DNA of 64,000 bases from Bdellovibrionales bacterium (GTDB taxonomy: Bacteria; Bdellovibrionota; Bdellovibrionia; Bdellovibrionales; UBA1609), in contig CBDBIB010000001.1 of NCBI GenBank assembly GCA_965205945.1, positions 374,051-438,050 on the forward strand, in the 5' to 3' direction. The notes below the pieces were generated by a model that was given only the letters and a program-made list of their open reading frames with translations, made no database searches and was not told where the DNA came from. Numbering within the stretch: the first letter of the stretch is position 1; each line of letters opens with the position of its first letter. The position numbers were made by a program, and so were the translations under genes. Shown piece by piece: positions 1 to 64,000 of this stretch.

Positions 1-477
1 GTGATTTTGCGAAAATATTTTAATACGGACTAATTGTGACCTTAAGCCTCTTTCAATAACAATGTCGTTTAAACATTTATAAGTTTTAAGAGGCTCTCCT
101 TTAGAAAGGATAGTGGCTTCTAAAAGAGTACGTTTATAACTCTTAAGTTGATTTTTTAAAACCTTATCCATAAGAGAATAGATTTCATCACTCTTATTAT
201 CAGTCAAAAATCCAAGGGACCCTAAATTTACACCAACTAAAGGAATATCTAAATTCACAAGAGCTCTGGATGCAGCAAGGTAAGTCCCATCTCCACCCAG
301 AACTAAAACAGTCTGAGGAGGAGGAGAAACTTTAGAAAAACAACCCTCTGTAAGTTTAAAAGAAGAAAATCTATGTACAGATTTGATTTTCTTACTTTTT
401 AAATAGGTTGTGAGTTCTTCTGAAAGGGTAAATGCTTCTAAAGAGTCTGTTCGGTATACAAGTGCAATAGATTTCAT
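1..477 (-). CDS. nadK: NAD kinase, N-terminal part (runs off window start)
   Basis: Manual translation from ATG 477: MKSIALVYRT...VLVLGGDGTYL...PLVGVNLGSLGFLT (NAD kinase GGDGT motif); AAGGA SD upstream. Confidence 0.9.
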   Translation of the reverse strand, partial: MKSIALVYRTDSLEAFTLSEELTTYLKSKKIKSVHRFSSFKLTEGCFSKVSPPPQTVLVLGGDGTYLAASRALVNLDIPLVGVNLGSLGFLTDNKSDEIYSLMDKVLKNQLKSYKRTLLEATILSKGEPLKTYKCLNDIVIERGLRSQLVRIKIFSQNH

Positions 478-501
478 ATTAGATCCTTGTTAAATAAATA
501 T

Positions 502-2535
502 TTAAATAAGTTGATCTCTTTTAAGTAAAGCATTTACACAAGGCTTACGTCCACGAAACTTAATGTAGAGCTTTTCAGGATGCTCAGTGCCTCCTCGTTC
601 TAAAACATATTTTTTAAAAGCTTTTGCTACGTCAGGATTAAAAACCCCTTTTTCTTGAAAATATTCAAAAGCATCTGCATCTAAAACCTCTGCCCATTTG
701 TAGCTATAATAACCTGCTGAGTATCCACCAGAAAAAATATGTCCAAAAGAACATGAAAAGCTTGTTCCTTCAACTTTATCTAAAAGTTTTAAATCTTTTT
801 CTACTTCAAATTCAAAATCAAAAATATTTGTAATTTCACCAGGATCAACAGTGTGCCATTTCATATCAAGTAAACTAAAAACAAGCTGTCGAACATTTCT
901 ATAACCAGTTTGAAAAGCTTGGGCATTTTTAAGTTTTTTAATAAGCTCTTTAGGTATAACTTTTTTAGTTTTGTAATGGTGAGCAAACAGGTTTAAAGAC
1001 TCCTCTTCTAAAGTCCAATTTTCCATAATTTGTGACGGCAACTCCACAAAATCCCAGTAAACGCTTGTTCCAGATAAAGATCTATAGGTGCACTGTGAAA
1101 AAAGATCATGTAAAGCATGGCCAAACTCATGAAACAAAGTTCTAACTTCATTGTACGTGAGTAAAGAAGGTTTGTTTAAAGTAGGTTTTGTAAAGTTACA
1201 CACAATACTTACGTGTGGGCGTCTAAGTTTATTTTTAAAAAGACCTTGCGATCTAAATTTAGTGCACCACGCACCGGATCTCTTTGATTCTCTTGGGAAA
1301 AAATCTGTATAAAAAATACCAATAAAATCATCTCCACTATGTACTTTAAAAGTTCTAACATCTTCATGGTATTTAGACACATTAAAAGTTTCTTTAAATG
1401 TAACACCATAAAGCTTCTTTGCATGAAGAAAAGCCCCATCTAAAACCTTTTCTAAAGAAAAGTAAGGCTTTGTTTCTTCATCACTAATATTATATTTTTT
1501 TTGTCTCAATTTTTCAGAATAATACGCAAAATCCCAAGGCTTAAATTCTGTAAGACCGTCTACCTCATTAGCAAAAGCTTTAACTTCTTTAACTTCTTTT
1601 TTTGCTTTATCAAAGCTATACTTTTTTAAATTCTGTAAAAATTCATAAACATTTACAGAGTTCTTAGCCATTCGATCCTCTAAAACATACTCTGCATAAT
1701 TATTAAAGCCTAGAAGTTTAGCTTTTTCATAGCGCAATTTCACAATCTTTAAAACATTTTCTTGATTTGAAAACTTTCCTTCCACAGCTTTTGTTGCATT
1801 TGCAATATAAAAAAATTTTCTAATCTCTCTATTTAAATTGTACTTCATCATTGAGATTAAGCTTGGATACTGCAATGAAAAAGCATAGGTTCCTTGAGGA
1901 AGTTTTTTTTTCTTGGCCTCATCTTTTGCTGCTTCTACTGCTGATTCAGGTAGCCCCTTAAGATCATTTTTATTTATAGTACTCCATTTAAAAGAATTTG
2001 TAGCAGATAAAATATTTTTAGAAAATCTTGGAGATAAAATAGAAAGTTTAGAGTCTATTTTAACAAGTTTTTTTTTGTCTTTTTCATTAAGATTTGCACC
2101 ATTTTTTATAAAAGCCTTATAACTTTTTTTTAAAAGCATTTTTTGTTCTAAATTTAATTTGTTAGACTTATAATCATTATCATAAACTGCCTTAACTCTT
2201 TTAAAAAGACCCGGGTTAAGTAAAATTTCATTTGAATGATTAGCTAGAATTGAAGAAAACTTTTCAACTACGTTTTGAATGTCATCGTTTGTATGCCCGC
2301 TAAAAAGAGAAAATAAAATTAAAAGAACTGATTCAAGATTTTCATCGGCAGCTTCTAAGGCTAACAGTGTGTTTTTAAAAGTAGGGGCCTTCGTATTAGC
2401 AACAATTGCTTTGATATTTTCTTTAGCCTCATTAATACCTTTAACAATTGCAGCTTCAAGCTCTTTAATGTCTAAATGAGCAAAATTAAATGTTTCAAAT
2501 TCATTATCAGGTATCTTAAAGTATTTATGCCCCAC
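502..2535 (-). CDS. M3 family metallopeptidase (peptidyl-dipeptidase Dcp / oligopeptidase A)
   Basis: TLFHEFGHALH zinc motif, WDFVELPSQIMENW, GYSAGYYSYKWAEVL. Confidence 0.93.
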   Translation of the reverse strand: MGHKYFKIPDNEFETFNFAHLDIKELEAAIVKGINEAKENIKAIVANTKAPTFKNTLLALEAADENLESVLLILFSLFSGHTNDDIQNVVEKFSSILANHSNEILLNPGLFKRVKAVYDNDYKSNKLNLEQKMLLKKSYKAFIKNGANLNEKDKKKLVKIDSKLSILSPRFSKNILSATNSFKWSTINKNDLKGLPESAVEAAKDEAKKKKLPQGTYAFSLQYPSLISMMKYNLNREIRKFFYIANATKAVEGKFSNQENVLKIVKLRYEKAKLLGFNNYAEYVLEDRMAKNSVNVYEFLQNLKKYSFDKAKKEVKEVKAFANEVDGLTEFKPWDFAYYSEKLRQKKYNISDEETKPYFSLEKVLDGAFLHAKKLYGVTFKETFNVSKYHEDVRTFKVHSGDDFIGIFYTDFFPRESKRSGAWCTKFRSQGLFKNKLRRPHVSIVCNFTKPTLNKPSLLTYNEVRTLFHEFGHALHDLFSQCTYRSLSGTSVYWDFVELPSQIMENWTLEEESLNLFAHHYKTKKVIPKELIKKLKNAQAFQTGYRNVRQLVFSLLDMKWHTVDPGEITNIFDFEFEVEKDLKLLDKVEGTSFSCSFGHIFSGGYSAGYYSYKWAEVLDADAFEYFQEKGVFNPDVAKAFKKYVLERGGTEHPEKLYIKFRGRKPCVNALLKRDQLI

Positions 2536-2638
2536 AGGTTTCTCCAGTCTTGATATGATGGAAAAACCTTAACATAAGCTCTTTATTTACGTCAGGGATA
2601 GGTCTTAAATTGAAGCTCTGTATAAAAAAAAGCTATTG

Positions 2639-3133
2639 CTAATAATAAAGCTCTGTTGGTTCTAAAGAAGGCAAACACCCTGTAATCTCCGGATTGTACT
2701 GCTCTCCAGTACATTCTCCGGTATTAGGCTGTGTAAAGCCAAGAAAATCAGTTTGAGCAAAGGTTGGGTTTACACTTGAACAATAATCAAAGCTTCCGTT
2801 TTGAAAAACAGGAAGCTGACCAACTTTAGGGCACATATCCTTATAATGCCATCCAAAATCTATATAAAAACCAACGCCAATACCAATACTTTTATGGATA
2901 ATAGCATAGGGTTGATAACCACGATTTGGATCATATTCACCTAAATAAGGACAGTCTATATTTCCAGGAAGGCCTACAGGAAAGTTTTGGTTATTACACT
3001 GAGTTGGATTCGTATAGATTTTAGCTGTTCCATCAGAAGAGCCAGGACCTGAGCACCCAGTTAAACTCAAAAAACTCAAAAACAGTACAGTTAGGCTTAA
3101 ACTAAATTTTTCAAAACTTCTTATCTTATTCAT
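2639..3133 (-). CDS. Hypothetical Cys-rich lipoprotein
   Basis: Hydrophobic signal ending in LTGC lipobox; AAGGAG SD; six further Cys. Confidence 0.7.
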   Translation of the reverse strand: MNKIRSFEKFSLSLTVLFLSFLSLTGCSGPGSSDGTAKIYTNPTQCNNQNFPVGLPGNIDCPYLGEYDPNRGYQPYAIIHKSIGIGVGFYIDFGWHYKDMCPKVGQLPVFQNGSFDYCSSVNPTFAQTDFLGFTQPNTGECTGEQYNPEITGCLPSLEPTELYY

Positions 3134-3493
3134 AATAATAGCTCCTTTTCTTTACTAATACAAAAACCAAGCCTACTACTTTGGGCTCAGACCATAAAAA
3201 AAGCCCTGCTTAAGAAAATTTTAGTAAATAATTCTATATTAATGACAAATTTTGTCAGAAAAAAAGCCCTCTCCGTAAAAGATCAGGGTTTAGGCACACC
3301 ATAAAAAGGGTACTTGTCATAAATTGAATGTAAACCCAGGACCAATGCCCTGACATGGTGAAAGTAGAATTATATTCTTAGGCAATATCAAGGATCTAAA
3401 TATAAGCTTTCCTTATTATTAGGAGAGTTTTTATAAATTAAAAAGATGCTGTTGAACACATGTTCGATCTTGAAAAATCTAATTTTATTATAA

Positions 3494-3886
3494 GAACTGG
3501 CTAAAGTCTTTAAAGACAGAATGGTCGTAGAAATTAAACCAGACCCTAATAAAGATCAAATCTACTCCAAGTGCAAACCCTTGGTTCAGAAAATTCATGA
3601 CTACAGAAAAATCAAACTTAAAGACATGCCTTATAGTCTTAAAGAATGTGAGTGAAGAATTAAATTTAGCCAAATAAAGTGCAACTGCTCTAATAGACCA
3701 CAAAGTGAGTTCTTAGACTTTAAAGCTGAAAAACACAACATTGCAAAAAGACTTTAAAACAATATTGAGTTTATGCTCTCTTCTAAAATGGTAACAGTTT
3801 CAAATACAGCTACCCAATTTTAGATAAGAACCGATCTTTTAAGAAGAGGGCGTTTTTACAGCTGTAAACTGTCACTTAGTTTTTAG
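3494..3886 (+). pseudogene. Possible decayed gene, product unknown
   Basis: One frame reads 131 codons with only 3 internal stops (ELAKVFKDRMVVEIKPDPNK...), few for such AT-rich DNA; no family recognised. Confidence 0.3.
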
Positions 3887-3944
3887 ATATAACAATTTTT
3901 AAATACTCAAAAAGCTTTAAAATGAAAAATTGCCATATTAAGCC

Positions 3945-3960
3945 TGGCATAAGCCTTGCT
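3945..3960 (+). promoter_or_regulatory. Sigma-54 (-24/-12) promoter of the S8 protease
   Basis: TGGCATAAGCCTTGCT = GG-N10-GC, matches TGGCAC-N5-TTGC consensus, ~100 bp upstream of the start. Confidence 0.7.
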
Positions 3961-4062
3961 CTAATGCTTTATAACGATATAAATATTTAAAAAAACTAAT
4001 ATAATGCTAAGAGTTTATTAAGGAAACACTAACGTAACCCAATAACAAGGAGGAGAAACACA

Positions 4063-5715
4063 GTGATTTTAATCAAGAAGATTGTAATAGCTTCACTTAT
4101 TTTAACAATAGTAAGCCCTTTAGCTTTTGCTAAAGAGTATGTTGTAGGTTTTAAACCCGGTGCGTTTAAACAGGCCACAGCAGAAATGAGTTTCATGGGA
4201 GTGAGTACTGTTCCTGTAAGAGTTTTTAAAAATTTAGAACTTATGATTGTAGATGTAAATTCAAAGAGTGATTTACTTAAGCTTAAAGCTGATTTAAATA
4301 TTGAATTTGTTGAAAGTGTTAACAGGTTTAGGGCTCCACAAAGAAATTATTTTTTACCTGAGGTTGTTAAAGATTCTTTTGATAAAAAATTAGTAGATTA
4401 CCCTTGGGGGATTTTAGAATTAGATGCTCCCGCTGCATGGCCACATTCTAGAGGTGGTCAAGGTGTTAAAGTTCTTGTTCTAGATTCGGGCATTGATAAG
4501 GATCATCCAAATATAGCTTCAAGGTTTGTTGAGGGTAGAAGTTTTGTTTCAAAAAATTTCATAAACAAAATAAATTCCATAAACAAAATAAATTTCAGAA
4601 ACAAAATAAATTTGAAGCTTCCATACCCATATTTTGATGATTCTGGTCATGGAACTCATGTTGCTGGAACTATTTTAGCTGATGGCTTTGGAACAGGCGT
4701 TGTAGGTGTTGCACCTCAAGCCTCACTATACTCGGGAAAGGTTTGTATTTTTAAGTATTGTGAAGAAACTGCTATAATAGCAGGAATTGATTGGGCCATT
4801 GGCGAAGGTATGGACGTCGTAAATATTTCTTTATCTAGTTCATTTGGTAATGCTATAGAGGCAAAGGTGTATAAAAAAGCTGAAGAAGCAAATGTTGTTG
4901 TTGTTGCAGCATCTGGAAATAATGGAAGGTATAAAATTTCATATCCAGCAAGGTACCCACATGTACTCTCAGTAGGAGCTATTGATGAAGAAAGAGATGT
5001 TGCTGATTCTTCTAACTGGCACGTTGATTTAGATGTAGTTGCTCCAGGTACAAATGTTTTATCCTCACTGCCACTAGGAACAGGGAGGGAATCGACTATA
5101 GGTTTTACTATTGATAGTTATTTGGTACTTACAGACTCTTCTTCAATAAAAGGATCTAACGTTGGTGTTGTACAAGGGTTGCCTGTTGAGTATGTTGGAT
5201 TTGGAAAATCTGAGGATTTTAAAGATGTTGATTTAACCGGAAAGGTTGCCTTGATTTCTAAAGGTGAGATTTCGTTTGCAGATAAGGCACAAGCCGCGTT
5301 GGAGGCAAATGCATCAGCTATGGTTATATTTAATAATGTTGATGGTGAATTAGAAGGAACCATAGAAAATGATTTGGATATAATTGCTGTTGGGATTAAA
5401 AAATCTATAGGCGAAAGGATTGTTGAAATTTTAAAGGGCAACGAGGATAATTCTAAAGAAACAGTTGTGACTTTAAGTGCTAAAGTCAGTGCTTCAGATT
5501 ATGGTTATTTGTCTGGAACATCTATGGCAGCTTCTCATGTTTCAGGCGTGGCTGCTTTGATAAGATCTACAAACCCAAAGCTTACAGCAGTGCAGGTAAA
5601 GAAGATTATTAAGTCTTCAGTTATTAAGGTGCAAATAGACGGTGATTTAGACAATAAGTATGGTAAAGGTATTGTAAACGCTTTTAAGGCTGTTAAAGAG
5701 GGACTTCAAGACTGA
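4063..5715 (+). CDS. Secreted S8 subtilisin-like serine protease with PA domain insertion
   Basis: Signal peptide; VLDSG (Asp), HGTHVAG (His), GTSMA (Ser); PA-domain segment DLTGKVALISKGEISFADKA; AGGAGG SD. Confidence 0.93.
   Translation: MILIKKIVIASLILTIVSPLAFAKEYVVGFKPGAFKQATAEMSFMGVSTVPVRVFKNLELMIVDVNSKSDLLKLKADLNIEFVESVNRFRAPQRNYFLPEVVKDSFDKKLVDYPWGILELDAPAAWPHSRGGQGVKVLVLDSGIDKDHPNIASRFVEGRSFVSKNFINKINSINKINFRNKINLKLPYPYFDDSGHGTHVAGTILADGFGTGVVGVAPQASLYSGKVCIFKYCEETAIIAGIDWAIGEGMDVVNISLSSSFGNAIEAKVYKKAEEANVVVVAASGNNGRYKISYPARYPHVLSVGAIDEERDVADSSNWHVDLDVVAPGTNVLSSLPLGTGRESTIGFTIDSYLVLTDSSSIKGSNVGVVQGLPVEYVGFGKSEDFKDVDLTGKVALISKGEISFADKAQAALEANASAMVIFNNVDGELEGTIENDLDIIAVGIKKSIGERIVEILKGNEDNSKETVVTLSAKVSASDYGYLSGTSMAASHVSGVAALIRSTNPKLTAVQVKKIIKSSVIKVQIDGDLDNKYGKGIVNAFKAVKEGLQD
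4561..4614 (+). repeat. In-frame 18-bp tandem repeat x3 (INKINS/INKINF/RNKINL)
   Basis: ataaacaaaataaattcc ataaacaaaataaatttc agaaacaaaataaatttg. Confidence 0.85.
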
Positions 5716-5741
5716 TACTTAATTTTTAAAGCCTAAATAAG

Positions 5742-5769
5742 AAGCTCTTACTGTTGATGAGAGTTTTTT
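5742..5769 (+). terminator. Putative intrinsic terminator after S8 protease
   Basis: GCTCTTA-loop-TGAGAGT hairpin followed by T run. Confidence 0.45.
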
Positions 5770-5780
5770 AGAATTCCCCG

Positions 5781-6082
5781 TATAATTCTGTTGGTGATTA
5801 CTTTAGGGATTTAACAGTAAGCGCTTTTGGAACAAAGCGAGAAGCTTTAGGAGAAGTAACTGCAGGGTCATCTAATATTAATATAAGAGGCATTGGATCA
5901 ACTAATACGCTTTTGTTTTTTTAAATAATGTCAGACTCTAACCAAATGGTTTAAATGGAGCGGTAGATTTAAATTTGATACCACAAATCGCCATTGAATC
6001 TTCTTCTATTTTAAAAAGTAAAGCCTCTGCTATTTATGGATCAGATGCTTTAGGCGGAGTTATTAGGTGGAAAACAATTTAA
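5781..6082 (+). pseudogene. TonB-dependent receptor plug-domain remnant
   Basis: YNSVGDYFRDL...NINIRGIGSTNTL / frameshift / LNNVRL*PNGLNGAVDLNLIPQIAIE...ASAIYGSDALGGVI; frameshift, internal stop, no barrel. Confidence 0.85.
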
Positions 6083-6128
6083 AGACGGGTATAAGGCGGA
6101 TCCTTCACAGTATTTTTGAGTCTGTAAA

Positions 6129-6611
6129 TTAAATTGTGTAACTGCGATTTAATTTACAGACTCTTCTCATTTGTTTTCTATCATCTTTTTCACGAGAAGC
6201 CTGTCTTTTATCCCCTTTATTCTTACCTTTACCTAGACCAACAAGAAGTTTAATTTTTCCTGATTTAACATACATTTTTATAGGAACTAAGCTGATTCCT
6301 TTTTCCTTAACCTGACTAAATATTCGGTTAATTTCTTTACGATGCAAAAGAATCTTTCGAAGTCTTAAAGGCTTATGGTTTGCATATCCACCATTTGTGT
6401 ACTCAGGTATATGTGCGTTTTGTAAATACAACTCCATTTCCTTAAAAACAAAAAAAGCTTCTAAAAGCTCACCTTTTTTCTGCCTTAAGGTTTTAACTTC
6501 ACTCCCTTTAAGACTAATGCCGGCCTCAATAGTTTCTATAATTTCATAATTATACCTAGCTTTTTTATTTTGAATTAGGAAAGATGAGGTTCTTTTTTTT
6601 TCCTTAGACAT
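6129..6611 (-). CDS. smpB: SsrA-binding protein
   Basis: NKKARYNY, EAGISLKGSEVK, RKILLHRKEI, GKGK..DKR. Confidence 0.97.
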   Translation of the reverse strand: MSKEKKRTSSFLIQNKKARYNYEIIETIEAGISLKGSEVKTLRQKKGELLEAFFVFKEMELYLQNAHIPEYTNGGYANHKPLRLRKILLHRKEINRIFSQVKEKGISLVPIKMYVKSGKIKLLVGLGKGKNKGDKRQASREKDDRKQMRRVCKLNRSYTI

Positions 6612-7398
6612 TATTTACCTCAATAAATTGATATAATATAAAGTGTTCATCAGCATTGATCTGATCAGGACGTTTTTCTAAATAATGTTTTAACTCCTTA
6701 GGCCACTTTACCTTATATTTTTTAAAAACACCTTTCATTTTTTTCCTTCTTGCTCCAAAAAGTGATTTTAAATGATTCACAAAATCCTTTTTATTCTTAA
6801 GCCCTTTTAAAGGCTTCTTAGAAAATGACAATACTATACTTTCAATTTCTGGAGAAGGGTAAAAACATTTGTTTGAAACTTTAGTGACAGCTTTAACCGT
6901 CCACCCAAGTTGACAAATAATTGAAAGAAATCCGTATTTTTTTTTATCACCCGGTTGAGCACTAATTCTATCTCCCACCTCTTTTTGAAACATTAAAATC
7001 ATTTCTTTAAATGGAGATCCTATACAAAAAAGCTCAACCAATAAACGTGACGAGATTTGATACGGCAAGTTAGAGATCAGAATTTCATTTATACCAACAC
7101 CCCTCCAATTAAACTTTAAAGCATCTATAGAATAAACATTGTAGCCTTTACTTATCCAATACTTTGAAAGAGTTTTATCAAGTTCCACTAAAAAAACTTT
7201 TTCTTTAAAATCTTTAAACTTATTTGTCAAACTTCCTAAGCCTGGTCCTATTTCAATAATTTTATTAAAATTATTGAAATCCTTATAACTACAAATTTTT
7301 TGTATAGTAGCTTCATCCACTAAAAAATTCTGTCCTAAAGATTTTAACGGTTTTATATCAAGTTCTTCTAAGAGCTCCTTTACTTGACTAATCTTCAT
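6604..7398 (-). CDS. rsmA: 16S rRNA m6,2A dimethyltransferase
   Basis: KSLGQNFL, EIGPGLGSLT, SNLPYQIS, MFQKEV. Confidence 0.95.
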   Translation of the reverse strand: MKISQVKELLEELDIKPLKSLGQNFLVDEATIQKICSYKDFNNFNKIIEIGPGLGSLTNKFKDFKEKVFLVELDKTLSKYWISKGYNVYSIDALKFNWRGVGINEILISNLPYQISSRLLVELFCIGSPFKEMILMFQKEVGDRISAQPGDKKKYGFLSIICQLGWTVKAVTKVSNKCFYPSPEIESIVLSFSKKPLKGLKNKKDFVNHLKSLFGARRKKMKGVFKKYKVKWPKELKHYLEKRPDQINADEHFILYQFIEVNNV

Positions 7399-8447
7399 AA
7401 AAAATCTTCTGGCTGTGACCGAGCAAATACTTGAAGATTTTCTTCAATTTTAAAATTATACTCTAACCTTTTGGCTCCTGATAATGCAATCATTGCACCA
7501 TTATCAGTACAATACTTAAGCTTTGGAATCTTTAATGAAATCTTAAGCTTATCTGCAAGCTGAGTAGCTCTACCTCTAAGTACTGAGTTTGCACTCACTC
7601 CACCAACAATTGTAAAAACCTTAGGCTTATATTCGAGCAAAGATCTTTCAAGTTTATAAATTAATACATCCACTGCGCTTTTTAAATATGAAGCTGCTAA
7701 ATTGTTAATGACCTCTTGTGAAAAAACTTCTTCTTTAAAATTCATTTTTTTAACTAATCTAACACCTGCAGCCTTTAAACCGGAAAAACTAAAATCATAG
7801 TTTAGTTCTTTTATCATGGGAGAAGGGAATACATAAAAATTATCTTTTCCTTTTTGTGCTGCCTTATCAATCTTAGGTCCACCAGGAAAACCTAAACCTA
7901 TAACATTTGCAAACTTATCAATTGCTTCGCCAACAGCATCATCCTTAGTTTTTCCTAAAATTTTATAAGATCCAAATTTTTCACTATAAATAAGCTGTGT
8001 ATGCCCTCCGCTCACAATTAAAGATACTTGTGGATAAGGCTCTAATTTTACCTGTTCTCCCTTATCCACCAACCATGGTGATTGTATATGTCCTTCTAAA
8101 TGATTTATTCCAATAACTGGAATTTTAAATATTAACCCTAATGTTTGAGCTGTTACAACCCCCACGATTAAAGAGCCTTGTAGTCCTGGGCGATTGGTTA
8201 CGGCAATGCCTTTTAAATCTTTACCTCTTAAATTATTTTTTTTTAAAATTTTATCTATAAGGGGGACTAAAACCTTTAAATGATTCCTAGAGGCTCTTTC
8301 TGGAATAATACCTCCAAAAGGTATGTGGTCATCGTCATTAGTCCATTTATCAAGGTCAATAACCTGCCCATTAACTTGAACTAATGCAACGCAGGTATCA
8401 TCACAGCTGGTTTCAATTCCTAGAACAAATTTATTGCTATTTTTCAA
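7395..8447 (-). CDS. tsaD: tRNA N6-threonylcarbamoyltransferase
   Basis: LGIETSCDDT, NHLEGH, VSGGHT, CTDNGAMIA. Confidence 0.96.
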   Translation of the reverse strand: MKNSNKFVLGIETSCDDTCVALVQVNGQVIDLDKWTNDDDHIPFGGIIPERASRNHLKVLVPLIDKILKKNNLRGKDLKGIAVTNRPGLQGSLIVGVVTAQTLGLIFKIPVIGINHLEGHIQSPWLVDKGEQVKLEPYPQVSLIVSGGHTQLIYSEKFGSYKILGKTKDDAVGEAIDKFANVIGLGFPGGPKIDKAAQKGKDNFYVFPSPMIKELNYDFSFSGLKAAGVRLVKKMNFKEEVFSQEVINNLAASYLKSAVDVLIYKLERSLLEYKPKVFTIVGGVSANSVLRGRATQLADKLKISLKIPKLKYCTDNGAMIALSGAKRLEYNFKIEENLQVFARSQPEDFL

Positions 8448-8449
8448 GC

Positions 8450-9100
8450 CTATTTTAAATTAGCCAGTCTGTATTCTGCATATTTTGCAGCTTTAAATTT
8501 TTTATAATTTGAAACGACCGATTTATAAAAAGTCTTAGCTTCTTTTTCCATACCAAGCTCTTGAAAACAAACTCCTATCTTATACGTTATAAGCGCATAA
8601 TCTTCACTTTTTTTAGATGAAACTTTGTCACGATATAACTGGAATTCTGATGCTGCTTCAAACCATTTTTTATCATCAAAGTACTTATCCCCCTCATTTA
8701 AATGATCTTTTGCAGTTTTTCTTGCAGCTATAATCGCTGTTTTTACTTTTTTATTTTCCTCTTTAAGGAGTAAGATTTCAGTATCTAATTTTTTCTTTTC
8801 CACAACCAGCTCAGACACTGAGTCTTTATAGGCTTGAAGTTGTTGATTTTCTTCACCAAGTCTTTTTTGGTTGCTCTCTTGAAAACGCCTATTAATAATT
8901 TCAAGCTCTTCAATCTTTCCGCTACTTATTCTAAATTGTTCTTCATACTCTAGGCTCTTAGCTCCTAAATCTGCAATCTGTTGTCTAAGTTGTAAAACCA
9001 CCTTTGATTCTTTTTTTACTTTATTTTTTTCATTTCGAATTTTTAAATTCATACAGCCAAAGAAAGTAGGTATGATTAAAATTATTAACAAAACTCTCAA
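8450..9100 (-). CDS. cpoB: Tol-Pal associated coiled-coil/TPR protein (YbgF/CpoB-like)
   Basis: Lipobox-like N-terminus, coiled coil, C-terminal TPR (YKIGVCFQELG...AKTFY); in pal operon. Confidence 0.75.
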   Translation of the reverse strand: MRVLLIILIIPTFFGCMNLKIRNEKNKVKKESKVVLQLRQQIADLGAKSLEYEEQFRISSGKIEELEIINRRFQESNQKRLGEENQQLQAYKDSVSELVVEKKKLDTEILLLKEENKKVKTAIIAARKTAKDHLNEGDKYFDDKKWFEAASEFQLYRDKVSSKKSEDYALITYKIGVCFQELGMEKEAKTFYKSVVSNYKKFKAAKYAEYRLANLK

Positions 9101-9444
9101 AACTCTCCTCCTTTTTTAATCTGAAAAACACGAGCTCTTATTTCAGATTTTTCAAAGTAAAGCCTTGCTGTGTAATATGCTTGCTTAGCCTTTGAGTACA
9201 CCCTTTTTTTATAGTATTCATGTGCTTTTTTTAAATAAGCGCTCCCTTTATGATAGTCCGCCCTTGAATATTTTGCTGCATAGTTTTTTTTTGCATATTT
9301 TTCTGCCTCAACAGCTTTTGCCTGCTCAATTAACGGCGGTCTCCCTGCACAAGCTGTTAAAAAAACACTTATTAAAAATAAATATAAGAAAAGGGCCTTT
9401 TTTAGCCCCCCCCTAAATTCAATTATAAATTGACCTGTACTCAT
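9097..9444 (-). CDS. Small helical lipoprotein (DUF4398-like)
   Basis: LTAC lipobox, PPLIEQ..A..A pattern, lies between pal and cpoB. Confidence 0.55.
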   Translation of the reverse strand: MSTGQFIIEFRGGLKKALFLYLFLISVFLTACAGRPPLIEQAKAVEAEKYAKKNYAAKYSRADYHKGSAYLKKAHEYYKKRVYSKAKQAYYTARLYFEKSEIRARVFQIKKGGEF

Positions 9445-9447
9445 CTC

Positions 9448-10023
9448 TTACTGGTTAATAGGTAAAAAGTTTACCCTTCTATTTTTAAAGTGATCTGATT
9501 CAAAATCACCCACAGACAACAGTTTTTCCTTGCCATAGCTAATAACAATCAGTCTGCTAGCATCAATTCCTAAAGATGTTAAATATTCTTTTACCGCTCT
9601 TGCTCTTCTATCACCTAGTGCAAGATTATACTCCGTAGAACCTCTTTCATCGCAGTGACCTTCAAGTTGAATAATCTTACTCGTGTTAGCTTTAATCCAA
9701 TCCACATTACTGGCAAGCAATGCTCTTGATTCATCGCTTAAGCTTGCTCTATCATAAGCAAAATTCACTGTATATAAACCCTCAAACTTGCCTGTATCAC
9801 TGCCTGAAACAGTTAAGCTTAAACCTGGATCTACAACGCCTGTTGTATCCATAACACTACCGTTCTTTGATATACCACCTAATAACTGTCCACCTTCTTT
9901 TAAACCTGTATCAGGTTGAAGAATGGCTATTCCTTTATCCTCAATGTTTTTCTTTTTGCTAGCACAATTTGTTAAGCCTAAAAACAAAACTACATAAAAT
10001 GCTAAATAGATTTTTTTTCGCAT
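9448..10023 (-). CDS. pal: Peptidoglycan-associated lipoprotein
   Basis: Lipobox; OmpA domain EGHCDERGSTEYNLALGDRRA, SYGKE, NRRV. Confidence 0.93.
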   Translation of the reverse strand: MRKKIYLAFYVVLFLGLTNCASKKKNIEDKGIAILQPDTGLKEGGQLLGGISKNGSVMDTTGVVDPGLSLTVSGSDTGKFEGLYTVNFAYDRASLSDESRALLASNVDWIKANTSKIIQLEGHCDERGSTEYNLALGDRRARAVKEYLTSLGIDASRLIVISYGKEKLLSVGDFESDHFKNRRVNFLPINQ

Positions 10024-10105
10024 ATACTTTTTCTCCCGTTATATATTATAATGATTTAATTTTAAATTTTTCACAGCTTAAGTCAAATGATAGGAGTTTA
10101 ACACT

Positions 10106-12835
10106 ATGAAACTGCACCATTCATTTTTTTTAAAAGCTTTATCGCTTACTATTTTAGCAGGCTTTCCCATGAAAGCAAACGCACTTCTACCTTATAAATA
10201 TAACTGGACTAAAATTAAGTCTGATCACTTCACCATAATCGTAAATAAAAACTATTCCACTTATGGCAAACTTATTGCTCAAAAAGCTGAGCAAGCCTTT
10301 ACTGCCTTAAAAAAATTTTCCAATAAACACCCCCAAAATACCTTTATCATAATTGATCATACAAAAGGCTTTTCAAATGGAAGCGCAACCTTTTTCCCCT
10401 ACCCTGTCATTACCCTACAACCCGTAATTCCAGATTCAAGCTTAGCTATCGGGCAGTATAAAGACTGGATCTACGAACTCTTAGTTCATGAATATACACA
10501 TATTTTAACCTTTCACAATACAAAAGGCCTATTTACACCTCTTCGTTGGATCTTTGGAAGCACTATCTCCCCTGGGTACTTTATGCCCACATGGTACCAA
10601 GAAGGCCTTGCCATTTTTACTGAAACACACCTTTCAAACGGCGGCAGGCTTCGAACTGCCTCTTACAAAGCTTTAAAAGATGAACTTAAAAGTTTAAGTA
10701 TTTCCATTGCAAATGAGAGCTCTTCTGGTGTATACCCCTTTGGCTTAACTCCTTATGTTTATGGAGGCTGGCTTAATCAGGAGTCATTTTCAAATATTAA
10801 AGATGCTGCTAAAGCTCACAAAAAATTTTCAGGCCGTTTCCCATACCTTATTAATGGAGGCTATAAGAAAAGTAGCGGAAAAAATCTTTACTCTTCCTGG
10901 AAACTTCTTTTTGGAGCCAACAAAAAAGTAACCTCTTTAAAACACACTTTTATTGGAAGGCTTCCAAAATGGGATAAAACAACAAACAGTCTTTATTTTA
11001 TCAAAAAAGATGCTTATCTTTTTGATGAACTCACTGTTCAAAATAAAAAGAACAAACCTAAAACCTTATTTACAGCTCACAATATCCTAGATTTTAAAGT
11101 TCATAAGGAAAATATTTACTACTTAAGCCTTAATCTTCAAAATCAAGATCATCAAATTTACTCCCTTTTTTCATTTAACCTTAAAACCAAAAAAATCACT
11201 CGCTTAAGCAAAAAACAAAATATTCAAAGCTTTGATATCTTTGAAAATGGAAGCATTGCCTTTATTGATGCTAAAATAAACACACAATCCCTTTATTTTG
11301 GAGTTTTAACAAAACTTAATAAAGCCACACAAATCTTTATAGTCTCTGCAGAAAAACGTCTTTCTTTCCCAAGAATTAAAAATAACTCAACAATTTTATT
11401 TGCATTAAAGAAAAACCATTCTAAAGAAACCGTAATCTCCATAAATATCAATACATTAAATCAAACCCCTCTTTTCTCAGTAGATCACCTTATTGGGCTT
11501 GAAAGAAATAAAGATACTTTTTATGCCCTACATGAGTCTAAGGGAATAAAATACCTACAAAACATTAACCTTAATAAAAGTACACAAGTCCACTCCGGCA
11601 TAACATCCTTAAACTTTAAAGATGACAATCATATTTTTTCATCTCGAATTTTATCCAAAGGGCCTCATATTTTATCTAGCGATTTAAACAGTCTAAAAAG
11701 CAATGAAAAACCCATAAAAATTCTAAATCAATCCAAACCCTCTACTTTGATTAAAAAATCAGATCTAAAACATTCTTTATACTCATCTTTTTCTAAACTT
11801 AATCCCCACTACATTATCCCCAATGTTTTAGTCAGTCCCTATGGGTTTTCTGAAGAGTTCTTATACAGCATAAATATTGGCAGCCAGGACCCTCTTAAGT
11901 TTAACTCATACTCTTTAAACATTTCCACTGATACTATTACCAAAAAAGCTTCCACAAATATAAATTACACTTCTCACCACTTCAGGTTACCCATTTCATT
12001 TTCAGCAGGCTTATTTAACAAACCCCTTTCCTTAAATTTATTTAAAAAGTCAACTTTTGCTACCCTTGGAACTGCTTATACCTTAAAAAGTGGTTTTGGA
12101 AAAAAACTAGATTTATTTCTAAGTACTTTGTGGAACCTTACAAATTTTAAAGCAAATGAAAAAATCAACCGCCTTGGCTTATCTTTAAACCTTTTTTACA
12201 ATAATTCTGTTCTACGCTCTAGAGAACTTTCCCCCCGAAAAGGCTACAACTTAAATCTTGAGCTCAAACACTATCTTCCAGGAACTACATACTTTAATTA
12301 CACTCAAGCAAGCCTTAACTTAAAGCTTTTTACTGCTTCCCCTTTTATCAAAACCCATCGTTTAATCTTTGGATTTAATTTTAAGATAAATAATAAAACT
12401 CTTCCATTTATTTTCTCATCAAATTCTTTAAACCAACCCTATAGATACACTTCACCTGGATCCTTTGCACTTAGAGGACTTCCTACAGGAGCGCTCTTTG
12501 CAACTGACTCCTTTGCCATTACACATTTTGAATACCGTTTACCCATTTTAAGTATCAATTGGGGACCTGGACTTTTGCCTTGTTTTTTAAATCGTATCAC
12601 TGGTGCACTTACCGCCGACTATGGCTCAGCAAAAGGTGCTAGCTTTATAAACAAGCGCCTTATCAACCACTCAATCCCGCTATATTCTGCTGGAGGCGAG
12701 CTCATTTTTGAAGGAAAACTCTTTTATCACCTTCCTATAAGCTTACAAATTGGAGCATATAAATTTTTAAACTCTGATATTTACTCAGGTCCACCTGAAC
12801 TTTTTATAGGCTTTAACTTAAACCAATCTAGCTGA
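10106..12835 (+). CDS. Secreted gluzincin metallopeptidase + propeller-like region + Omp85/BamA-type C-terminal barrel
   Basis: Signal peptide; HEYTH...WYQEGLA zincin motif; C-terminal SPRKG, ALRGLP and EYRLP motifs typical of Omp85 barrels. Confidence 0.7.
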   Translation: MKLHHSFFLKALSLTILAGFPMKANALLPYKYNWTKIKSDHFTIIVNKNYSTYGKLIAQKAEQAFTALKKFSNKHPQNTFIIIDHTKGFSNGSATFFPYPVITLQPVIPDSSLAIGQYKDWIYELLVHEYTHILTFHNTKGLFTPLRWIFGSTISPGYFMPTWYQEGLAIFTETHLSNGGRLRTASYKALKDELKSLSISIANESSSGVYPFGLTPYVYGGWLNQESFSNIKDAAKAHKKFSGRFPYLINGGYKKSSGKNLYSSWKLLFGANKKVTSLKHTFIGRLPKWDKTTNSLYFIKKDAYLFDELTVQNKKNKPKTLFTAHNILDFKVHKENIYYLSLNLQNQDHQIYSLFSFNLKTKKITRLSKKQNIQSFDIFENGSIAFIDAKINTQSLYFGVLTKLNKATQIFIVSAEKRLSFPRIKNNSTILFALKKNHSKETVISININTLNQTPLFSVDHLIGLERNKDTFYALHESKGIKYLQNINLNKSTQVHSGITSLNFKDDNHIFSSRILSKGPHILSSDLNSLKSNEKPIKILNQSKPSTLIKKSDLKHSLYSSFSKLNPHYIIPNVLVSPYGFSEEFLYSINIGSQDPLKFNSYSLNISTDTITKKASTNINYTSHHFRLPISFSAGLFNKPLSLNLFKKSTFATLGTAYTLKSGFGKKLDLFLSTLWNLTNFKANEKINRLGLSLNLFYNNSVLRSRELSPRKGYNLNLELKHYLPGTTYFNYTQASLNLKLFTASPFIKTHRLIFGFNFKINNKTLPFIFSSNSLNQPYRYTSPGSFALRGLPTGALFATDSFAITHFEYRLPILSINWGPGLLPCFLNRITGALTADYGSAKGASFINKRLINHSIPLYSAGGELIFEGKLFYHLPISLQIGAYKFLNSDIYSGPPELFIGFNLNQSS

Positions 12836-12913
12836 TTAAACCTTTACCCTTCTTGACTTTGGGGTAACATAATTAAATGATTTAAGAGATGGTTTGCTAC
12901 ACTGGGGGATTTA

Positions 12914-13423
12914 ATGAAGATAGAACAAAATATCGAATGGATACAAGAACTCATTCGCAATGAGCAGCAAATGGAAACATCAGGACTTATTGATTTTTCT
13001 CCCATCATAAATAAGGACCACATTATTTTATCTTCTTCCATTGAGTTTTTAAAAAACTTAAAATCTGAATTTATAAAAAACGCTGATATTTTTAATCAAT
13101 TAAAAGGAAATTCAAATGGAACCATTAAAATTTATGGAATTGCAAAAACTCATGCTGATTTTATGATTTTTAGAAACGGCTATAAACTTGTTTTTAATAT
13201 GCTCCACCCTGGAAAAATTCAAATTACATTTCACCACATGTCTTCACCATTTTTAGCATCGACCTCACCCCAATCAACCCCCCCAAGTATTCCAAATGGA
13301 ATTCTTGAAGCTACATGGGGGGCTTTTAATGAGGTTAGATGGGTAAGTGATAAAAAGCCTGTAAATCAAAATCACTTAGTTAGGTTTTACTTAAGAAGTT
13401 TTGTACAAAATTCAACAAAGTAA
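12914..13423 (+). CDS. Conserved-looking hypothetical protein
   Basis: 169-aa ORF with GGGGG SD-like tract. Confidence 0.7.
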   Translation: MKIEQNIEWIQELIRNEQQMETSGLIDFSPIINKDHIILSSSIEFLKNLKSEFIKNADIFNQLKGNSNGTIKIYGIAKTHADFMIFRNGYKLVFNMLHPGKIQITFHHMSSPFLASTSPQSTPPSIPNGILEATWGAFNEVRWVSDKKPVNQNHLVRFYLRSFVQNSTK

Positions 13424-13427
13424 GCTG

Positions 13428-13817
13428 CTACTTAATTGCTTTTAACACTTTTTCTAAAGCCTCAAGTTCATTAAGATTTATATTTACTTCCTGTGCAATT
13501 TGAAATGCCTTTTCACCTTTTTTTAAACGAGCAACAATATCTTGATATGTCACAACATCTATTCCTTTTTTAATAGATGAGACTCTATCCCCTGTAGCCT
13601 CTAACAAACTTTCTAGGCCTATTATTTTAACCGCAGAGTTTTTATTAAGTTTATACAGTATGAAAACCAACACAAATTGAATTAAAAATATAATTAAAAA
13701 TATAATTAAAAATAAGGTGACCTGATCGCCTCTAATTATAAAATCTAATAAAACCTGCTTTAAAGGCTGGCTAATCGTTTCACTAGCTAAATTACTCATA
13801 AATAAATTATGAAGCAC
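13428..13817 (-). CDS. Hypothetical membrane protein with C-terminal HTH-like segment (DUF2802-like)
   Basis: Single TM helix; LKKGEKAFQIAQEVNINLNEL. Confidence 0.55.
   Translation of the reverse strand: MLHNLFMSNLASETISQPLKQVLLDFIIRGDQVTLFLIIFLIIFLIQFVLVFILYKLNKNSAVKIIGLESLLEATGDRVSSIKKGIDVVTYQDIVARLKKGEKAFQIAQEVNINLNELEALEKVLKAIK
13681..13714. repeat. In-frame 12-bp tandem repeat (FLII x ~3) in TM helix
   Basis: attaaaaatata attaaaaatata attaaaaata. Confidence 0.75.
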
Positions 13818-13831
13818 TTTAAAGCCTACGC

Positions 13832-15010
13832 CTAGGCCAGTTCTTTAATAAATTCTTTAATTCTTACTACACCTTTTATAAAAACCTCTTCACTTACAAC
13901 AAAACTCATTCTTATAAAGCCTGGACAACCAAATTCAAAGCCAGGAACAACAACAACTGCTTTTTTCTCCAAAAGAAGCTTACAAAATTCTGAATCTGTC
14001 ATTTTAAACTTTTCTAAGACACCTAATATATTCACCCAAAAATAAAAGGCTCCTTTAGGTTTTTGCAAGCTTACACCATCAATGGACAACAAAAGATCAT
14101 AGCCTTTTTTTGCACGAGTCTTAAGTATTGCAACGGATTTTGCTATATCCGCATGAGCCCCTCTTACTCCCGCCTCTGTGGCAACTTGTGCCATAGCATT
14201 TGGACAGCCTGTTGTTTGACTCTGATATTTTGAAATCACTCCTATAATATCAGTTCCGCCAATAGCCCAACCAATTCGCCAGCCTGTCATGGAGTAAGCT
14301 TTTGAAGCTCCGTTAATAACCACTGTTCTTTTAAAAAAAGATGGTTCTACATCAAATAAATGGGGACACTCACCTTCTTTGCCCCAATAAAGATCAGCAT
14401 AAATATCGTCTAAAATAATTTGAACATCAGGATATGATTTTAAACAGTCTACTAAAATTTCATAATCTTTTTTGTCAAATATATTACCCGAAGGATTATT
14501 CGGAGAATTTATCAATAAAACCTTAACTCCAGAGGCTAGAGCTTTTTTAAGATTAGTTTTTGAAAGAGAAAGATCAGGATTTAAAGAAATCAACTCTGAG
14601 ACTCCATTAGAAATTTTAACCATTGTTGTGTAGCTGGCCCAAAAAGGAACAAAAATTCCAACCTTATCCCCTGGATTCAATAAACCCCACAGGGCTTCTT
14701 GAATTGCATATTTAGCTCCTGGAGTGATCACTATATTTTTATTACTAACTTTAAGTCCATAGCGTTTTGAAAATTTATTAACCAAAGCATTCTTAAGTTC
14801 TGCTGTGCCTGAGGCTGGAGTATACTTAGTTCTACCGTCTGTAATCGCTTTAAGACCAGCGGCCTTACACACTCCAAATGTTTCCCAGTCGGGCTCTCCC
14901 ACAGACAAGGACACTACATCAACACCTTTAGATTTAAGTTCCATGGCTTTTGTTGCCAGTGCTAATGTTGGTGAATCCTTAATTTCATCAGATCTTTTTG
15001 ACAACTTCAC
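13832..15010 (-). CDS. aspC: PLP-dependent aminotransferase class I (aspartate aminotransferase-like)
   Basis: GEPD, NSPNNPSG, DDIY, SKAYSMTGWRIG. Confidence 0.9.
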   Translation of the reverse strand: MKLSKRSDEIKDSPTLALATKAMELKSKGVDVVSLSVGEPDWETFGVCKAAGLKAITDGRTKYTPASGTAELKNALVNKFSKRYGLKVSNKNIVITPGAKYAIQEALWGLLNPGDKVGIFVPFWASYTTMVKISNGVSELISLNPDLSLSKTNLKKALASGVKVLLINSPNNPSGNIFDKKDYEILVDCLKSYPDVQIILDDIYADLYWGKEGECPHLFDVEPSFFKRTVVINGASKAYSMTGWRIGWAIGGTDIIGVISKYQSQTTGCPNAMAQVATEAGVRGAHADIAKSVAILKTRAKKGYDLLLSIDGVSLQKPKGAFYFWVNILGVLEKFKMTDSEFCKLLLEKKAVVVVPGFEFGCPGFIRMSFVVSEEVFIKGVVRIKEFIKELA

Positions 15011-15519
15011 TTTTTATCACCTCTTAATTCTTTTATTTTCAACACCAGTGCATCTTCAATATGCTCAGGAACAAATTTTAAAACACTTCCTTTATACATT
15101 GCAATTTCCTTAACCAGCCTTGACGATAAGTCTCTAAATTGAGGCCTGCAACACAACAATAAAGTTTCACAGTCAGAAAACATTTCATAATTTACATTGG
15201 CCAACGCCTGCTCTGCCCTAAAATCAACAGAGGATCGTGCTCCACGCACAATACAGTTTACTTTATATTCTTTTACAAAATCTATAGTTAAACCCGGCCA
15301 TCCTATCACATCAACCTTATTTTTATCTAAAAGATCCAACTTAGCTACAGTTTCTTGAATTAATTTAACACGTTCTTTTACTGTAAATATTAAATTTTTA
15401 TTAAATGGTTGGGCCACAAGTATATATAATTTATCAAAAAATCTATGAGCACGCTCTATTATATCAATATGACCATTTGTTAACGGATCAAAACTTCCAG
15501 GGTACACCGCTCTTTTCAT
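15007..15519 (-). CDS. coaD: Phosphopantetheine adenylyltransferase
   Basis: AVYPGSFDPLTNGHIDII, SSRLVKEIA. Confidence 0.96.
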   Translation of the reverse strand: MKRAVYPGSFDPLTNGHIDIIERAHRFFDKLYILVAQPFNKNLIFTVKERVKLIQETVAKLDLLDKNKVDVIGWPGLTIDFVKEYKVNCIVRGARSSVDFRAEQALANVNYEMFSDCETLLLCCRPQFRDLSSRLVKEIAMYKGSVLKFVPEHIEDALVLKIKELRGDKK

Positions 15520-15529
15520 AAATCCTCCT

Positions 15530-16078
15530 TTATATGTTTTTTACTACATAAGTATATAAAGATTTATCTCCATAATTCTTCATCTTTTCTACAATTAAAC
15601 TCCCGCATTCATCCACAATCTCCTCACCCTTAACATATTCAATAAAAACCTGAGAGCCTTGATTAAAAGCTTTTGATTCAGCCAAAGCTTTTAATACTTT
15701 AGCACCGATTTTTTGGGTAAAAGGTGGATCAATTAAAATATAATCAAAACTCTCATTAACTTTAGTTAAAAATAAAAAAATATCTTGTGATCTGTATATA
15801 GATGCAAATCCTGCAGATAAGAGCGTCTTATTTTTTAAAAAAATTTTCCTTGAGTCATCTCCACTATCAACAGACCAAACCACCTTAGCACCTCTAGATA
15901 TAGCTTCAAAACTAAGACTCCCCGTACCTGTAAATAAATCTAATACTCTAGCCCCTACAATATCAGACCCAATCATATTAAATATTGTCTCCTTTACTCT
16001 ATCCGTTGTAGGACGAATCTGATTTGACATAAACTTTATAAGCTTTCGTCCACCCCATTTTCCAGAAATAATTCTCAC
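15530..16078 (-). CDS. rsmD: 16S rRNA m2G966 methyltransferase
   Basis: MRIISGKWGGR, RPTTDRVKE, LDLFTGTGSL, DPPF. Confidence 0.95.
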   Translation of the reverse strand: MRIISGKWGGRKLIKFMSNQIRPTTDRVKETIFNMIGSDIVGARVLDLFTGTGSLSFEAISRGAKVVWSVDSGDDSRKIFLKNKTLLSAGFASIYRSQDIFLFLTKVNESFDYILIDPPFTQKIGAKVLKALAESKAFNQGSQVFIEYVKGEEIVDECGSLIVEKMKNYGDKSLYTYVVKNI

Positions 16079-16422
16079 AACAAATTCTCCACTTTAGATA
16101 AGATTGCAGCAAAATCTTTAAATGGTTTTTTTAAAAAAGTTACATTAAATTTTGAAAAATCTTTTTTTTCAAGGTCATCCATAAATGCCGACATAAGATA
16201 AAGGTGAGAAACATCATTAAGATACCCTTCAAGAGCCAGTTCCTTTGAACTTCCATCTACTAAAACATAATCTAAGAAAACAACATCTATTTTTTGATTC
16301 TTTAAAATTTCTTTAGTTTCAATAATACTCTTGGTTGCTACACATTCAAATCCTATTTGTTTTAACTTTCTCATTAAAATTCTAGAAATTGCAGGCTCAT
16401 CCTCTACAACTAAAGCTTTCAC
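16075..16422 (-). CDS. Single-domain response regulator
   Basis: ALVVEDE, VFLDYVL, MSA, KKPF; likely GTG start at 16422 after GGAGAG. Confidence 0.88.
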   Translation of the reverse strand: MKALVVEDEPAISRILMRKLKQIGFECVATKSIIETKEILKNQKIDVVFLDYVLVDGSSKELALEGYLNDVSHLYLMSAFMDDLEKKDFSKFNVTFLKKPFKDFAAILSKVENLL

Positions 16423-16438
16423 TATAGACTCTCCAATT

Positions 16439-18199
16439 TTACATAAGTGGAATATTAATACTAAAGTAAGCTCCCTTATCCTGCAAGCTTCCAAAAGAAA
16501 GATTTCCTTTATGCAACTTTACAAACTCATTTACTAAGAATAAACCAAACCCACTACCTTTTTCCTTATTCTTAGTTCCAAATAAAGACACATTATTCAT
16601 ATCATCAGGAATTCCTGGCCCTGTATCTTTAAATAACAATACAGCCTCACATTCATTCTTTTTAAGAGAAATTCTAATAATACCTTTTCCATTCATAGCC
16701 TCAACAGAATTTTTAATAACATTAAAAATTAACTGACTCAAAAGCGTATTAGATCCAAAAATCCAAATATCTTCATCTAAATCCATAAAAATCGATGTAT
16801 TTCTCGTCAACACCTTTGTTAAAATCAATGAACTTTTCACAACTTTTGAAAAATTTATTCTAACGAATTTAATTTTTTTAGATGAGAACTTCTTTAAATC
16901 CTCAATAATGGAAAGACACCTTCCTGCTGCAGATGAAATTTCTAATAAATCCTCAGTTGTTTTCCCTTTAAAATCACGACTCATTTCATAAGAAAGTTCT
17001 AATATTCCAGTTAAAGGATTATTAAGTTCATGGGTTAGAGTTTGAGTAACAAGCCCTAAACTTTGAAGCTTGCCTCTTTGAATTTTTATAGATTCTCTTT
17101 TTTTAGAATTATCTTCGGTTTCATAAATATGAAGATAAAAACTATTACTCAAGCTCTTCACCTTAGAAGAGTGCACTACATATGCTTCGTCTGATAAAAT
17201 AACTTCTCTAACAAAAGATTCTTCTTGATTTTCGTTTACTATAGGGCAGCCCTTACATGGAGCATCTTTATTAAACATATATTTATAACATTTTAAATTA
17301 AGACTATCTCTATGGTTTGAAAAAAGAATTTTAAAATCAGAACTAATCAAAAGAGAAGTGCTCTGAATTTGTTGAAATGCTTGTGAAAGAAAATATGAAT
17401 TTTTAGATAGGCGCTCACTTTGAAGAACTCGAATAAAATTTGTGAAGAGAAGTTTTTTTAGCATCATTAAAAAATAATCTTTTTCAAAAAATTCTTCTTG
17501 AGACTCAAAAAGAGCGTACAAATTATCTCCTGTATCTAAGGACTCTGAATAAATCTTAAAATAATTTAAAACTGGCCTTGATAGTAAGTTTGCAAAATTT
17601 TTCCTGTCTTTTATAAATGTAAGCCAATTTGTAACATTCTTTATTCCATTAATTTTTCTAGCAGCGTTTCTTGTACATAAGAATCCCTCCTCAGCATTAA
17701 TATAAATTAATGATACTTTTATACCTTTGCGCTTTAAGAGCCTTAGATTTTCTGTTTCATAAACAAGCTGCTCAATAGTATTTACACCCAACAAACGTAT
17801 AACATACTCACCAAGCCCTTTAACATTAACAGACTCTTTTTTATAAACATTTGATTCTTCCTTTAATAACGATGTCAATTTTACTGTATCATGAATCTGA
17901 TCATCTATTGCACTCATTGCCAGTTTATTTTGATCTATCTGATCTATTTTAAAATTTTCTTCCAAAACCTCTTTAATCTTTTTAAACGATTCATTCTTTG
18001 AAAAAAAGAAATTAAATATATTAAAAGAGCCTAAAGTATTAATATCACCCCAAAAAACTTTTTTAGTTCTCCTAAGAAAGTTATAGGCTTCTTCATCTTT
18101 ATCTAATAAAACATAATCATACAATGCTATCTTTTCTTTTGTATTTTCAAAGAAAACACTTTCATTTACAAGATTCTTATATGGCGTGCACAACTTCAC
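16439..18199 (-). CDS. Sensor histidine kinase (cytoplasmic, PAS-like Cys motif)
   Basis: THELNNPL H-box, N-box NVIKNS, DTGPG, GSGFGL; CY...PCKGCP segment. Confidence 0.9.
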   Translation of the reverse strand: MKLCTPYKNLVNESVFFENTKEKIALYDYVLLDKDEEAYNFLRRTKKVFWGDINTLGSFNIFNFFFSKNESFKKIKEVLEENFKIDQIDQNKLAMSAIDDQIHDTVKLTSLLKEESNVYKKESVNVKGLGEYVIRLLGVNTIEQLVYETENLRLLKRKGIKVSLIYINAEEGFLCTRNAARKINGIKNVTNWLTFIKDRKNFANLLSRPVLNYFKIYSESLDTGDNLYALFESQEEFFEKDYFLMMLKKLLFTNFIRVLQSERLSKNSYFLSQAFQQIQSTSLLISSDFKILFSNHRDSLNLKCYKYMFNKDAPCKGCPIVNENQEESFVREVILSDEAYVVHSSKVKSLSNSFYLHIYETEDNSKKRESIKIQRGKLQSLGLVTQTLTHELNNPLTGILELSYEMSRDFKGKTTEDLLEISSAAGRCLSIIEDLKKFSSKKIKFVRINFSKVVKSSLILTKVLTRNTSIFMDLDEDIWIFGSNTLLSQLIFNVIKNSVEAMNGKGIIRISLKKNECEAVLLFKDTGPGIPDDMNNVSLFGTKNKEKGSGFGLFLVNEFVKLHKGNLSFGSLQDKGAYFSINIPLM

Positions 18200-18540
18200 G
18201 AGATTTTTTCTAAAACCTCTTTTTCAACTAAAATACTTAAGTTTTTATCCTGATTGATTATTGTGATTACATAATCATCTTTTTCTTTACTTAAAGTAAG
18301 GTACTCATTACGATAACTCATATCTAAGTTAAAAGTTTTCCAGTCTATCATAGAGTATGTAATAATTTTATTCTCTGATTCTATTAAAGCTTCAATCAGA
18401 TACTTTCGTGTTAAAAAAAAATGCTTTATATCAACTGCATCAAGACGTTTAAATTCTAAGATAGCTAAGTCATTCAAACGAATAATCTCCTCTAAGATTT
18501 TATTCCTTTCAACAACAAAACTAAGTATTTTCTTTTCCAA
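18196..18540 (-). CDS. Hypothetical helical protein (FliT/FlgN-like chaperone fold possible)
   Basis: 114-aa amphipathic helical ORF coupled to the kinase; GGGGG SD. Confidence 0.5.
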   Translation of the reverse strand: MEKKILSFVVERNKILEEIIRLNDLAILEFKRLDAVDIKHFFLTRKYLIEALIESENKIITYSMIDWKTFNLDMSYRNEYLTLSKEKDDYVITIINQDKNLSILVEKEVLEKIS

Positions 18541-18800
18541 TTAAACCCCCATAAGATTATTCCTAGTAAATATTATAAATGATGATTCATATAAGCTGTT
18601 AGCCAATAATTTGGCTTGCATCACTAAGTCTAGTGTTAGCACCAGCTTAATTATAATTCTTAAAAATTATAATAGTTTATAACAGCTGGCCAAAAGTTTA
18701 ACAGACTAGTTTTGTTTCATTACAATACAATTTTTCTTTCTATATTCATCTTTTTGACTCTAAAAGCAGTTACCTTGGCTAAGAAAAAATGCCCCTGCTT

Positions 18801-18816
18801 TGGCACAGATTATGCT
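18801..18816 (+). promoter_or_regulatory. Sigma-54 promoter
   Basis: TGGCACAGATTATGCT = GG-N10-GC, 37 bp before ATG 18853. Confidence 0.65.
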
Positions 18817-18852
18817 CCTTTAAAAACAAAAGATCGCTCGGGGGGGGGCTTT

Positions 18853-19962
18853 ATGATTAAAACAAAGATTCTTTATATCCTGCCTATTTTAGCATTAAGT
18901 TTTTTTGTGTTTGTGAACTCAAATTTTAACCCTAGTACAAATAAAGCTCAAAACTCTACTAACACTCAAATTTTCAACCTTCACAATACAAATATAAATC
19001 AAAACACTAAATCGATTAAAAACAAGAAGCACTCTCTTGCTTTAATCAATACTTATAAACACCGTTTAGCTAAAAGTAATTTAGCTAAAAGGCGCTCTAA
19101 TGCAAGCCAAAACACTCAAGTAAAGCAAGATTTTCTTAAAAAAAATCCTAAATCTTTAAATAATAAAGTTAAAGCCCAAGCCTCTTATAAAAATTCAAAA
19201 GAAGAAAAAGAGAAAAAAGAAAAAAAAGATGCTAAGCAAATAGCAGAAAAAACTAAAGGCAGTAAGGGAGAAAAAAAACCTGTTTCAAACAAAATTCTCT
19301 TTGAAAAAACAAATAGCTCATCTACATTTTCTAACAATAACTCTTCTATATTTTTTAATTCCATTAATTTAAAGAAAAAAAATAGCTCTAAAAATGAAGT
19401 TAAAGACCCTTTTAAAAAGAAAAACGACTTCATTATAACGTTTAACCAAAATCCTTTAACTTTAGAGGCTGAATATTTTAAAGCTTTTTCTATATCTTAT
19501 TTTAATAATCTTTTAATAAACGAGCAACTTCAAGAGTTTAGTCAAGATTTAAAATTAATTTTAAAAACAAAGAACAACTCCACTAAATTAAGCCATGCTT
19601 ATACAGCAGCTCTAAATTTTTTATTTACCAAAGAAAATGAAGATTTTATTTTATATGATAATTTTTTGCGCACACAGTTTTTAAAACATTCTTTAGCTGT
19701 TAGCATCTCAAAAACTTTTTCTGACAAAACTCTATCCTTAGAGCAAATTGAATACTCTGCAGAATTATTAAACGATTTAGTTTTATCTTGGGATTCTAGT
19801 AAGGATGAGAATAATCAGTTTATCCAAATATATGAACTTTCTGTTTTAAACGCCATTAACCCAGATATAGCCAACAATGAAGCCTTATTAACTTTACAAA
19901 GTTCTATCACTACAACTTTATTTAATATTTCTAATAGCAGTGTTGAAATTTCTGCAAATTAA
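18853..19962 (+). CDS. Hypothetical exported/membrane-anchored protein with low-complexity K/N/S linker
   Basis: ATG 18853 follows a G9 tract and the sigma-54 site; N-terminal hydrophobic anchor. Confidence 0.65.
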   Translation: MIKTKILYILPILALSFFVFVNSNFNPSTNKAQNSTNTQIFNLHNTNINQNTKSIKNKKHSLALINTYKHRLAKSNLAKRRSNASQNTQVKQDFLKKNPKSLNNKVKAQASYKNSKEEKEKKEKKDAKQIAEKTKGSKGEKKPVSNKILFEKTNSSSTFSNNNSSIFFNSINLKKKNSSKNEVKDPFKKKNDFIITFNQNPLTLEAEYFKAFSISYFNNLLINEQLQEFSQDLKLILKTKNNSTKLSHAYTAALNFLFTKENEDFILYDNFLRTQFLKHSLAVSISKTFSDKTLSLEQIEYSAELLNDLVLSWDSSKDENNQFIQIYELSVLNAINPDIANNEALLTLQSSITTTLFNISNSSVEISAN

Positions 19963-19978
19963 AGCTAATTTAATGTAA

Positions 19979-20677
19979 ATGAAAATACTATTTCTTGTAT
20001 TTCTTATGGCCCCTTACTTAAGCTTTGCTGGCGTAATTCCTACCGGTATTTCTACAGATCAAATTAAGCATGTTAGTGAAAAATTTGCAGGACTTTTTTC
20101 TTTAAACACCTCAAATTCACCTTTTGCTCTTGGAGAAGATCTTGAAGTCGAATTAACCGTAATTTATCAAAATCTTAAACTAAACAATATTAACAATATC
20201 GCCGCTATATCAAGCAAAAGTATTATTGAACCTATGGCTTCAATAAGAAAAGGACTTTATTGGAATTTTGATGTAAGTTTTACTTTTATCCTCCCCGTTA
20301 AAAGTCAGTTCTCGTCTGGATACGCTTTTAATCTAAATCATTCAAGTAAGCTTGGTTTATTTTATATTAAACCTGAACTTTTCATATCAAATTATAATTT
20401 AAATGATATATTAAACCTAAACTCATCAGGATTAAGTATTGTTACTTTTAAAAAAATTAATTTTTTCTATTTAGGGCTTGGGCTACGAAGCGAGTTTATT
20501 AAAGGAACCTATGAAAAAAAAATCCTTAACAGCAAAACTAATAAAACTAATTTCATATCAACTTCTGTTGTTACAAAACTTTTTTTTAAATCTACTAACC
20601 TGCGCCTAACCCTAACTTATAGCTTTTTAAATACTTATAAATCTGAATCTGGACTATCTTTAAGCTTTAGGCTTTAA
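19979..20677 (+). CDS. Hypothetical exported protein, probable outer-membrane beta-barrel
   Basis: Signal peptide (SFA cleavage), alternating hydrophobic strands, C-terminal LSLSFRL. Confidence 0.55.
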
Positions 20678-21084
20678 ATTCTTTTTATTAAATCTGTTGA
20701 AGAAAATCCCTCATAAAACTTTAAAGACTTCACCTCCCCACCCCAGGATAAAACTTGCTTTGCCCCAACAATATTAGAAATTTTATAATCTCCACCTTTT
20801 ACCAAAATATCTGGATGAACTTTCAGTATTAAATTTAAAGGCGTGTCTTCTTTAAAAAGATAAACTTCATCAACGCATGAAAGGGCTAAAAGAACCTCTA
20901 GCCTATTATTTTCAGAAACAACAGGTCTTCTCTCACCTTTTAATCTTTTAACACTTTCATCTGAGTTTAGGCCAATAACTAATTTTGATCCAAGATTTCT
21001 TGCTTGTTGCAAATGTCTAATATGACCAACGTGAAGAAGGTCAAAACAACCATTTGTAAATACTACCTTCTCTTTTTTTTTCAT
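20674..21084 (-). CDS. rfaE2: D-glycero-beta-D-manno-heptose 1-phosphate adenylyltransferase (stand-alone)
   Basis: [36 protein letters not shown]. Confidence 0.92.
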
Positions 21085-21091
21085 ACTAGAA

Positions 21092-21835
21092 TTATTTCTT
21101 ATGCTCTACATATGTTTGTAATCCTGAAAAATAATAACCCACATCTTTTTTAAGTATTGAAGATAAAAACGGGAGCAAAAACACTCCCGTACTTAAACAG
21201 GCTACTTCACGAGCCAGTACTTGCACGGGATAAACTATTTTAAAGCGCTGAACAAATAAACCTAGCTGGTGTCTACTTGACCACTCACCTAAAGTCTTTC
21301 CAAAAAACACTCTTGTAAAGAGTTTATATGATAAAAAATACGCTGCAAAAACCACAAAAACTTTTCCAAATTGAAAAAAATTTAAACTTAATTTTTTTTC
21401 AAAATCAAAAAAATATTTCCTAAACTCCACTAAAATTGCCACTGTTAAAATTGTTGCAGCTAAGATTAAAAGAGTATCAATAAACGCTCCTAATAAAGAT
21501 TCACTTGATTTTTTAGCAGTTTTTTTAATTAAACCATCATGGCCTGAGTGAAATAAAATTGGCTGTATAGCTTTAGAAGTTTGAAGCCTTAATTCACCAT
21601 CACTTTCCACATCTAAGACTCCATCATCAAAATCCTCATGTCCGATATCCAGTGTCCCACCATCTGAATAAACCGTATCTGTATGATTCACCTCAACGGT
21701 ATAATTCCCCTTAGAAACTCTATCCTTAAAACCTAAACCTTTAGTTAATGGTTTGGTTTCTAAAAGATTCTCATCAATATCATCAAATATATTCCCTATT
21801 TTATCTTCACCATTAAAACCGCTATTCTTATCCAT
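21092..21835 (-). CDS. RDD-family membrane protein
   Basis: FIDTLL, GKTLGEW motifs; acidic N-terminus with KPLTKGLGF. Confidence 0.65.
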
Positions 21836-21863
21836 AATATTTTTTCCTTAACTACCTTGTATA

Positions 21864-22613
21864 TCACCAGATTTTAAATTTAGATTTTAAAATGGATATG
21901 CCAGCTACGCAAGCAGTTTCAACCTTTAGAATTTGCTTGCCCAACAAAAGGGCCTGAAAACCTACTAAGGTTGCACTAAAAACTTCTTTTTCTAAAAAAC
22001 CACCCTCACCACCAATAAGAATAAAAATATTTTCACATTTTTCACATAGATCTTCAGAATGAAACTCTAGTGGTTTAGCATCTAATGCTTCATAAAATAT
22101 AAAGCCTTTAGCTTGGCCATCATCAAAAAAACGCTTAAATTCTTTTAAAAAAGATTCTAAATCAAATGCCTTATGCACTTTTAAATCTTCACACCGCCCT
22201 GTCTGCTGCATGGCCTGTGTAATTATTTTTTGAATTCTATTATCTTTTAACTTTAATTTTTCAATGTTTTTAAAAAATGATTTTTTAGTAGTTATAGGAT
22301 ACACACTTTTAACTCCAAGTTCTACGGCTTTTTCAATTACATTTTCAAAAACAGCAGGACGTGGATTAGCAAGCACTAAATGAATATATGGTTTTTTTAT
22401 TTTAATAACCTTTCTTCTTGATTTAATAAAAACCTTTGCACAGTTTTTATCAATAAGCTTAACTTGAACTAAATAAGCAAAACCTTTAGATAAAAGCTCA
22501 AAGCCATCTCCCTCACTTCTTCTACAAACCTTAAAGATATGTTTGAATAGATCTTGTTTAATAGTGACTATATCACCAACTGATATTTTTTGATTTAAAG
22601 TGTATCTACGCAT
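21864..22613 (-). CDS. rsmE: 16S rRNA m3U1498 methyltransferase
   Basis: EKAVELGV, AMQQTGR, IGGEGGF, LGKQILKVETA. Confidence 0.93.
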   Translation of the reverse strand: MRRYTLNQKISVGDIVTIKQDLFKHIFKVCRRSEGDGFELLSKGFAYLVQVKLIDKNCAKVFIKSRRKVIKIKKPYIHLVLANPRPAVFENVIEKAVELGVKSVYPITTKKSFFKNIEKLKLKDNRIQKIITQAMQQTGRCEDLKVHKAFDLESFLKEFKRFFDDGQAKGFIFYEALDAKPLEFHSEDLCEKCENIFILIGGEGGFLEKEVFSATLVGFQALLLGKQILKVETACVAGISILKSKFKIW

Positions 22614-23493
22614 TTTTAATAAACTCTAAGCAGGCCCATTCATCTTTTACAGTTCTTTTAAAAAGTTTAAGTCCTTCTTGTAAAAATTCATTTCGTATGT
22701 TTTCTTCATTTTCTAATAAAATACCTGAAAGGATAAGTTTTTTCTTTGTTCTAGACACCAAGTCCTTTTTAATTCGTAAAAGAACGCCATCAATAATATT
22801 AGCAACAACTAAATCATACACCTGTGTACCTAAAAGGTCTGGGGCTACTACTAAAACTTTAGAACAATTATTGAGCTTAAGATTTTGTCTACACTTACTT
22901 CTTGCCATTTTATCTATTTCACAAGCTGTAACTTTTAAAACACCTTGTTTAAACATAAGGCAAGACAATATTCCCGTTCCAGATCCCATATCTAAGGCGC
23001 TGTTATAGCCATGATTTTTTAAATTAAGACTATTTGATAACGCTATTAAACACAGTTTTGTTGTAGGATGTGTTCCCGTACCAAATGCTAAACCTGGATC
23101 AACTAAAATCACTTCTTGATTATTTTTAATATTTTCTTTTTCCCATGAAGGATAAACCCATAAATTTTTAATAACACAAAAAGGTTTATAATGTTTTTTC
23201 CATTCCACTAGCCAATCTTTATCAGGCTCTAAAAAAAAGGTTGCTCCTAATTGTTTATACTTTTTAAGTTTAACAAGAGATTCAATCTTTTCTTTATCTT
23301 TTAATAAAAAAAAAGCCTTAAGCACTGTGTATTCACGTGGGATAATTTCAGGTTCATATTTTTTATTTGTTTGAATAAAATCTAGTTCTTCTAACACCCC
23401 TAGTGCACCAAGTTTAAATAAGTTATAACAAATCTCTTCACTATTTTTTTGAAAAACTTTATTTAAATTAAGCTTAACATAAGAAGAACTCAT
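22606..23493 (-). CDS. prmA: Ribosomal protein L11 methyltransferase
   Basis: DPGLAFGTGTHPTT, LDMGSGTGIL, VANI, LSGIL. Confidence 0.95.
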   Translation of the reverse strand: MSSSYVKLNLNKVFQKNSEEICYNLFKLGALGVLEELDFIQTNKKYEPEIIPREYTVLKAFFLLKDKEKIESLVKLKKYKQLGATFFLEPDKDWLVEWKKHYKPFCVIKNLWVYPSWEKENIKNNQEVILVDPGLAFGTGTHPTTKLCLIALSNSLNLKNHGYNSALDMGSGTGILSCLMFKQGVLKVTACEIDKMARSKCRQNLKLNNCSKVLVVAPDLLGTQVYDLVVANIIDGVLLRIKKDLVSRTKKKLILSGILLENEENIRNEFLQEGLKLFKRTVKDEWACLEFIKNA

Positions 23494-23497
23494 AAAT

Positions 23498-23710
23498 TCA
23501 TAAGAGGTCGGCTGTTACTTGAATTTTTGATTCACTAGATGACGCTAGAATTTCACCATTTTTTTTACTCAACTCTTCTCTTTGAACACGTTTTTCTTTT
23601 GGAGCTTCAATCCCAATTCTAACTTGTTTACCTTTAACTTGAATAACTCGAATAAGGATATCCTCATCAATTTTTATACCTTCCCCAACCTTCCTAGTAA
23701 GGACTAACAT
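23498..23710 (-). CDS. csrA: Carbon storage regulator
   Basis: [14 protein letters not shown]...[24 protein letters not shown] before ATG 23710. Confidence 0.95.
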
Positions 23711-23836
23711 ATTCCTCCTCCACAAAACTTTAAACACTTTTATGAGAAAGTCATATTTATGTCAAAAAATTTGAAAATAAAGGTTCCATATTATATAGAT
23801 ACTTCCAAAGGATTGTATTAATTATAGTGTTTAGGG

Positions 23837-24058
23837 CTATTTTCTAGAGTTTTTCTCCCTTTCTACCTCCAGTTTAGTTATAAGGGCTTCTGCAATATCT
23901 TTAGAATCAGGGTTGTAAAGACCTTGCTCAAACAAAGCTTTTAGCCTTAAAAGCTTTTCTTCTTTAGATTCTGGACAAGGAGTATTTATAGCCTTCTCTT
24001 TTTTCTTAGCTTTTTTATACCTAAGTCCTTGTAAAGGCGTTACTTCTTTTGAGTTCAT
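23837..24058 (-). CDS. flgM: Anti-sigma-28 factor FlgM (short)
   Basis: EEKLLRLKALFEQGLYNPDSKDIAEALI matches the FlgM C-terminal sigma-binding motif. Confidence 0.75.
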   Translation of the reverse strand: MNSKEVTPLQGLRYKKAKKKEKAINTPCPESKEEKLLRLKALFEQGLYNPDSKDIAEALITKLEVEREKNSRK

Positions 24059-25002
24059 TTACTTAAAAGTTCTTTAATAGACCCTAGAGCTCCAAGTGAT
24101 GTTGAGGCCTCATAAGGAATAAAAACTTTATCACCTTCTTTTTGAGTGAATTTACCAAATTCCTCCAGATAATTAGTAGCTATTAGAAATTGAGTCGCAA
24201 GTTCAGGGTTTCCTATTGCTGATTTAATTTCTTCTATAGCCGTTCTTTTAGCCCCAGCAACACTTTTAATCGCTTCAGCTTCACCTTCAGCTCTACGAAC
24301 TCTAGCCTCTTTATCACCTTCAGAAATATTTATTTGCTCCTGACGAATACCTTCAGATCTTTGAATTCTAGATTGCTTATCGCCTTCAGCTTCAAGTACT
24401 TTAGCTCTTCTTTCACGTTCTGCCTGCATCTGTTTTTCCATAGCATTTTGAATATCTCTTGGAGGATTGATGTTTTTAAGCTCAACTCTATTAACCTTTG
24501 TGCCCCATTTATCTGTAGCTTCATCTAAAATTTCTTTTAATTTTGTATTGATTATATCTCTTGATGCTAAAGTTTCATCTAAATCCATTTCACCAATAAC
24601 ATTTCTTAAAGATGTCTGAGCAAGCTGGCTAACTGCAATTGGTAGGTTTGCAATTTCATATGTTGCCTTTAAAGGATCCATAACTTGAATATATAAAAGA
24701 GCATCAATATCAATAGTTACATTGTCTTTTGTAATGACTGCTTGTTGTGGCACATCTAAAACAGTTTCCCGAAGATCAATCCTTATTGTTGAAAATATAC
24801 CGGCCTGATCAATCCAATACATATCTCTTGGCTTTTCAACAAATGGAATTAAAAAATTTAAACCGCTCTTTAAGGTTCTATTATAACTCCCCAAACTTTC
24901 AATAATCATACATTCACTTTGACGAATGACCTTAACCCCTGCAGAAATTGTAAATAACGCAAGCACAATTACTGCAACTGTTAATAAAACCCCTATACTC
25001 AT
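24055..25002 (-). CDS. qmcA: SPFH/stomatin-like protein (QmcA type)
   Basis: VITKDNV, LRNVIGEMDLDETL, WGTKVNRVE, QMQAERERRA. Confidence 0.9.
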   Translation of the reverse strand: MSIGVLLTVAVIVLALFTISAGVKVIRQSECMIIESLGSYNRTLKSGLNFLIPFVEKPRDMYWIDQAGIFSTIRIDLRETVLDVPQQAVITKDNVTIDIDALLYIQVMDPLKATYEIANLPIAVSQLAQTSLRNVIGEMDLDETLASRDIINTKLKEILDEATDKWGTKVNRVELKNINPPRDIQNAMEKQMQAERERRAKVLEAEGDKQSRIQRSEGIRQEQINISEGDKEARVRRAEGEAEAIKSVAGAKRTAIEEIKSAIGNPELATQFLIATNYLEEFGKFTQKEGDKVFIPYEASTSLGALGSIKELLSK

Positions 25003-25028
25003 AAAATATCTCCTTTATGTTTAAACTT

Positions 25029-25481
25029 TTATTCTAATACTAATTTGTTTCCATCTACCTTTATAACCAAAGCATATTCCCCAACGTCATAAGTTCTTTT
25101 AGACATTGAATACACTCTCCATCTATCTCCATAAAGTTTGGCCTCTCCAAACTTTGAGCCTTTGATTTTTTGAGTAATAAAAACTTTCTGACCCTTTATT
25201 CCCTCTACATTTGTATCAATAGCAAAGCGGCTCTTACTAGTAAATTTTAATTGAAATTGAAAAAGCCAAATTAAAAAAGCCAAACTTATTGCAAGGGCAA
25301 TTAAAATAGCTAAAGAAGTCGTAAGAAAGATCGCTGCCATAGAGGCCCCTATAAACGCTAAACCAATAGGTAGTAAAATAAACCCCGGAGCAAAAATCTC
25401 TAGTGCAGAAAGAAGTACACCTAAAACAGCCAGAGCTTCCCAGACTTTAATCGAGTAATTAAATATAAAAAACTCTACCAA
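25029..25481 (-). CDS. NfeD-family membrane protein
   Basis: TM helices LEIFAPGF plus OB-fold tail (GDRW...VDGNKL); partner of the SPFH gene. Confidence 0.88.
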   Translation of the reverse strand: MVEFFIFNYSIKVWEALAVLGVLLSALEIFAPGFILLPIGLAFIGASMAAIFLTTSLAILIALAISLAFLIWLFQFQLKFTSKSRFAIDTNVEGIKGQKVFITQKIKGSKFGEAKLYGDRWRVYSMSKRTYDVGEYALVIKVDGNKLVLE

Positions 25482-25590
25482 AACACCTCCCCCTCTTTTA
25501 AATAAAATACCATCATACTAAAGGATTGTGTTTAGGTGGAGTTTTAAAAAAAAATAGACCCATTCCTACAAATAAGGATAGACTTAAACA

Positions 25591-26426
25591 ATGAAAAAAT
25601 ATTTAGCTACATTCTTTTTTATAACATGCTGCGCAGCTCCATCATATGGGACCCTAAAACCTTCTCAAAACCCAAAAGTTTTAAAATGGATTAAAATATT
25701 TCAAAAAACAGTGATACCTATTTTAACAATTGGCTAGTAAAGTCAAAAAAAAAACTTCCAAAAATAAAATCCCTTTTAAAAAAACAAGGGTTACCTACTG
25801 ACCTAGCATACCTTCCTCTAATTGAAAGCGGATTAAACCCAAAAGCTGTAAGTTCAGCAAGCGCTACAGGGTACTGGCAATTTATGAAACCCACAGCACT
25901 GCAATACGGACTTCATATAAGCTGGTGGCTTGACGAACGCAGAGATCTTATTAAAAGCACTTGGGCTGCAGGACGCTACCTTAGCGTTCTTTATCGTATA
26001 TTTAATGATTGGCATTTAGCTCTTTCAGCATATAACATGGGAGAAAATAGGCTTAAAAAACTTATACAACAACACAGAACTCGTGATTTTTGGACCTTAT
26101 CTGAAAAAAAAAACTTTCCTAAAGAAACTAAGGAATATATTCCAAAGTTCTTAGCCGCAGCACTTATTGCCAAAAACCCTAAATACTACGGCTTTAATAT
26201 AACCTACTCTTTAAAACCCTATTCCTACACTTACCAATTCGTTCCAGGTGGTACCGACCTTATACGAATTGCACAACAACTAGATATCTCACCACTAGAA
26301 ATAAAAGAACTCAACCCTGAGTTAAAAAGATCTTTTGTTCCTAAAGAAGTCTCTTCCCATCGAATTCGAGTTCCTAATGATTTTAGAAAAAAAGTTGCGC
26401 TTTATTTTACAGAAAATATCCGCTAG
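25591..26426 (+). pseudogene. MltD-like lytic transglycosylase + LysM, split by a 1-nt frameshift at the A6 run 25703-25708
   Basis: Signal peptide ORF from ATG 25591 stops at 25737; the -1 frame continues ...GLPTDLAYLPLIESG...ATGYWQFM into ORF 25884-26426 (AYNMGE, ETKEY, LNPEL). Confidence 0.8.
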
Positions 26427-26436
26427 AAACAATAAA

Positions 26437-27612
26437 ATGAGGGTTTTAAAATTTGGCGGAAAAAGCTTAAGTTCCATAGAGAAAATAAACTTAATAGCCT
26501 TAAAGATATCAAAACAAATTAAAACTAACCAAGATGAGCAACTCATTATTGTTGTTAGCGCTATGGGAGACACCACTTGCCAACTTCTTAAGCTGGCCTT
26601 AAAAGTAAAACCTTTTTCTTCAAATACAAATTCTAATAGAGAGCTTGATATGCTTCTAGCCTCAGGTGAACGAGTAAGTGCAGCCCTTCTTTCACTAGCA
26701 CTTCAAAAGCACAATATCCCATCAATAAGCTTTACTGGAAGCCAAGCCGGAATACTCACCCAAGGAAAACACAGCAATTCCTCCATTAAGGAGATTAAAC
26801 CTTATCGTATAAATGAGACCTTACAAAAAGGTGTTATACCCATTATCGCAGGTTTTCAGGGAGTCAATCCCATTACAAAAGATGTTACAACACTTGGTCG
26901 TGGAGGGTCTGACCTTACAGCCTGTGCATTAGCACACCATTATAAATGCACTGCAGAGCTTTATAAAGCTGTTGATGGAATACATACATGTGACCCTAAT
27001 ATTGTAAATGATACTAAACTTATAGTAGAGCTTGATTACAATTTTTTACAATCTTTAAGCTCTTTAGGTAGTCAAATTTTACATGATAAAGCCGCTGATT
27101 TTATAAAAAAAAATCAAACTCTCCTATGCTTTTTATCTGATCAAACGTTTAAACCTCTAACTTACGTTAAAACCCATACTAATATAGACAGTTTTTCAGT
27201 AACCTGCTTAGACTATATCTTAGCTCTTAAAATTAATAACTTACAAATACCTAAAGCTTTTTTATTTCTTAAAAATGAATTTTCCGACTTAAATTTTAAA
27301 ATCTTAGCATCAGTTTACGATGACAATGATTCAAGATTTTTAATCAGTACAAACTCAACACATAAAGGTATTTTTTTAAAAAATAAGAATATAAAAATAC
27401 TAGACGATTCATTAGTTGCCGTGAGTGCAGTTTTTAGTTCATCAAAAGACAATCATTTCTTGTCTGAAATAACTTTAAAACTAAATGATTTTAAAATTAA
27501 ACGTTTTTTAGAAACTTCTAAAAGACTTACTTTTTTTATAGATCAGACAAAAAAAAAGGAGTTTATATTAAAACTCCACTCCATTTTATCTTCTTCCCCA
27601 TCAATTCACTAG
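26437..27612 (+). CDS. lysC: Aspartate kinase
   Basis: MRVLKFGG, VVSAMGDTT, DMLLASGE, TTLGRGGSD. Confidence 0.88.
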   Translation: MRVLKFGGKSLSSIEKINLIALKISKQIKTNQDEQLIIVVSAMGDTTCQLLKLALKVKPFSSNTNSNRELDMLLASGERVSAALLSLALQKHNIPSISFTGSQAGILTQGKHSNSSIKEIKPYRINETLQKGVIPIIAGFQGVNPITKDVTTLGRGGSDLTACALAHHYKCTAELYKAVDGIHTCDPNIVNDTKLIVELDYNFLQSLSSLGSQILHDKAADFIKKNQTLLCFLSDQTFKPLTYVKTHTNIDSFSVTCLDYILALKINNLQIPKAFLFLKNEFSDLNFKILASVYDDNDSRFLISTNSTHKGIFLKNKNIKILDDSLVAVSAVFSSSKDNHFLSEITLKLNDFKIKRFLETSKRLTFFIDQTKKKEFILKLHSILSSSPSIH

Positions 27613-27745
27613 CATGATAAATTTGTGTATGGCATAAGAAAATTTTTTAAAATAGGTACGAGCCATAGCTCTTTAAATTAATTAAAGCTGGAGCTGATAA
27701 ATAAAAATCCCCTAATTTAAGAGCTTTTACATGGACTTTATTCGA

Positions 27746-29020
27746 CTAAAAGTAACTTAATGACTTAAGCCATGTGTCTAAGGGCAAGCTTTCAGCAATG
27801 CGTATAAGTTCGTTATACTTTGCCGTTCTCTCTCCCCTACACAAGCTTCCCGTCTTAATTTGACTACAGTTAAGCCCCACGCAAAGATGTGAAATTGATA
27901 CATCTTCAGTTTCACCACTTCTATGAGACATAACTGTTTTAAGGCCATTTTCATGCATTAAAGCTACAGCCTGAATCGTTTCTGTAACTGTTCCTATTTG
28001 ATTAGGTTTCACTAAAAGGGCATTTGCTGATTTTTCCTCTAACCCACGCTTAATACGCTCAACATTAGTTACAAATAGATCATCCCCAACAAGTTGAACC
28101 CTATCTCCGTAAGCAGCTTGTGCGTAAGCCCAGCCAGACCAATCCTCTTCAGAAAAACCATCTTCAATACTAATAATTGGATATTTTTCAATCATCCCTT
28201 CATAAACCTTAGACATCTCTTTAAAGCTTAGGTTTTTTCCTTCAAACTCATATTTTTTAGTGGATTTATCGTAAAACTCAGTGGCTGCCACATCTATAGC
28301 CAAAAAAATTTCTTTTCCAGTAGTATAGCCCGCCTCTTTTATAGCTTCCATTAATAAATCTAAAGCTTGCATATTATTTTTAAGTTCAGGGGCAAAGCCA
28401 CCCTCATCACCAACAGCTGTAGACTTTCCCTTAATCTCTAGTATTTTTTTAAGACTTTGGAAAATCTCAGCACCAGCTCTAATAGCATCAAAAAACGTCT
28501 GACCACACCTTGGAATAATCATAAACTCTTGAATATCTAAACCATTGTTTGAGTGCACCCCTCCATTTAAAACATTCATAAGGGGGATTGGCAGTTTATA
28601 AGGTTTTGCCTTATTATAAAAAAGTTTATAATATGGAATATTTTTTTCCATGGCTTCTAATTTTGAAAATGCTAAAGATAAACCCAAAAGAGTGTTAGCC
28701 CCATAATTTGATTTATTCTTAGTTTCTTCAGCATTTAAAAGCCATGAATCAAATTCACCAAAGTTATTAAACCCTTGCCCTTTAAATTTTTCAAATAATT
28801 TAAGAACGTTGTTTCTAGCCTGTAAAACACCTTTTCCTGAAAACTTAGTCTTATCCCCATCTCGAAGCTCATAGGCTTCAAAAGCACCCGTTGAAGCACC
28901 TGATGGAACAGCTGCTCTAGAGGCTAGCCCATTTTTTGACATCATTTCAACTTCTAATGTCGGGTTCCCTCTTGAGTCTAATATTTGCCTTGCCTTTATA
29001 GCAGTTATAACCGTTTCCAT
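27746..29020 (-). CDS. eno: Enolase
   Basis: LDSRGNPTLE, VPSGASTG, GDEGGFAP, SHRSGETED. Confidence 0.98.
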   Translation of the reverse strand: METVITAIKARQILDSRGNPTLEVEMMSKNGLASRAAVPSGASTGAFEAYELRDGDKTKFSGKGVLQARNNVLKLFEKFKGQGFNNFGEFDSWLLNAEETKNKSNYGANTLLGLSLAFSKLEAMEKNIPYYKLFYNKAKPYKLPIPLMNVLNGGVHSNNGLDIQEFMIIPRCGQTFFDAIRAGAEIFQSLKKILEIKGKSTAVGDEGGFAPELKNNMQALDLLMEAIKEAGYTTGKEIFLAIDVAATEFYDKSTKKYEFEGKNLSFKEMSKVYEGMIEKYPIISIEDGFSEEDWSGWAYAQAAYGDRVQLVGDDLFVTNVERIKRGLEEKSANALLVKPNQIGTVTETIQAVALMHENGLKTVMSHRSGETEDVSISHLCVGLNCSQIKTGSLCRGERTAKYNELIRIAESLPLDTWLKSLSYF

Positions 29021-29038
29021 AAAACCTTCTCCTAATTT

Positions 29039-29983
29039 CTAATGATCTAAGCTTAGACCTATCTGCTCGCCCTTATATAAAGGAGGAGGTAGAGTAGTTG
29101 GCAAGATAGTGGGACTCGTTAATTTATTTTTTATATCTTCAACTTTTTTATTATGAAGGCCTTTAAGTTGATGCCAATTAAGCTTTTTAATCGCCTCTTT
29201 AAACCACTTTTTTTGATCAAACTCAGCTCTTAAAAGAACTATCAATTGGTATGACCTTAAGAAATAATCATTTAAAATCTCTACATCTTGAATGATTTTT
29301 TCAATGTCAATATTAACTGATTTTAAATTTTTAGCTTTATATTTAAGGTCTAAAATTTCGCTCTGTTGTCTTTGAATAATCTTAACCGCTTCTTTATAAA
29401 TTTCAGGTTTAAAGTTTAAAGGCTCTTTTTTTTCTTCAAAAAACGAATCTTGTTTTTTTGACCAATCAATAGAAACAAAAGTTTCTGCCCAATTTACTAA
29501 AGACACCTCTACCCCTACATACTTTGAAACAACCTCTAAAGCTCCTGCTAAATAATCCGTAACCAACGGCATCTCATCTGAGGATAAAGAAACCTTAAAC
29601 TTTGACAGCTTTTTAGAACGTTTAATCCAAGAAAAATTTAAATCCGGCCTTACAAAATATGATAAAAACTTTTCAGGATACTCAAAAATTTCAGATGGTG
29701 ATTGTAAAATTCTTAAGACCTGATCTAAAAGACCCCAGCCCCTAATATCTAAAGCTTTTAAAGCAACTTCTTTAGGACAAAAGTCAAGAAAATCCCTACT
29801 CACTAAATCTAAAAATAGTTCAACTTGATCTGCCTTAATCCACGCCTCAGAATCAAAAGCTTTGTATGCTAACAAATCTGCTTGCTCAAGATAGTTACCA
29901 ACAGCAACCCCTTTAGCCTCAAGATCCATACATACTGATTTAGTTATCTTAGCACTTAGCTCTAAAGTAGTTAATGGCTCCAC
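29039..29983 (-). CDS. Hypothetical protein
   Basis: 314-aa ORF, no recognised motif. Confidence 0.65.
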   Translation of the reverse strand: MEPLTTLELSAKITKSVCMDLEAKGVAVGNYLEQADLLAYKAFDSEAWIKADQVELFLDLVSRDFLDFCPKEVALKALDIRGWGLLDQVLRILQSPSEIFEYPEKFLSYFVRPDLNFSWIKRSKKLSKFKVSLSSDEMPLVTDYLAGALEVVSKYVGVEVSLVNWAETFVSIDWSKKQDSFFEEKKEPLNFKPEIYKEAVKIIQRQQSEILDLKYKAKNLKSVNIDIEKIIQDVEILNDYFLRSYQLIVLLRAEFDQKKWFKEAIKKLNWHQLKGLHNKKVEDIKNKLTSPTILPTTLPPPLYKGEQIGLSLDH

Positions 29984-30040
29984 ACAGATTTGTTATCCAT
30001 TTTTTTAAAAAGAGTCATCTTTAATAATATTAAGGCTAAT

Positions 30041-31162
30041 TCAAGCTGCCTTTTTATTAAACAAAGACCTTGAAAACGGTATGGCATTATCTTCAATTTC
30101 ACCCATAAAAGTTGGTGTGTTTACAGGCTCTAATCTACCCTTAAGCTTTCCATCAGACTGCTTGATTAATCTACTCATTCTAAACACATCCATATACTCA
30201 TAGTTTCCCTTAGTATCCATTCCTAAAACTTCAGTAATACCAGAAATTCTTCTACTGCCATCTGAAAACCTTGAGACTTGAACAATAAGGTCTACTGCTG
30301 CAGAAATTTGTTGTAATAATGCTGTTTCAGAAATTTTAACATTGCCACTCTGCGCCAGAGCCTGAAGGCGAGTTAAAGATTCAGATGCTGCATTAGCATG
30401 CACAGTTCCCATACAACCTTTATGCCCTGTACTCATAGCTTGAATCAATTCTAAAGCTTCTGGCCCGCGCACTTCTCCCACAATAATCCTATCTGGACGT
30501 AAACGAAGGCTTGAAACCACAAGATCTCTAATACTTACTTCAGTATCACCGCGCTCATTAGCCATTCTAGTTTCAAAAAACACAACATGCTCATACTCAA
30601 CTTTTAATTCTGTTGAATCTTCAATAACAATAATTCTCTCACCTGAAGGAATTCGGGAAGTTAAAAGACCTAATAAAGTTGTCTTACCTGAGCCTGTTCC
30701 TCCACTTACTAAAATATTTTTACCTAATCTCATAGCTGCATCTAAAAACTGTGCACCTTCAACAGTAATGGCACCTAATTGTACATATTTTTTAAATGTC
30801 ATATCTGACTTAAAAAATTTTCGAATAGCAACTGTTGTTCCTTTACGTGACATTGGTGGAAGTACTGCATGTATTCTTGAACCGTCAGGAAGTCGCGCAT
30901 CAAGCCTTGGCTCAATATCAGTAATTCTCCTACCAACCGATTGAGCAATAGCATTTATGGCAGCACGAAGGGCATCCTCATCTGGAAATTTTGCATCTGA
31001 AAGCACCATCTTACCACCACGTTCAATAAATATTTCATCTGAACCATTAATTAAAATTTCAGAAACCGTATCATCTTCTAAAAGAGAATGAATTGGTGCT
31101 AAATTATTTTTAATAGCAGCCTGAAAGACCCCTTCTTCTTCATTTTTTTTTTCATCCCTCAT
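30041..31162 (-). CDS. cpaF: CpaF/TadA-family secretion/pilus ATPase
   Basis: DARLPDGSR, GGTGSGKTT, IEDSTEL, LRLRPDRIIVGEVRG, TGHKG. Confidence 0.92.
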   Translation of the reverse strand: MRDEKKNEEEGVFQAAIKNNLAPIHSLLEDDTVSEILINGSDEIFIERGGKMVLSDAKFPDEDALRAAINAIAQSVGRRITDIEPRLDARLPDGSRIHAVLPPMSRKGTTVAIRKFFKSDMTFKKYVQLGAITVEGAQFLDAAMRLGKNILVSGGTGSGKTTLLGLLTSRIPSGERIIVIEDSTELKVEYEHVVFFETRMANERGDTEVSIRDLVVSSLRLRPDRIIVGEVRGPEALELIQAMSTGHKGCMGTVHANAASESLTRLQALAQSGNVKISETALLQQISAAVDLIVQVSRFSDGSRRISGITEVLGMDTKGNYEYMDVFRMSRLIKQSDGKLKGRLEPVNTPTFMGEIEDNAIPFSRSLFNKKAA

Positions 31163-31169
31163 ACTAAAG

Positions 31170-31196
31170 TTATCGGCATTTTATAGTTTTATGTTA
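31170..31196 (-). promoter_or_regulatory. Sigma-28 (FliA) promoter of cpaF
   Basis: Minus strand TAAC-N15-GCCGATAA; perfect -10 element ending 7 nt before the ATG. Confidence 0.65.
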
Positions 31197-31398
31197 AATC
31201 CTAATAGACCTAGGCCTTTATCTATATTATTTTAAACCCTTTGCTTAAAATAGAACGGTTAAATACAAAAACAGGGTTCTACGATTATAATGTCATAAGT
31301 AAAGCTAAAAAAAGAAATTTATTTAAAAACTCTTATAAACTTTCCCAGTAATCAATAGATTAAATACAGGTTACAAAAAACAATGGCCAAAGTCTTAG

Positions 31399-31950
31399 TC
31401 AAACTGATGTAACTTTAAAAGAGGCTTGATAAATATCTTTAAGTTCTTCTTCAATTTTTTTTAAACACAAGGTTATAAACGCTACAGGATCAACATTTAA
31501 GTCTTTAAGTCCAATTGCTCTTACTGGAGCCCCTTTAAAGTCTACATTCACACCAAAATGAATTAAGCTTGATAATGGGCTTACCGTTGCAATAGAAACA
31601 TTAAGTTTTTTACCATCACAATAAATATCATCACCTTTTCTCACAAAACTCCTATCTGTAAGCGACACTAAAACATCAATCACTATTTCAGCCATTATTC
31701 TTTGAACACAAATACCAAAAAAAATATCCTTATGAAAAAATTCACATAAAAAATGAATCATTTTTTTTGACTTTATAAAATCATTTTTTATACGCTCTTT
31801 TGCATCAACTAAATCAGTTGTTTTAACATCACAAGGCCCTATCCACGATAAGATTCCATCACCTTTTAATCCATGCTCATATAAAAACAATGACCTTAAT
31901 TGTGGCCCTGTATAAGTAAACTCTTTAGTTAAAAATTTAGTACTTATCAT
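31399..31950 (-). CDS. DUF366-family protein
   Basis: YTGPQLRSL, GPCDV, D.IKS..M.HF..E, R.GDDIY.DGKKL.VSIAT, HFGVNV; overlaps queC stop (ATGA). Confidence 0.8.
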   Translation of the reverse strand: MISTKFLTKEFTYTGPQLRSLFLYEHGLKGDGILSWIGPCDVKTTDLVDAKERIKNDFIKSKKMIHFLCEFFHKDIFFGICVQRIMAEIVIDVLVSLTDRSFVRKGDDIYCDGKKLNVSIATVSPLSSLIHFGVNVDFKGAPVRAIGLKDLNVDPVAFITLCLKKIEEELKDIYQASFKVTSV

Positions 31951-32603
31951 AATCCACTTTCTTTTCTTGCCTTTAAATACCTTTTACACGATTCACAGGC
32001 TCCACAAATCTCTTCATCATTTTTATAGCAGGGCCATAATTTTTGAAAATTCACATCAAGCTTTTTACCAAGTTTTACAATATCAACTTTGTTAAGATTT
32101 ACCGTCGGACTAACAACTCTAACACGAGCTCTTGTAGAAGACTCTAACGCTTTGTTAGTATCATCAATAAATTGCTTAGAGTTATCTAAAAATGTCTGAG
32201 CCTCTTCTAAATTAAAACCTAAAACAATATGATCAATTTTCTTAGCTTCAGCAATTGATGCTGCAGCATTGATAAAAAGACCATTTCTATTAGGAACCCA
32301 TACAGCTTTTGCTGTTTCTTTTAAAACCTCTATACTATTAATATCTACCAAAGTACCTTGTGGAATCAAATTCTCAACTTTATTTAAAGCTGAGCTAGAC
32401 ACTTCTCCTAAAAATTTTAAATCAATTTCTAAAAAGCCGGCCTCCACTAAACCAGCAAAGTACCTAGATGCTTTTCTTTCTTTTTCTAACGCTTTTTGGC
32501 CATAATTAAAAAACACAGCATCAACTGATTCGTATTCTTTCTCAGCCCATAAGAGTGACACTGTAGAGTCTAGTCCACCACTTAAACATACTAAAGCCTT
32601 CAT
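31947..32603 (-). CDS. queC: 7-cyano-7-deazaguanine synthase
   Basis: LSGGLDST, YGQK, VPNRN, CY...CGACESC. Confidence 0.95.
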   Translation of the reverse strand: MKALVCLSGGLDSTVSLLWAEKEYESVDAVFFNYGQKALEKERKASRYFAGLVEAGFLEIDLKFLGEVSSSALNKVENLIPQGTLVDINSIEVLKETAKAVWVPNRNGLFINAAASIAEAKKIDHIVLGFNLEEAQTFLDNSKQFIDDTNKALESSTRARVRVVSPTVNLNKVDIVKLGKKLDVNFQKLWPCYKNDEEICGACESCKRYLKARKESGL

Positions 32604-34354
32604 TAAATTTCGCGCCCAAAATGCAATCCACTACTCACTTCAACTTCACTCATTAAAAGCTGTAGTGTTTCTATATTTCTAAAAAAATTAATATTCGGAT
32701 TCACATAAAAATTAAATTTATAGCTTATATAATTTTGAGATTCGATCATTAGGGCCACTTCATGATCTTTTTGTGGTGAAAACCAAAGCACATCAAAAGT
32801 TTTTCCTTTTTTATCAGACACTAAGAGCTTGTAATGTTTGTCTTTAAGTTTTCTAACCAAGACTATTTCAAGATCTGAAATCTTAAAGATAGGCTGTTCA
32901 AAATCAACTCCAAAAGGTTCTAAGTGCTTTAACCAATTTAAAAAACTCTGATTAAGCTCTCCTAAATAAACTTCACAATCATACTTTACCCCAAATGCAA
33001 TATTAGCTTCTTTTGTAAAAAAATCCTCTAAATACATATTCAGTTCATTTTTAAACTGAGGAGCTTTTTTAAGCTCAAGTTCAAAACCTGCCGCCTCAGC
33101 ATGACCACCAAATTGAATTAAACTTGGACAAAATGACATCATCTCTTTTAACGACAGCCCTGTCTTACCAGGGAGCCTTGCGCTCCCAATAATTTGTCCG
33201 TTCTTTAAAATATTTCCTATAAAAGCTGGAACACCATATTCTTCTACTAGTCTTGTTGCAATAAGCCCTCTTACTCCTGGGTGAATATCTTTTGAAATAA
33301 AAAAGCAAAGCTTTTTAGGAGGATACTTTCTAAAATAATCCATAGCTTTTTTAAGGTCTTTTTCTAAAGATTGAACTCTTTTCTCATTGACTAAAAAAGC
33401 TTCTGACACCAATTTCTCAGCCGTCTGCTTATTTTCTTCAATTAAAATCGCCGTTGGTCTTAACTCTGTATCCAGGCGTGATAATGAATTTAACTTTGGA
33501 GCAATTTTAAAACCAATATCGCTTGAACTCATCTGTTTGCCCACTAATTCACATCTAGCTTTTAAGGCTTGTAAGCCTGGTCTTATCGTATTAGAAAACC
33601 TTTTAAGCCCCCTTTTAACCAATACTCTATTTTCTTTAACCAATGGCACCATATCCGTAAGTGTTCCAATAACAAATAAATCTAGTAACGATTCTAAACT
33701 AAACCCTGACTTAATCTCTTCATGTAAATTTTTTAAATACTTTACAAAACCATATACTAAATAAAAAGCAACCCCTGCACCACACAAATGCCCAAGCCCT
33801 GCCCTACATTCTTTTGTATTAGGATTAATAATAGTCAGTGCTTGTGGGAGTGTTGCATCTGGTAAATGGTGATCTGTTAAAATAACATCTACACTCTTTT
33901 TTTTAGCATATAAGCAAGTCTCATGAGCCGTTATACCTACATCAACAGTTATGATTAGACTCACACCCTTTGCTTTAAGAACGTCCACCCCTACTTTATG
34001 AAAACCATACCCCTCTACTAGACGTCTTGGCTGATATATTTGAATATTATTAAAACCAAGCTGCCCAAGGCCATGAAATAAAATTGCCGCCGCAGAAGAG
34101 CCATCTAAATCATAATCACAATAAATTCCTAATGTCTCATTGTTTTTATAAGCTTTAAAAAGCCTTACACAAGCCTCATCCATACCATTTAAAGTAAATG
34201 GTGATTTAATATCTTTCATAGATGGGTTTAAAAACTCAAGTTGATCTTCTTGATTTAAAAAACCCTTGGTTTTTAAAAATCTAGATATAAGTTCGGGAAT
34301 ATAGGTTCCAGTTGATTTGTTTGTTTGTATATTTTTTTGAACCTGTTTTCTCAA
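32603..34354 (-). CDS. recJ: ssDNA-specific exonuclease
   Basis: DYDLDG, TVDVG, TDHH, GGHAEAAG. Confidence 0.95.
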   Translation of the reverse strand: MRKQVQKNIQTNKSTGTYIPELISRFLKTKGFLNQEDQLEFLNPSMKDIKSPFTLNGMDEACVRLFKAYKNNETLGIYCDYDLDGSSAAAILFHGLGQLGFNNIQIYQPRRLVEGYGFHKVGVDVLKAKGVSLIITVDVGITAHETCLYAKKKSVDVILTDHHLPDATLPQALTIINPNTKECRAGLGHLCGAGVAFYLVYGFVKYLKNLHEEIKSGFSLESLLDLFVIGTLTDMVPLVKENRVLVKRGLKRFSNTIRPGLQALKARCELVGKQMSSSDIGFKIAPKLNSLSRLDTELRPTAILIEENKQTAEKLVSEAFLVNEKRVQSLEKDLKKAMDYFRKYPPKKLCFFISKDIHPGVRGLIATRLVEEYGVPAFIGNILKNGQIIGSARLPGKTGLSLKEMMSFCPSLIQFGGHAEAAGFELELKKAPQFKNELNMYLEDFFTKEANIAFGVKYDCEVYLGELNQSFLNWLKHLEPFGVDFEQPIFKISDLEIVLVRKLKDKHYKLLVSDKKGKTFDVLWFSPQKDHEVALMIESQNYISYKFNFYVNPNINFFRNIETLQLLMSEVEVSSGLHFGREI

Positions 34355-34374
34355 TTGCGCCTCTGCTAAAGAAA

Positions 34375-35295
34375 TTAACCTTTAGATGAAATTAATTTAT
34401 CAAAGAAAATTGTTAAAGGCGATGCTACGTAAATTGAACTATATGTTCCGACAAAAACACCAATAGCTAGCGTAAACGCTAAATCTTTAATCACTCCAGT
34501 TCCTACAAAGTATAAACATGAGATTGCAATTAAAGTTGTAACAGATGTTAAAACTGTTCTAGATAAGACATCATTAATTGATCTATTTACTGTAAACTCT
34601 AAAGCTTTTTGTTTAAAACGAGGAATATTCTCCCTGATTCTATCAAAATTCACAATTGTATCATTTAAAGAGTAACCAATAATTGTTAAAATTGCAGCTA
34701 ACGTTTGAACGTTAACCTCTTTACCTAAAAGAGAAAATATTCCTAATGTAATAATAGCATCATGAAACAAGCAAATCACAGCACCTGGAGCAAACTGATA
34801 ATCAAACCTAAAACCTACATAAATAAGAATCATAATTAGAGAATAAAAAATTGCAAGCATTCCATTTGTTCTAAGCTCAGCACCAATTTGTGGGCCAACA
34901 GAATTTACTCTCCTTAATTCTACTCCAGGATATTTGTTCTTTAAACCTGCTGTAATTTTTTTAACTGCCTCATTAACCAAAGCTGTTGTCTTAGCTTGTG
35001 TTGCTCCTTTAACTGACTCTGTTCTAATCAAAAACTCATTGTCTTCCCCAAAAGATTGAACTGAAGCTTTCTCAAGCCCTAAACCCTTTACTAAACTCCT
35101 AATATCATCAGCTTTAACCGCTACATCAAACTTCACCTGAACTTCAGTTCCACCAGAAAAATCAATTCCATAATTAAAATTTTTTGTAAAGATTAACCCC
35201 AATGAAACAAGAACCAGCACTAAAGAAACTCCCCCAAAAACTGGAGCTCTTCTAACAAATTCTATTCTCCCTCTATCTAAATCTCTTACACTCAT
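34375..35295 (-). CDS. secF: Protein translocase subunit
   Basis: GIDFSGG, VGPQIG, GYSLNDTIVNFDRIRE, GTYSSIYVA. Confidence 0.96.
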   Translation of the reverse strand: MSVRDLDRGRIEFVRRAPVFGGVSLVLVLVSLGLIFTKNFNYGIDFSGGTEVQVKFDVAVKADDIRSLVKGLGLEKASVQSFGEDNEFLIRTESVKGATQAKTTALVNEAVKKITAGLKNKYPGVELRRVNSVGPQIGAELRTNGMLAIFYSLIMILIYVGFRFDYQFAPGAVICLFHDAIITLGIFSLLGKEVNVQTLAAILTIIGYSLNDTIVNFDRIRENIPRFKQKALEFTVNRSINDVLSRTVLTSVTTLIAISCLYFVGTGVIKDLAFTLAIGVFVGTYSSIYVASPLTIFFDKLISSKG

Positions 35296-35317
35296 TTTAA
35301 TATACCTCTTTTTAACC

Positions 35318-37030
35318 TTATAATCTTTTATTAGAAGGAAATAAGCCTGTAACACCATTTAAAACCAACGCCTCAACAACTGTTCTTGTTAAGAAAATGG
35401 CTGTAAACATTGAAGTTGCAACACCCCAAATAAGAGTTACAGCAAAACCTTTGATTGGACCTGTCCCATAAAACATGAGCACTAAACAAACTGCAGCAGT
35501 TGTAACATTTGCATCAAAAATTGCTGAAAAAGCCTGAGCAAAACCATCTTTAATTGCCGCTCTTAAGCCACTTCCTTTTAAAAGCTCTTCTTTAATGCGC
35601 TCAAAAATAATAACGTTTGCATCAACTGCCATACCCACTGTTAAAACAATTCCAGCAATACCAGGAAGAGTTAATGTTGCTCCTAAAGATGTTAAAATCG
35701 TTAGGATTAAAAAGATATTTATTGCTAAAGCAAAACCTGCAACAGCCCCTGCTAATCTATACCAACCAATCATAAAGATTAAAACAAACAGCAACCCTAA
35801 AAGCCCTGCTTGCTTACCCGCCTTAATGCTGTCCGCACCCAGTGTTGGTCCGACAGTTCTTTCCTCTAATTGCTCTAAAGAAGCAGGCAGTGCTCCTGCT
35901 CTTAAGACATTTGTTAAAAACTCAGCTTCTTGCTGTATCTCTTGACCTGTACCTAATGTGATTATACCGCCTTCTTTTAAACGACCGCCTATATTAGGAG
36001 CTGACATCACAACTTTATCTAGAATAATCGCCATTGGTTTATCTATATTCTCACCAGTAAGTTTTGCAAACTCAGCTCTCCCCTCACTTGCAACAGAGAA
36101 ATTTACAACTGGTTGACCATATTCACCCACACCAACAAATGCATCTGAAATTTTATCCCCTGAAAAAACCACATCATTTTTAACAAGCATTGGACTTTTA
36201 CCATCAGTGATTTCCGTTACATTACTTAATTTTTGAAAAACCAATTCTGTTTGGGCTGGGAGTTTTTCTTTTAAATCTTGATTAAGTCTTCTAACATAAT
36301 CAATATATTTTAATCCACCCTCTTGCTTAGTTCCAATTGTATAATTACCTGCAGCTTCAGCCTCCTTAACTAACACATTAAGCTGTGTAAGGGTCATTTC
36401 ACTTGATACAATCATCTTCTCTAAACGTGCAGCTCTATTAATAAGATCTTTTGCCTGTTCGTAGTCTTTTTCGTTAATACCTGGAAGCTGAACAACAATT
36501 CTTTCAGTCCCTTGAGCTGCAATATAGGGCTCAGAAACGCCAAATGAATCAATTCGATTTCTAATAACTTCAATTGCTTGAACGACAATTTGTTTTTTAA
36601 TTGAATTTACATATGTTTCAAAATATTGAAATGTGCTTGTTCCACTAGCGCTTGTTACCGACTGTAATATGCCAGCATAATACTGGCGAACATATGAGTT
36701 TATCACACTTAAATCCCCTGTAAATTGAATTTGTGGATTCACTCCATCTTTTTTAAATGAAATAGCACTAACCATTCCTGGGTTTTTATTGTTGATCTCT
36801 TCTTTTAAAAGGTCTCCTAAACGATTTAGTTTTTCTCCAATCACACCTGGGGTATCCACACCTAAAACCAAGTGCAACCCTCCTTGAATATCTAGTCCGT
36901 AAACTAACGACTGAGTCGGTAACCACCCCAGTGCTTTCTCCTTAGAAATAAGATTTGGTGCAAAAATATATGCCGACACCAATATGATTGTTACAATAAT
37001 TCCTATTCGCGTTGTAAGGCTTTTTATCAT
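35318..37030 (-). CDS. secD: Protein translocase subunit
   Basis: GLDIQGG, RIDSFGVSEP, VGPTLG, GMAVDANVIIFERIKEE. Confidence 0.96.
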   Translation of the reverse strand: MIKSLTTRIGIIVTIILVSAYIFAPNLISKEKALGWLPTQSLVYGLDIQGGLHLVLGVDTPGVIGEKLNRLGDLLKEEINNKNPGMVSAISFKKDGVNPQIQFTGDLSVINSYVRQYYAGILQSVTSASGTSTFQYFETYVNSIKKQIVVQAIEVIRNRIDSFGVSEPYIAAQGTERIVVQLPGINEKDYEQAKDLINRAARLEKMIVSSEMTLTQLNVLVKEAEAAGNYTIGTKQEGGLKYIDYVRRLNQDLKEKLPAQTELVFQKLSNVTEITDGKSPMLVKNDVVFSGDKISDAFVGVGEYGQPVVNFSVASEGRAEFAKLTGENIDKPMAIILDKVVMSAPNIGGRLKEGGIITLGTGQEIQQEAEFLTNVLRAGALPASLEQLEERTVGPTLGADSIKAGKQAGLLGLLFVLIFMIGWYRLAGAVAGFALAINIFLILTILTSLGATLTLPGIAGIVLTVGMAVDANVIIFERIKEELLKGSGLRAAIKDGFAQAFSAIFDANVTTAAVCLVLMFYGTGPIKGFAVTLIWGVATSMFTAIFLTRTVVEALVLNGVTGLFPSNKRL

Positions 37031-37088
37031 TTTTTCTCCAAAAAGACTTGCTGTCTTACTCTTTACTTTTTTTAACTCTTATAAAAAT

Positions 37089-37433
37089 TTATTTAGTTTT
37101 ATCTTCAACAGCACTACTCATTACATGAGATTTCATAACTTTAAGACGCATATCTTCTGAAACCTTTAAATCTACAAATCTTTCTGTAACCGCTACAATG
37201 GTGCCGAAAATACCCCCCGCGGTCAAAACCTGATCACCCTTCTTTAAAGACTGCAAAAAGTCTTTAGATTCTTTAGCTTTTCTAGCTTGCGGTCGCAAAA
37301 TTAAAAAATAAAAAACTAAAAACATCAATGCAAAAGGAATCAATCCCATCCAACCTGGACCCTGGCTAGCTTGCTGGCCTACAGCTTCTTGCCCTTGAGC
37401 AGCTGGAATAAAAAAATTAATTAAATTAAACAT
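37089..37433 (-). CDS. yajC: Preprotein translocase subunit
   Basis: FYFLILRPQ, LKKGDQVLTAGGIFG. Confidence 0.95.
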   Translation of the reverse strand: MFNLINFFIPAAQGQEAVGQQASQGPGWMGLIPFALMFLVFYFLILRPQARKAKESKDFLQSLKKGDQVLTAGGIFGTIVAVTERFVDLKVSEDMRLKVMKSHVMSSAVEDKTK

Positions 37434-37507
37434 ATATAAAACTCCTAACTTTAAATGTTTTCACTATAAAAACTAACAGCCTATGCCATACAATAAATTT
37501 TTTAATT

Positions 37508-38644
37508 TTATAAGCTAACAACTTGCGTTACTTTTTTAGTATAATACTCAACCCATCTGCCCTCTAATATAGCGCTTCGACATTCAGCCAATAATTCTAG
37601 ATAAAAATGTAAGTTATGAATAGTTAATAATTGTGCAGAAAGTATTTCTCCACAAATAAAAAGGTGCCTTAAATAACTTTTACTGTGATTTTGACATGTA
37701 TAGCATCCACAATTTACATCAAGCGGCTTAGAATCTTCCTTATTCTTAGATCTTTTAATATTTATCTCTCCATTATGGGTAAAAGCTTTACCATTTCTTG
37801 CAACTCGAGTGGGCATCACACAGTCAAACATATCTATTCCTGCATTAATTGAGTGTAAAAGATCAATGGGCTTTCCAACACCCATTAAATACCTTGGCTT
37901 ATTAATAGGCATCTTAGGTGTAATCTTTAAAAGCACCTCATACATAAGCTGCATAGGCTCTCCAACAGAAAATCCACCGAGAGCATAACCAGGAAGGTCA
38001 AAAAAAGTAACTTGCCTTAAAGCCTTAAGTCTATGAGGAACACTTAAGCCCCCTTGTACAATTCCAAAAAGAAGGGAGTCTTTTCTTCTCATCTCTTCTT
38101 TACAAATTTTAAGCCATCTATGAGTCCGTCCCATAGCACTCTCTAACTCCTCTTTAGTACAAGGGTATGGAGGACATTCATCAAAAGCCATAATAATATC
38201 AGACCCTAAGTTCATTTGAATCTGCATACTTTCCTTAGGGCCAATAAAACACTTTCTTCCATCAATATGACTTTTAAATGCAACACCCTTTTCTGAAATT
38301 TTTCTTAGCGCAGCTAATGAAAAAACTTGAAAACCACCACTGTCTGTTAAAATAGGTTTATCCCACCCCATAAACTTATGAAGTCCACCCATTCTTTTTA
38401 TAAGATCATCCCCTGGACGTAAATGAAGATGGTAAGTGTTTCCTAAAATAATTTGTGAACCAATATCCTTTAAACCTTGATTCGTCATAGCCTTAACCGT
38501 GCCACGCGTTCCAACAGGCATAAAAACTGGAGTCTGAATATCACCATGTGCTGTTGTTAGAGTTGCCGCCCTTGCCTTTGCGCTAGTAGCTTTAAGTTTA
38601 AAATGACCAATTTTTTTCTTAACGCTTTTAGTTATTTCTTCCAT
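37508..38644 (-). CDS. tgt: tRNA-guanine transglycosylase
   Basis: TPVFMPVGT, TDSGGFQ, DMFDCVMPTR, C.CYTC...H zinc site. Confidence 0.97.
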   Translation of the reverse strand: MEEITKSVKKKIGHFKLKATSAKARAATLTTAHGDIQTPVFMPVGTRGTVKAMTNQGLKDIGSQIILGNTYHLHLRPGDDLIKRMGGLHKFMGWDKPILTDSGGFQVFSLAALRKISEKGVAFKSHIDGRKCFIGPKESMQIQMNLGSDIIMAFDECPPYPCTKEELESAMGRTHRWLKICKEEMRRKDSLLFGIVQGGLSVPHRLKALRQVTFFDLPGYALGGFSVGEPMQLMYEVLLKITPKMPINKPRYLMGVGKPIDLLHSINAGIDMFDCVMPTRVARNGKAFTHNGEINIKRSKNKEDSKPLDVNCGCYTCQNHSKSYLRHLFICGEILSAQLLTIHNLHFYLELLAECRSAILEGRWVEYYTKKVTQVVSL

Positions 38645-39624
38645 ATACTTAAATCTCCATAAGAAAAAAGTCTAAACTCGTTTTCTACAGCAAACTTATA
38701 CGCAAGTTTTGTGCCTTTAATACCGTAAAAAGCCATTACCAATGCTAAAAGAGAAGACCCTGGCTGATGAAAATTTGTAAAAAGCCCTGACACCCATTTA
38801 AACTTATAACCTGGAGTTATAAAAAGCTCCGTCTCCCCAGTTTCATCACCATCATTAAACAAACAAGACTCAACAGCTCTTAATGCTGTCGTTCCTAAAG
38901 CCCAAATTCTTTTTTTATTTTTCTTAGCACGAATAAGAGCTTCCTTTGTTTTCCCAGAAACAAAAAAACTCTCCTTATGAAGCTTTCCTTTCTTAATATT
39001 TTTCTCCTCTAAAGGTAAAAAAGTCCCTAAACCTATATCTAAACTCACCTCTTCAACAATAACTCCTCTTACTTTAAGAGCAGCTAAGTCTTTTTCTGAA
39101 AAGTGTAGACTTGCAGTAGGTGCCGCTAAAGAGTTTTCGTTCTTTTTCCAATCAAGCTGATACCAGTTTATATCGTCCTTAATCGCATGACGTGACTTTC
39201 TTAACTTTTGAATATATGGAGGAATTGCAAGTTCACCATATTGAGCAAAATATCTTAAATCTAAATCTTGATCCACTTTAATTAATTGAGACCGATCTTT
39301 TTGCAAAAGCTCCCCTACTACCCCCCCTGGTAAATCAAGCTTATCCCCTACTTTAAATTTTGCAGATTTAAATAAAACCTCCCATTCATATTCAGATCTC
39401 TTATTTAAAAATAAAAACTCTAAATCTTTACAAAAAATACGACATGCCTTAACTCCAGAATTGTTAATAATAATTAAATCCTCTGATTCAATACAATCAA
39501 AAGCAGCACAAAGCTCAATCTCAATTGGGGCAGCATTGTCCATGAATAAGACACGGCAAGGCTCTGTAGGTTTTAATGCTACAAGTCTTTGTGGATATGT
39601 GTATTCTAAATCTTTTATGTCCAT
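38632..39624 (-). CDS. queA: SAM:tRNA ribosyltransferase-isomerase
   Basis: IPPYI, AAPTASLHF, GLGTF, TNFHQP, FRLFSYGD. Confidence 0.95.
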   Translation of the reverse strand: MDIKDLEYTYPQRLVALKPTEPCRVLFMDNAAPIEIELCAAFDCIESEDLIIINNSGVKACRIFCKDLEFLFLNKRSEYEWEVLFKSAKFKVGDKLDLPGGVVGELLQKDRSQLIKVDQDLDLRYFAQYGELAIPPYIQKLRKSRHAIKDDINWYQLDWKKNENSLAAPTASLHFSEKDLAALKVRGVIVEEVSLDIGLGTFLPLEEKNIKKGKLHKESFFVSGKTKEALIRAKKNKKRIWALGTTALRAVESCLFNDGDETGETELFITPGYKFKWVSGLFTNFHQPGSSLLALVMAFYGIKGTKLAYKFAVENEFRLFSYGDLSIWKK

Positions 39625-39802
39625 AAAACTGTCATAAACTTAAGCTGTATTGATAGCAAGAAAAGGAAGGTTTATAGCTTTTTTTCTTGGCTCTCTTGCA
39701 GTTATTGTTAATTTTCTAATTCCATTATAATAACTTTAAGAAAATTTAGGAAGATAGAAATCTGTTTTTTCCTTTAATACTAGGAACTTAGCTTTCAGGA
39801 TG

Positions 39803-39848
39803 AGAACTAAATAACAGTTGATAGACAGACTAGTTTAAGGCTTGGTGC
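39803..39848 (+). pseudogene. tRNA-Leu 5'-half relic 1
   Basis: 39818-39840 matches tRNA nt 16-38 at 19/23; all four differences are G->A. Confidence 0.6.
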
Positions 39849-39950
39849 AGTGAAAAATAAAAATTAAATACGGTTAATGACTTAAATATTTTTTAACATA
39901 CAAGCTCTAGCCTGTTTTAATAAAAATATTACCATTATAAGATAAATTAT

Positions 39951-39989
39951 GTGCCATTACCGGAATTAGTAGATAAACATAATTAAGGG
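39951..39989 (+). pseudogene. tRNA-Leu 5'-half relic 2
   Basis: 25/39 ungapped identity to tRNA nt 1-39 (GTGCCATTACCGGAATTAGTAGA...TTAAGGG). Confidence 0.55.
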
Positions 39990-40141
39990 TATTGCGTGGA
40001 TAAAAAACAAACTTTTCTGGTAGCAAGCTATTTCTTCAAAGTAAAGTCAAAGACTTTAAATTGTTACAAAGTTTTTTTATAACTTTATTGTAACAAGCGG
40101 GCCTACCATTTATGCTAGACCAAACATACTAAACACGTTCT

Positions 40142-40181
40142 GTGCCGGTGGTGGAATTAATAGACACGCCGGCTTTGAGGG
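40142..40181 (+). pseudogene. tRNA-Leu(GAG) 5'-half relic 3
   Basis: GTGCCGGTGGTGGAATTAATAGACACGCCGGCTTTGAGGG; 31/39 identity plus 1 insertion; no T-arm or CCA follows. Confidence 0.8.
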
Positions 40182-40291
40182 GAGTATGCGGGGTTCCGCT
40201 AAAGAGTAATGAGGTAAAGGGCTTAGAGTAAAAATTGGTATACGGAAATAACTCGATTTTGGTAACCACAGTACCAAGGTCGGGCATTAAT

Positions 40292-40378
40292 GCGCTAGTG
40301 CTGGAATTGGTAGACAGGCTGGTTTGAGGGATCAGTGCTCGTAAGGGCGTGGAGGTTCAAGTCCTCTCTGGCGCACCA
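40292..40378 (+). tRNA. tRNA-Leu (anticodon GAG)
   Basis: Acceptor GCGCTAG/CTGGCGC, D-loop GGAATTGGTAGAC, anticodon arm CTGGT-TTGAGGG-ATCAG, long variable arm, GTTCAAG T-loop, encoded CCA. Confidence 0.97.
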
Positions 40379-40421
40379 CTTTAGTTCGTAAATATTTGTA
40401 ATAATTAAGTATCGACATAAC

Positions 40422-40440
40422 TGTCCCCAATTTGTCCCCA
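40422..40440 (+). repeat. Direct repeat TGTCCCCA-N3-TGTCCCCA (integrase arm-site-like)
   Basis: ctgtccccaatttgtcccca, 44 bp after the tRNA CCA. Confidence 0.6.
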
Positions 40441-40569
40441 GTTTTTTTTAAAATAATTGCTTTCCCCATTTAATTCTAGCCCCATCTGTTATATGAACAT
40501 ACCTCTTAATATATGTAGATTTAATTTAAATCATTAAATATAATAGAGGTTAAAAAGGAGAGGGTACGT

Positions 40570-41343
40570 ATGACGTGGTTTTTTAAAATTATAATAGTAC
40601 TAGCAAGTATTTTACATATTAGTGTTACTCAAGGGGCTTTTTTTTCGACAGAGGATTTTGATGTTGCCCTTGGCGTTCAGGGAAATTCGTTACTATATAA
40701 ACGCGGTATTATTACTTATGAAGGTTATCAGATAGTACCTATTTACACAGTTCAACTATTTAATCCAAAACTTTTTATGGCGGGGGGAGCCCTTTATTAT
40801 AAGCATGAATTAAGTAAAAATCTATTACTACGAACACGCCTTAACTTTGATTCAACTTTAGATAAGCCGTTATATAAAACTTTAGAAGATGAATCAGCAA
40901 GACCTCGTCGAGAAAGTACAACAGAGCTAGATATTTACCTAGAGTATACGGTTATAAATGATAGCTTTTTTAGGTTCTTAATAAGCCAGGACGTAATAGC
41001 TCACAAAGGTAATTATTTTGAATTACGTGGAAGACTAGCACTTCTAGATTTATATAAAAAAAATTTAGAAAAGCCTCTTATTCAATTAGGGATTTTTTCA
41101 TCCATTGGATACGGCAGTAGTCAGCACAATGATTATTTTTATGGAAAGGGTGCTAATAAAGCAGGTTTTAATAACCTTGAATATGGTATATCAATAACAA
41201 GTCCAAAAGTAATAGAAAAGTTTTGGCCAACATTTAAAATCACACGCTTTCATGTATTAGGAAGCAATAACAAAGAGGGCTCTCATATTCAAGAAACTAA
41301 AGGTTGGAGCATTGAGGCTCTTATGGCTTTTCAAGTTTGGTAA
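40570..41343 (+). CDS. MipA/OmpV-family outer-membrane protein
   Basis: Signal peptide, beta-strand pattern, HNDYFYG motif, C-terminal aromatic residue. Confidence 0.7.
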   Translation: MTWFFKIIIVLASILHISVTQGAFFSTEDFDVALGVQGNSLLYKRGIITYEGYQIVPIYTVQLFNPKLFMAGGALYYKHELSKNLLLRTRLNFDSTLDKPLYKTLEDESARPRRESTTELDIYLEYTVINDSFFRFLISQDVIAHKGNYFELRGRLALLDLYKKNLEKPLIQLGIFSSIGYGSSQHNDYFYGKGANKAGFNNLEYGISITSPKVIEKFWPTFKITRFHVLGSNNKEGSHIQETKGWSIEALMAFQVW

Positions 41344-41491
41344 TTATAGCTTCAAACATTTTATTAATCAATTAATAGACTACAGGTTAAATATATGAAA
41401 AAATTTATTATAAAGAAGATCAAATAAAAAAAGATAACAATATAAACTCTGTAGAAAAGAAGAGCCCTTATGATTAAAAAGTTTAATTATT

Positions 41492-43096
41492 GTGTTTAGC
41501 AGTAAGCCTTGGATTTTATTTTTTTCAACATTAGCAAGCGAAGATTTAGCCTTTATTTATGGACTGTTTAATGTACAAGATCAATCTTTACACCCTTTTA
41601 ACTTTATAATTTTTTACTTACTCGGAGTTTTTATTGGAGACATCATACTGTATGGTCTAGGAAAAAGTGCTCGCAAATTATCTAAAACAAAATACTTTTG
41701 CTTTATTCATAAATATATTTACAAAACTCAAAGGAAAAAAAAATTTGATGTTACAAAATTTACAGGTTTTGACCAGTTTTTAGCTTTTACACGGTTCATA
41801 CCAGGTTCTAGAATTCCAACATATATCTACTGTGGGATTTCAAACTATCCATTTTTTAAATTCTGTGCAGTTTTACTTGCAAGTAGCCTATTTTACTCAA
41901 GCGTAGGTCTGCTTATTTTAAAAATGTTTTATTTAGGAATTGATAATGAAACATTCTGGAAAACAAAATTATTGATTGCTTTTTTATCAGCATTTTTAAC
42001 TATTTTATTTTTAAATATTTCTATTAAAATACTAAAATTAAAACTAACTTACAGCGAAATAATCCGTCCTTTAAAAGTATATTTATTACGATATTGTAAA
42101 TTAGAATTTTGGCCATCTTTTATATTGTATGCTCCTTTTGCTCCATACTTTATATATCTATTTTTAAAATATGGAGGTACTAAAACAATATTATCAACAA
42201 ACCCCTCAATAAAAATGAGTGGACTTATTGGTGAATTAAAATCTGATATTGATATATTTTTATCAAAATATATTAAAAATCAGCGCATAAAAACATTTAA
42301 ACTTGATGAAAAAACTCTGCCTTTTGCTAAAAAAATTATGAGTGAAAATAAGTTGTCATTCCCAGTTATTATCAAACCAGATAGCGGAATGCGTGGTGCA
42401 GGTGTTAAAATTATAAAAACAGAAAATGAGTTGGAAGAAATTTTAAATAAAACTGAGGAAAAACAAGTTCTACAAGAATTTTGTGATTTTAAAAATGAGT
42501 GGGGAATATATTACTACCGTTTTCCAAATGCTCAGAGTGGAAAAATATTCTCAGTAACGGTTAAAGAAAAACCTTTAATAACTGGAGATGGAAAATTATC
42601 TTTATATAAATTAGTTTTATCGGATCAACGCCTCTGTCAGAGATTTGATATTATTTTTAAAGAATGTAACTTATCGCCTCATTATATTCCTAAAGTAAAT
42701 GAAAAAGTTCAACTTGTTAATAAAGGAAATCACTCTAAAGGCTGTATTTTTTTAGATGGCTCAGAGTGGGTGAAAAACTCTCAACTTAAAAACGTTCAAT
42801 GGGTCTTAGATCAATTAGAGGGGTTTTATGTTGGTCGGATAGACATTAAATTTCGTGATTTAGAATCTCTATCTTGCGGAGAATTTAAAATTATAGAAAT
42901 TAATGGCGCTGGAGCAGAGTCTTCAAATTTTTATGATCCAAAATTTTCCGTAAAAGAGGCTTATAAAATTATTAAAGAACAATGGACAATTATTTTTCAA
43001 GTTGGTCATATGAATCGTAAACTTGGAAAGGAAACAAAAAAATCAATTTGGAATTTATTTTCTGAAATAATTCAATATCGAAGAATGAAGACATAA
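41492..43096 (+). CDS. DedA/VTT membrane domain fused to an ATP-grasp ligase domain
   Basis: SEDLA, GDIILYGLG, RFIPGSRIPTY (DedA); FPVIIKPDSGMRGAGVK, LQEF, GRIDIK, IIEING (ATP-grasp). Confidence 0.85.
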   Translation: MFSSKPWILFFSTLASEDLAFIYGLFNVQDQSLHPFNFIIFYLLGVFIGDIILYGLGKSARKLSKTKYFCFIHKYIYKTQRKKKFDVTKFTGFDQFLAFTRFIPGSRIPTYIYCGISNYPFFKFCAVLLASSLFYSSVGLLILKMFYLGIDNETFWKTKLLIAFLSAFLTILFLNISIKILKLKLTYSEIIRPLKVYLLRYCKLEFWPSFILYAPFAPYFIYLFLKYGGTKTILSTNPSIKMSGLIGELKSDIDIFLSKYIKNQRIKTFKLDEKTLPFAKKIMSENKLSFPVIIKPDSGMRGAGVKIIKTENELEEILNKTEEKQVLQEFCDFKNEWGIYYYRFPNAQSGKIFSVTVKEKPLITGDGKLSLYKLVLSDQRLCQRFDIIFKECNLSPHYIPKVNEKVQLVNKGNHSKGCIFLDGSEWVKNSQLKNVQWVLDQLEGFYVGRIDIKFRDLESLSCGEFKIIEINGAGAESSNFYDPKFSVKEAYKIIKEQWTIIFQVGHMNRKLGKETKKSIWNLFSEIIQYRRMKT

Positions 43097-43214
43097 AAAG
43101 CATTTTATTTTAAACTTGACCTTGGTTTTTTGTATGATTGTATATATTCTTTAATATATTTTCTTATATACACAGAAAGTAATGGTGGTAATTAATAAAA
43201 AAAGGAGATTTAAA

Positions 43215-43667
43215 ATGAAAACACTAATAGTTATATGTATATCTTTTATGCTAACAACAGCTTTTGCCAAAAATACTAATTATAATATGGATAACGGTTT
43301 ATTTATAAACGGATATGACCCTGTAGCCTACCTTACAAGCAATAAGGCTATAAAGGGAAAACAAAATATACAATATTTGTACAATGGAGTAAAAATTCAG
43401 TTTAGCTCAGAAGAGAATAAGAAAAAATTTATAAAAGACCCTGAAAAAATGCTCCCAGCTTATAAGGGATGGTGCGCTTACGCTATGTCTGAAAAAGCTA
43501 AACTAGTTGAAGTTGACCCTAAGTCCTTTAAAGTTATCAAGGGTAAAACATATCTTTTTTATGATAGCGTCTGGGCCGATACTTTAAAAAAGTGGAATAA
43601 AAAAAATAACGACAATATACAAGTTAAACGAGCTGATATGAATTGGAAAAAGATTTATTTAAAATAA
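43215..43667 (+). CDS. Secreted YHS-domain protein (YHS 'selenoprotein' family, Cys form)
   Basis: Signal peptide; GYDPVAY, FSSEENKKKF..DPEK.LPAYKGWCAYAM; AAGGAG SD before ATG 43215. Confidence 0.85.
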   Translation: MKTLIVICISFMLTTAFAKNTNYNMDNGLFINGYDPVAYLTSNKAIKGKQNIQYLYNGVKIQFSSEENKKKFIKDPEKMLPAYKGWCAYAMSEKAKLVEVDPKSFKVIKGKTYLFYDSVWADTLKKWNKKNNDNIQVKRADMNWKKIYLK

Positions 43668-43677
43668 GGCATTTAAA

Positions 43678-45627
43678 ATGACGCTAACCTGGCATAAAGT
43701 TGCTAAAGTTAACGAACTTCTAGAAGGGCGTGTAAAAACAGTAACCATTGGAACTAAAAATATTGTTCTAACAAAATACAAAGGTATTTATGGCGCCTTA
43801 GATAATGCTTGCCCTCATCAGGGTGGACCTTTAGGAGAGGGATCTATTGAAAATGGTTTTTTACGTTGCCCCTGGCATGGTTGGGATTTTTGTCCTCACT
43901 CAGGTAAACCTCCAGGCGGCTACGACGATGGTGTGGCCGTTTACCCTGTAGAAGAAAGAACTGATGGAATTTATATTCAGATAAAATCTATAAAAGACAA
44001 TAAAACTACAGTAAGTGATAAAATGGTGGAGACCATGATTAATTGGGGCGTAGACACTGTTTTTGGAATGGTTGGACATTCTAACTTAGGTTTTGCTGAA
44101 GCACTTAGAAAACAAGAAGAGCTTGGGAAGCTACGTTTTTTTGGAATTCGTCACGAAGGAGCAGCAGCTTTTGCCTGCTCTGGTTATGCTAAAACAATAG
44201 GAACCCCTGCAGCTTGCTTTACTATTGCAGGACCTGGAGCAACCAATTTATTAACAGGTTTATGGGATGCAAAAGTTGATAGAGCGCCTGTTTTAGCCCT
44301 AACAGGGCAGGTGAATACTCAAGTACTTGGACCGGGAGCTTTTCAAGAAATTGATTTAACATCTGCATTTAATGCTGTAACTAAATTTAGTCAAACTGTA
44401 TTAAATGAATCTGATCAAGTCGAGTTAATGAGCTTAGCTCTTAAAAATGCTATTGTTCATAGAGATGTTGCTCATTTAATTTTACCTGATGAAGTTCAAA
44501 TATTACCTGCAACAAAGACAATGAAGGCCTTAAGTTGTGTAGGTCGATTAGCTGATATGAAAATAAGACCACCACTTCAAGCTTTAGATACTGCATTACA
44601 AAAAATCTCTAAAAGCAAAAGACCTGTGATTATTGTTGGGTATGGTGCTAAAAGATCTATGGTTGATATTATTAAATATGCTCAAGTATTAAACGCTCCT
44701 ATTATAACAACCTTTAAAGGTAAGGGACAAATTTCAGACGCTCACCCTTTAGCCTGTGGTGTTCTTGGACGTAGTGGAACACCCGTTGCTAGCTGGTTTA
44801 TGAACGAATCTGATTTATTAATTGTTTTTGGATCGTCATTTTCTAATCATACAGGAATTACCCCTAAAAAACCCATTATTCAAATTGATTTTGATCCAAT
44901 TCAAATTGGAAAGTTTCATAAAGTAGATATACCCATCTTAGGAGATGTTGGAGTTGTTGCAAACTTACTGCTTGAAAAAATAAATATTAAAGCAGCAAAT
45001 ATACGAATAAATATTAAAGATGAAGTAGCAAAACGTTGGTCTATTTGGAAAAAAGAAAAATTATCTCGCACAAAAGATGATTTTAATAAGGGGATTGGAT
45101 CTGCAGCAATATTTTCTATACTTAAAGATGTTATCCCCAATGATGCTATTATTCCTGTAGACGTAGGTAACAATACTTATTCATTTGGACGGTATTTTGA
45201 GTGTAAAGGTCAAAGCATTTTAATGTCTGGTTACTTAGGGTCCATTGGATTTTCTTTCCCTGCTGCTATGGGCGCTTGGGCTGCAGTTAAAGGACAAAGA
45301 AAAATTGTTTCTATTAGCGGCGATGGTGGCTTTGGGCAATATATGAATGAGTTTACTACTGCTGTTAAATATGACATGGATATCACTCATATTTTATTAA
45401 ACAATTCAGAGCTCGGAAAAATTTCAAAAGAACAACTTTCCGGAGAATGGCCAGTTTGGCAAACCTCTTTACACAATCCAAATTTTGCAAAATATGCTCA
45501 AAATTGTGGTGGCCTAGGAATTCAAGTTAATAAAATTACAGAACTTAAGAGTGCTCTAAACAAAGCTATTGCTCATAAAAAAGGACCCTCTCTTGTTGAA
45601 ATTATCACAGATGCAAAACTCATATAG
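43678..45627 (+). CDS. Rieske [2Fe-2S] domain fused to TPP-dependent enzyme (pyruvate oxidase/ALS family)
   Basis: CPHQGGPL...CPWHGW; IRHEGAAAF catalytic Glu; GPGATN; GDGGF-x-NN TPP motif. Confidence 0.92.
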   Translation: MTLTWHKVAKVNELLEGRVKTVTIGTKNIVLTKYKGIYGALDNACPHQGGPLGEGSIENGFLRCPWHGWDFCPHSGKPPGGYDDGVAVYPVEERTDGIYIQIKSIKDNKTTVSDKMVETMINWGVDTVFGMVGHSNLGFAEALRKQEELGKLRFFGIRHEGAAAFACSGYAKTIGTPAACFTIAGPGATNLLTGLWDAKVDRAPVLALTGQVNTQVLGPGAFQEIDLTSAFNAVTKFSQTVLNESDQVELMSLALKNAIVHRDVAHLILPDEVQILPATKTMKALSCVGRLADMKIRPPLQALDTALQKISKSKRPVIIVGYGAKRSMVDIIKYAQVLNAPIITTFKGKGQISDAHPLACGVLGRSGTPVASWFMNESDLLIVFGSSFSNHTGITPKKPIIQIDFDPIQIGKFHKVDIPILGDVGVVANLLLEKINIKAANIRINIKDEVAKRWSIWKKEKLSRTKDDFNKGIGSAAIFSILKDVIPNDAIIPVDVGNNTYSFGRYFECKGQSILMSGYLGSIGFSFPAAMGAWAAVKGQRKIVSISGDGGFGQYMNEFTTAVKYDMDITHILLNNSELGKISKEQLSGEWPVWQTSLHNPNFAKYAQNCGGLGIQVNKITELKSALNKAIAHKKGPSLVEIITDAKLI

Positions 45628-45635
45628 GAGATTCT

Positions 45636-45842
45636 ATGTCAAAAACTATAGCCGAAAATATAATTTTATTAGCTAATTTATATATTCTAATAGGTTTTAT
45701 TTATTCAGTATATTTTTTTAAAATACGCATTCTAAAAACTGATTCAGTTTTTACTAAAACATGTTGGAGTGTAAAAATTTTAATGGTGCCTGCAACAATA
45801 ATGCTATGGCCACTTATTGCTATTTGTGGAGAAAAAAAATGA
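45636..45842 (+). CDS. Small 2-TM hypothetical protein
   Basis: AGGAG SD; two hydrophobic segments, P..MLWP motif. Confidence 0.7.
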   Translation: MSKTIAENIILLANLYILIGFIYSVYFFKIRILKTDSVFTKTCWSVKILMVPATIMLWPLIAICGEKK

Positions 45843-45985
45843 TTAAAAAACAACGAAGAGCTCATTTATATATTTGGCTATTTTTACTTCCAGCATTAAT
45901 TATTTTATTTTACTTTGTTCAAACTAACCGACAGCTAAATATCAACAAAAACTCTAATAACAAAGGACACCACCATGAGCGTTGA
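45839..45985 (+). CDS. Small 1-TM hypothetical protein (48 aa)
   Basis: ATGA overlap with the previous stop; MIKKQRRAHLYIWLFLLP... Confidence 0.6.
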   Translation: MIKKQRRAHLYIWLFLLPALIILFYFVQTNRQLNINKNSNNKGHHHER

Positions 45986-47027
45986 TTACGTAAGAGTACA
46001 GTGGACAGAGCATAAAAAGTGGTATGATCTAATCTGTGTAGGTTTTTTCTTTTTGTTATTCTTATGTTTTCTAATTACAAGTTTAATTTCTTTTGATAAA
46101 CCGAGTCAGTTTAGTTTTATGACCCTTCTTATACGTGGATTTGGGTTATGTGCTATTACGTTTATACATATTATATTGGCAATTGGTCCTTTAGCACGAA
46201 TAGATAAAAGGTTTTTACCGTTACTTTATAATAGACGTCATTTAGGTGTGATGACATTTTTTATAGCATTTTTTCATGTGTTTTTAGTTATGTTATTTTA
46301 TCATGGTTTTGGAGTAATGAACCCATTAATGTCTCTTTTAATTGGAAATACAGAATACAAGTCTTTATCTGCTTTTCCCTTTGAATTATTTGGGTTAGGT
46401 GCTTTTTTTATTTTATTTATGCTAGCTTCTACGAGTCATGATTTCTGGCAGAAATTTTTTGGTAAAATCTTCTGGAAATCAATGCATATGTCTATTTACT
46501 TAGCCTATTTTTTAATAATAACTCATGTTCTCCTTGGAGTTTATCAATCCGAACAAAGCCTTATTTATACCTTTCTTATAGTTTTAGGGTTTTTAAGTAT
46601 AAGTGGATTACACATAGCTGCGGGAATAAAAGCTTATAAACTTGATGCTATAAATGTGTCAAAATTAAACTGGGTAAAAGTTGCAAAAATTAGTGAGTTT
46701 ATTCAAGATAGAGCTAAGGTTATTACTACAAAGAATGGAGAGAGTGTTGCCATATTTAAACATAAAAAAGGTTTTAGTGCTGTAACAAATGTTTGCGCTC
46801 ATCAAGGTGGCCCTCTTAGTGAAGGTAAAATTATTGATGGTTGTATTACTTGTCCATGGCATGGATGGCAATATAAGGTTGAGGATGGTCAGAGCCCTCC
46901 GCCTTTTGAAGAAAAAATATGTACATATGAAACTAAAATAACTGATGGTTATGTCTATGTCTTTGCTCAAGCAAAACCCCCAGGAACCTTTATAACACCC
47001 TTAAAAAGTGGAGAATTAAGTGAATAA
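45975..47027 (+). CDS. Ferric-reductase/MsrQ-like heme-b membrane domain fused to a C-terminal Rieske domain
   Basis: ~6 TMs, RRHLG...H and WKSMH...Y...H His pattern; CAHQGGPL...CPWHGW. Confidence 0.88.
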   Translation: MSVDYVRVQWTEHKKWYDLICVGFFFLLFLCFLITSLISFDKPSQFSFMTLLIRGFGLCAITFIHIILAIGPLARIDKRFLPLLYNRRHLGVMTFFIAFFHVFLVMLFYHGFGVMNPLMSLLIGNTEYKSLSAFPFELFGLGAFFILFMLASTSHDFWQKFFGKIFWKSMHMSIYLAYFLIITHVLLGVYQSEQSLIYTFLIVLGFLSISGLHIAAGIKAYKLDAINVSKLNWVKVAKISEFIQDRAKVITTKNGESVAIFKHKKGFSAVTNVCAHQGGPLSEGKIIDGCITCPWHGWQYKVEDGQSPPPFEEKICTYETKITDGYVYVFAQAKPPGTFITPLKSGELSE

Positions 47028-47781
47028 AGATGAATTTTATGTTGGTTATTTTCCAATGCCGAAAACTTATAAAAAGTTTTTATTTGTTATTTTAACTATA
47101 ATAGCTATTTTCTTTACTATATTAGTTTTTATTGTTGCTAAAGAGCAAGTTCAACCTAAAAATGGAGTTGGTTGGAATCCTAACGGGGATGGAGCTATTA
47201 TTGTTAAAGGTGTAATATCAAAATTCCCCTATGATTTACTACGCTTTAAAGAGTCAAAAAAAAGTGCTGTTCAAACCGCGATATTAACATCTATGACAAA
47301 AACATCTATTCAAAATCGTATAAAAGGAAAATATGATAAAGCCTTAGATTTAAAAGGAGTTATGATCCGTCAAAATGGCCGATTTGTTTTCTCAGTATTA
47401 GACGGTAAAGAAAGCATTAAGATTTCAGATTTTAACCCTTTAGATTTTAGCCCTTTAAAAACTAAGATGATAGGTATTGTTCATCTACAAGGAGAAATTA
47501 TTGATCCAAAGTGTTATCTAGGAGCAATGAAGCCAGGAGGGGGCAAGGTTCATAAATCTTGCGCTGTTCTATGCATCCGTGGTGGAATTCCTCCTATGTT
47601 TGTAACCAAGAATGAACTCTTAAATGAAACTTATTATTTACTAACTGATAAAAATGGTGGTCCAATAGTAGAAGATATTATTGCTTATGTTGGTGATCCA
47701 GTTTCAATTACAGGGTTTGCTGAAAAACATGATGATATGTTATTTCTTCGTTTAGATGTGGAATCAATAAAAAGATTATAA
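47020..47781 (+). CDS. Membrane-anchored hypothetical protein with Cys/His motif
   Basis: DEFYVGY N-terminus, one TM, GEIIDPKCY...HKSCAVLCIRGGIPP. Confidence 0.8.
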   Translation: MNKDEFYVGYFPMPKTYKKFLFVILTIIAIFFTILVFIVAKEQVQPKNGVGWNPNGDGAIIVKGVISKFPYDLLRFKESKKSAVQTAILTSMTKTSIQNRIKGKYDKALDLKGVMIRQNGRFVFSVLDGKESIKISDFNPLDFSPLKTKMIGIVHLQGEIIDPKCYLGAMKPGGGKVHKSCAVLCIRGGIPPMFVTKNELLNETYYLLTDKNGGPIVEDIIAYVGDPVSITGFAEKHDDMLFLRLDVESIKRL

Positions 47782-47793
47782 AGGATACCCATT

Positions 47794-49407
47794 GTGAAAA
47801 AAATTAAAGTGTTTGAGTTAAATGAATTAGTTGATCGTAGGCCAAATTATAAATTAATATCCGGTGTTGATTTAGTTATCATTCGCTATGATGATCAGGT
47901 TTCAGTAATGTATGGGCGCTGTTTACATCGTGGTGCGCTAATGTCTGATGGGCATATTGATGGAAATAACCTTATTTGTGGAGTTCATGGTTGGGACTAC
48001 CGTTTAGACACAGGCATAAGTGAGTATAATAATAAAGAGGCTCTGAAAAAATTTAACTCTTGGATTGACAATGGTGTAGTTTTTCTTGATGCCGATGAGG
48101 TAAGCGAGTGGGCAAAAAATCACCCACAGCCATTTAATCGTGAAGAGTACCTTGGCTTATATCAAGATGCTCATATAACAGAAGAAGAACCTGAAAATCA
48201 TTTAATTCAACACCTTGCTAAACACGGTCTAAAAAAATCAGGGCCCCATGGCCCAACGGGTGCTATGGGGGTTGAAAAATCAAAACTTCCCCATTGGAAT
48301 GAAATACAAATTACTACAGCTCAATTAAAACGTTTTCCATTATTAGATAATGAGCCTGTTAAAAGTAACGTTGTCATTGGCCCTAAAGCTCGTAAACCTT
48401 TACACCTTAAAATCCCATTATTTGTTTCAGATATGAGTTTTGGTGCCTTATCAGAAGAAGCTAAAATAGCTCTTGCAAAAGGCGCTGAGCTAGCCGGCAC
48501 TGGGATTTGTAGTGGAGAAGGGGGTATGTTACCAGAAGAGCAGGCTTGTAACTCAAGATATTTTTATGAGTTAGCATCCGGACGCTTTGGTTATGACATT
48601 AAAAAAGTTAAGCTTTGCCAAGCTTTTCACTTTAAAGGCGGACAAGGCGCAAAAACTGGAACAGGAGGGCATTTACCAGGAAGTAAAGTTAGTAAAAAAA
48701 TTGCTTCTGTTCGAGGTTTACAAGAGGGACAAGCCGCAATATCACCAAGTCGATTTTCTGATTGGGAAAGCCTTGATGATATAAAAAAATTTGCAGATAA
48801 AGTGCGTCAGGCTACAGGGGGAATACCTATAGGGTATAAACTCTCGGCTCAAAGAGTAGAAGAAGATATTGCCGCAGCTCTTTATATTGGAGTTGACTAT
48901 GTGATTCTTGATGGGCGAGGTGGCGGTACAGGAGCTGCTCCACTAATTTTTAGAGATCATATTTCTGTTCCAACCATACCAGCTTTAGCTAGAGCCCGAC
49001 GCTATTTAGATGCTCAAAAAGCGTCTCATGTAAGTTTAATAATTACAGGGGGACTACGTGTAGCACCAGATTTTGTTAAAGCCCTAGCTCTAGGGGCTGA
49101 TGCTATTGCACTGTCTAATTCAGCACTCCAAGCAATTGGTTGTTTAGGCATGAGGGCTTGCCACACAAACAATTGCCCAGTGGGTATTGCAACTCAAAAA
49201 AAAGATTTACGACGCCGTTTAGTTATTGATGAATCTGCAAAACGATTACATCGTTTTTTTAGCGCCTCAACAGAATTAATGCAAGTAATGGCTCGTGCTT
49301 GTGGACATAATCATTTATCAAAATTTAACTTAGAAGACTTAGTAACGCTTAACCCCTCTATGTCAAAGCTTAGTGGTGTTCATTTTGCAGGAGATTCAAT
49401 TTTTTAA
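47794..49407 (+). CDS. Rieske domain fused to glutamate-synthase-type FMN/[3Fe-4S] domain
   Basis: CLHRGA...CGVHGW; DMSFGALS, SGEGG, GQGAKTGTGGHLPG, DGRGGGTG, CLGMRACHTNNCPVGIATQ; no amidotransferase domain. Confidence 0.92.
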   Translation: MKKIKVFELNELVDRRPNYKLISGVDLVIIRYDDQVSVMYGRCLHRGALMSDGHIDGNNLICGVHGWDYRLDTGISEYNNKEALKKFNSWIDNGVVFLDADEVSEWAKNHPQPFNREEYLGLYQDAHITEEEPENHLIQHLAKHGLKKSGPHGPTGAMGVEKSKLPHWNEIQITTAQLKRFPLLDNEPVKSNVVIGPKARKPLHLKIPLFVSDMSFGALSEEAKIALAKGAELAGTGICSGEGGMLPEEQACNSRYFYELASGRFGYDIKKVKLCQAFHFKGGQGAKTGTGGHLPGSKVSKKIASVRGLQEGQAAISPSRFSDWESLDDIKKFADKVRQATGGIPIGYKLSAQRVEEDIAAALYIGVDYVILDGRGGGTGAAPLIFRDHISVPTIPALARARRYLDAQKASHVSLIITGGLRVAPDFVKALALGADAIALSNSALQAIGCLGMRACHTNNCPVGIATQKKDLRRRLVIDESAKRLHRFFSASTELMQVMARACGHNHLSKFNLEDLVTLNPSMSKLSGVHFAGDSIF

Positions 49408-49617
49408 TACTTAATAGTTTAAGCCTTTAAACTTATAACTTCTCTTAAAAAAACCAAATAAAAAACCTTTACTTATATAAAACCCTTCTTTAAGGTTTGA
49501 TGAATAAAGAACTAATTTAGAGCAAGTGCATACAATTAAATTCAGGCTTAAAAATTTTAGTGTTTTATATAAAATACTGATAAGTTTTCTTATGCTACAA
49601 TACAAAAACTACTTAAT

Positions 49618-50223
49618 TTAAATCTTAAAGCTCCTCATATCTTTTAGTCTAGAATTAATATCATTTTCATTTATGGCCCTATCTCCCCCACGCATAGTTT
49701 CTGGTTTTGTTAGTGATCCAAACTCAAACTCGTATTTTTCTTTGGGCTCAATAATTGATTTAATATATTTAGAAAAATACTGCCTTTTGTTAATAAAGAA
49801 ACAACTAATTAAATCCCCCTTTTTTAATTCAAATTCGTTATAATCCTCTTCAACTTCACATATATAATAGGTTTGAAAAATACTAAATTCTTTAATAAGA
49901 GGACTTGGAGTTATTCCTTTAATTTTAACTCTGATTTCTTTATTATCAGAGCCAGAAACACTTAATCCGATGTTGTCACAAGTTTCAAATCTAAATACAA
50001 AATGCCAATATTTTTTATATTCTGGTTCAATGCTTCTCATCATGCGTAAACCTGCAACATGCATCGATGAATACACTTTAAAAATTAAATTGTTAAAAGT
50101 TTCAAGTGTCTTAAACGAATTTTCAACATATTTCTTAAATAATTTTTGATCTTTTTGCTGCTGATAAAAACTATAAATTGCGAAACAAAAACTCAAAATT
50201 CCGATAATACCAAATATTTCCAT
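49618..50223 (-). CDS. Hypothetical protein with N-terminal membrane anchor
   Basis: 201-aa ORF, AAGGAAG SD. Confidence 0.6.
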   Translation of the reverse strand: MEIFGIIGILSFCFAIYSFYQQQKDQKLFKKYVENSFKTLETFNNLIFKVYSSMHVAGLRMMRSIEPEYKKYWHFVFRFETCDNIGLSVSGSDNKEIRVKIKGITPSPLIKEFSIFQTYYICEVEEDYNEFELKKGDLISCFFINKRQYFSKYIKSIIEPKEKYEFEFGSLTKPETMRGGDRAINENDINSRLKDMRSFKI

Positions 50224-50671
50224 AAACTCTTCCTTTTAAATTCCCGAAAACTTTAACTTTTGCAAAGTTGTTAGTCCTAAAAGTCGTCATTCCCCATGAA
50301 CATCCAAGTGTATAACCTCTCCCCTTCCTACGGCTAGCCATCTTATGGTCACTTGGGAAAACCTTTTAGACTCTGTAGCACCGTTATTCTTATCAAAAGC
50401 CTCTCCATAATCTAATTAACAGTGATTATTGATATATACTACCTAAAGAAGAAAATAATTTTTATGGCTAGCGACTATACCATAAATAAAAAGCCTGCTG
50501 CCAAACTCAATTAAAATTCTTACGAAGAAATTTTGTGATTAAAAATAAGATGCTTAATTTATAGACTTTTTATGAATTAATTTTTATTCCTTAATAAAAT
50601 AAAGTTAAATCCGGGGTATCTAAACTCGGCTTTTATTGCTCCTAACGAGACTAACACGTAGTCTAATATTC

Positions 50672-52075
50672 ATGGATTATAGAATAGAAAAAGACAGTAT
50701 GGGTGAAGTTAAGGTTGAATCTTGTAAACTTTGGGGGGCTCAAACTCAACGCTCTTTAAAAAATTTTAAAATCGGTTTTGATAAATTTCCAAGAGAGATG
50801 ATTCGCGCCTTTGGAATTTTAAAAAAATCCTGTGCAAGAGCAAACATGACCTTAGGCTTATTACCTAAAGAAAAGACAACAGCAATTTTAAAAGCCGCTG
50901 ATGAAGTGATTAAAGGAAAATTTGATTTAGAATTTCCCTTAGTTGTTTGGCAAACAGGCAGTGGAACACAGTCTAATATGAATTCTAATGAGGTTATTGC
51001 AAACCGTGCAGCTCAAATCATGGGTTTTACTTTAGACGTTAATAGTAATGAGAAAAAAGTTCATCCCAATGACGATATTAATAAAGGACAATCTTCAAAC
51101 GATGTTTTTCCAACAACTATGCATATTGCAACATCAGAAATGATTGCAAAGAAGATGATTCCAGCTTTAAAAAATTTAAAAAAATCTTTAGAAAAAAAAC
51201 AAGATGAATTCTCTGATATTTTTAAAATTGGAAGAACTCATTTTATGGATGCAACACCACTAACCCTAGGCCAAGAGTTTTCAGGGTATGTTAGGCAAAT
51301 TGAGCTTTCTATTAAGCGTATTGAGTTTGCACTAACAGGCACTTTAGAACTTGCAATCGGCGGAACAGCTGTTGGAACAGGTTTAAATACTCATGAAACT
51401 TTTGACCAAACAGTTTCAAAATATATAGCTGAAGAAACAGGTTTAGCTTTCATGTCTGGGAAAAATAAGTTTGAAGGGCTTGCTGCCCATGACGCTATGG
51501 TCTTTTTAAGTGGATCCTTAAAAACTGTAGCTGTAAGTTTAATGAAAATTGGAAATGATATTCGTATGCTTGGCAGCGGTCCAAGGTGTGGAATTGGAGA
51601 GTTAAACCTTCCTGCAAATGAGCCGGGAAGTTCTATTATGCCTGGAAAGGTTAACCCTACGCAGGTAGAAGCTCTTACAATGGTTTGCGCTCAAGTTATG
51701 GGAAATGATGCAGGTGTTGCTATTGCAGGGTCTATGGGGCATTTTGAATTAAATGTTTTTAAGCCAATGATTGTTCATAATGTTTTACACTCAATCCGTC
51801 TTTTATCAGAGGCTTGTAATAGTTTTAGAGTAAATTGTTTAGACGGGATTATAGCGAATAAAGAAAAATGTGCTAACCATTTAAACAATTCTTTAATGCT
51901 AGTAACAGCATTAAACCCACACATTGGTTATGATGCATCAGCAAAAATTGCAAAGAAAGCCTTTAAGGAAGGAACTACATTAAAAAAAGCTGCAATCTCT
52001 TTAGGCCTTTTAACAGAGACTCAATTTAAAGACTGGGTTAAACCTAGTAATATGATAAGGCCTTTAAAAACATGA
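50672..52075 (+). CDS. fumC: Fumarate hydratase class II
   Basis: [28 protein letters not shown]. Confidence 0.97.
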
Positions 52076-52941
52076 GTTTACCTAAACAATGCTCTTGGAT
52101 TAACAATAAAGATATTAGGCCTTATTTTTTTATAAGAAAAGAGAATTGGTTTAAAGAGCCTGGTTCTTTTCTAAAGAATTGTAATTGGTTTAAAAATTTA
52201 AAAGTTTTAAAAAAAGATCCTCTTTCAATGAAAGAAAAAGATTTTACTAAAATTATTCTAGAAATTGAAAGTCGAGTTTTTCATCAAAGTGGTATGCCTA
52301 TGCCTGGCTGGGTTTTTTATGACTGTGGGCTTATTCCAGGCATTGTAACAGGTTTTGCACATAAAACATCTCAACTTCCAAAAAGTATTAAGGCTATTTT
52401 AAATAAAGACTTACTTAAAACAGAATGGACACCGTTATCGCTTTTCATTGCTATTCCTTGCGGAAATAAAAAAGAATGGGTTGCACATAATTTAAGCTCT
52501 ATAAACAATCTACTCTCGAAAAAAAATAGATTTTATGGACTAGGATTTTTATCTAAATGCTTTGGTCTTTGGTATTCAAATATTAAACAAATTTGTGGAA
52601 TGACTCAATGGCAAAGCCCCGCACTTAAATTACATGTTAATTACGGGAACTTTGAAATTTTAACTTCCTACACACCTATTCACTCACATCCTCAAACATT
52701 AACATATAGATGTAGTCTAAATTTTAATTCATGGAAGAGGTTTTTTGATAAAACTACAGATGGTAACTTTTCTAAAAAATTTGAATTAGTAAATAAATTA
52801 AAAATCAATCCGACTGATCAAAAGAGTTTAATTAAAACTCAATCTTTTTTAGAAAAAAATGACGAGTCATTTTATTTAAGGCCAGATCAGATTAAGAATG
52901 CTAATGTTGGAGACGTTTTAAATATTTATAAACGCGTTTAA
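52072..52941 (+). CDS. Hypothetical protein
   Basis: 289-aa ORF overlapping the fumC stop (ATGA). Confidence 0.7.
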
Positions 52942-52971
52942 TTATATTACTGTAAATATCTTAGGAGGCAT

Positions 52972-53748
52972 ATGTTGCTTTTAGTTTTATCTGGTTTAGG
53001 GGTTGGAGTGGTTTCAGCTCTCTTAGGTTTAGGTGGAGGAGTGTTACTCGTTCCATTTTTACCCAAATTAACTGATTGGAGTAGTCACCAAGTTGTAGCA
53101 GTGACGCTTTTAATTATCTTAGGAAATTCCTTTGCTAATATGATCTGGTATAATAAAAGAAATATGGTAAATTGGAGTGTTTTAATTTTTTGGGGCCCTT
53201 TTGCAGCTATGGGAGCGTTTACAGGCTCCTATTATGCTTTAAAGCTTGAAGGCCAGAAACTTCGAATGGCTTTGCTTGTTATTGTAGGCTTAATGATCAT
53301 TCGATTTAGTCTAGATTTTTTTAAAAACCCAAGAAGTAAAAAGCTCTTTGTTTCTTCAGATTGGAATCCTTTTAAAGGAATCTTTGGTTTTTTTGTGGGT
53401 AGTTTTTCTGGATTTTGCGGCGTTGGAACAGGGCTTATTTCAAATATTATTTTTATGAATCGAAGATGGGTTTTAAACAATAAAGTTGCTCCAACAGGAA
53501 ATGGAGTGATGCTTTTTGTTAGCCTTGCTTCAATGATAAGTTTTTTAATTTTTGGAAAAAGTCAAAATATTGAACTTTCTTTTTTTCTAGAAAATGGAAA
53601 AGAAATTTTAGTTCTAATGGGATCTGTTTTTATAAGTTCATTTTACTTAAGGCCATTTAACCCCCTTATCTCAGATAATTTAAGATTTCTTTGCCTAATC
53701 ATAACACTTTTTTCAGTATTTGGCTGTGTTTTATATGAAATGTTTTAA
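52972..53748 (+). CDS. TauE/SafE (TSUP) family transporter
   Basis: LLGLGGGVLLVP and internal repeat SGFCGVGTG; multiple TMs. Confidence 0.85.
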   Translation: MLLLVLSGLGVGVVSALLGLGGGVLLVPFLPKLTDWSSHQVVAVTLLIILGNSFANMIWYNKRNMVNWSVLIFWGPFAAMGAFTGSYYALKLEGQKLRMALLVIVGLMIIRFSLDFFKNPRSKKLFVSSDWNPFKGIFGFFVGSFSGFCGVGTGLISNIIFMNRRWVLNNKVAPTGNGVMLFVSLASMISFLIFGKSQNIELSFFLENGKEILVLMGSVFISSFYLRPFNPLISDNLRFLCLIITLFSVFGCVLYEMF

Positions 53749-53958
53749 TATTCACCCTTATTTTACTCTAGCTTTTAAAGAATTTTCTTAATCTAGACAG
53801 GCTTTTTTTAGATTTAAAAGTGACCCAGCACCAAATAAAAATATACCTTCTTTAATGTCACATACTAAAACTAAACTTACATGCTTAGAGTCTTACAGCT
53901 TTAAAAAATAAATAACCTTGCTATTTTTATATTTACTTTTTAAATATTTAAACTAATT

Positions 53959-54789
53959 ATGGATTTTAAAGTACTTGATGCGGGTGATTTTTATAAATTA
54001 GAACAAGTAGGCCCTTATATTTACCACAGGCCAAGCCCTGCAGCCATTTGGCCTAGGGGAAACCATCCCTTATACAATAAAATAGATGCAAAATATGAGC
54101 GATTTCAAAATGGTAAAGGTAGGTGGATTTATAACAATAAAAATATGAAAAAAACTTTTATAATTGATGTTTTAAATCTAAAAATTCAAATGCAGCATAG
54201 CTCTTTTGGGCATTTAGGGCTTTTTGCAGAACAACTTATAAATTGGAAGAGGCTTAAGAAAAATGTGTCTAAAGGAGATAAGGTTTTAAATCTATTTGCT
54301 TATACGGGAGTGGCCTCTTTAATTTGTGCCACCAAAGATGCTGAAGTGACCCATGTAGACGCCTCTAAAACAAGTTTAACTTGGGCAAGAAAAAATCAAG
54401 AACTCTCAGGACTTAAAAATAAGAAAATACGATGGCTTGTTGATGACGTTCAAAAGTTTGTTGCTAAAAAAATCAGACAAGAATCTAAATATGACTGGAT
54501 TATTTTAGATCCCCCAAGCTTTGGACGAGGTAATAATAACGAAGTTTGGCAAATTAATGAGCATCTTCATGGTTTAATGCAAAACCTATCTAAGTTAAAA
54601 TCAGATAATTTTAAAGGAATCCTTTTATCTTCCCACTCTCCAGGATACTCAGCCATAGCTTTAGAAAATCTTTTAAAAAGAACAAGTTTTAAAGAAAAAA
54701 TGGGAGTTTGCCATGAAATGTTTATTGATCATGAAAAGTATCCACTTCCAAGCGGAGACTGCGCTTGGCAAACGAATATAAAATTATAA
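53959..54789 (+). CDS. Class I SAM methyltransferase (RlmI/RlmK-like)
   Basis: HLGLFAEQ, VLNLFAYTG, HVDAS, ILDPPSFG. Confidence 0.85.
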   Translation: MDFKVLDAGDFYKLEQVGPYIYHRPSPAAIWPRGNHPLYNKIDAKYERFQNGKGRWIYNNKNMKKTFIIDVLNLKIQMQHSSFGHLGLFAEQLINWKRLKKNVSKGDKVLNLFAYTGVASLICATKDAEVTHVDASKTSLTWARKNQELSGLKNKKIRWLVDDVQKFVAKKIRQESKYDWIILDPPSFGRGNNNEVWQINEHLHGLMQNLSKLKSDNFKGILLSSHSPGYSAIALENLLKRTSFKEKMGVCHEMFIDHEKYPLPSGDCAWQTNIKL

Positions 54790-55839
54790 ATTAAACTCTA
54801 ATTGGTTAATTTTGTTAGTATCAAATTTAATACCAAACCCAATAAGGCGAGTTTTCTCAGGCAGACCCTCCCAAAAAGAAATCATATAAGAAAGTGCAGT
54901 ATCATAATCTGGTATATCTTTAAAGATCCCAACATCTTTTGATCTACTTTGAAAATCAAAGCTTTTTAATTTAAAACAAACCCCTTTAATTTTATAACCC
55001 TTTACTTTTGAAGTTTTAAATCTGGCAACAAATTCAATATAAACCTGTTTAAAGCCCTCTTGAATTTCATTTTTAGTAATAAGATCCTGTGGAAAAGTTC
55101 TTTCAACAGAAAAAGATTTTCTAACAGAATTAGTTTTTACTTCCCTATCATCAATGCCTTGACAAAGTTTATACAAATGTCCCCCCATGCTCCCAAAAAG
55201 ACGTTGAATCTCTAAAAGACTTAGACGTCTTAAGTCTCCACAAGTTTTAAAACCAAGCTTATGCATGCATTCTTCTGTTTTTTTCCCAACCCCCCAAAGT
55301 TTTCCAACAGGTAAAAACTTTGTAAAGGAAGAGTTTTTATGGGGAGAAACTGTAAACTGTCCATTTGGTTTTCTTAAATCACTTGATATTTTAGCTAAAA
55401 ATTTATTATTTGCAATCCCAGCAGAAGCAGTAAGGCCTCTCTTTAATAAAATAGTCTGCCTAATTTTTTTTGCAAGTAAGGTGGCACTACCTTTAAACTC
55501 ACGGCTCTTAGTAACATCTAAATACGCTTCATCAAGAGACAGAAGCTCGATTTTATCAGTAAAATTTTTTAAAATTTTATGTATCTCTACACTTTCTTCT
55601 TTATATAGAGAAAACTTTGGGTGAATTAAAATAAGATCAGGACAAAGCCTTAATGCATGGACCGTAGACATTGCTGATCTAACACCAAATTTTCTTGCTT
55701 CATAGGAAGCCGCAGCAATAACACCTCTTTGATCCCTGCCTCCACCAACAGCTACAGGTTTTTTTAAAAGCCTTAAATCGTGTTTGACTTCAACAGCAGC
55801 AAAAAAACAATCCATATCAATATGGATAATTTTTTTCAT
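54784..55839 (-). CDS. dinB: DNA polymerase IV
   Basis: IIHIDMDCFFAAVE, SYEARKFGV, SLDEAYLD, LAKISSD..KPNG. Confidence 0.96.
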   Translation of the reverse strand: MKKIIHIDMDCFFAAVEVKHDLRLLKKPVAVGGGRDQRGVIAAASYEARKFGVRSAMSTVHALRLCPDLILIHPKFSLYKEESVEIHKILKNFTDKIELLSLDEAYLDVTKSREFKGSATLLAKKIRQTILLKRGLTASAGIANNKFLAKISSDLRKPNGQFTVSPHKNSSFTKFLPVGKLWGVGKKTEECMHKLGFKTCGDLRRLSLLEIQRLFGSMGGHLYKLCQGIDDREVKTNSVRKSFSVERTFPQDLITKNEIQEGFKQVYIEFVARFKTSKVKGYKIKGVCFKLKSFDFQSRSKDVGIFKDIPDYDTALSYMISFWEGLPEKTRLIGFGIKFDTNKINQLEFNL

Positions 55840-56344
55840 TTAGATTCTAAATCTTTTATTTTTTTCATAAATTAATTAAAACTCAATAATTTAATTGTAT
55901 TTTTCCTTATTCCTATAATTTTTATACTCAAAACAATTTTTACTGCTCTCTTTAATATAGCTTTTTTACATTTTTTAAATCTAGAGTAATAGCAAACTTA
56001 ACCCTACCTTTTTTATCTAAAAGTACAATGAGCAGTAATGAAAAAAATCACTCTAAACTCCATAGTATATAGGTTTTCTATATTAAAATTTTATAATATT
56101 AGTTTATAAACTTTAAAACTTCTTAGTAAATAGTTTATATAAATTAAACCCTTAATAAAATTAACTTAAAAAATTTAGATTTTCAAAAAGATTTAAAAGA
56201 ATGAGCCAATATTTTGAGCAATCCAGGTGTCAATGAATTACCTTAAAATTCATTTTCCAACTAAGATCTTATTTTTTGGTATTTCAAGCAATATTTTTTT
56301 TTTTGGTTGAGTTTTCAAGCTTCTAAATATTTAATCTTCATCCT

Positions 56345-56959
56345 ATGTCATACGGAAAAATGCCACCACAAGCCTATACAAAAGAGACTCTACAAAACGC
56401 TTTTGAGTGGTGGTCTCAGCAGCCCGAAGACCTAAGAAATCAAATCCAAGACAAAGATGACCTAGTAGGTTATTATTTAAGACTCCATAGAGGTATTGAA
56501 CCTCCAAAGAATGAAGGTGGTTTTACAAAAGCTGCAAAAGAATCCTTTTCTTTAGAACTTAAAGGACTGGTGAAAAATTTAGATGCCTTTGAAGGATATG
56601 AAGAAAAAATGATACAACCACCTACAAAATCCGAAGAAAAGCCAAAACCAAAATTCTGTGAGCAACTTAAAATACCACAAGTTAAACACTCAACAACAAC
56701 ACCTGTATTTAACCCTTCAAATCAATTACAGTTTCCAAACATGTCAAAACCATTAATACCCACTAAAGAAGCTGACATAATGATAAGCAAACCCTCAACC
56801 TTGGCAAATTCAAAAATTCAAGAAAAATTTTTTAAATTGGATGAAAAATCCAAAATATCTGTGGCTAAAACAAAAAAACTTTTAAACCTGTCTTCAGATG
56901 AAGAAGCTCTTCGTGCCCTTATTGCGTTAGGCAAATCTAGAATTAAAGAACTCATTTAG
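56345..56959 (+). CDS. Hypothetical protein
   Basis: 204-aa ORF with structured termini and Pro-rich linker. Confidence 0.65.
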   Translation: MSYGKMPPQAYTKETLQNAFEWWSQQPEDLRNQIQDKDDLVGYYLRLHRGIEPPKNEGGFTKAAKESFSLELKGLVKNLDAFEGYEEKMIQPPTKSEEKPKPKFCEQLKIPQVKHSTTTPVFNPSNQLQFPNMSKPLIPTKEADIMISKPSTLANSKIQEKFFKLDEKSKISVAKTKKLLNLSSDEEALRALIALGKSRIKELI

Positions 56960-57030
56960 CCAAGACACTTTCCCAAAAACGTAAATCTTGCTAAGATTCT
57001 TATTGTAAAGCACTAGTTAAGGAACATCTT

Positions 57031-59793
57031 ATGAAACTCAAAGACAGTTTAAATTTACCAAAAACAAGCTTTCCAATGAAAGCCTTGTTACCTGAAAATG
57101 AACCTAAAAAAATTAAAACCTGGGACGATATAAATCTTTATCAAAAAATTCAAAATAGAAACAAAAACTCTGAAAAAATTTTTACAATGCCTGATGGACC
57201 CCCTTACGCAAACGGAAACATTCATTTAGGGCATGTTTTAAATAAAGTTTTAAAAGATATCACACTAAAATATAAAAATTTAAATGGGTTTAAAGCGCCT
57301 TTTATACCAGGCTGGGATGGCCATGGTTTACCTATTGAGCTAAAAGTTTCAAAAAACCTTGGCTCTAAAAGACAAGGCATGACGAAAAAAAAACTTAGAC
57401 AATTGTGTCGTTTTGAAGTTTATAAGTGGGTTGATATTCAAAAAAAACAATTTAAACGACTCGGAATTTTAGCTGATTGGGAGAACCCATATATAACAAT
57501 TGATCCTAAATATGAAGCCGAAGAAGTTAGAGAATTTGCCAGAATTTATGAAAATGGACTCATTTATAAAGGCAAAAAACCGGTTTATTGGTGCCCTACT
57601 TTACAGACCGCTTTAGCAGACACAGAAGTTGAATATATAGAGCGTGAAAGCCCCTCTATTTATGTAAAATTTAAAATTAAGCCTGAAACCTTGCCTTTAG
57701 CTCTTCGTAAATATGTAGATTTATCCGCTGTTATTTGGACAACAACTCCTTGGACGCTTCCTGCAAACCTAGGGATTTCGGTACACCCAAAATTTAATTA
57801 TCAAATTGTAGAAACAAATCATGGCAATCTTTTTTTAGCAAAAAAAATGATCGATAAGGTGGTTATGGAAACTGGTTTAAAAATCCAATCAAGGGGCGCC
57901 CAGATAGAAGGCCTTAAATTAGAAAGTATTGTTGCAAATCATCCATTTTTAAAACAATCTTCAAGGTTTTTACTTGGTGAACATGTTACTTTAGAGGCTG
58001 GCACTGGATTAGTTCATACCGCCCCTGGACATGGTGTAGATGACTACCAGGTAGGTTTAAAGTATGGCCTTAAAATTTATAGCCCCGTAGGTCCTGATGG
58101 AAAATATACGAGTGACTATCCTCAACGTGAAGGTCAGCATATTTTTAAAGCTAATAATCTAATTGTCCAAGATTTAAAGGCTTTAGGGGCCTTAATATTT
58201 TCAAAAAATTTGAAACATAGTTATCCACACAATTGGAGATCTAAAACCCCACTAATCTATAGAGCAACTCCCCAATGGTTTTTAAAGGTGGATGACAACG
58301 ACTACAGTATTAGAAAAAATGCCCTAAAGCTAACTGAATCCGATATTAAATTCTACCCGGATTGGGGTAGGGCTAGACTTAAAGGAATGTTAAAAAATAG
58401 ACCTGATTGGTGCTTAAGTCGCCAAAGAATCTGGGGTGTTCCCATTCCTGTTTTAATCTGTTCTTCATGTGAGAAAACACATATATCAACTTCATTTATA
58501 ATGTCAGTTGCTGATAAAATGGAGAAATCAAAAAAAGGAATAGAGGCTTATTTTGAAGATGACTTATCCGATATTACACCTTTAAAATGTGATAACTGCA
58601 ACAATACAACCTTTAATAAAGGCGAAGATATTTTAGATGTTTGGTTTGATAGTGGTGTTTGTCATGCTGCTGTTCAAAGAAAACATAAAGATATGAAGGC
58701 TCAAGCAGATTTGTATCTTGAAGGTTCTGATCAACATAGGGGTTGGTTTCAAACAAGCTTGCTCTCTTCACTTGCTGCCCATAAAGAGGCTCCATTTAAG
58801 GCTTTAGTAACACATGGCTTTGTAAACGATGCTAAAGGCAGAAAAATGTCTAAGAGCCTTGGAAATGTTATTGATCCACTAAAAGTTATTCAAAACTCGG
58901 GGGCTGAAATCTTAAGGCTTTGGGTTACATACGTAGACTACGGACAGGATATGAATGTTTCACAGGAAGTCTTTTTAAGGGTGACTGAGACTTATAGAAG
59001 AATTCGAAATACCATGCGTTTTATGCTAGGAAATCTTAATGGTTATGAACATAAAAATTTAGACCCTACAGACTTAAACTCCTTAGATCGCTGGATATTA
59101 GCTAAATTAGATAAACTTGTTCAAGATGTGACAACGGCTTTTGAAACGTATAATTATTATAAAGCCTATCATGGAATAAATTTATTTTTTACAGTTGATT
59201 TAAGCTCAAGGTATTTAGATATTTTAAAAGACAGGCTTTATGTAGAAAGTAAACACTCAAAATTAAGGAAATCATCACAATTTGCCCTCTATAAAGTTCT
59301 TAAAACAACATCTGTTCTCATAGCCCCAATTTTATCTTTTTTATCAGAAGAAGTTTATGAGTATCTTCCTGAGTCTTTGGAAAAAGAAAAAAAAGAATCT
59401 ATTTTCTTAGAAAATTACCCTATTTCAAATGAAAAATTTGCAAATAAAGACTTGATAAAAGAGTATGAAGAACTCTTTGAACTTAGGTCTGTCATTTCAA
59501 AATCTTTAGAGAAAATGAGGGATGATAAGAAGCTTAAAGCAAGTTTAGAGGCTAAAATTACAATATCTAAGACAGTCTTAAGTGCTAAAATGTGGGCGAA
59601 ATATGGGGATCAACTAGCAGAATTTTTTATTGTTTCAAAAGTAAACTATGATAAAAACGGCAGTGAACTCGACGTTAGTTTGGCAGAAGGTGAAAAATGT
59701 CCCCGCTGCTGGCATATTGAATATTTAAAAGAACATAAATGTGGTAAAAAGATTTGTAATCGCTGCTCAAACGTAATGGATGAATTTTTATGA
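57031..59793 (+). CDS. ileS: Isoleucine--tRNA ligase (type 1)
   Basis: PPYANGNIHLGH, WTTTPWT, EGSDQHRGWF, KMSKS, C-terminal CPRC...CNRC. Confidence 0.98.
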   Translation: MKLKDSLNLPKTSFPMKALLPENEPKKIKTWDDINLYQKIQNRNKNSEKIFTMPDGPPYANGNIHLGHVLNKVLKDITLKYKNLNGFKAPFIPGWDGHGLPIELKVSKNLGSKRQGMTKKKLRQLCRFEVYKWVDIQKKQFKRLGILADWENPYITIDPKYEAEEVREFARIYENGLIYKGKKPVYWCPTLQTALADTEVEYIERESPSIYVKFKIKPETLPLALRKYVDLSAVIWTTTPWTLPANLGISVHPKFNYQIVETNHGNLFLAKKMIDKVVMETGLKIQSRGAQIEGLKLESIVANHPFLKQSSRFLLGEHVTLEAGTGLVHTAPGHGVDDYQVGLKYGLKIYSPVGPDGKYTSDYPQREGQHIFKANNLIVQDLKALGALIFSKNLKHSYPHNWRSKTPLIYRATPQWFLKVDDNDYSIRKNALKLTESDIKFYPDWGRARLKGMLKNRPDWCLSRQRIWGVPIPVLICSSCEKTHISTSFIMSVADKMEKSKKGIEAYFEDDLSDITPLKCDNCNNTTFNKGEDILDVWFDSGVCHAAVQRKHKDMKAQADLYLEGSDQHRGWFQTSLLSSLAAHKEAPFKALVTHGFVNDAKGRKMSKSLGNVIDPLKVIQNSGAEILRLWVTYVDYGQDMNVSQEVFLRVTETYRRIRNTMRFMLGNLNGYEHKNLDPTDLNSLDRWILAKLDKLVQDVTTAFETYNYYKAYHGINLFFTVDLSSRYLDILKDRLYVESKHSKLRKSSQFALYKVLKTTSVLIAPILSFLSEEVYEYLPESLEKEKKESIFLENYPISNEKFANKDLIKEYEELFELRSVISKSLEKMRDDKKLKASLEAKITISKTVLSAKMWAKYGDQLAEFFIVSKVNYDKNGSELDVSLAEGEKCPRCWHIEYLKEHKCGKKICNRCSNVMDEFL

Positions 59794-60281
59794 AAAAAAA
59801 ACTATTGTATTTAATTTCAATTTGTACACTTATCCTTGTTTTAGATCAAGTTATCAAAATTTATGTGCATACTAATTTTAACCTTCATGAATCCAAAACA
59901 ATTATAGACGGATTTTTTAGTTTTACGTATGTAAGAAATCCAGGTGCCGCCTTTGGTATGCTTAGAAATACTCCCGAACTGTTTAGACGTGTTTTTTTCC
60001 TAAGTGTTACACCCATTGCTATAGTCGTACTTTTTTATTTTTTAGCTACAATAAAACCTCAAGATATTTTTCAAATAATAGCAATAAGTCTGATCTTTTC
60101 TGGAGCACTAGGAAATTATATCGATAGAGTTCGATTTGAATATGTAATAGATTTTCTAGATTTTTATATTGGAAACATACATTACCCTGCATTTAATGTT
60201 GCAGATATTGCTATTGTTTGTGGTGTTTTTCTTTGGTTCTACTGTATTCTTAATGAAGATATGAAGAAGGCAAAGGCCTAG
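59790..60281 (+). CDS. lspA: Lipoprotein signal peptidase
   Basis: DQ..K, NPGAAFG, GALGNYIDR, VIDF, FNVAD. Confidence 0.96.
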   Translation: MKKKLLYLISICTLILVLDQVIKIYVHTNFNLHESKTIIDGFFSFTYVRNPGAAFGMLRNTPELFRRVFFLSVTPIAIVVLFYFLATIKPQDIFQIIAISLIFSGALGNYIDRVRFEYVIDFLDFYIGNIHYPAFNVADIAIVCGVFLWFYCILNEDMKKAKA

Positions 60282-60284
60282 GCG

Positions 60285-61022
60285 TTGTTTGCGTATCTAA
60301 AAATTTTAAACTTTGAAATATCTGTCTATTTTTTATTTTTAAGCTTAACCTTTACATTTGCAGTACCATTGATCATACAAAGAGCAAAAGCTTTATCGTT
60401 ATCAACAATACATGCTCTAGATTTATATCTATTTGTATTGATTGGGTCCTTTTTAGGCTCTCGAGTAATGTATGTTCTTTATCAAGAGCCCTTTTTTTAT
60501 TGGTCTAACCCTAAACAGATTTTCTTTTTCTGGAATGGTGGATATATTTTCTTTGGAGGATTTTTGGGCGCTATTATTGCCGGGCTCATTTTTTGTCACA
60601 TCCACAAAGAACCTCTTAAAAAATGGTTGAACTTTTCCATTCCAATTTTATCTTTAAGTTATGCTATTGGAAGAATAGCATGTCTACTAAGTGGCTGTTG
60701 TTATGGAAAAGAGCTAAATGCTTGGTGGTCTGTATTTATGCATCATTCAAATAGGCATCCAACACAGCTCTATGCCTCAATAATGGAACTGTTTATTTTT
60801 AGTGTTTTAATTCTTGTGGAGAAGAAAAAAGGATTTAAGAGTTTTTTAGTCCTTCCTTGGTGGATGGTTCTTCATGGAACAGCTCGTATTGTTATGGAGC
60901 AGTTTAGAGCAGATCCAAGGGGCATGAATCTTTTAGGAGTATCTATCTCTACAAACATTTCAGTAATTTTAATTATTTTAGGTTTAATTTTATTCATTAA
61001 AAAATTAAAACTTAATCCTTAA
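60285..61022 (+). CDS. lgt: Prolipoprotein diacylglyceryl transferase
   Basis: GSR, GRIACLLSGCCYG, HPTQLY, EQFR. Confidence 0.92.
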   Translation: MFAYLKILNFEISVYFLFLSLTFTFAVPLIIQRAKALSLSTIHALDLYLFVLIGSFLGSRVMYVLYQEPFFYWSNPKQIFFFWNGGYIFFGGFLGAIIAGLIFCHIHKEPLKKWLNFSIPILSLSYAIGRIACLLSGCCYGKELNAWWSVFMHHSNRHPTQLYASIMELFIFSVLILVEKKKGFKSFLVLPWWMVLHGTARIVMEQFRADPRGMNLLGVSISTNISVILIILGLILFIKKLKLNP

Positions 61023-61145
61023 AAAGACAGCTATACTCTTTAACTCTACACCAATTAAACTAAATAACTTTTAAATAAAATTTTATAAATATAACTTTAA
61101 AAACTTTAGTAAAAGTTAAATCAAAAAGATGTAAAATAGGTTTCA

Positions 61146-61322
61146 TTAATACAAATAAACCGCACCTAATCTAGCGACTAAATCATTACTCTGATCACCA
61201 CCAACACCTGTTGCTTCGCTGTACTCACCATATGCCTCCACAATCAAAGTATTACCATCACTACTCAAGCTAAGGCTACAACCAAATTGATCACCCCCAT
61301 GATTTAAAAAGTAAAAATTCAT
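61146..61322 (-). pseudogene. FG-GAP (integrin-alpha-like) repeat remnant: last repeat plus stop
   Basis: GDQFGCSLSLSSDGNTLIVEAYGEYSEATGVGGDQSND...GAVYLY*. Confidence 0.8.
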
Positions 61323-61375
61323 TATTACTTACAGATAAAAAATCTCATAGTCATAGTGAGCTTTTAAAGTTTAAA

Positions 61376-62398
61376 TTAAATATATAGCTCTGAGGAAGAA
61401 GCTGCCTTTAGTTTTTTTTCTATGGAATGTGGCCTAAAAAATTTACAACTAGAAAGCAAATAAAAATTAGCAAGGATTTTTAAACGACCTTTCTTTATAG
61501 CTGGATTAAAAGAACTCATAGCAGATCTGTGTAAAGAAATTTTTTCCTTAGTTTTCTTACTTATTTCCTTAGTAAAAGGGTTCGGTAGGGTTTTTTGTAT
61601 GTGTCTTTTTAAAAGTTTTAAATGTTTTCGTATAAAATCATGATCACTAGAAAGAACACTGTCATAAAAACTAATGAAAGTCATTTCAGAGTTTGAAAGT
61701 GCACACCCCATCCAAGGTGCTTGCTCTTCACCCATAAAAATAAATTTATTGTTTTGAAAATCACCAAGTTTTTCTTTAGCAATCTTAAATTTTGCAGTAA
61801 TTACGTCAAAATCTTTTGATTTTTTAATCTTTTTCCTAAAGTCGTTAAAAAAATCTTTTTCTGGTAAAATATCATTCAACTCTTGTACCGGGGCTGTCCA
61901 AATAACATGTTCAACTTGAATACGTGTTTTTCCATTAAGTTCAAGCAAGTTATAATTAGAGTCTTTAGAGGTTTTAAAAAGTGCTGTGATTTGACTATGT
62001 AAAAAAATATTTTTTACATTTTGAGTTGAAAAACTATTTTTTTTAATTCCTGTTACAATATAAGTTTTCTTAGATGTAAAAATATCAATAAGATCAATTG
62101 TTGATATCTTTTTATCCCCAAAACCTATAAAAGGTATTAGTCCTTTTTTTCCACTACATAAAGTTTCTAAAAATTCAGTATCATATTTAAAAAGATCTAA
62201 ATTTTTTTCTTGCGTCCAAATTAAAGATTCAAGAGAAAAAAAATTTTCTTCACCCTCCCTCATTAAAGAGCCTCCAAGTTCACCAGAACTTTCAATCAGA
62301 ATGGAATCTTTACCTTTAGTTTGAAGTTTTTTAAAAACACTAAGGCCTACAAGGCCTCCTCCAACTACTAAATATTCAACCTTATTAGGGACTTTCAT
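61376..62398 (-). CDS. Divergent FAD/NAD-binding oxidoreductase-like protein
   Basis: N-terminal VVGGGLVGL...IESSGELGG dinucleotide-binding motif. Confidence 0.6.
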   Translation of the reverse strand: MKVPNKVEYLVVGGGLVGLSVFKKLQTKGKDSILIESSGELGGSLMREGEENFFSLESLIWTQEKNLDLFKYDTEFLETLCSGKKGLIPFIGFGDKKISTIDLIDIFTSKKTYIVTGIKKNSFSTQNVKNIFLHSQITALFKTSKDSNYNLLELNGKTRIQVEHVIWTAPVQELNDILPEKDFFNDFRKKIKKSKDFDVITAKFKIAKEKLGDFQNNKFIFMGEEQAPWMGCALSNSEMTFISFYDSVLSSDHDFIRKHLKLLKRHIQKTLPNPFTKEISKKTKEKISLHRSAMSSFNPAIKKGRLKILANFYLLSSCKFFRPHSIEKKLKAASSSELYI

Positions 62399-62411
62399 AA
62401 TTTTAATAACA

Positions 62412-64000
62412 TTACATCAAATCAACAGGGTCAACATTTATACTGATTCTAGACTGTGGTGGTAACTTTCCTAAAGCCTTAAGAACCCTCTTTATAAACT
62501 GCTGATGTTTTAAATCTTGTGAAAATTTTAAAACCACTTGAAAACGATATTCATTGCGTATTTTTCCTATAGGGGCTGGACAAGGACCCAAAATGCCTAA
62601 GTCTGAAAATTGAGGCCAGGCCGTTTTAAGTTGACTGCTAAGTTGAGCAAGCCTTCTAGCTAATAACTCTCCGGTTTTTTCAAATTTTGCTTTGATTAAA
62701 AAAGCAACCATTTTAGTAAATGGAGGGTAGTTAAAACTTTGTCTTATTTTAAGCTGTTCTAAGGCAAAATCCTCAAAGTTTTTTTCATTTAAATTTTCAA
62801 AAATTTTATGCTCAGGAGATCTTGTTTGAATAATAATTTCAGCCTTTTGTTCCCTCCTTCTACCCACTCGCCCAATAACTTGTAGAATCTGTTGCAGACT
62901 TTTTTCAGAGGATCTAAAATCTGGAAAAGACAGTGCTTGGTCAGCATCTAAAATACCCATAAGAGTTAAATTCGTAAAATCTAAACCTTTTGCTATCATT
63001 TGAGTTCCAATAATGATCTCAAAATTTTGGTCTTCAATATCTTTAATAGCACATGAAAGCTGATTCTTTGTATGAATTTCATCACGATCAAATTTTAAAA
63101 TTCTAACATTTGGAAAAATAATATTTAAATCCCTAAAAACCTGTTCAGTTCCAAGCCCAATCCTTTGAATTCTTTTATCATTACATTTAAAGCACTTAAC
63201 AGGAGCCTTCTCACCGTATCCACAGTAATGACAATAAAGATCATTTTTATTATGTAAGGTTAACGATACATCACAGTTTAAACATTTAAAGCCCTGACCA
63301 CAAGAATAACACTGTATACAAGAGGCCCAACCCCGACGATTTAAAAAAAGTGCTACTTGTTTTTTTCTAGACAAATGGTTTTCAATGCTATTTTTTAACT
63401 CCTTACTTAACCAAAAAGGATCACTTTTTTCTTTTGTCATATCAACAATTTTAGGTATAAAAACCCTTTGATTAAACACTTTCTCCTTTAAACGAATGTA
63501 TGAGTATTTGCCTCTTTTAACATTGTTAAGACTTTCAAGGCTTGGTGTTGCCGACCCTAAAACAATCGGGATGTTTTTAAGTTGTGCTAATTTTAAGGCT
63601 GCATCTCTTGCGTGATATAAAAACTTTTCTTCTTGTTTAAAACTAGATTCATGTTCTTCATCTAAAATAATCAATCCAATATTTTTAGAAGGGCAAAAGA
63701 GTGCTGAACGTGGACCTATTAAAATCTTTGTCTTCCCCTCAATAAAATCATACCAGGAATTAGTTTTTTGTCTTAAAGTAAGTTGACTATGGTAAACAGA
63801 AATCAGACCTCCAAAGCGTTCTATGAATCGCTTTTCAAGTTGTGGAGTTAGTGAGATTTCAGGAAGTAAGAAAAGTCCTTGTTTATTTTGTTTTAAAATC
63901 ACTTCTCCAAAAAGCTCCATATAAATTTCAGTTTTACCAGAACTAGTCACACCGTGAAGAAGGTGGGTTTTAAAATTATTAAGAGGTTTTATTTTATTTA
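62412..64000 (-). CDS. priA: Primosomal protein N' (5' end outside window)
   Basis: LLHGVTSSGKTE, LLPEISLTPQ, DEEH, two Cys-pair zinc motifs, GTQMIAKGLDF. Confidence 0.97.
   Translation of the reverse strand, partial: NKIKPLNNFKTHLLHGVTSSGKTEIYMELFGEVILKQNKQGLFLLPEISLTPQLEKRFIERFGGLISVYHSQLTLRQKTNSWYDFIEGKTKILIGPRSALFCPSKNIGLIILDEEHESSFKQEEKFLYHARDAALKLAQLKNIPIVLGSATPSLESLNNVKRGKYSYIRLKEKVFNQRVFIPKIVDMTKEKSDPFWLSKELKNSIENHLSRKKQVALFLNRRGWASCIQCYSCGQGFKCLNCDVSLTLHNKNDLYCHYCGYGEKAPVKCFKCNDKRIQRIGLGTEQVFRDLNIIFPNVRILKFDRDEIHTKNQLSCAIKDIEDQNFEIIIGTQMIAKGLDFTNLTLMGILDADQALSFPDFRSSEKSLQQILQVIGRVGRRREQKAEIIIQTRSPEHKIFENLNEKNFEDFALEQLKIRQSFNYPPFTKMVAFLIKAKFEKTGELLARRLAQLSSQLKTAWPQFSDLGILGPCPAPIGKIRNEYRFQVVLKFSQDLKHQQFIKRVLKALGKLPPQSRISINVDPVDLM

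Follow-up and report, generated by a model that had tools for sequence, protein, structure and literature searches.

What would lead a small, Bdellovibrio-like bacterium to carry three distinct Rieske-bearing enzymes within a single operon, and where might their electrons go? We analyzed a window of 64,000 nucleotides from a Bdellovibrionales bacterium, in which positions 41492–49407 appear to encode an uncharacterized modular electron-transfer system whose components are joined via Rieske [2Fe-2S] domains. The system is spread widely among bacteria yet unstudied, and our literature search found neither a study of a three-Rieske-fusion system nor a characterized pathway with such an architecture.

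Extent of the operon and its Rieske domains

Six genes on the plus strand form the core of the locus, encoding Rieske-TPP (43678–45627, 649 aa), the small membrane proteins tiny1 (45636–45842, 68 aa) and tiny2 (45839–45985, about 48 aa), the membrane protein FRD-Rieske (45975–47027, 350 aa), DUF253 (47020–47781) and Rieske-GltB (47794–49407, 537 aa), with successive spacings of +8, -4, -11, -8 and +12 bp. These coordinates confirm an earlier note on this DNA, made from the sequence, which described six co-oriented genes with overlaps or gaps of at most 12 bp; the three unrelated Rieske fusions that it reported are likewise recovered by Pfam, at 63.0, 59.9 (FRD-Rieske) and 46.6 bits (Rieske-GltB) against a cut-off of 20.3, and the CxH...CxxH motif is retained in all three. 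Its six-gene extent, however, proved too small. The gene for a periplasmic YHS protein with a signal peptide (43215–43667, plus strand) ends 10 bp before that of Rieske-TPP, and is itself preceded on the same strand by a gene coding for a VTT/DedA-like membrane domain joined to a RimK-type ATP-grasp ligase domain (VTT/ATP-grasp, 41492–43096, 534 aa). As homologs of both recur next to the membrane module in Planctomycetota, both probably belong to the unit, which would begin upstream of the TPP gene, likely at 41492, with VTT/ATP-grasp as the probable first gene. The entire gene set is conserved in a congener (G003) at 78–91% protein identity which, together with the strong co-occurrence of the fusions in Rhodobacterales, places the arrangement beyond chance.

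The three Rieske domains are the only ones in the genome, where searches returned no BphA4-type Rieske-ferredoxin reductase (PF14759), no MsrP (PF00174) and no GltD (PF14691), leaving the operon's own flavoenzymes as the obvious redox partners. They share the soluble low-potential-type Rieske fold with NirD and with the Rieske-type ferredoxins of ring-hydroxylating dioxygenase systems, but differ in being fused to three different enzymes, with neither an oxygenase nor a BphA4-type reductase present to accompany them. NCBIfam matches to NirD (56.6 bits), AndAb and HcaC all fell under the respective cut-offs.

A diheme membrane module with a periplasmic partner

FRD-Rieske consists of a six-helix, ferric-reductase-type diheme cytochrome b domain (Pfam Ferric_reduct, 36.4 bits, cut-off 28) followed by a C-terminal cytoplasmic Rieske domain, a bacterial architecture that figures as model M4 in passages of PMC3591440. 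Residues H89, H101, H171 and H184, as well as the Rieske ligands, are invariant across 15 sequences. The four TM3/TM5 histidines are also conserved in MsrPQ (YedYZ), where a membrane protein of the same heme b type feeds a periplasmic partner; FRD-Rieske differs from MsrQ in its fused cytoplasmic Rieske domain and in its partner, DUF253, a membrane-anchored Cys3-His-Met beta-barrel rather than a molybdoenzyme. Assignment to MsrQ itself failed, with an NCBIfam score of 44.9 against a cut-off of 130 and no MsrP in the genome. The placement of an electron-input domain on the cytoplasmic C-terminus follows the same logic as in NOX, FRE and STEAP, but here the input is a one-electron Rieske cluster instead of FAD/NADPH, so that a separate dehydrogenase must supply the electrons, and the output, as far as can be inferred, is a protein partner rather than O2 or free Fe(III).

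The diheme domain is accompanied by tiny1, tiny2 and DUF253 as conserved subunits of the module. The two-helix tiny1 and the single-helix tiny2 are each 79% identical to their congener counterparts, and tiny1 further matches a short ORF that precedes FRD-Rieske in other phyla (in 72 of 80 FRD loci), with invariant G20, F27, D36, P52, W58 and P59. The most likely start of tiny2, ATG 45839, lies in an ATGA overlap with the tiny1 stop and has a GGAG 8 nt upstream. By eye, tiny2 resembles the C-terminal half of an alphaproteobacterial ORF of 116–142 aa whose N-terminal half aligns with tiny1.

DUF253 combines an N-terminal membrane anchor with a periplasmic double beta-barrel domain (AF2 model pLDDT 82.7) and carries the motif D-x-K-C...G-A-M-K-P-G...H-x-x-C-A-x-x-C, invariant in 36 sequences. 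It matches no Pfam family, none of the 120 listed among its 755 homologs is named beyond 'hypothetical protein', and its model shows no recognizable cofactor fold, the best match (VIA Z 6.6) being to generic OB barrels. The gene adjoins that of FRD-Rieske in 72 of 80 loci. Against 0.00 for the best of three controls, the two proteins modeled together gave an ipSAE of 0.81. Among solved complexes 116 of 157 attain this mark, as do 2 of 215 mismatched pairs, counts that serve here as a rough guide given the custom alignments and the included heme. Runs shared at least 71% of contacts, with partner pLDDT of at least 81. The predicted interface sets DUF253 residues 170–188, the invariant motif, against FRD residues 108–137 and 187–201, which our reading of the helices would place in periplasmic loops, suggesting that DUF253 binds FRD-Rieske with its Cys3-His-Met site at the periplasmic face. 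Natural FRD-Rieske-DUF253 fusions also exist: among 172 longer matches, PF01794 occurs together with PF00355 in all of the best 120, and two of the fusions were verified. The membrane module with a periplasmic partner envisaged in the earlier note is thus backed by both the complex prediction and the fusions.

The YHS protein (NCBIfam NF041384 YHS_seleno_dom, 112.2 bits, cut-off 70) starts at ATG 43215, with an AGGAG 8 nt upstream and with the congener alignment to the longer ORF setting in only at residue 12. Its single conserved cysteine lies in a GWC motif at the position where relatives have selenocysteine, YHS being given as a selenoprotein family with motif GxU in part of PMC13188914. 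Homologs occur in 16 of 80 FRD loci from other phyla, every one with GGWC. In Phycisphaerae, the YHS domain is joined to an AhpC/TSA redoxin domain with a CPYC motif, near genes that Pfam labels DoxX_2, DinB_2 and TANGO2, and near an ECF sigma/anti-sigma pair (found by tblastn, with labels taken from Pfam on alphaproteobacterial homologs). VTT/ATP-grasp scores 29.6 bits for RimK (cut-off 21) and 26.9 bits for VTT_dom, under the cut-off of 33.9, which one homolog (L182) passes at 59.6 bits; the protein is 78% identical in the congener, and in 13 of 80 FRD loci a homolog with 26–33% identity over at least half of the query is encoded downstream of FRD-DUF253. By analogy of function alone, the system may share with DsbD/CcdA the purpose of supplying Cys proteins of the periplasm with reducing power from the cytoplasm, although the latter is a cysteine relay, the operon would use Rieske and heme b, and the two are unrelated in sequence. 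The redoxin-YHS fusions of Phycisphaerae, which adjoin the membrane module, bear on this analogy.

The Rieske-TPP and Rieske-GltB enzymes

Rieske-TPP, the only POX/ALS-family gene product of the genome by tblastn, has the three domains of the PoxB/POX/PQO enzymes (Pfam TPP_enzyme N, M and C at 105.8, 111.7 and 116.1 bits). Among solved structures, the highest-scoring relative is E. coli PoxB (3EYA/3EY9, 224 bits), with which it aligns over PoxB residues 2–527, a span that takes in the region of the catalytic Glu (RHE) and the TPP motif GDGG...NN. In PoxB, electrons leave through a membrane-binding tail and quinone. Rieske-TPP instead bears an additional N-terminal Rieske domain and ends at the point aligned to PoxB residue 527, lacking the membrane-binding peptide; it failed as a PoxB, scoring 407.9 against the NCBIfam pyruvate oxidase cut-off of 742. 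Judged by these sequence features, it probably releases its electrons through the Rieske cluster and not to quinone or O2.

Rieske-GltB, the genome's only GltS-family gene product (Pfam Glu_synthase, 309 bits), is 65–71% identical across many phyla. It shares with the glutamate synthase alpha subunit and Fd-GltS (7MFM, 1EA0, 1LLW) the FMN TIM-barrel, the CX5CX4CP [3Fe-4S] motif and the QGAK...LPG.KV...VRG substrate motif, whose conserved Lys and Arg we take to be the 2-oxoglutarate-binding residues of GltS. Where GltS depends on ferredoxin or GltD, it has a Rieske domain. Pfam finds no glutaminase, central or GXGXG domain in it and, with GltD also missing from the genome, it did not qualify as GltBD. 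Sister forms replace the Rieske domain with two CDGSH modules or with [FeFe]-hydrogenase (plus ferredoxin) modules, relatives that would suit a reductive role of the GltB-like enzyme at least as well as an oxidative one. Neighbors of GltB loci elsewhere include ECF/ZAS pairs, EgtB-like genes, glyoxalase and pirin.

Distribution of the modules and a proposed path of electrons

Across 201 Rhodobacterales genomes, Rieske-GltB occurs in 22, Rieske-TPP in 18 and FRD-Rieske in 22, and all three in 16, against 0.2 expected by chance, with the caveat that kin genomes are non-independent; the rarity of co-occurrence that the earlier note named as telling against its proposal is therefore not seen. The modules are nonetheless separable, contrary to an obligate unit. 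The fusion genes are unlinked in some Rhodobacterales (e.g., G118, G187 and G222), and Rieske-GltB is often found on its own, with neither Rieske-TPP nor FRD-Rieske in three of five genomes checked, these MAGs being possibly incomplete. In Phycisphaerae the membrane module is for the most part unaccompanied by the flavoenzymes: eighteen of 20 FRD-bearing genomes are without Rieske-GltB, and G036 and G037 have neither flavoenzyme, so that the membrane module must have other donors there. The earlier interpretation thus holds for the three-Rieske architecture and the membrane module; an obligate unit of the three and the six-gene extent do not stand, and its route from amino acid via 2-oxo acid to carboxylate is, like its electron direction, not supported as stated and still conjectural.

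We tentatively favor, at a little under even chances, a model where electrons from the flavoenzymes are carried by the Rieske domains across the membrane and delivered to Cys/Sec-type redox proteins of the periplasm, probably in stress defense. The PoxB-like enzyme would oxidatively decarboxylate a 2-oxo acid, either pyruvate or 2-oxoglutarate, with the electrons leaving via its own Rieske domain, and the GltS-like FMN/3Fe-4S enzyme would exchange electrons, again through Rieske, with a glutamate/2-oxoglutarate-like substrate as a second donor or a cytoplasmic sink. From the cytoplasmic Rieske domain of FRD-Rieske, electrons would pass to the inner heme (H89/H171), the outer heme (H101/H184), the DUF253 Cys3-His-Met site at the periplasmic face and then the YHS protein. 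The likely purpose would be to fuel thiol, peroxide or metal chemistry in the periplasm, in a stress defense independent of NAD(P)H, thioredoxin and quinol. Against this model stand the separability of the modules, the CDGSH and [FeFe]-hydrogenase relatives, which appear to fit an electron sink better than a donor, and DUF253 itself, which shows no recognizable cofactor fold and whose thiol site would have to be reduced by a one-electron heme. The stress link is drawn from neighbors in other phyla; the genome itself has no ECF, EgtB, DUF5996 or matching Na/H exchanger homolog.

That unrelated neighbors share Rieske domains by coincidence is extremely improbable: every module is found alone in many genomes, but the reading frames overlap, the congener retains the full set, and adjacency recurs across several phyla with genome-level co-occurrence far above chance. 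Inward flow, where quinol or a donor in the periplasm would reduce the diheme protein and the Rieske domain of the latter would pass the electrons on to cytoplasmic Rieske reductases, is very unlikely. It would agree with the GltS-like core being a reductase in all studied relatives, and portions of PMC12525009 describe MsrQ-type proteins as taking electrons from the quinone pool; parts of PMC3591440, conversely, describe outward electron movement in FRD-family proteins that have a redox domain fused on the cytoplasmic side (NOX, FRE). The conserved proteins on the periplasmic side (DUF253, YHS, redoxin-YHS) have the look of acceptors, not of dehydrogenases of substrates. Moreover, PoxB-type oxidative decarboxylation is practically irreversible, which prevents the TPP enzyme from being a sink.

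A catabolic respiratory branch along the route of the earlier note, with the GltS-like enzyme oxidizing glutamate to 2-oxoglutarate, the TPP enzyme turning this into succinate and CO2, and all four electrons reaching a periplasmic respiratory-chain carrier through the diheme protein, is improbable to our minds. Such a branch would benefit a predator that feeds on amino acids and in whose genome no Rieske/bc1 complex is seen (no Rieske protein, hence no bc1 Rieske subunit, lies outside the operon). The genome also has no second POX/ALS or GltS enzyme, and the kept Lys/Arg motif would suit the branch, as would the existence of POX/ALS-family enzymes acting on 2-oxoglutarate, such as MenD and the cyanobacterial 2-OG decarboxylase. 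Within its own order, however, the operon is distributed patchily: 3 of 31 genomes have a full-length Rieske-GltB, and in one of these (G021) the TPP gene is reduced to a 180-aa remnant, which argues against core energy metabolism; neighbors elsewhere are stress and thiol genes rather than respiratory ones, and glutamate dehydrogenase is present. The last of these also weighs against a closed cytoplasmic couple, in our view unlikely yet deserving attention, where Rieske-TPP would donate to Rieske-GltB for 2-oxo-acid-driven reductive amination or imine reduction (e.g., ferredoxin-free glutamate synthesis), with the membrane module a separate client of the same Rieske plug. To our knowledge all known GltS enzymes work reductively, hydrogenase-GltB-like fusions exist (P0242, P0243), and a 1195-aa protein on one contig (P0241) links Rieske-GltB (partial) to Rieske-TPP. 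No TPP enzyme in the Rhodobacterales sample is without a GltB-like partner (17 of 18 co-occur with Rieske-GltB, and the 18th adjoins a CDGSH variant), and TPP adjoins GltB in 28 of 80 GltB loci compared with 15 for FRD. The TPP enzyme is, however, often absent where Rieske-GltB is present; here the FRD, DUF253 and tiny genes lie between both enzyme genes with overlapping frames, and FRD-Rieske accompanies both enzymes in 16 of the 17 Rhodobacterales genomes that hold them.

Extent of the operon and its host genome

Six open reading frames lie on the forward strand at 43678-49407 as the earlier note described them, and ORFs and Pfam domains agree with that description. They encode Rieske-TPP, a 649-residue PoxB-like TPP enzyme (43678-45627, + strand; Pfam Rieske 63.0 bits, TPP_enzyme N/M/C 105.8/111.7/116.1 bits); two small membrane proteins, tiny1 and tiny2, neither of which matched a Pfam family; FRD-Rieske, a 350-residue ferric-reductase-type dihaem membrane protein (45975-47027, + strand; Ferric_reduct 36.4 bits against a cut-off of 28, Rieske 59.9 bits); DUF253, a membrane-anchored Cys/His protein of 253 residues without a Pfam family (47020-47781, + strand); and Rieske-GltB, a 537-residue glutamate-synthase-type FMN/[3Fe-4S] enzyme (47794-49407, + strand; Rieske 46.6 bits, Glu_synthase PF01645 309 bits). 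The three Rieske domains it had proposed all exceed the PF00355 cut-off of 20.3 bits and keep the CxH...CxxH ligands, in the forms CPH...CPWH, CAH...CPWH and CLH...CGVH. Successive junctions of the six genes measure +8, -4, -11, -8 and +12 bp, and the likeliest start codon of tiny2 is the ATG at 45839, where the sequence ATGA overlaps the tiny1 stop codon and a GGAG precedes it.

The unit is probably larger than the proposed six genes and takes in two more upstream, both of which are found again in other phyla next to the membrane module (FRD-Rieske, DUF253 and the small proteins). The nearer encodes a YHS-domain protein with a signal peptide, of the family NF041384, with a likely start at 43215 and a stop 10 bp 5' of the Rieske-TPP gene. 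Further 5' lies a gene (41492-43096) for a 534-residue protein, a candidate fusion in which a VTT/DedA-like membrane domain is joined to an ATP-grasp domain of RimK type; it scores 29.6 bits for RimK (above the cut-off of 21) and 26.9 for VTT_dom (below the cut-off of 33.9), while its homologue at locus L182 scores 59.6 bits for VTT_dom and 16.8 for RimK. The 118-bp gap 5' of the YHS gene could accommodate a promoter; a consensus scan returned 30 promoter-like sites against 44.7 in shuffled sequences, and no convincing terminator was found. Just 5' of the unit lies a gene for a MipA-like outer-membrane protein (40570-41343; 20.5 bits, under the cut-off), which is also close to the module in the related genomes G003 (87% identity) and G021 (41%), a proximity that may reflect lineage synteny only.

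The window is ordinary chromosome, carrying genes for SmpB, KsgA, TsaD, enolase, SecDF, Tgt, IleRS and PriA, and belongs to a genome of 1.87 Mb (97.3% complete, about 32% G+C) in which the operon's three Rieske domains are the only ones, the classical cytochrome bc1 Rieske subunit not being found. A tblastn search of this genome returned no further POX/ALS-type TPP enzyme (no ALS/ilvB type), no further GltS-type protein and no GltBD, and there were 0 matches each to MsrP (PF00174), GltD (PF14691) and the BphA4-type Rieske-ferredoxin reductase (PF14759); glutamate dehydrogenase is present. With neither a Rieske reductase nor a further Rieske partner in the genome, the obvious partners for the enzymes of the operon are one another. 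Since the genome's only Rieske, POX-family and GltS-family proteins are encoded here, cross-talk with other systems is unlikely, making the window a useful minimal case of the system. Elsewhere in the window, within 50636-52941, the fumarase C gene overlaps by 4 bp a 289-residue ORF (52072-52941) without a Pfam family, and three further ORFs (10106-12835, 18712-19962 and 61376-62398; 909, 416 and 340 residues) matched no Pfam family at E<=1e-5.

FRD-Rieske and DUF253 in the membrane module

Fifteen FRD-Rieske sequences show no variation at four histidines, two on helix 3 (H89, H101) and two on helix 5 (H171, H184), or at the Rieske ligands. From the six helices, the positive-inside loops and the cytoplasmic placement of the Fe-S domain, we read H89/H171 as the probable inner haem site and H101/H184 as the probable outer one. 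The protein resembles MsrQ (YedZ) in its FRD membrane domain (PF01794, 36.4 bits) and in having two His pairs on TM3 and TM5, but differs in that the MsrP molybdoenzyme is missing from the genome and in its score of 44.9 against the NF003831 cut-off of 130. Unlike NOX/FRE proteins, which end in a FAD/NADPH dehydrogenase domain, it carries a Rieske domain at its C-terminus.

DUF253 has 755 homologues, and among the 120 listed every name is "hypothetical protein". Across 36 diverse members D162, K164, C165, G168-G173, G175, H178, C181, A182, C185, G188, G189 and P192 are invariant. An AF2 model (pLDDT 82.7, pTM 0.72) places residues 15-42 in an anchor helix and contains two beta-barrels, for which fold searches returned generic OB-type barrels only (Foldseek best SSB 1SE8, E 2e-5, TM 0.23; VIA best Z 6.6); an Atlas search gave nothing beyond the label 'DUF5666'. 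Tat export was considered and rejected, as RR-x-h-h occurs in just 3/14 and 4/36 sequences and the window protein has KK; by eye, a few further rows of the alignment carry RR. With no conserved twin-arginine, the domain is probably exported by Sec, and an Fe-S cluster assembled in the cytoplasm is unlikely in it.

Co-folding of FRD-Rieske, two haems and DUF253 gave a score of 0.81 against 0.00 for the best of three controls, a mark reached by 116/157 solved complexes and 2/215 mismatched pairs, this calibration being rough given our own alignments and the riding haem. At least 71% of the contacts recur between runs and partner pLDDT is at least 81, and the predicted complex supports binding of DUF253 to FRD-Rieske. 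In the model the DUF253 anchor helix would pack against FRD helices 1 and 2, and the invariant motif (170-188) against FRD residues 108-137 and 187-201, which by our reading of the helices are the periplasmic loops above the outer haem. We know of no solved complex of this kind.

Natural fusions provide independent support for a membrane complex. A search for longer FRD-Rieske relatives yielded 172 proteins, the best 120 of which measure 614-727 residues and all carry both PF01794 and PF00355; in the two that we checked (P0130 and P0143) a DUF253 homologue, motif included, lies C-terminal to the Rieske domain, and the locus L048:2110-3921 encodes the same fusion in frame. The single polypeptides checked come from Bacteroidota and one Nitrospirales MAG, and other long matches carry names from Acidobacteria, Myxococcota and Phycisphaerales. 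The small protein tiny1 can be aligned with a small ORF 5' of FRD in other phyla, and an alphaproteobacterial ORF of 116-142 residues seems to combine a tiny1-like half with a tiny2-like one. We treat FRD-Rieske, DUF253 and the small proteins as one membrane complex, a predicted one as regards the FRD-DUF253 contact.

The Rieske-linked enzymes and co-occurrence of the fusions

The best solved relative of Rieske-TPP is E. coli PoxB (3EYA, 224 bits), with which it shares the TPP_enzyme N, M and C domains, as well as RHE, the region of the catalytic Glu, and GDGGF...NNS, the TPP-binding motif. The alignment spans PoxB residues 2-527 of 572, and Rieske-TPP ends 5 residues past the aligned part, so that the membrane-binding tail is missing; in PoxB, this C-terminal peptide couples the enzyme to quinone. 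Rieske-TPP also falls under every NCBIfam equivalog cut-off (PRK08611 407.9 against 742, PRK09124 294.7 against 792). Rieske-GltB matches GltS structures over their FMN domain (120-135 bits) and keeps the [3Fe-4S] motif CX5CX4CP (C-LGMRA-C-HTNN-C-P) and QGAK...LPG.KV...VRG, whose Lys and Arg residues presumably bind 2-oxoglutarate. It differs from GltS in that Pfam detects no Ntn glutamine amidotransferase, central or GXGXG domain, and the genome holds no GltD-type partner; against PRK11750 it scores 152.8, with a cut-off of 1047. We rejected N-methylglutamate synthase (mgs), to which a preprint had pointed, as it is a different, split GltS-like enzyme without a Rieske domain.

The N-terminal part of this enzyme is exchanged elsewhere. 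Thirteen of 201 Rhodobacterales genomes encode a GltS-like core 64-67% identical to Rieske-GltB that matches only from residue ~126 onward, and in the one of these that we read (L252:7844-9373, genome G074) two CDGSH [2Fe-2S] domains replace the Rieske domain (zf-CDGSH 77.5 bits). A FAD-oxidoreductase-like ORF follows the CDGSH form in G074, and in G174 the sister form stands directly beside the Rieske-TPP gene. In P0242 and P0243 (949-954 residues) a core of 44-45% identity is fused to [FeFe]-hydrogenase catalytic and small-subunit domains and ferredoxin motifs, and such fusions form two clusters of 47 and 71 member sequences, suggesting an H2-linked use of the same GltS-type core. A single contig offers weak evidence for P0241 (1195 residues), which joins Rieske, partial GltB core, Rieske and TPP parts. 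This interchange of Rieske, CDGSH and hydrogenase/ferredoxin modules argues that the N-terminal domain of the GltS-like core is an electron plug.

Among 31 genomes, the host and its relatives, full-length Rieske-GltB occurs in 3, namely the host, G003 (91% identity) and G021 (70%), and 22 more have just a 31-38% identical paralogue without the Rieske part. G003 carries the entire set at 78-91% identity (MipA-like, VTT/ATP-grasp, YHS, TPP, tiny1, tiny2, FRD, DUF253 and GltB), and G021, of the same order as the host, retains the tiny1-like, FRD, DUF253 and GltB genes; about 250 kb away, a 180-residue open frame (G021:C1:477740-478267) that matches the C-terminal quarter of Rieske-TPP at 78% identity is probably a gene remnant. 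This patchy distribution and the 65-71% identity of Rieske-GltB to proteins of many phyla indicate horizontal spread. The conservation of Rieske-TPP and Rieske-GltB across phyla at 57-71% identity, with roseobacters, Nitrospina, Marinimicrobia, sponge and clam symbionts and cyanobacteria among the organisms listed, points to an important reaction on a central metabolite.

Adjacency was counted from tblastn matches covering at least half of the query in the 80 best loci per set, and because many contigs are short the counts are lower bounds. Near Rieske-GltB we found Rieske-TPP in at least 28 loci, FRD-Rieske in at least 15 and DUF253 in at least 14. FRD-Rieske loci have DUF253 in at least 72 cases, a tiny1-like ORF upstream in at least 72 (our own count), Rieske-GltB in at least 16 (one at just 33% identity), YHS in at least 16, VTT/ATP-grasp and an ECF sigma factor in at least 13 each and Rieske-TPP in at least 11. 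Rare co-occurrence of the three fusions, which would have spoken against the earlier note, is not what we observe: the 201 Rhodobacterales genomes contain Rieske-GltB in 22, Rieske-TPP in 18, FRD-Rieske in 22 and all three in 16, with 0.2 expected under independence (Fisher p = 1e-16 to 1e-19, related genomes not being independent). Rieske-GltB is present in 17 of the 18 TPP-bearing genomes, the 18th having a variant GltB next door, and in 17 of the 22 FRD-bearing ones. That the genes are unlinked in several genomes (G118, G187 and G222) strengthens the functional link.

The modules of the system are separable. Among five genomes that have a GltB locus lacking the other genes, G033 carries Rieske-TPP elsewhere, and neither Rieske-TPP nor a full FRD-Rieske was found in G031, G032 and G034. 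Of 151 Phycisphaerae genomes, 20 encode FRD-Rieske and 2 full-length Rieske-GltB, both of them FRD carriers, and in two planctomycete genomes with a complete membrane module neither flavoenzyme was found. Where the membrane module stands alone, a different donor must serve it.

Candidate electron routes and neighbouring genes

We class the system as akin to FRD-type transmembrane electron shuttles, POX enzymes and GltS enzymes. A search of the main texts of articles found no study of these Rieske fusions; the sole literature trace is a figure legend (PMC3591440) in which FRD combined with a Rieske domain appears as model M4. Our preferred reading, to which we give a little short of an even chance, is an outward supply of electrons to periplasmic redox proteins. 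The PoxB-like TPP enzyme would be the irreversible electron source, and electrons would exit through the Rieske domains, cross the membrane by the two haems and pass from the DUF253 motif to the Cys of the YHS protein; the GltS-like enzyme would either provide electrons as well or take them up in the cytoplasm. The hydrogenase fusions suggest that its core can act as a reductase. A closed couple, in which the TPP enzyme would pass its electrons to the GltS-like enzyme, is a somewhat unlikely alternative. The route from amino acid through 2-oxo acid to carboxylate proposed in the earlier note, a catabolic chain feeding respiration, is less probable still. Inward flow of electrons we judge very improbable, and with the three fusions found together so far above expectation, mere coincidence is barely credible.

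Outward supply may be taken further, to a Rieske-and-haem conduit that would power the periplasm by another means than quinol-fed MsrQ or the cysteine relay of DsbD, a reading that we regard as possible yet doubtful. Rieske-tagged PoxB-like and GltS-like enzymes would tap glutamate and central 2-oxo acids directly for electrons, the Rieske domains would be interchangeable, oxidant-tolerant plugs docking different enzymes onto one conduit, and the Cys3-His-Met site of DUF253 would be a new kind of periplasmic redox centre delivering to Cys/Sec YHS and redoxin proteins. If the membrane module does export electrons to periplasmic Cys/Sec proteins, it would add to DsbD/CcdA and MsrQ a third principle by which the envelope receives its redox supply, and functions would be defined for DUF253, the two small proteins and the YHS (seleno)protein, as well as for DUF5996 in other genomes.

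The YHS protein scores 112.2 bits against NF041384, "YHS domain-containing (seleno)protein" (cut-off 70). Its homologues in FRD loci all keep P-[AS]-Y-G-G-W-C, with GWC in 17/17 locus-derived alignments, and a Cys aligned with the Sec of relatives is normally redox-active. NF041384 is tabled as a selenoprotein family with the motif GxU in a 2026 review (PMC13188914), and the table of an earlier survey includes a YHS-domain selenoprotein (PMC2398784).

In Phycisphaerae the gene order runs ECF sigma, anti-sigma, SpoIIE-type phosphatase, tiny, FRD-Rieske, DUF253, AhpC/TSA-redoxin+YHS fusion (CPYC), DoxX_2, DinB_2, TANGO2 and VTT/ATP-grasp, with labels from Pfam on the proteins themselves and, for sigma and anti-sigma, from alphaproteobacterial homologues. 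Alphaproteobacterial GltB loci include an ECF sigma factor and a ~100-residue zf-HC2 anti-sigma, a Na/H-exchanger-family protein and a DUF5996 protein; some gammaproteobacterial ones include EgtB-like genes, and those of Marinimicrobia and Lentisphaeria glyoxalase and pirin. Thiol and oxidative stress is thus a recurring theme of the neighbours in other genomes, and serves here as context, none of these extra genes being found in the host genome. A link to ergothioneine synthesis was considered and rejected, as EgtB-like genes cluster in just 5/80 GltB loci and the host genome has none, and we treat their clustering as an accessory association. Elsewhere, the gene most often found next to Rieske-GltB and Rieske-TPP encodes a DUF5996 protein (L060:11663-12514 and 17 other GltB loci), which the host genome lacks; its AF2 model (pLDDT 95.5) has no PDB match at E<=0.001, and H23, P181, H182 and D185 are invariant.
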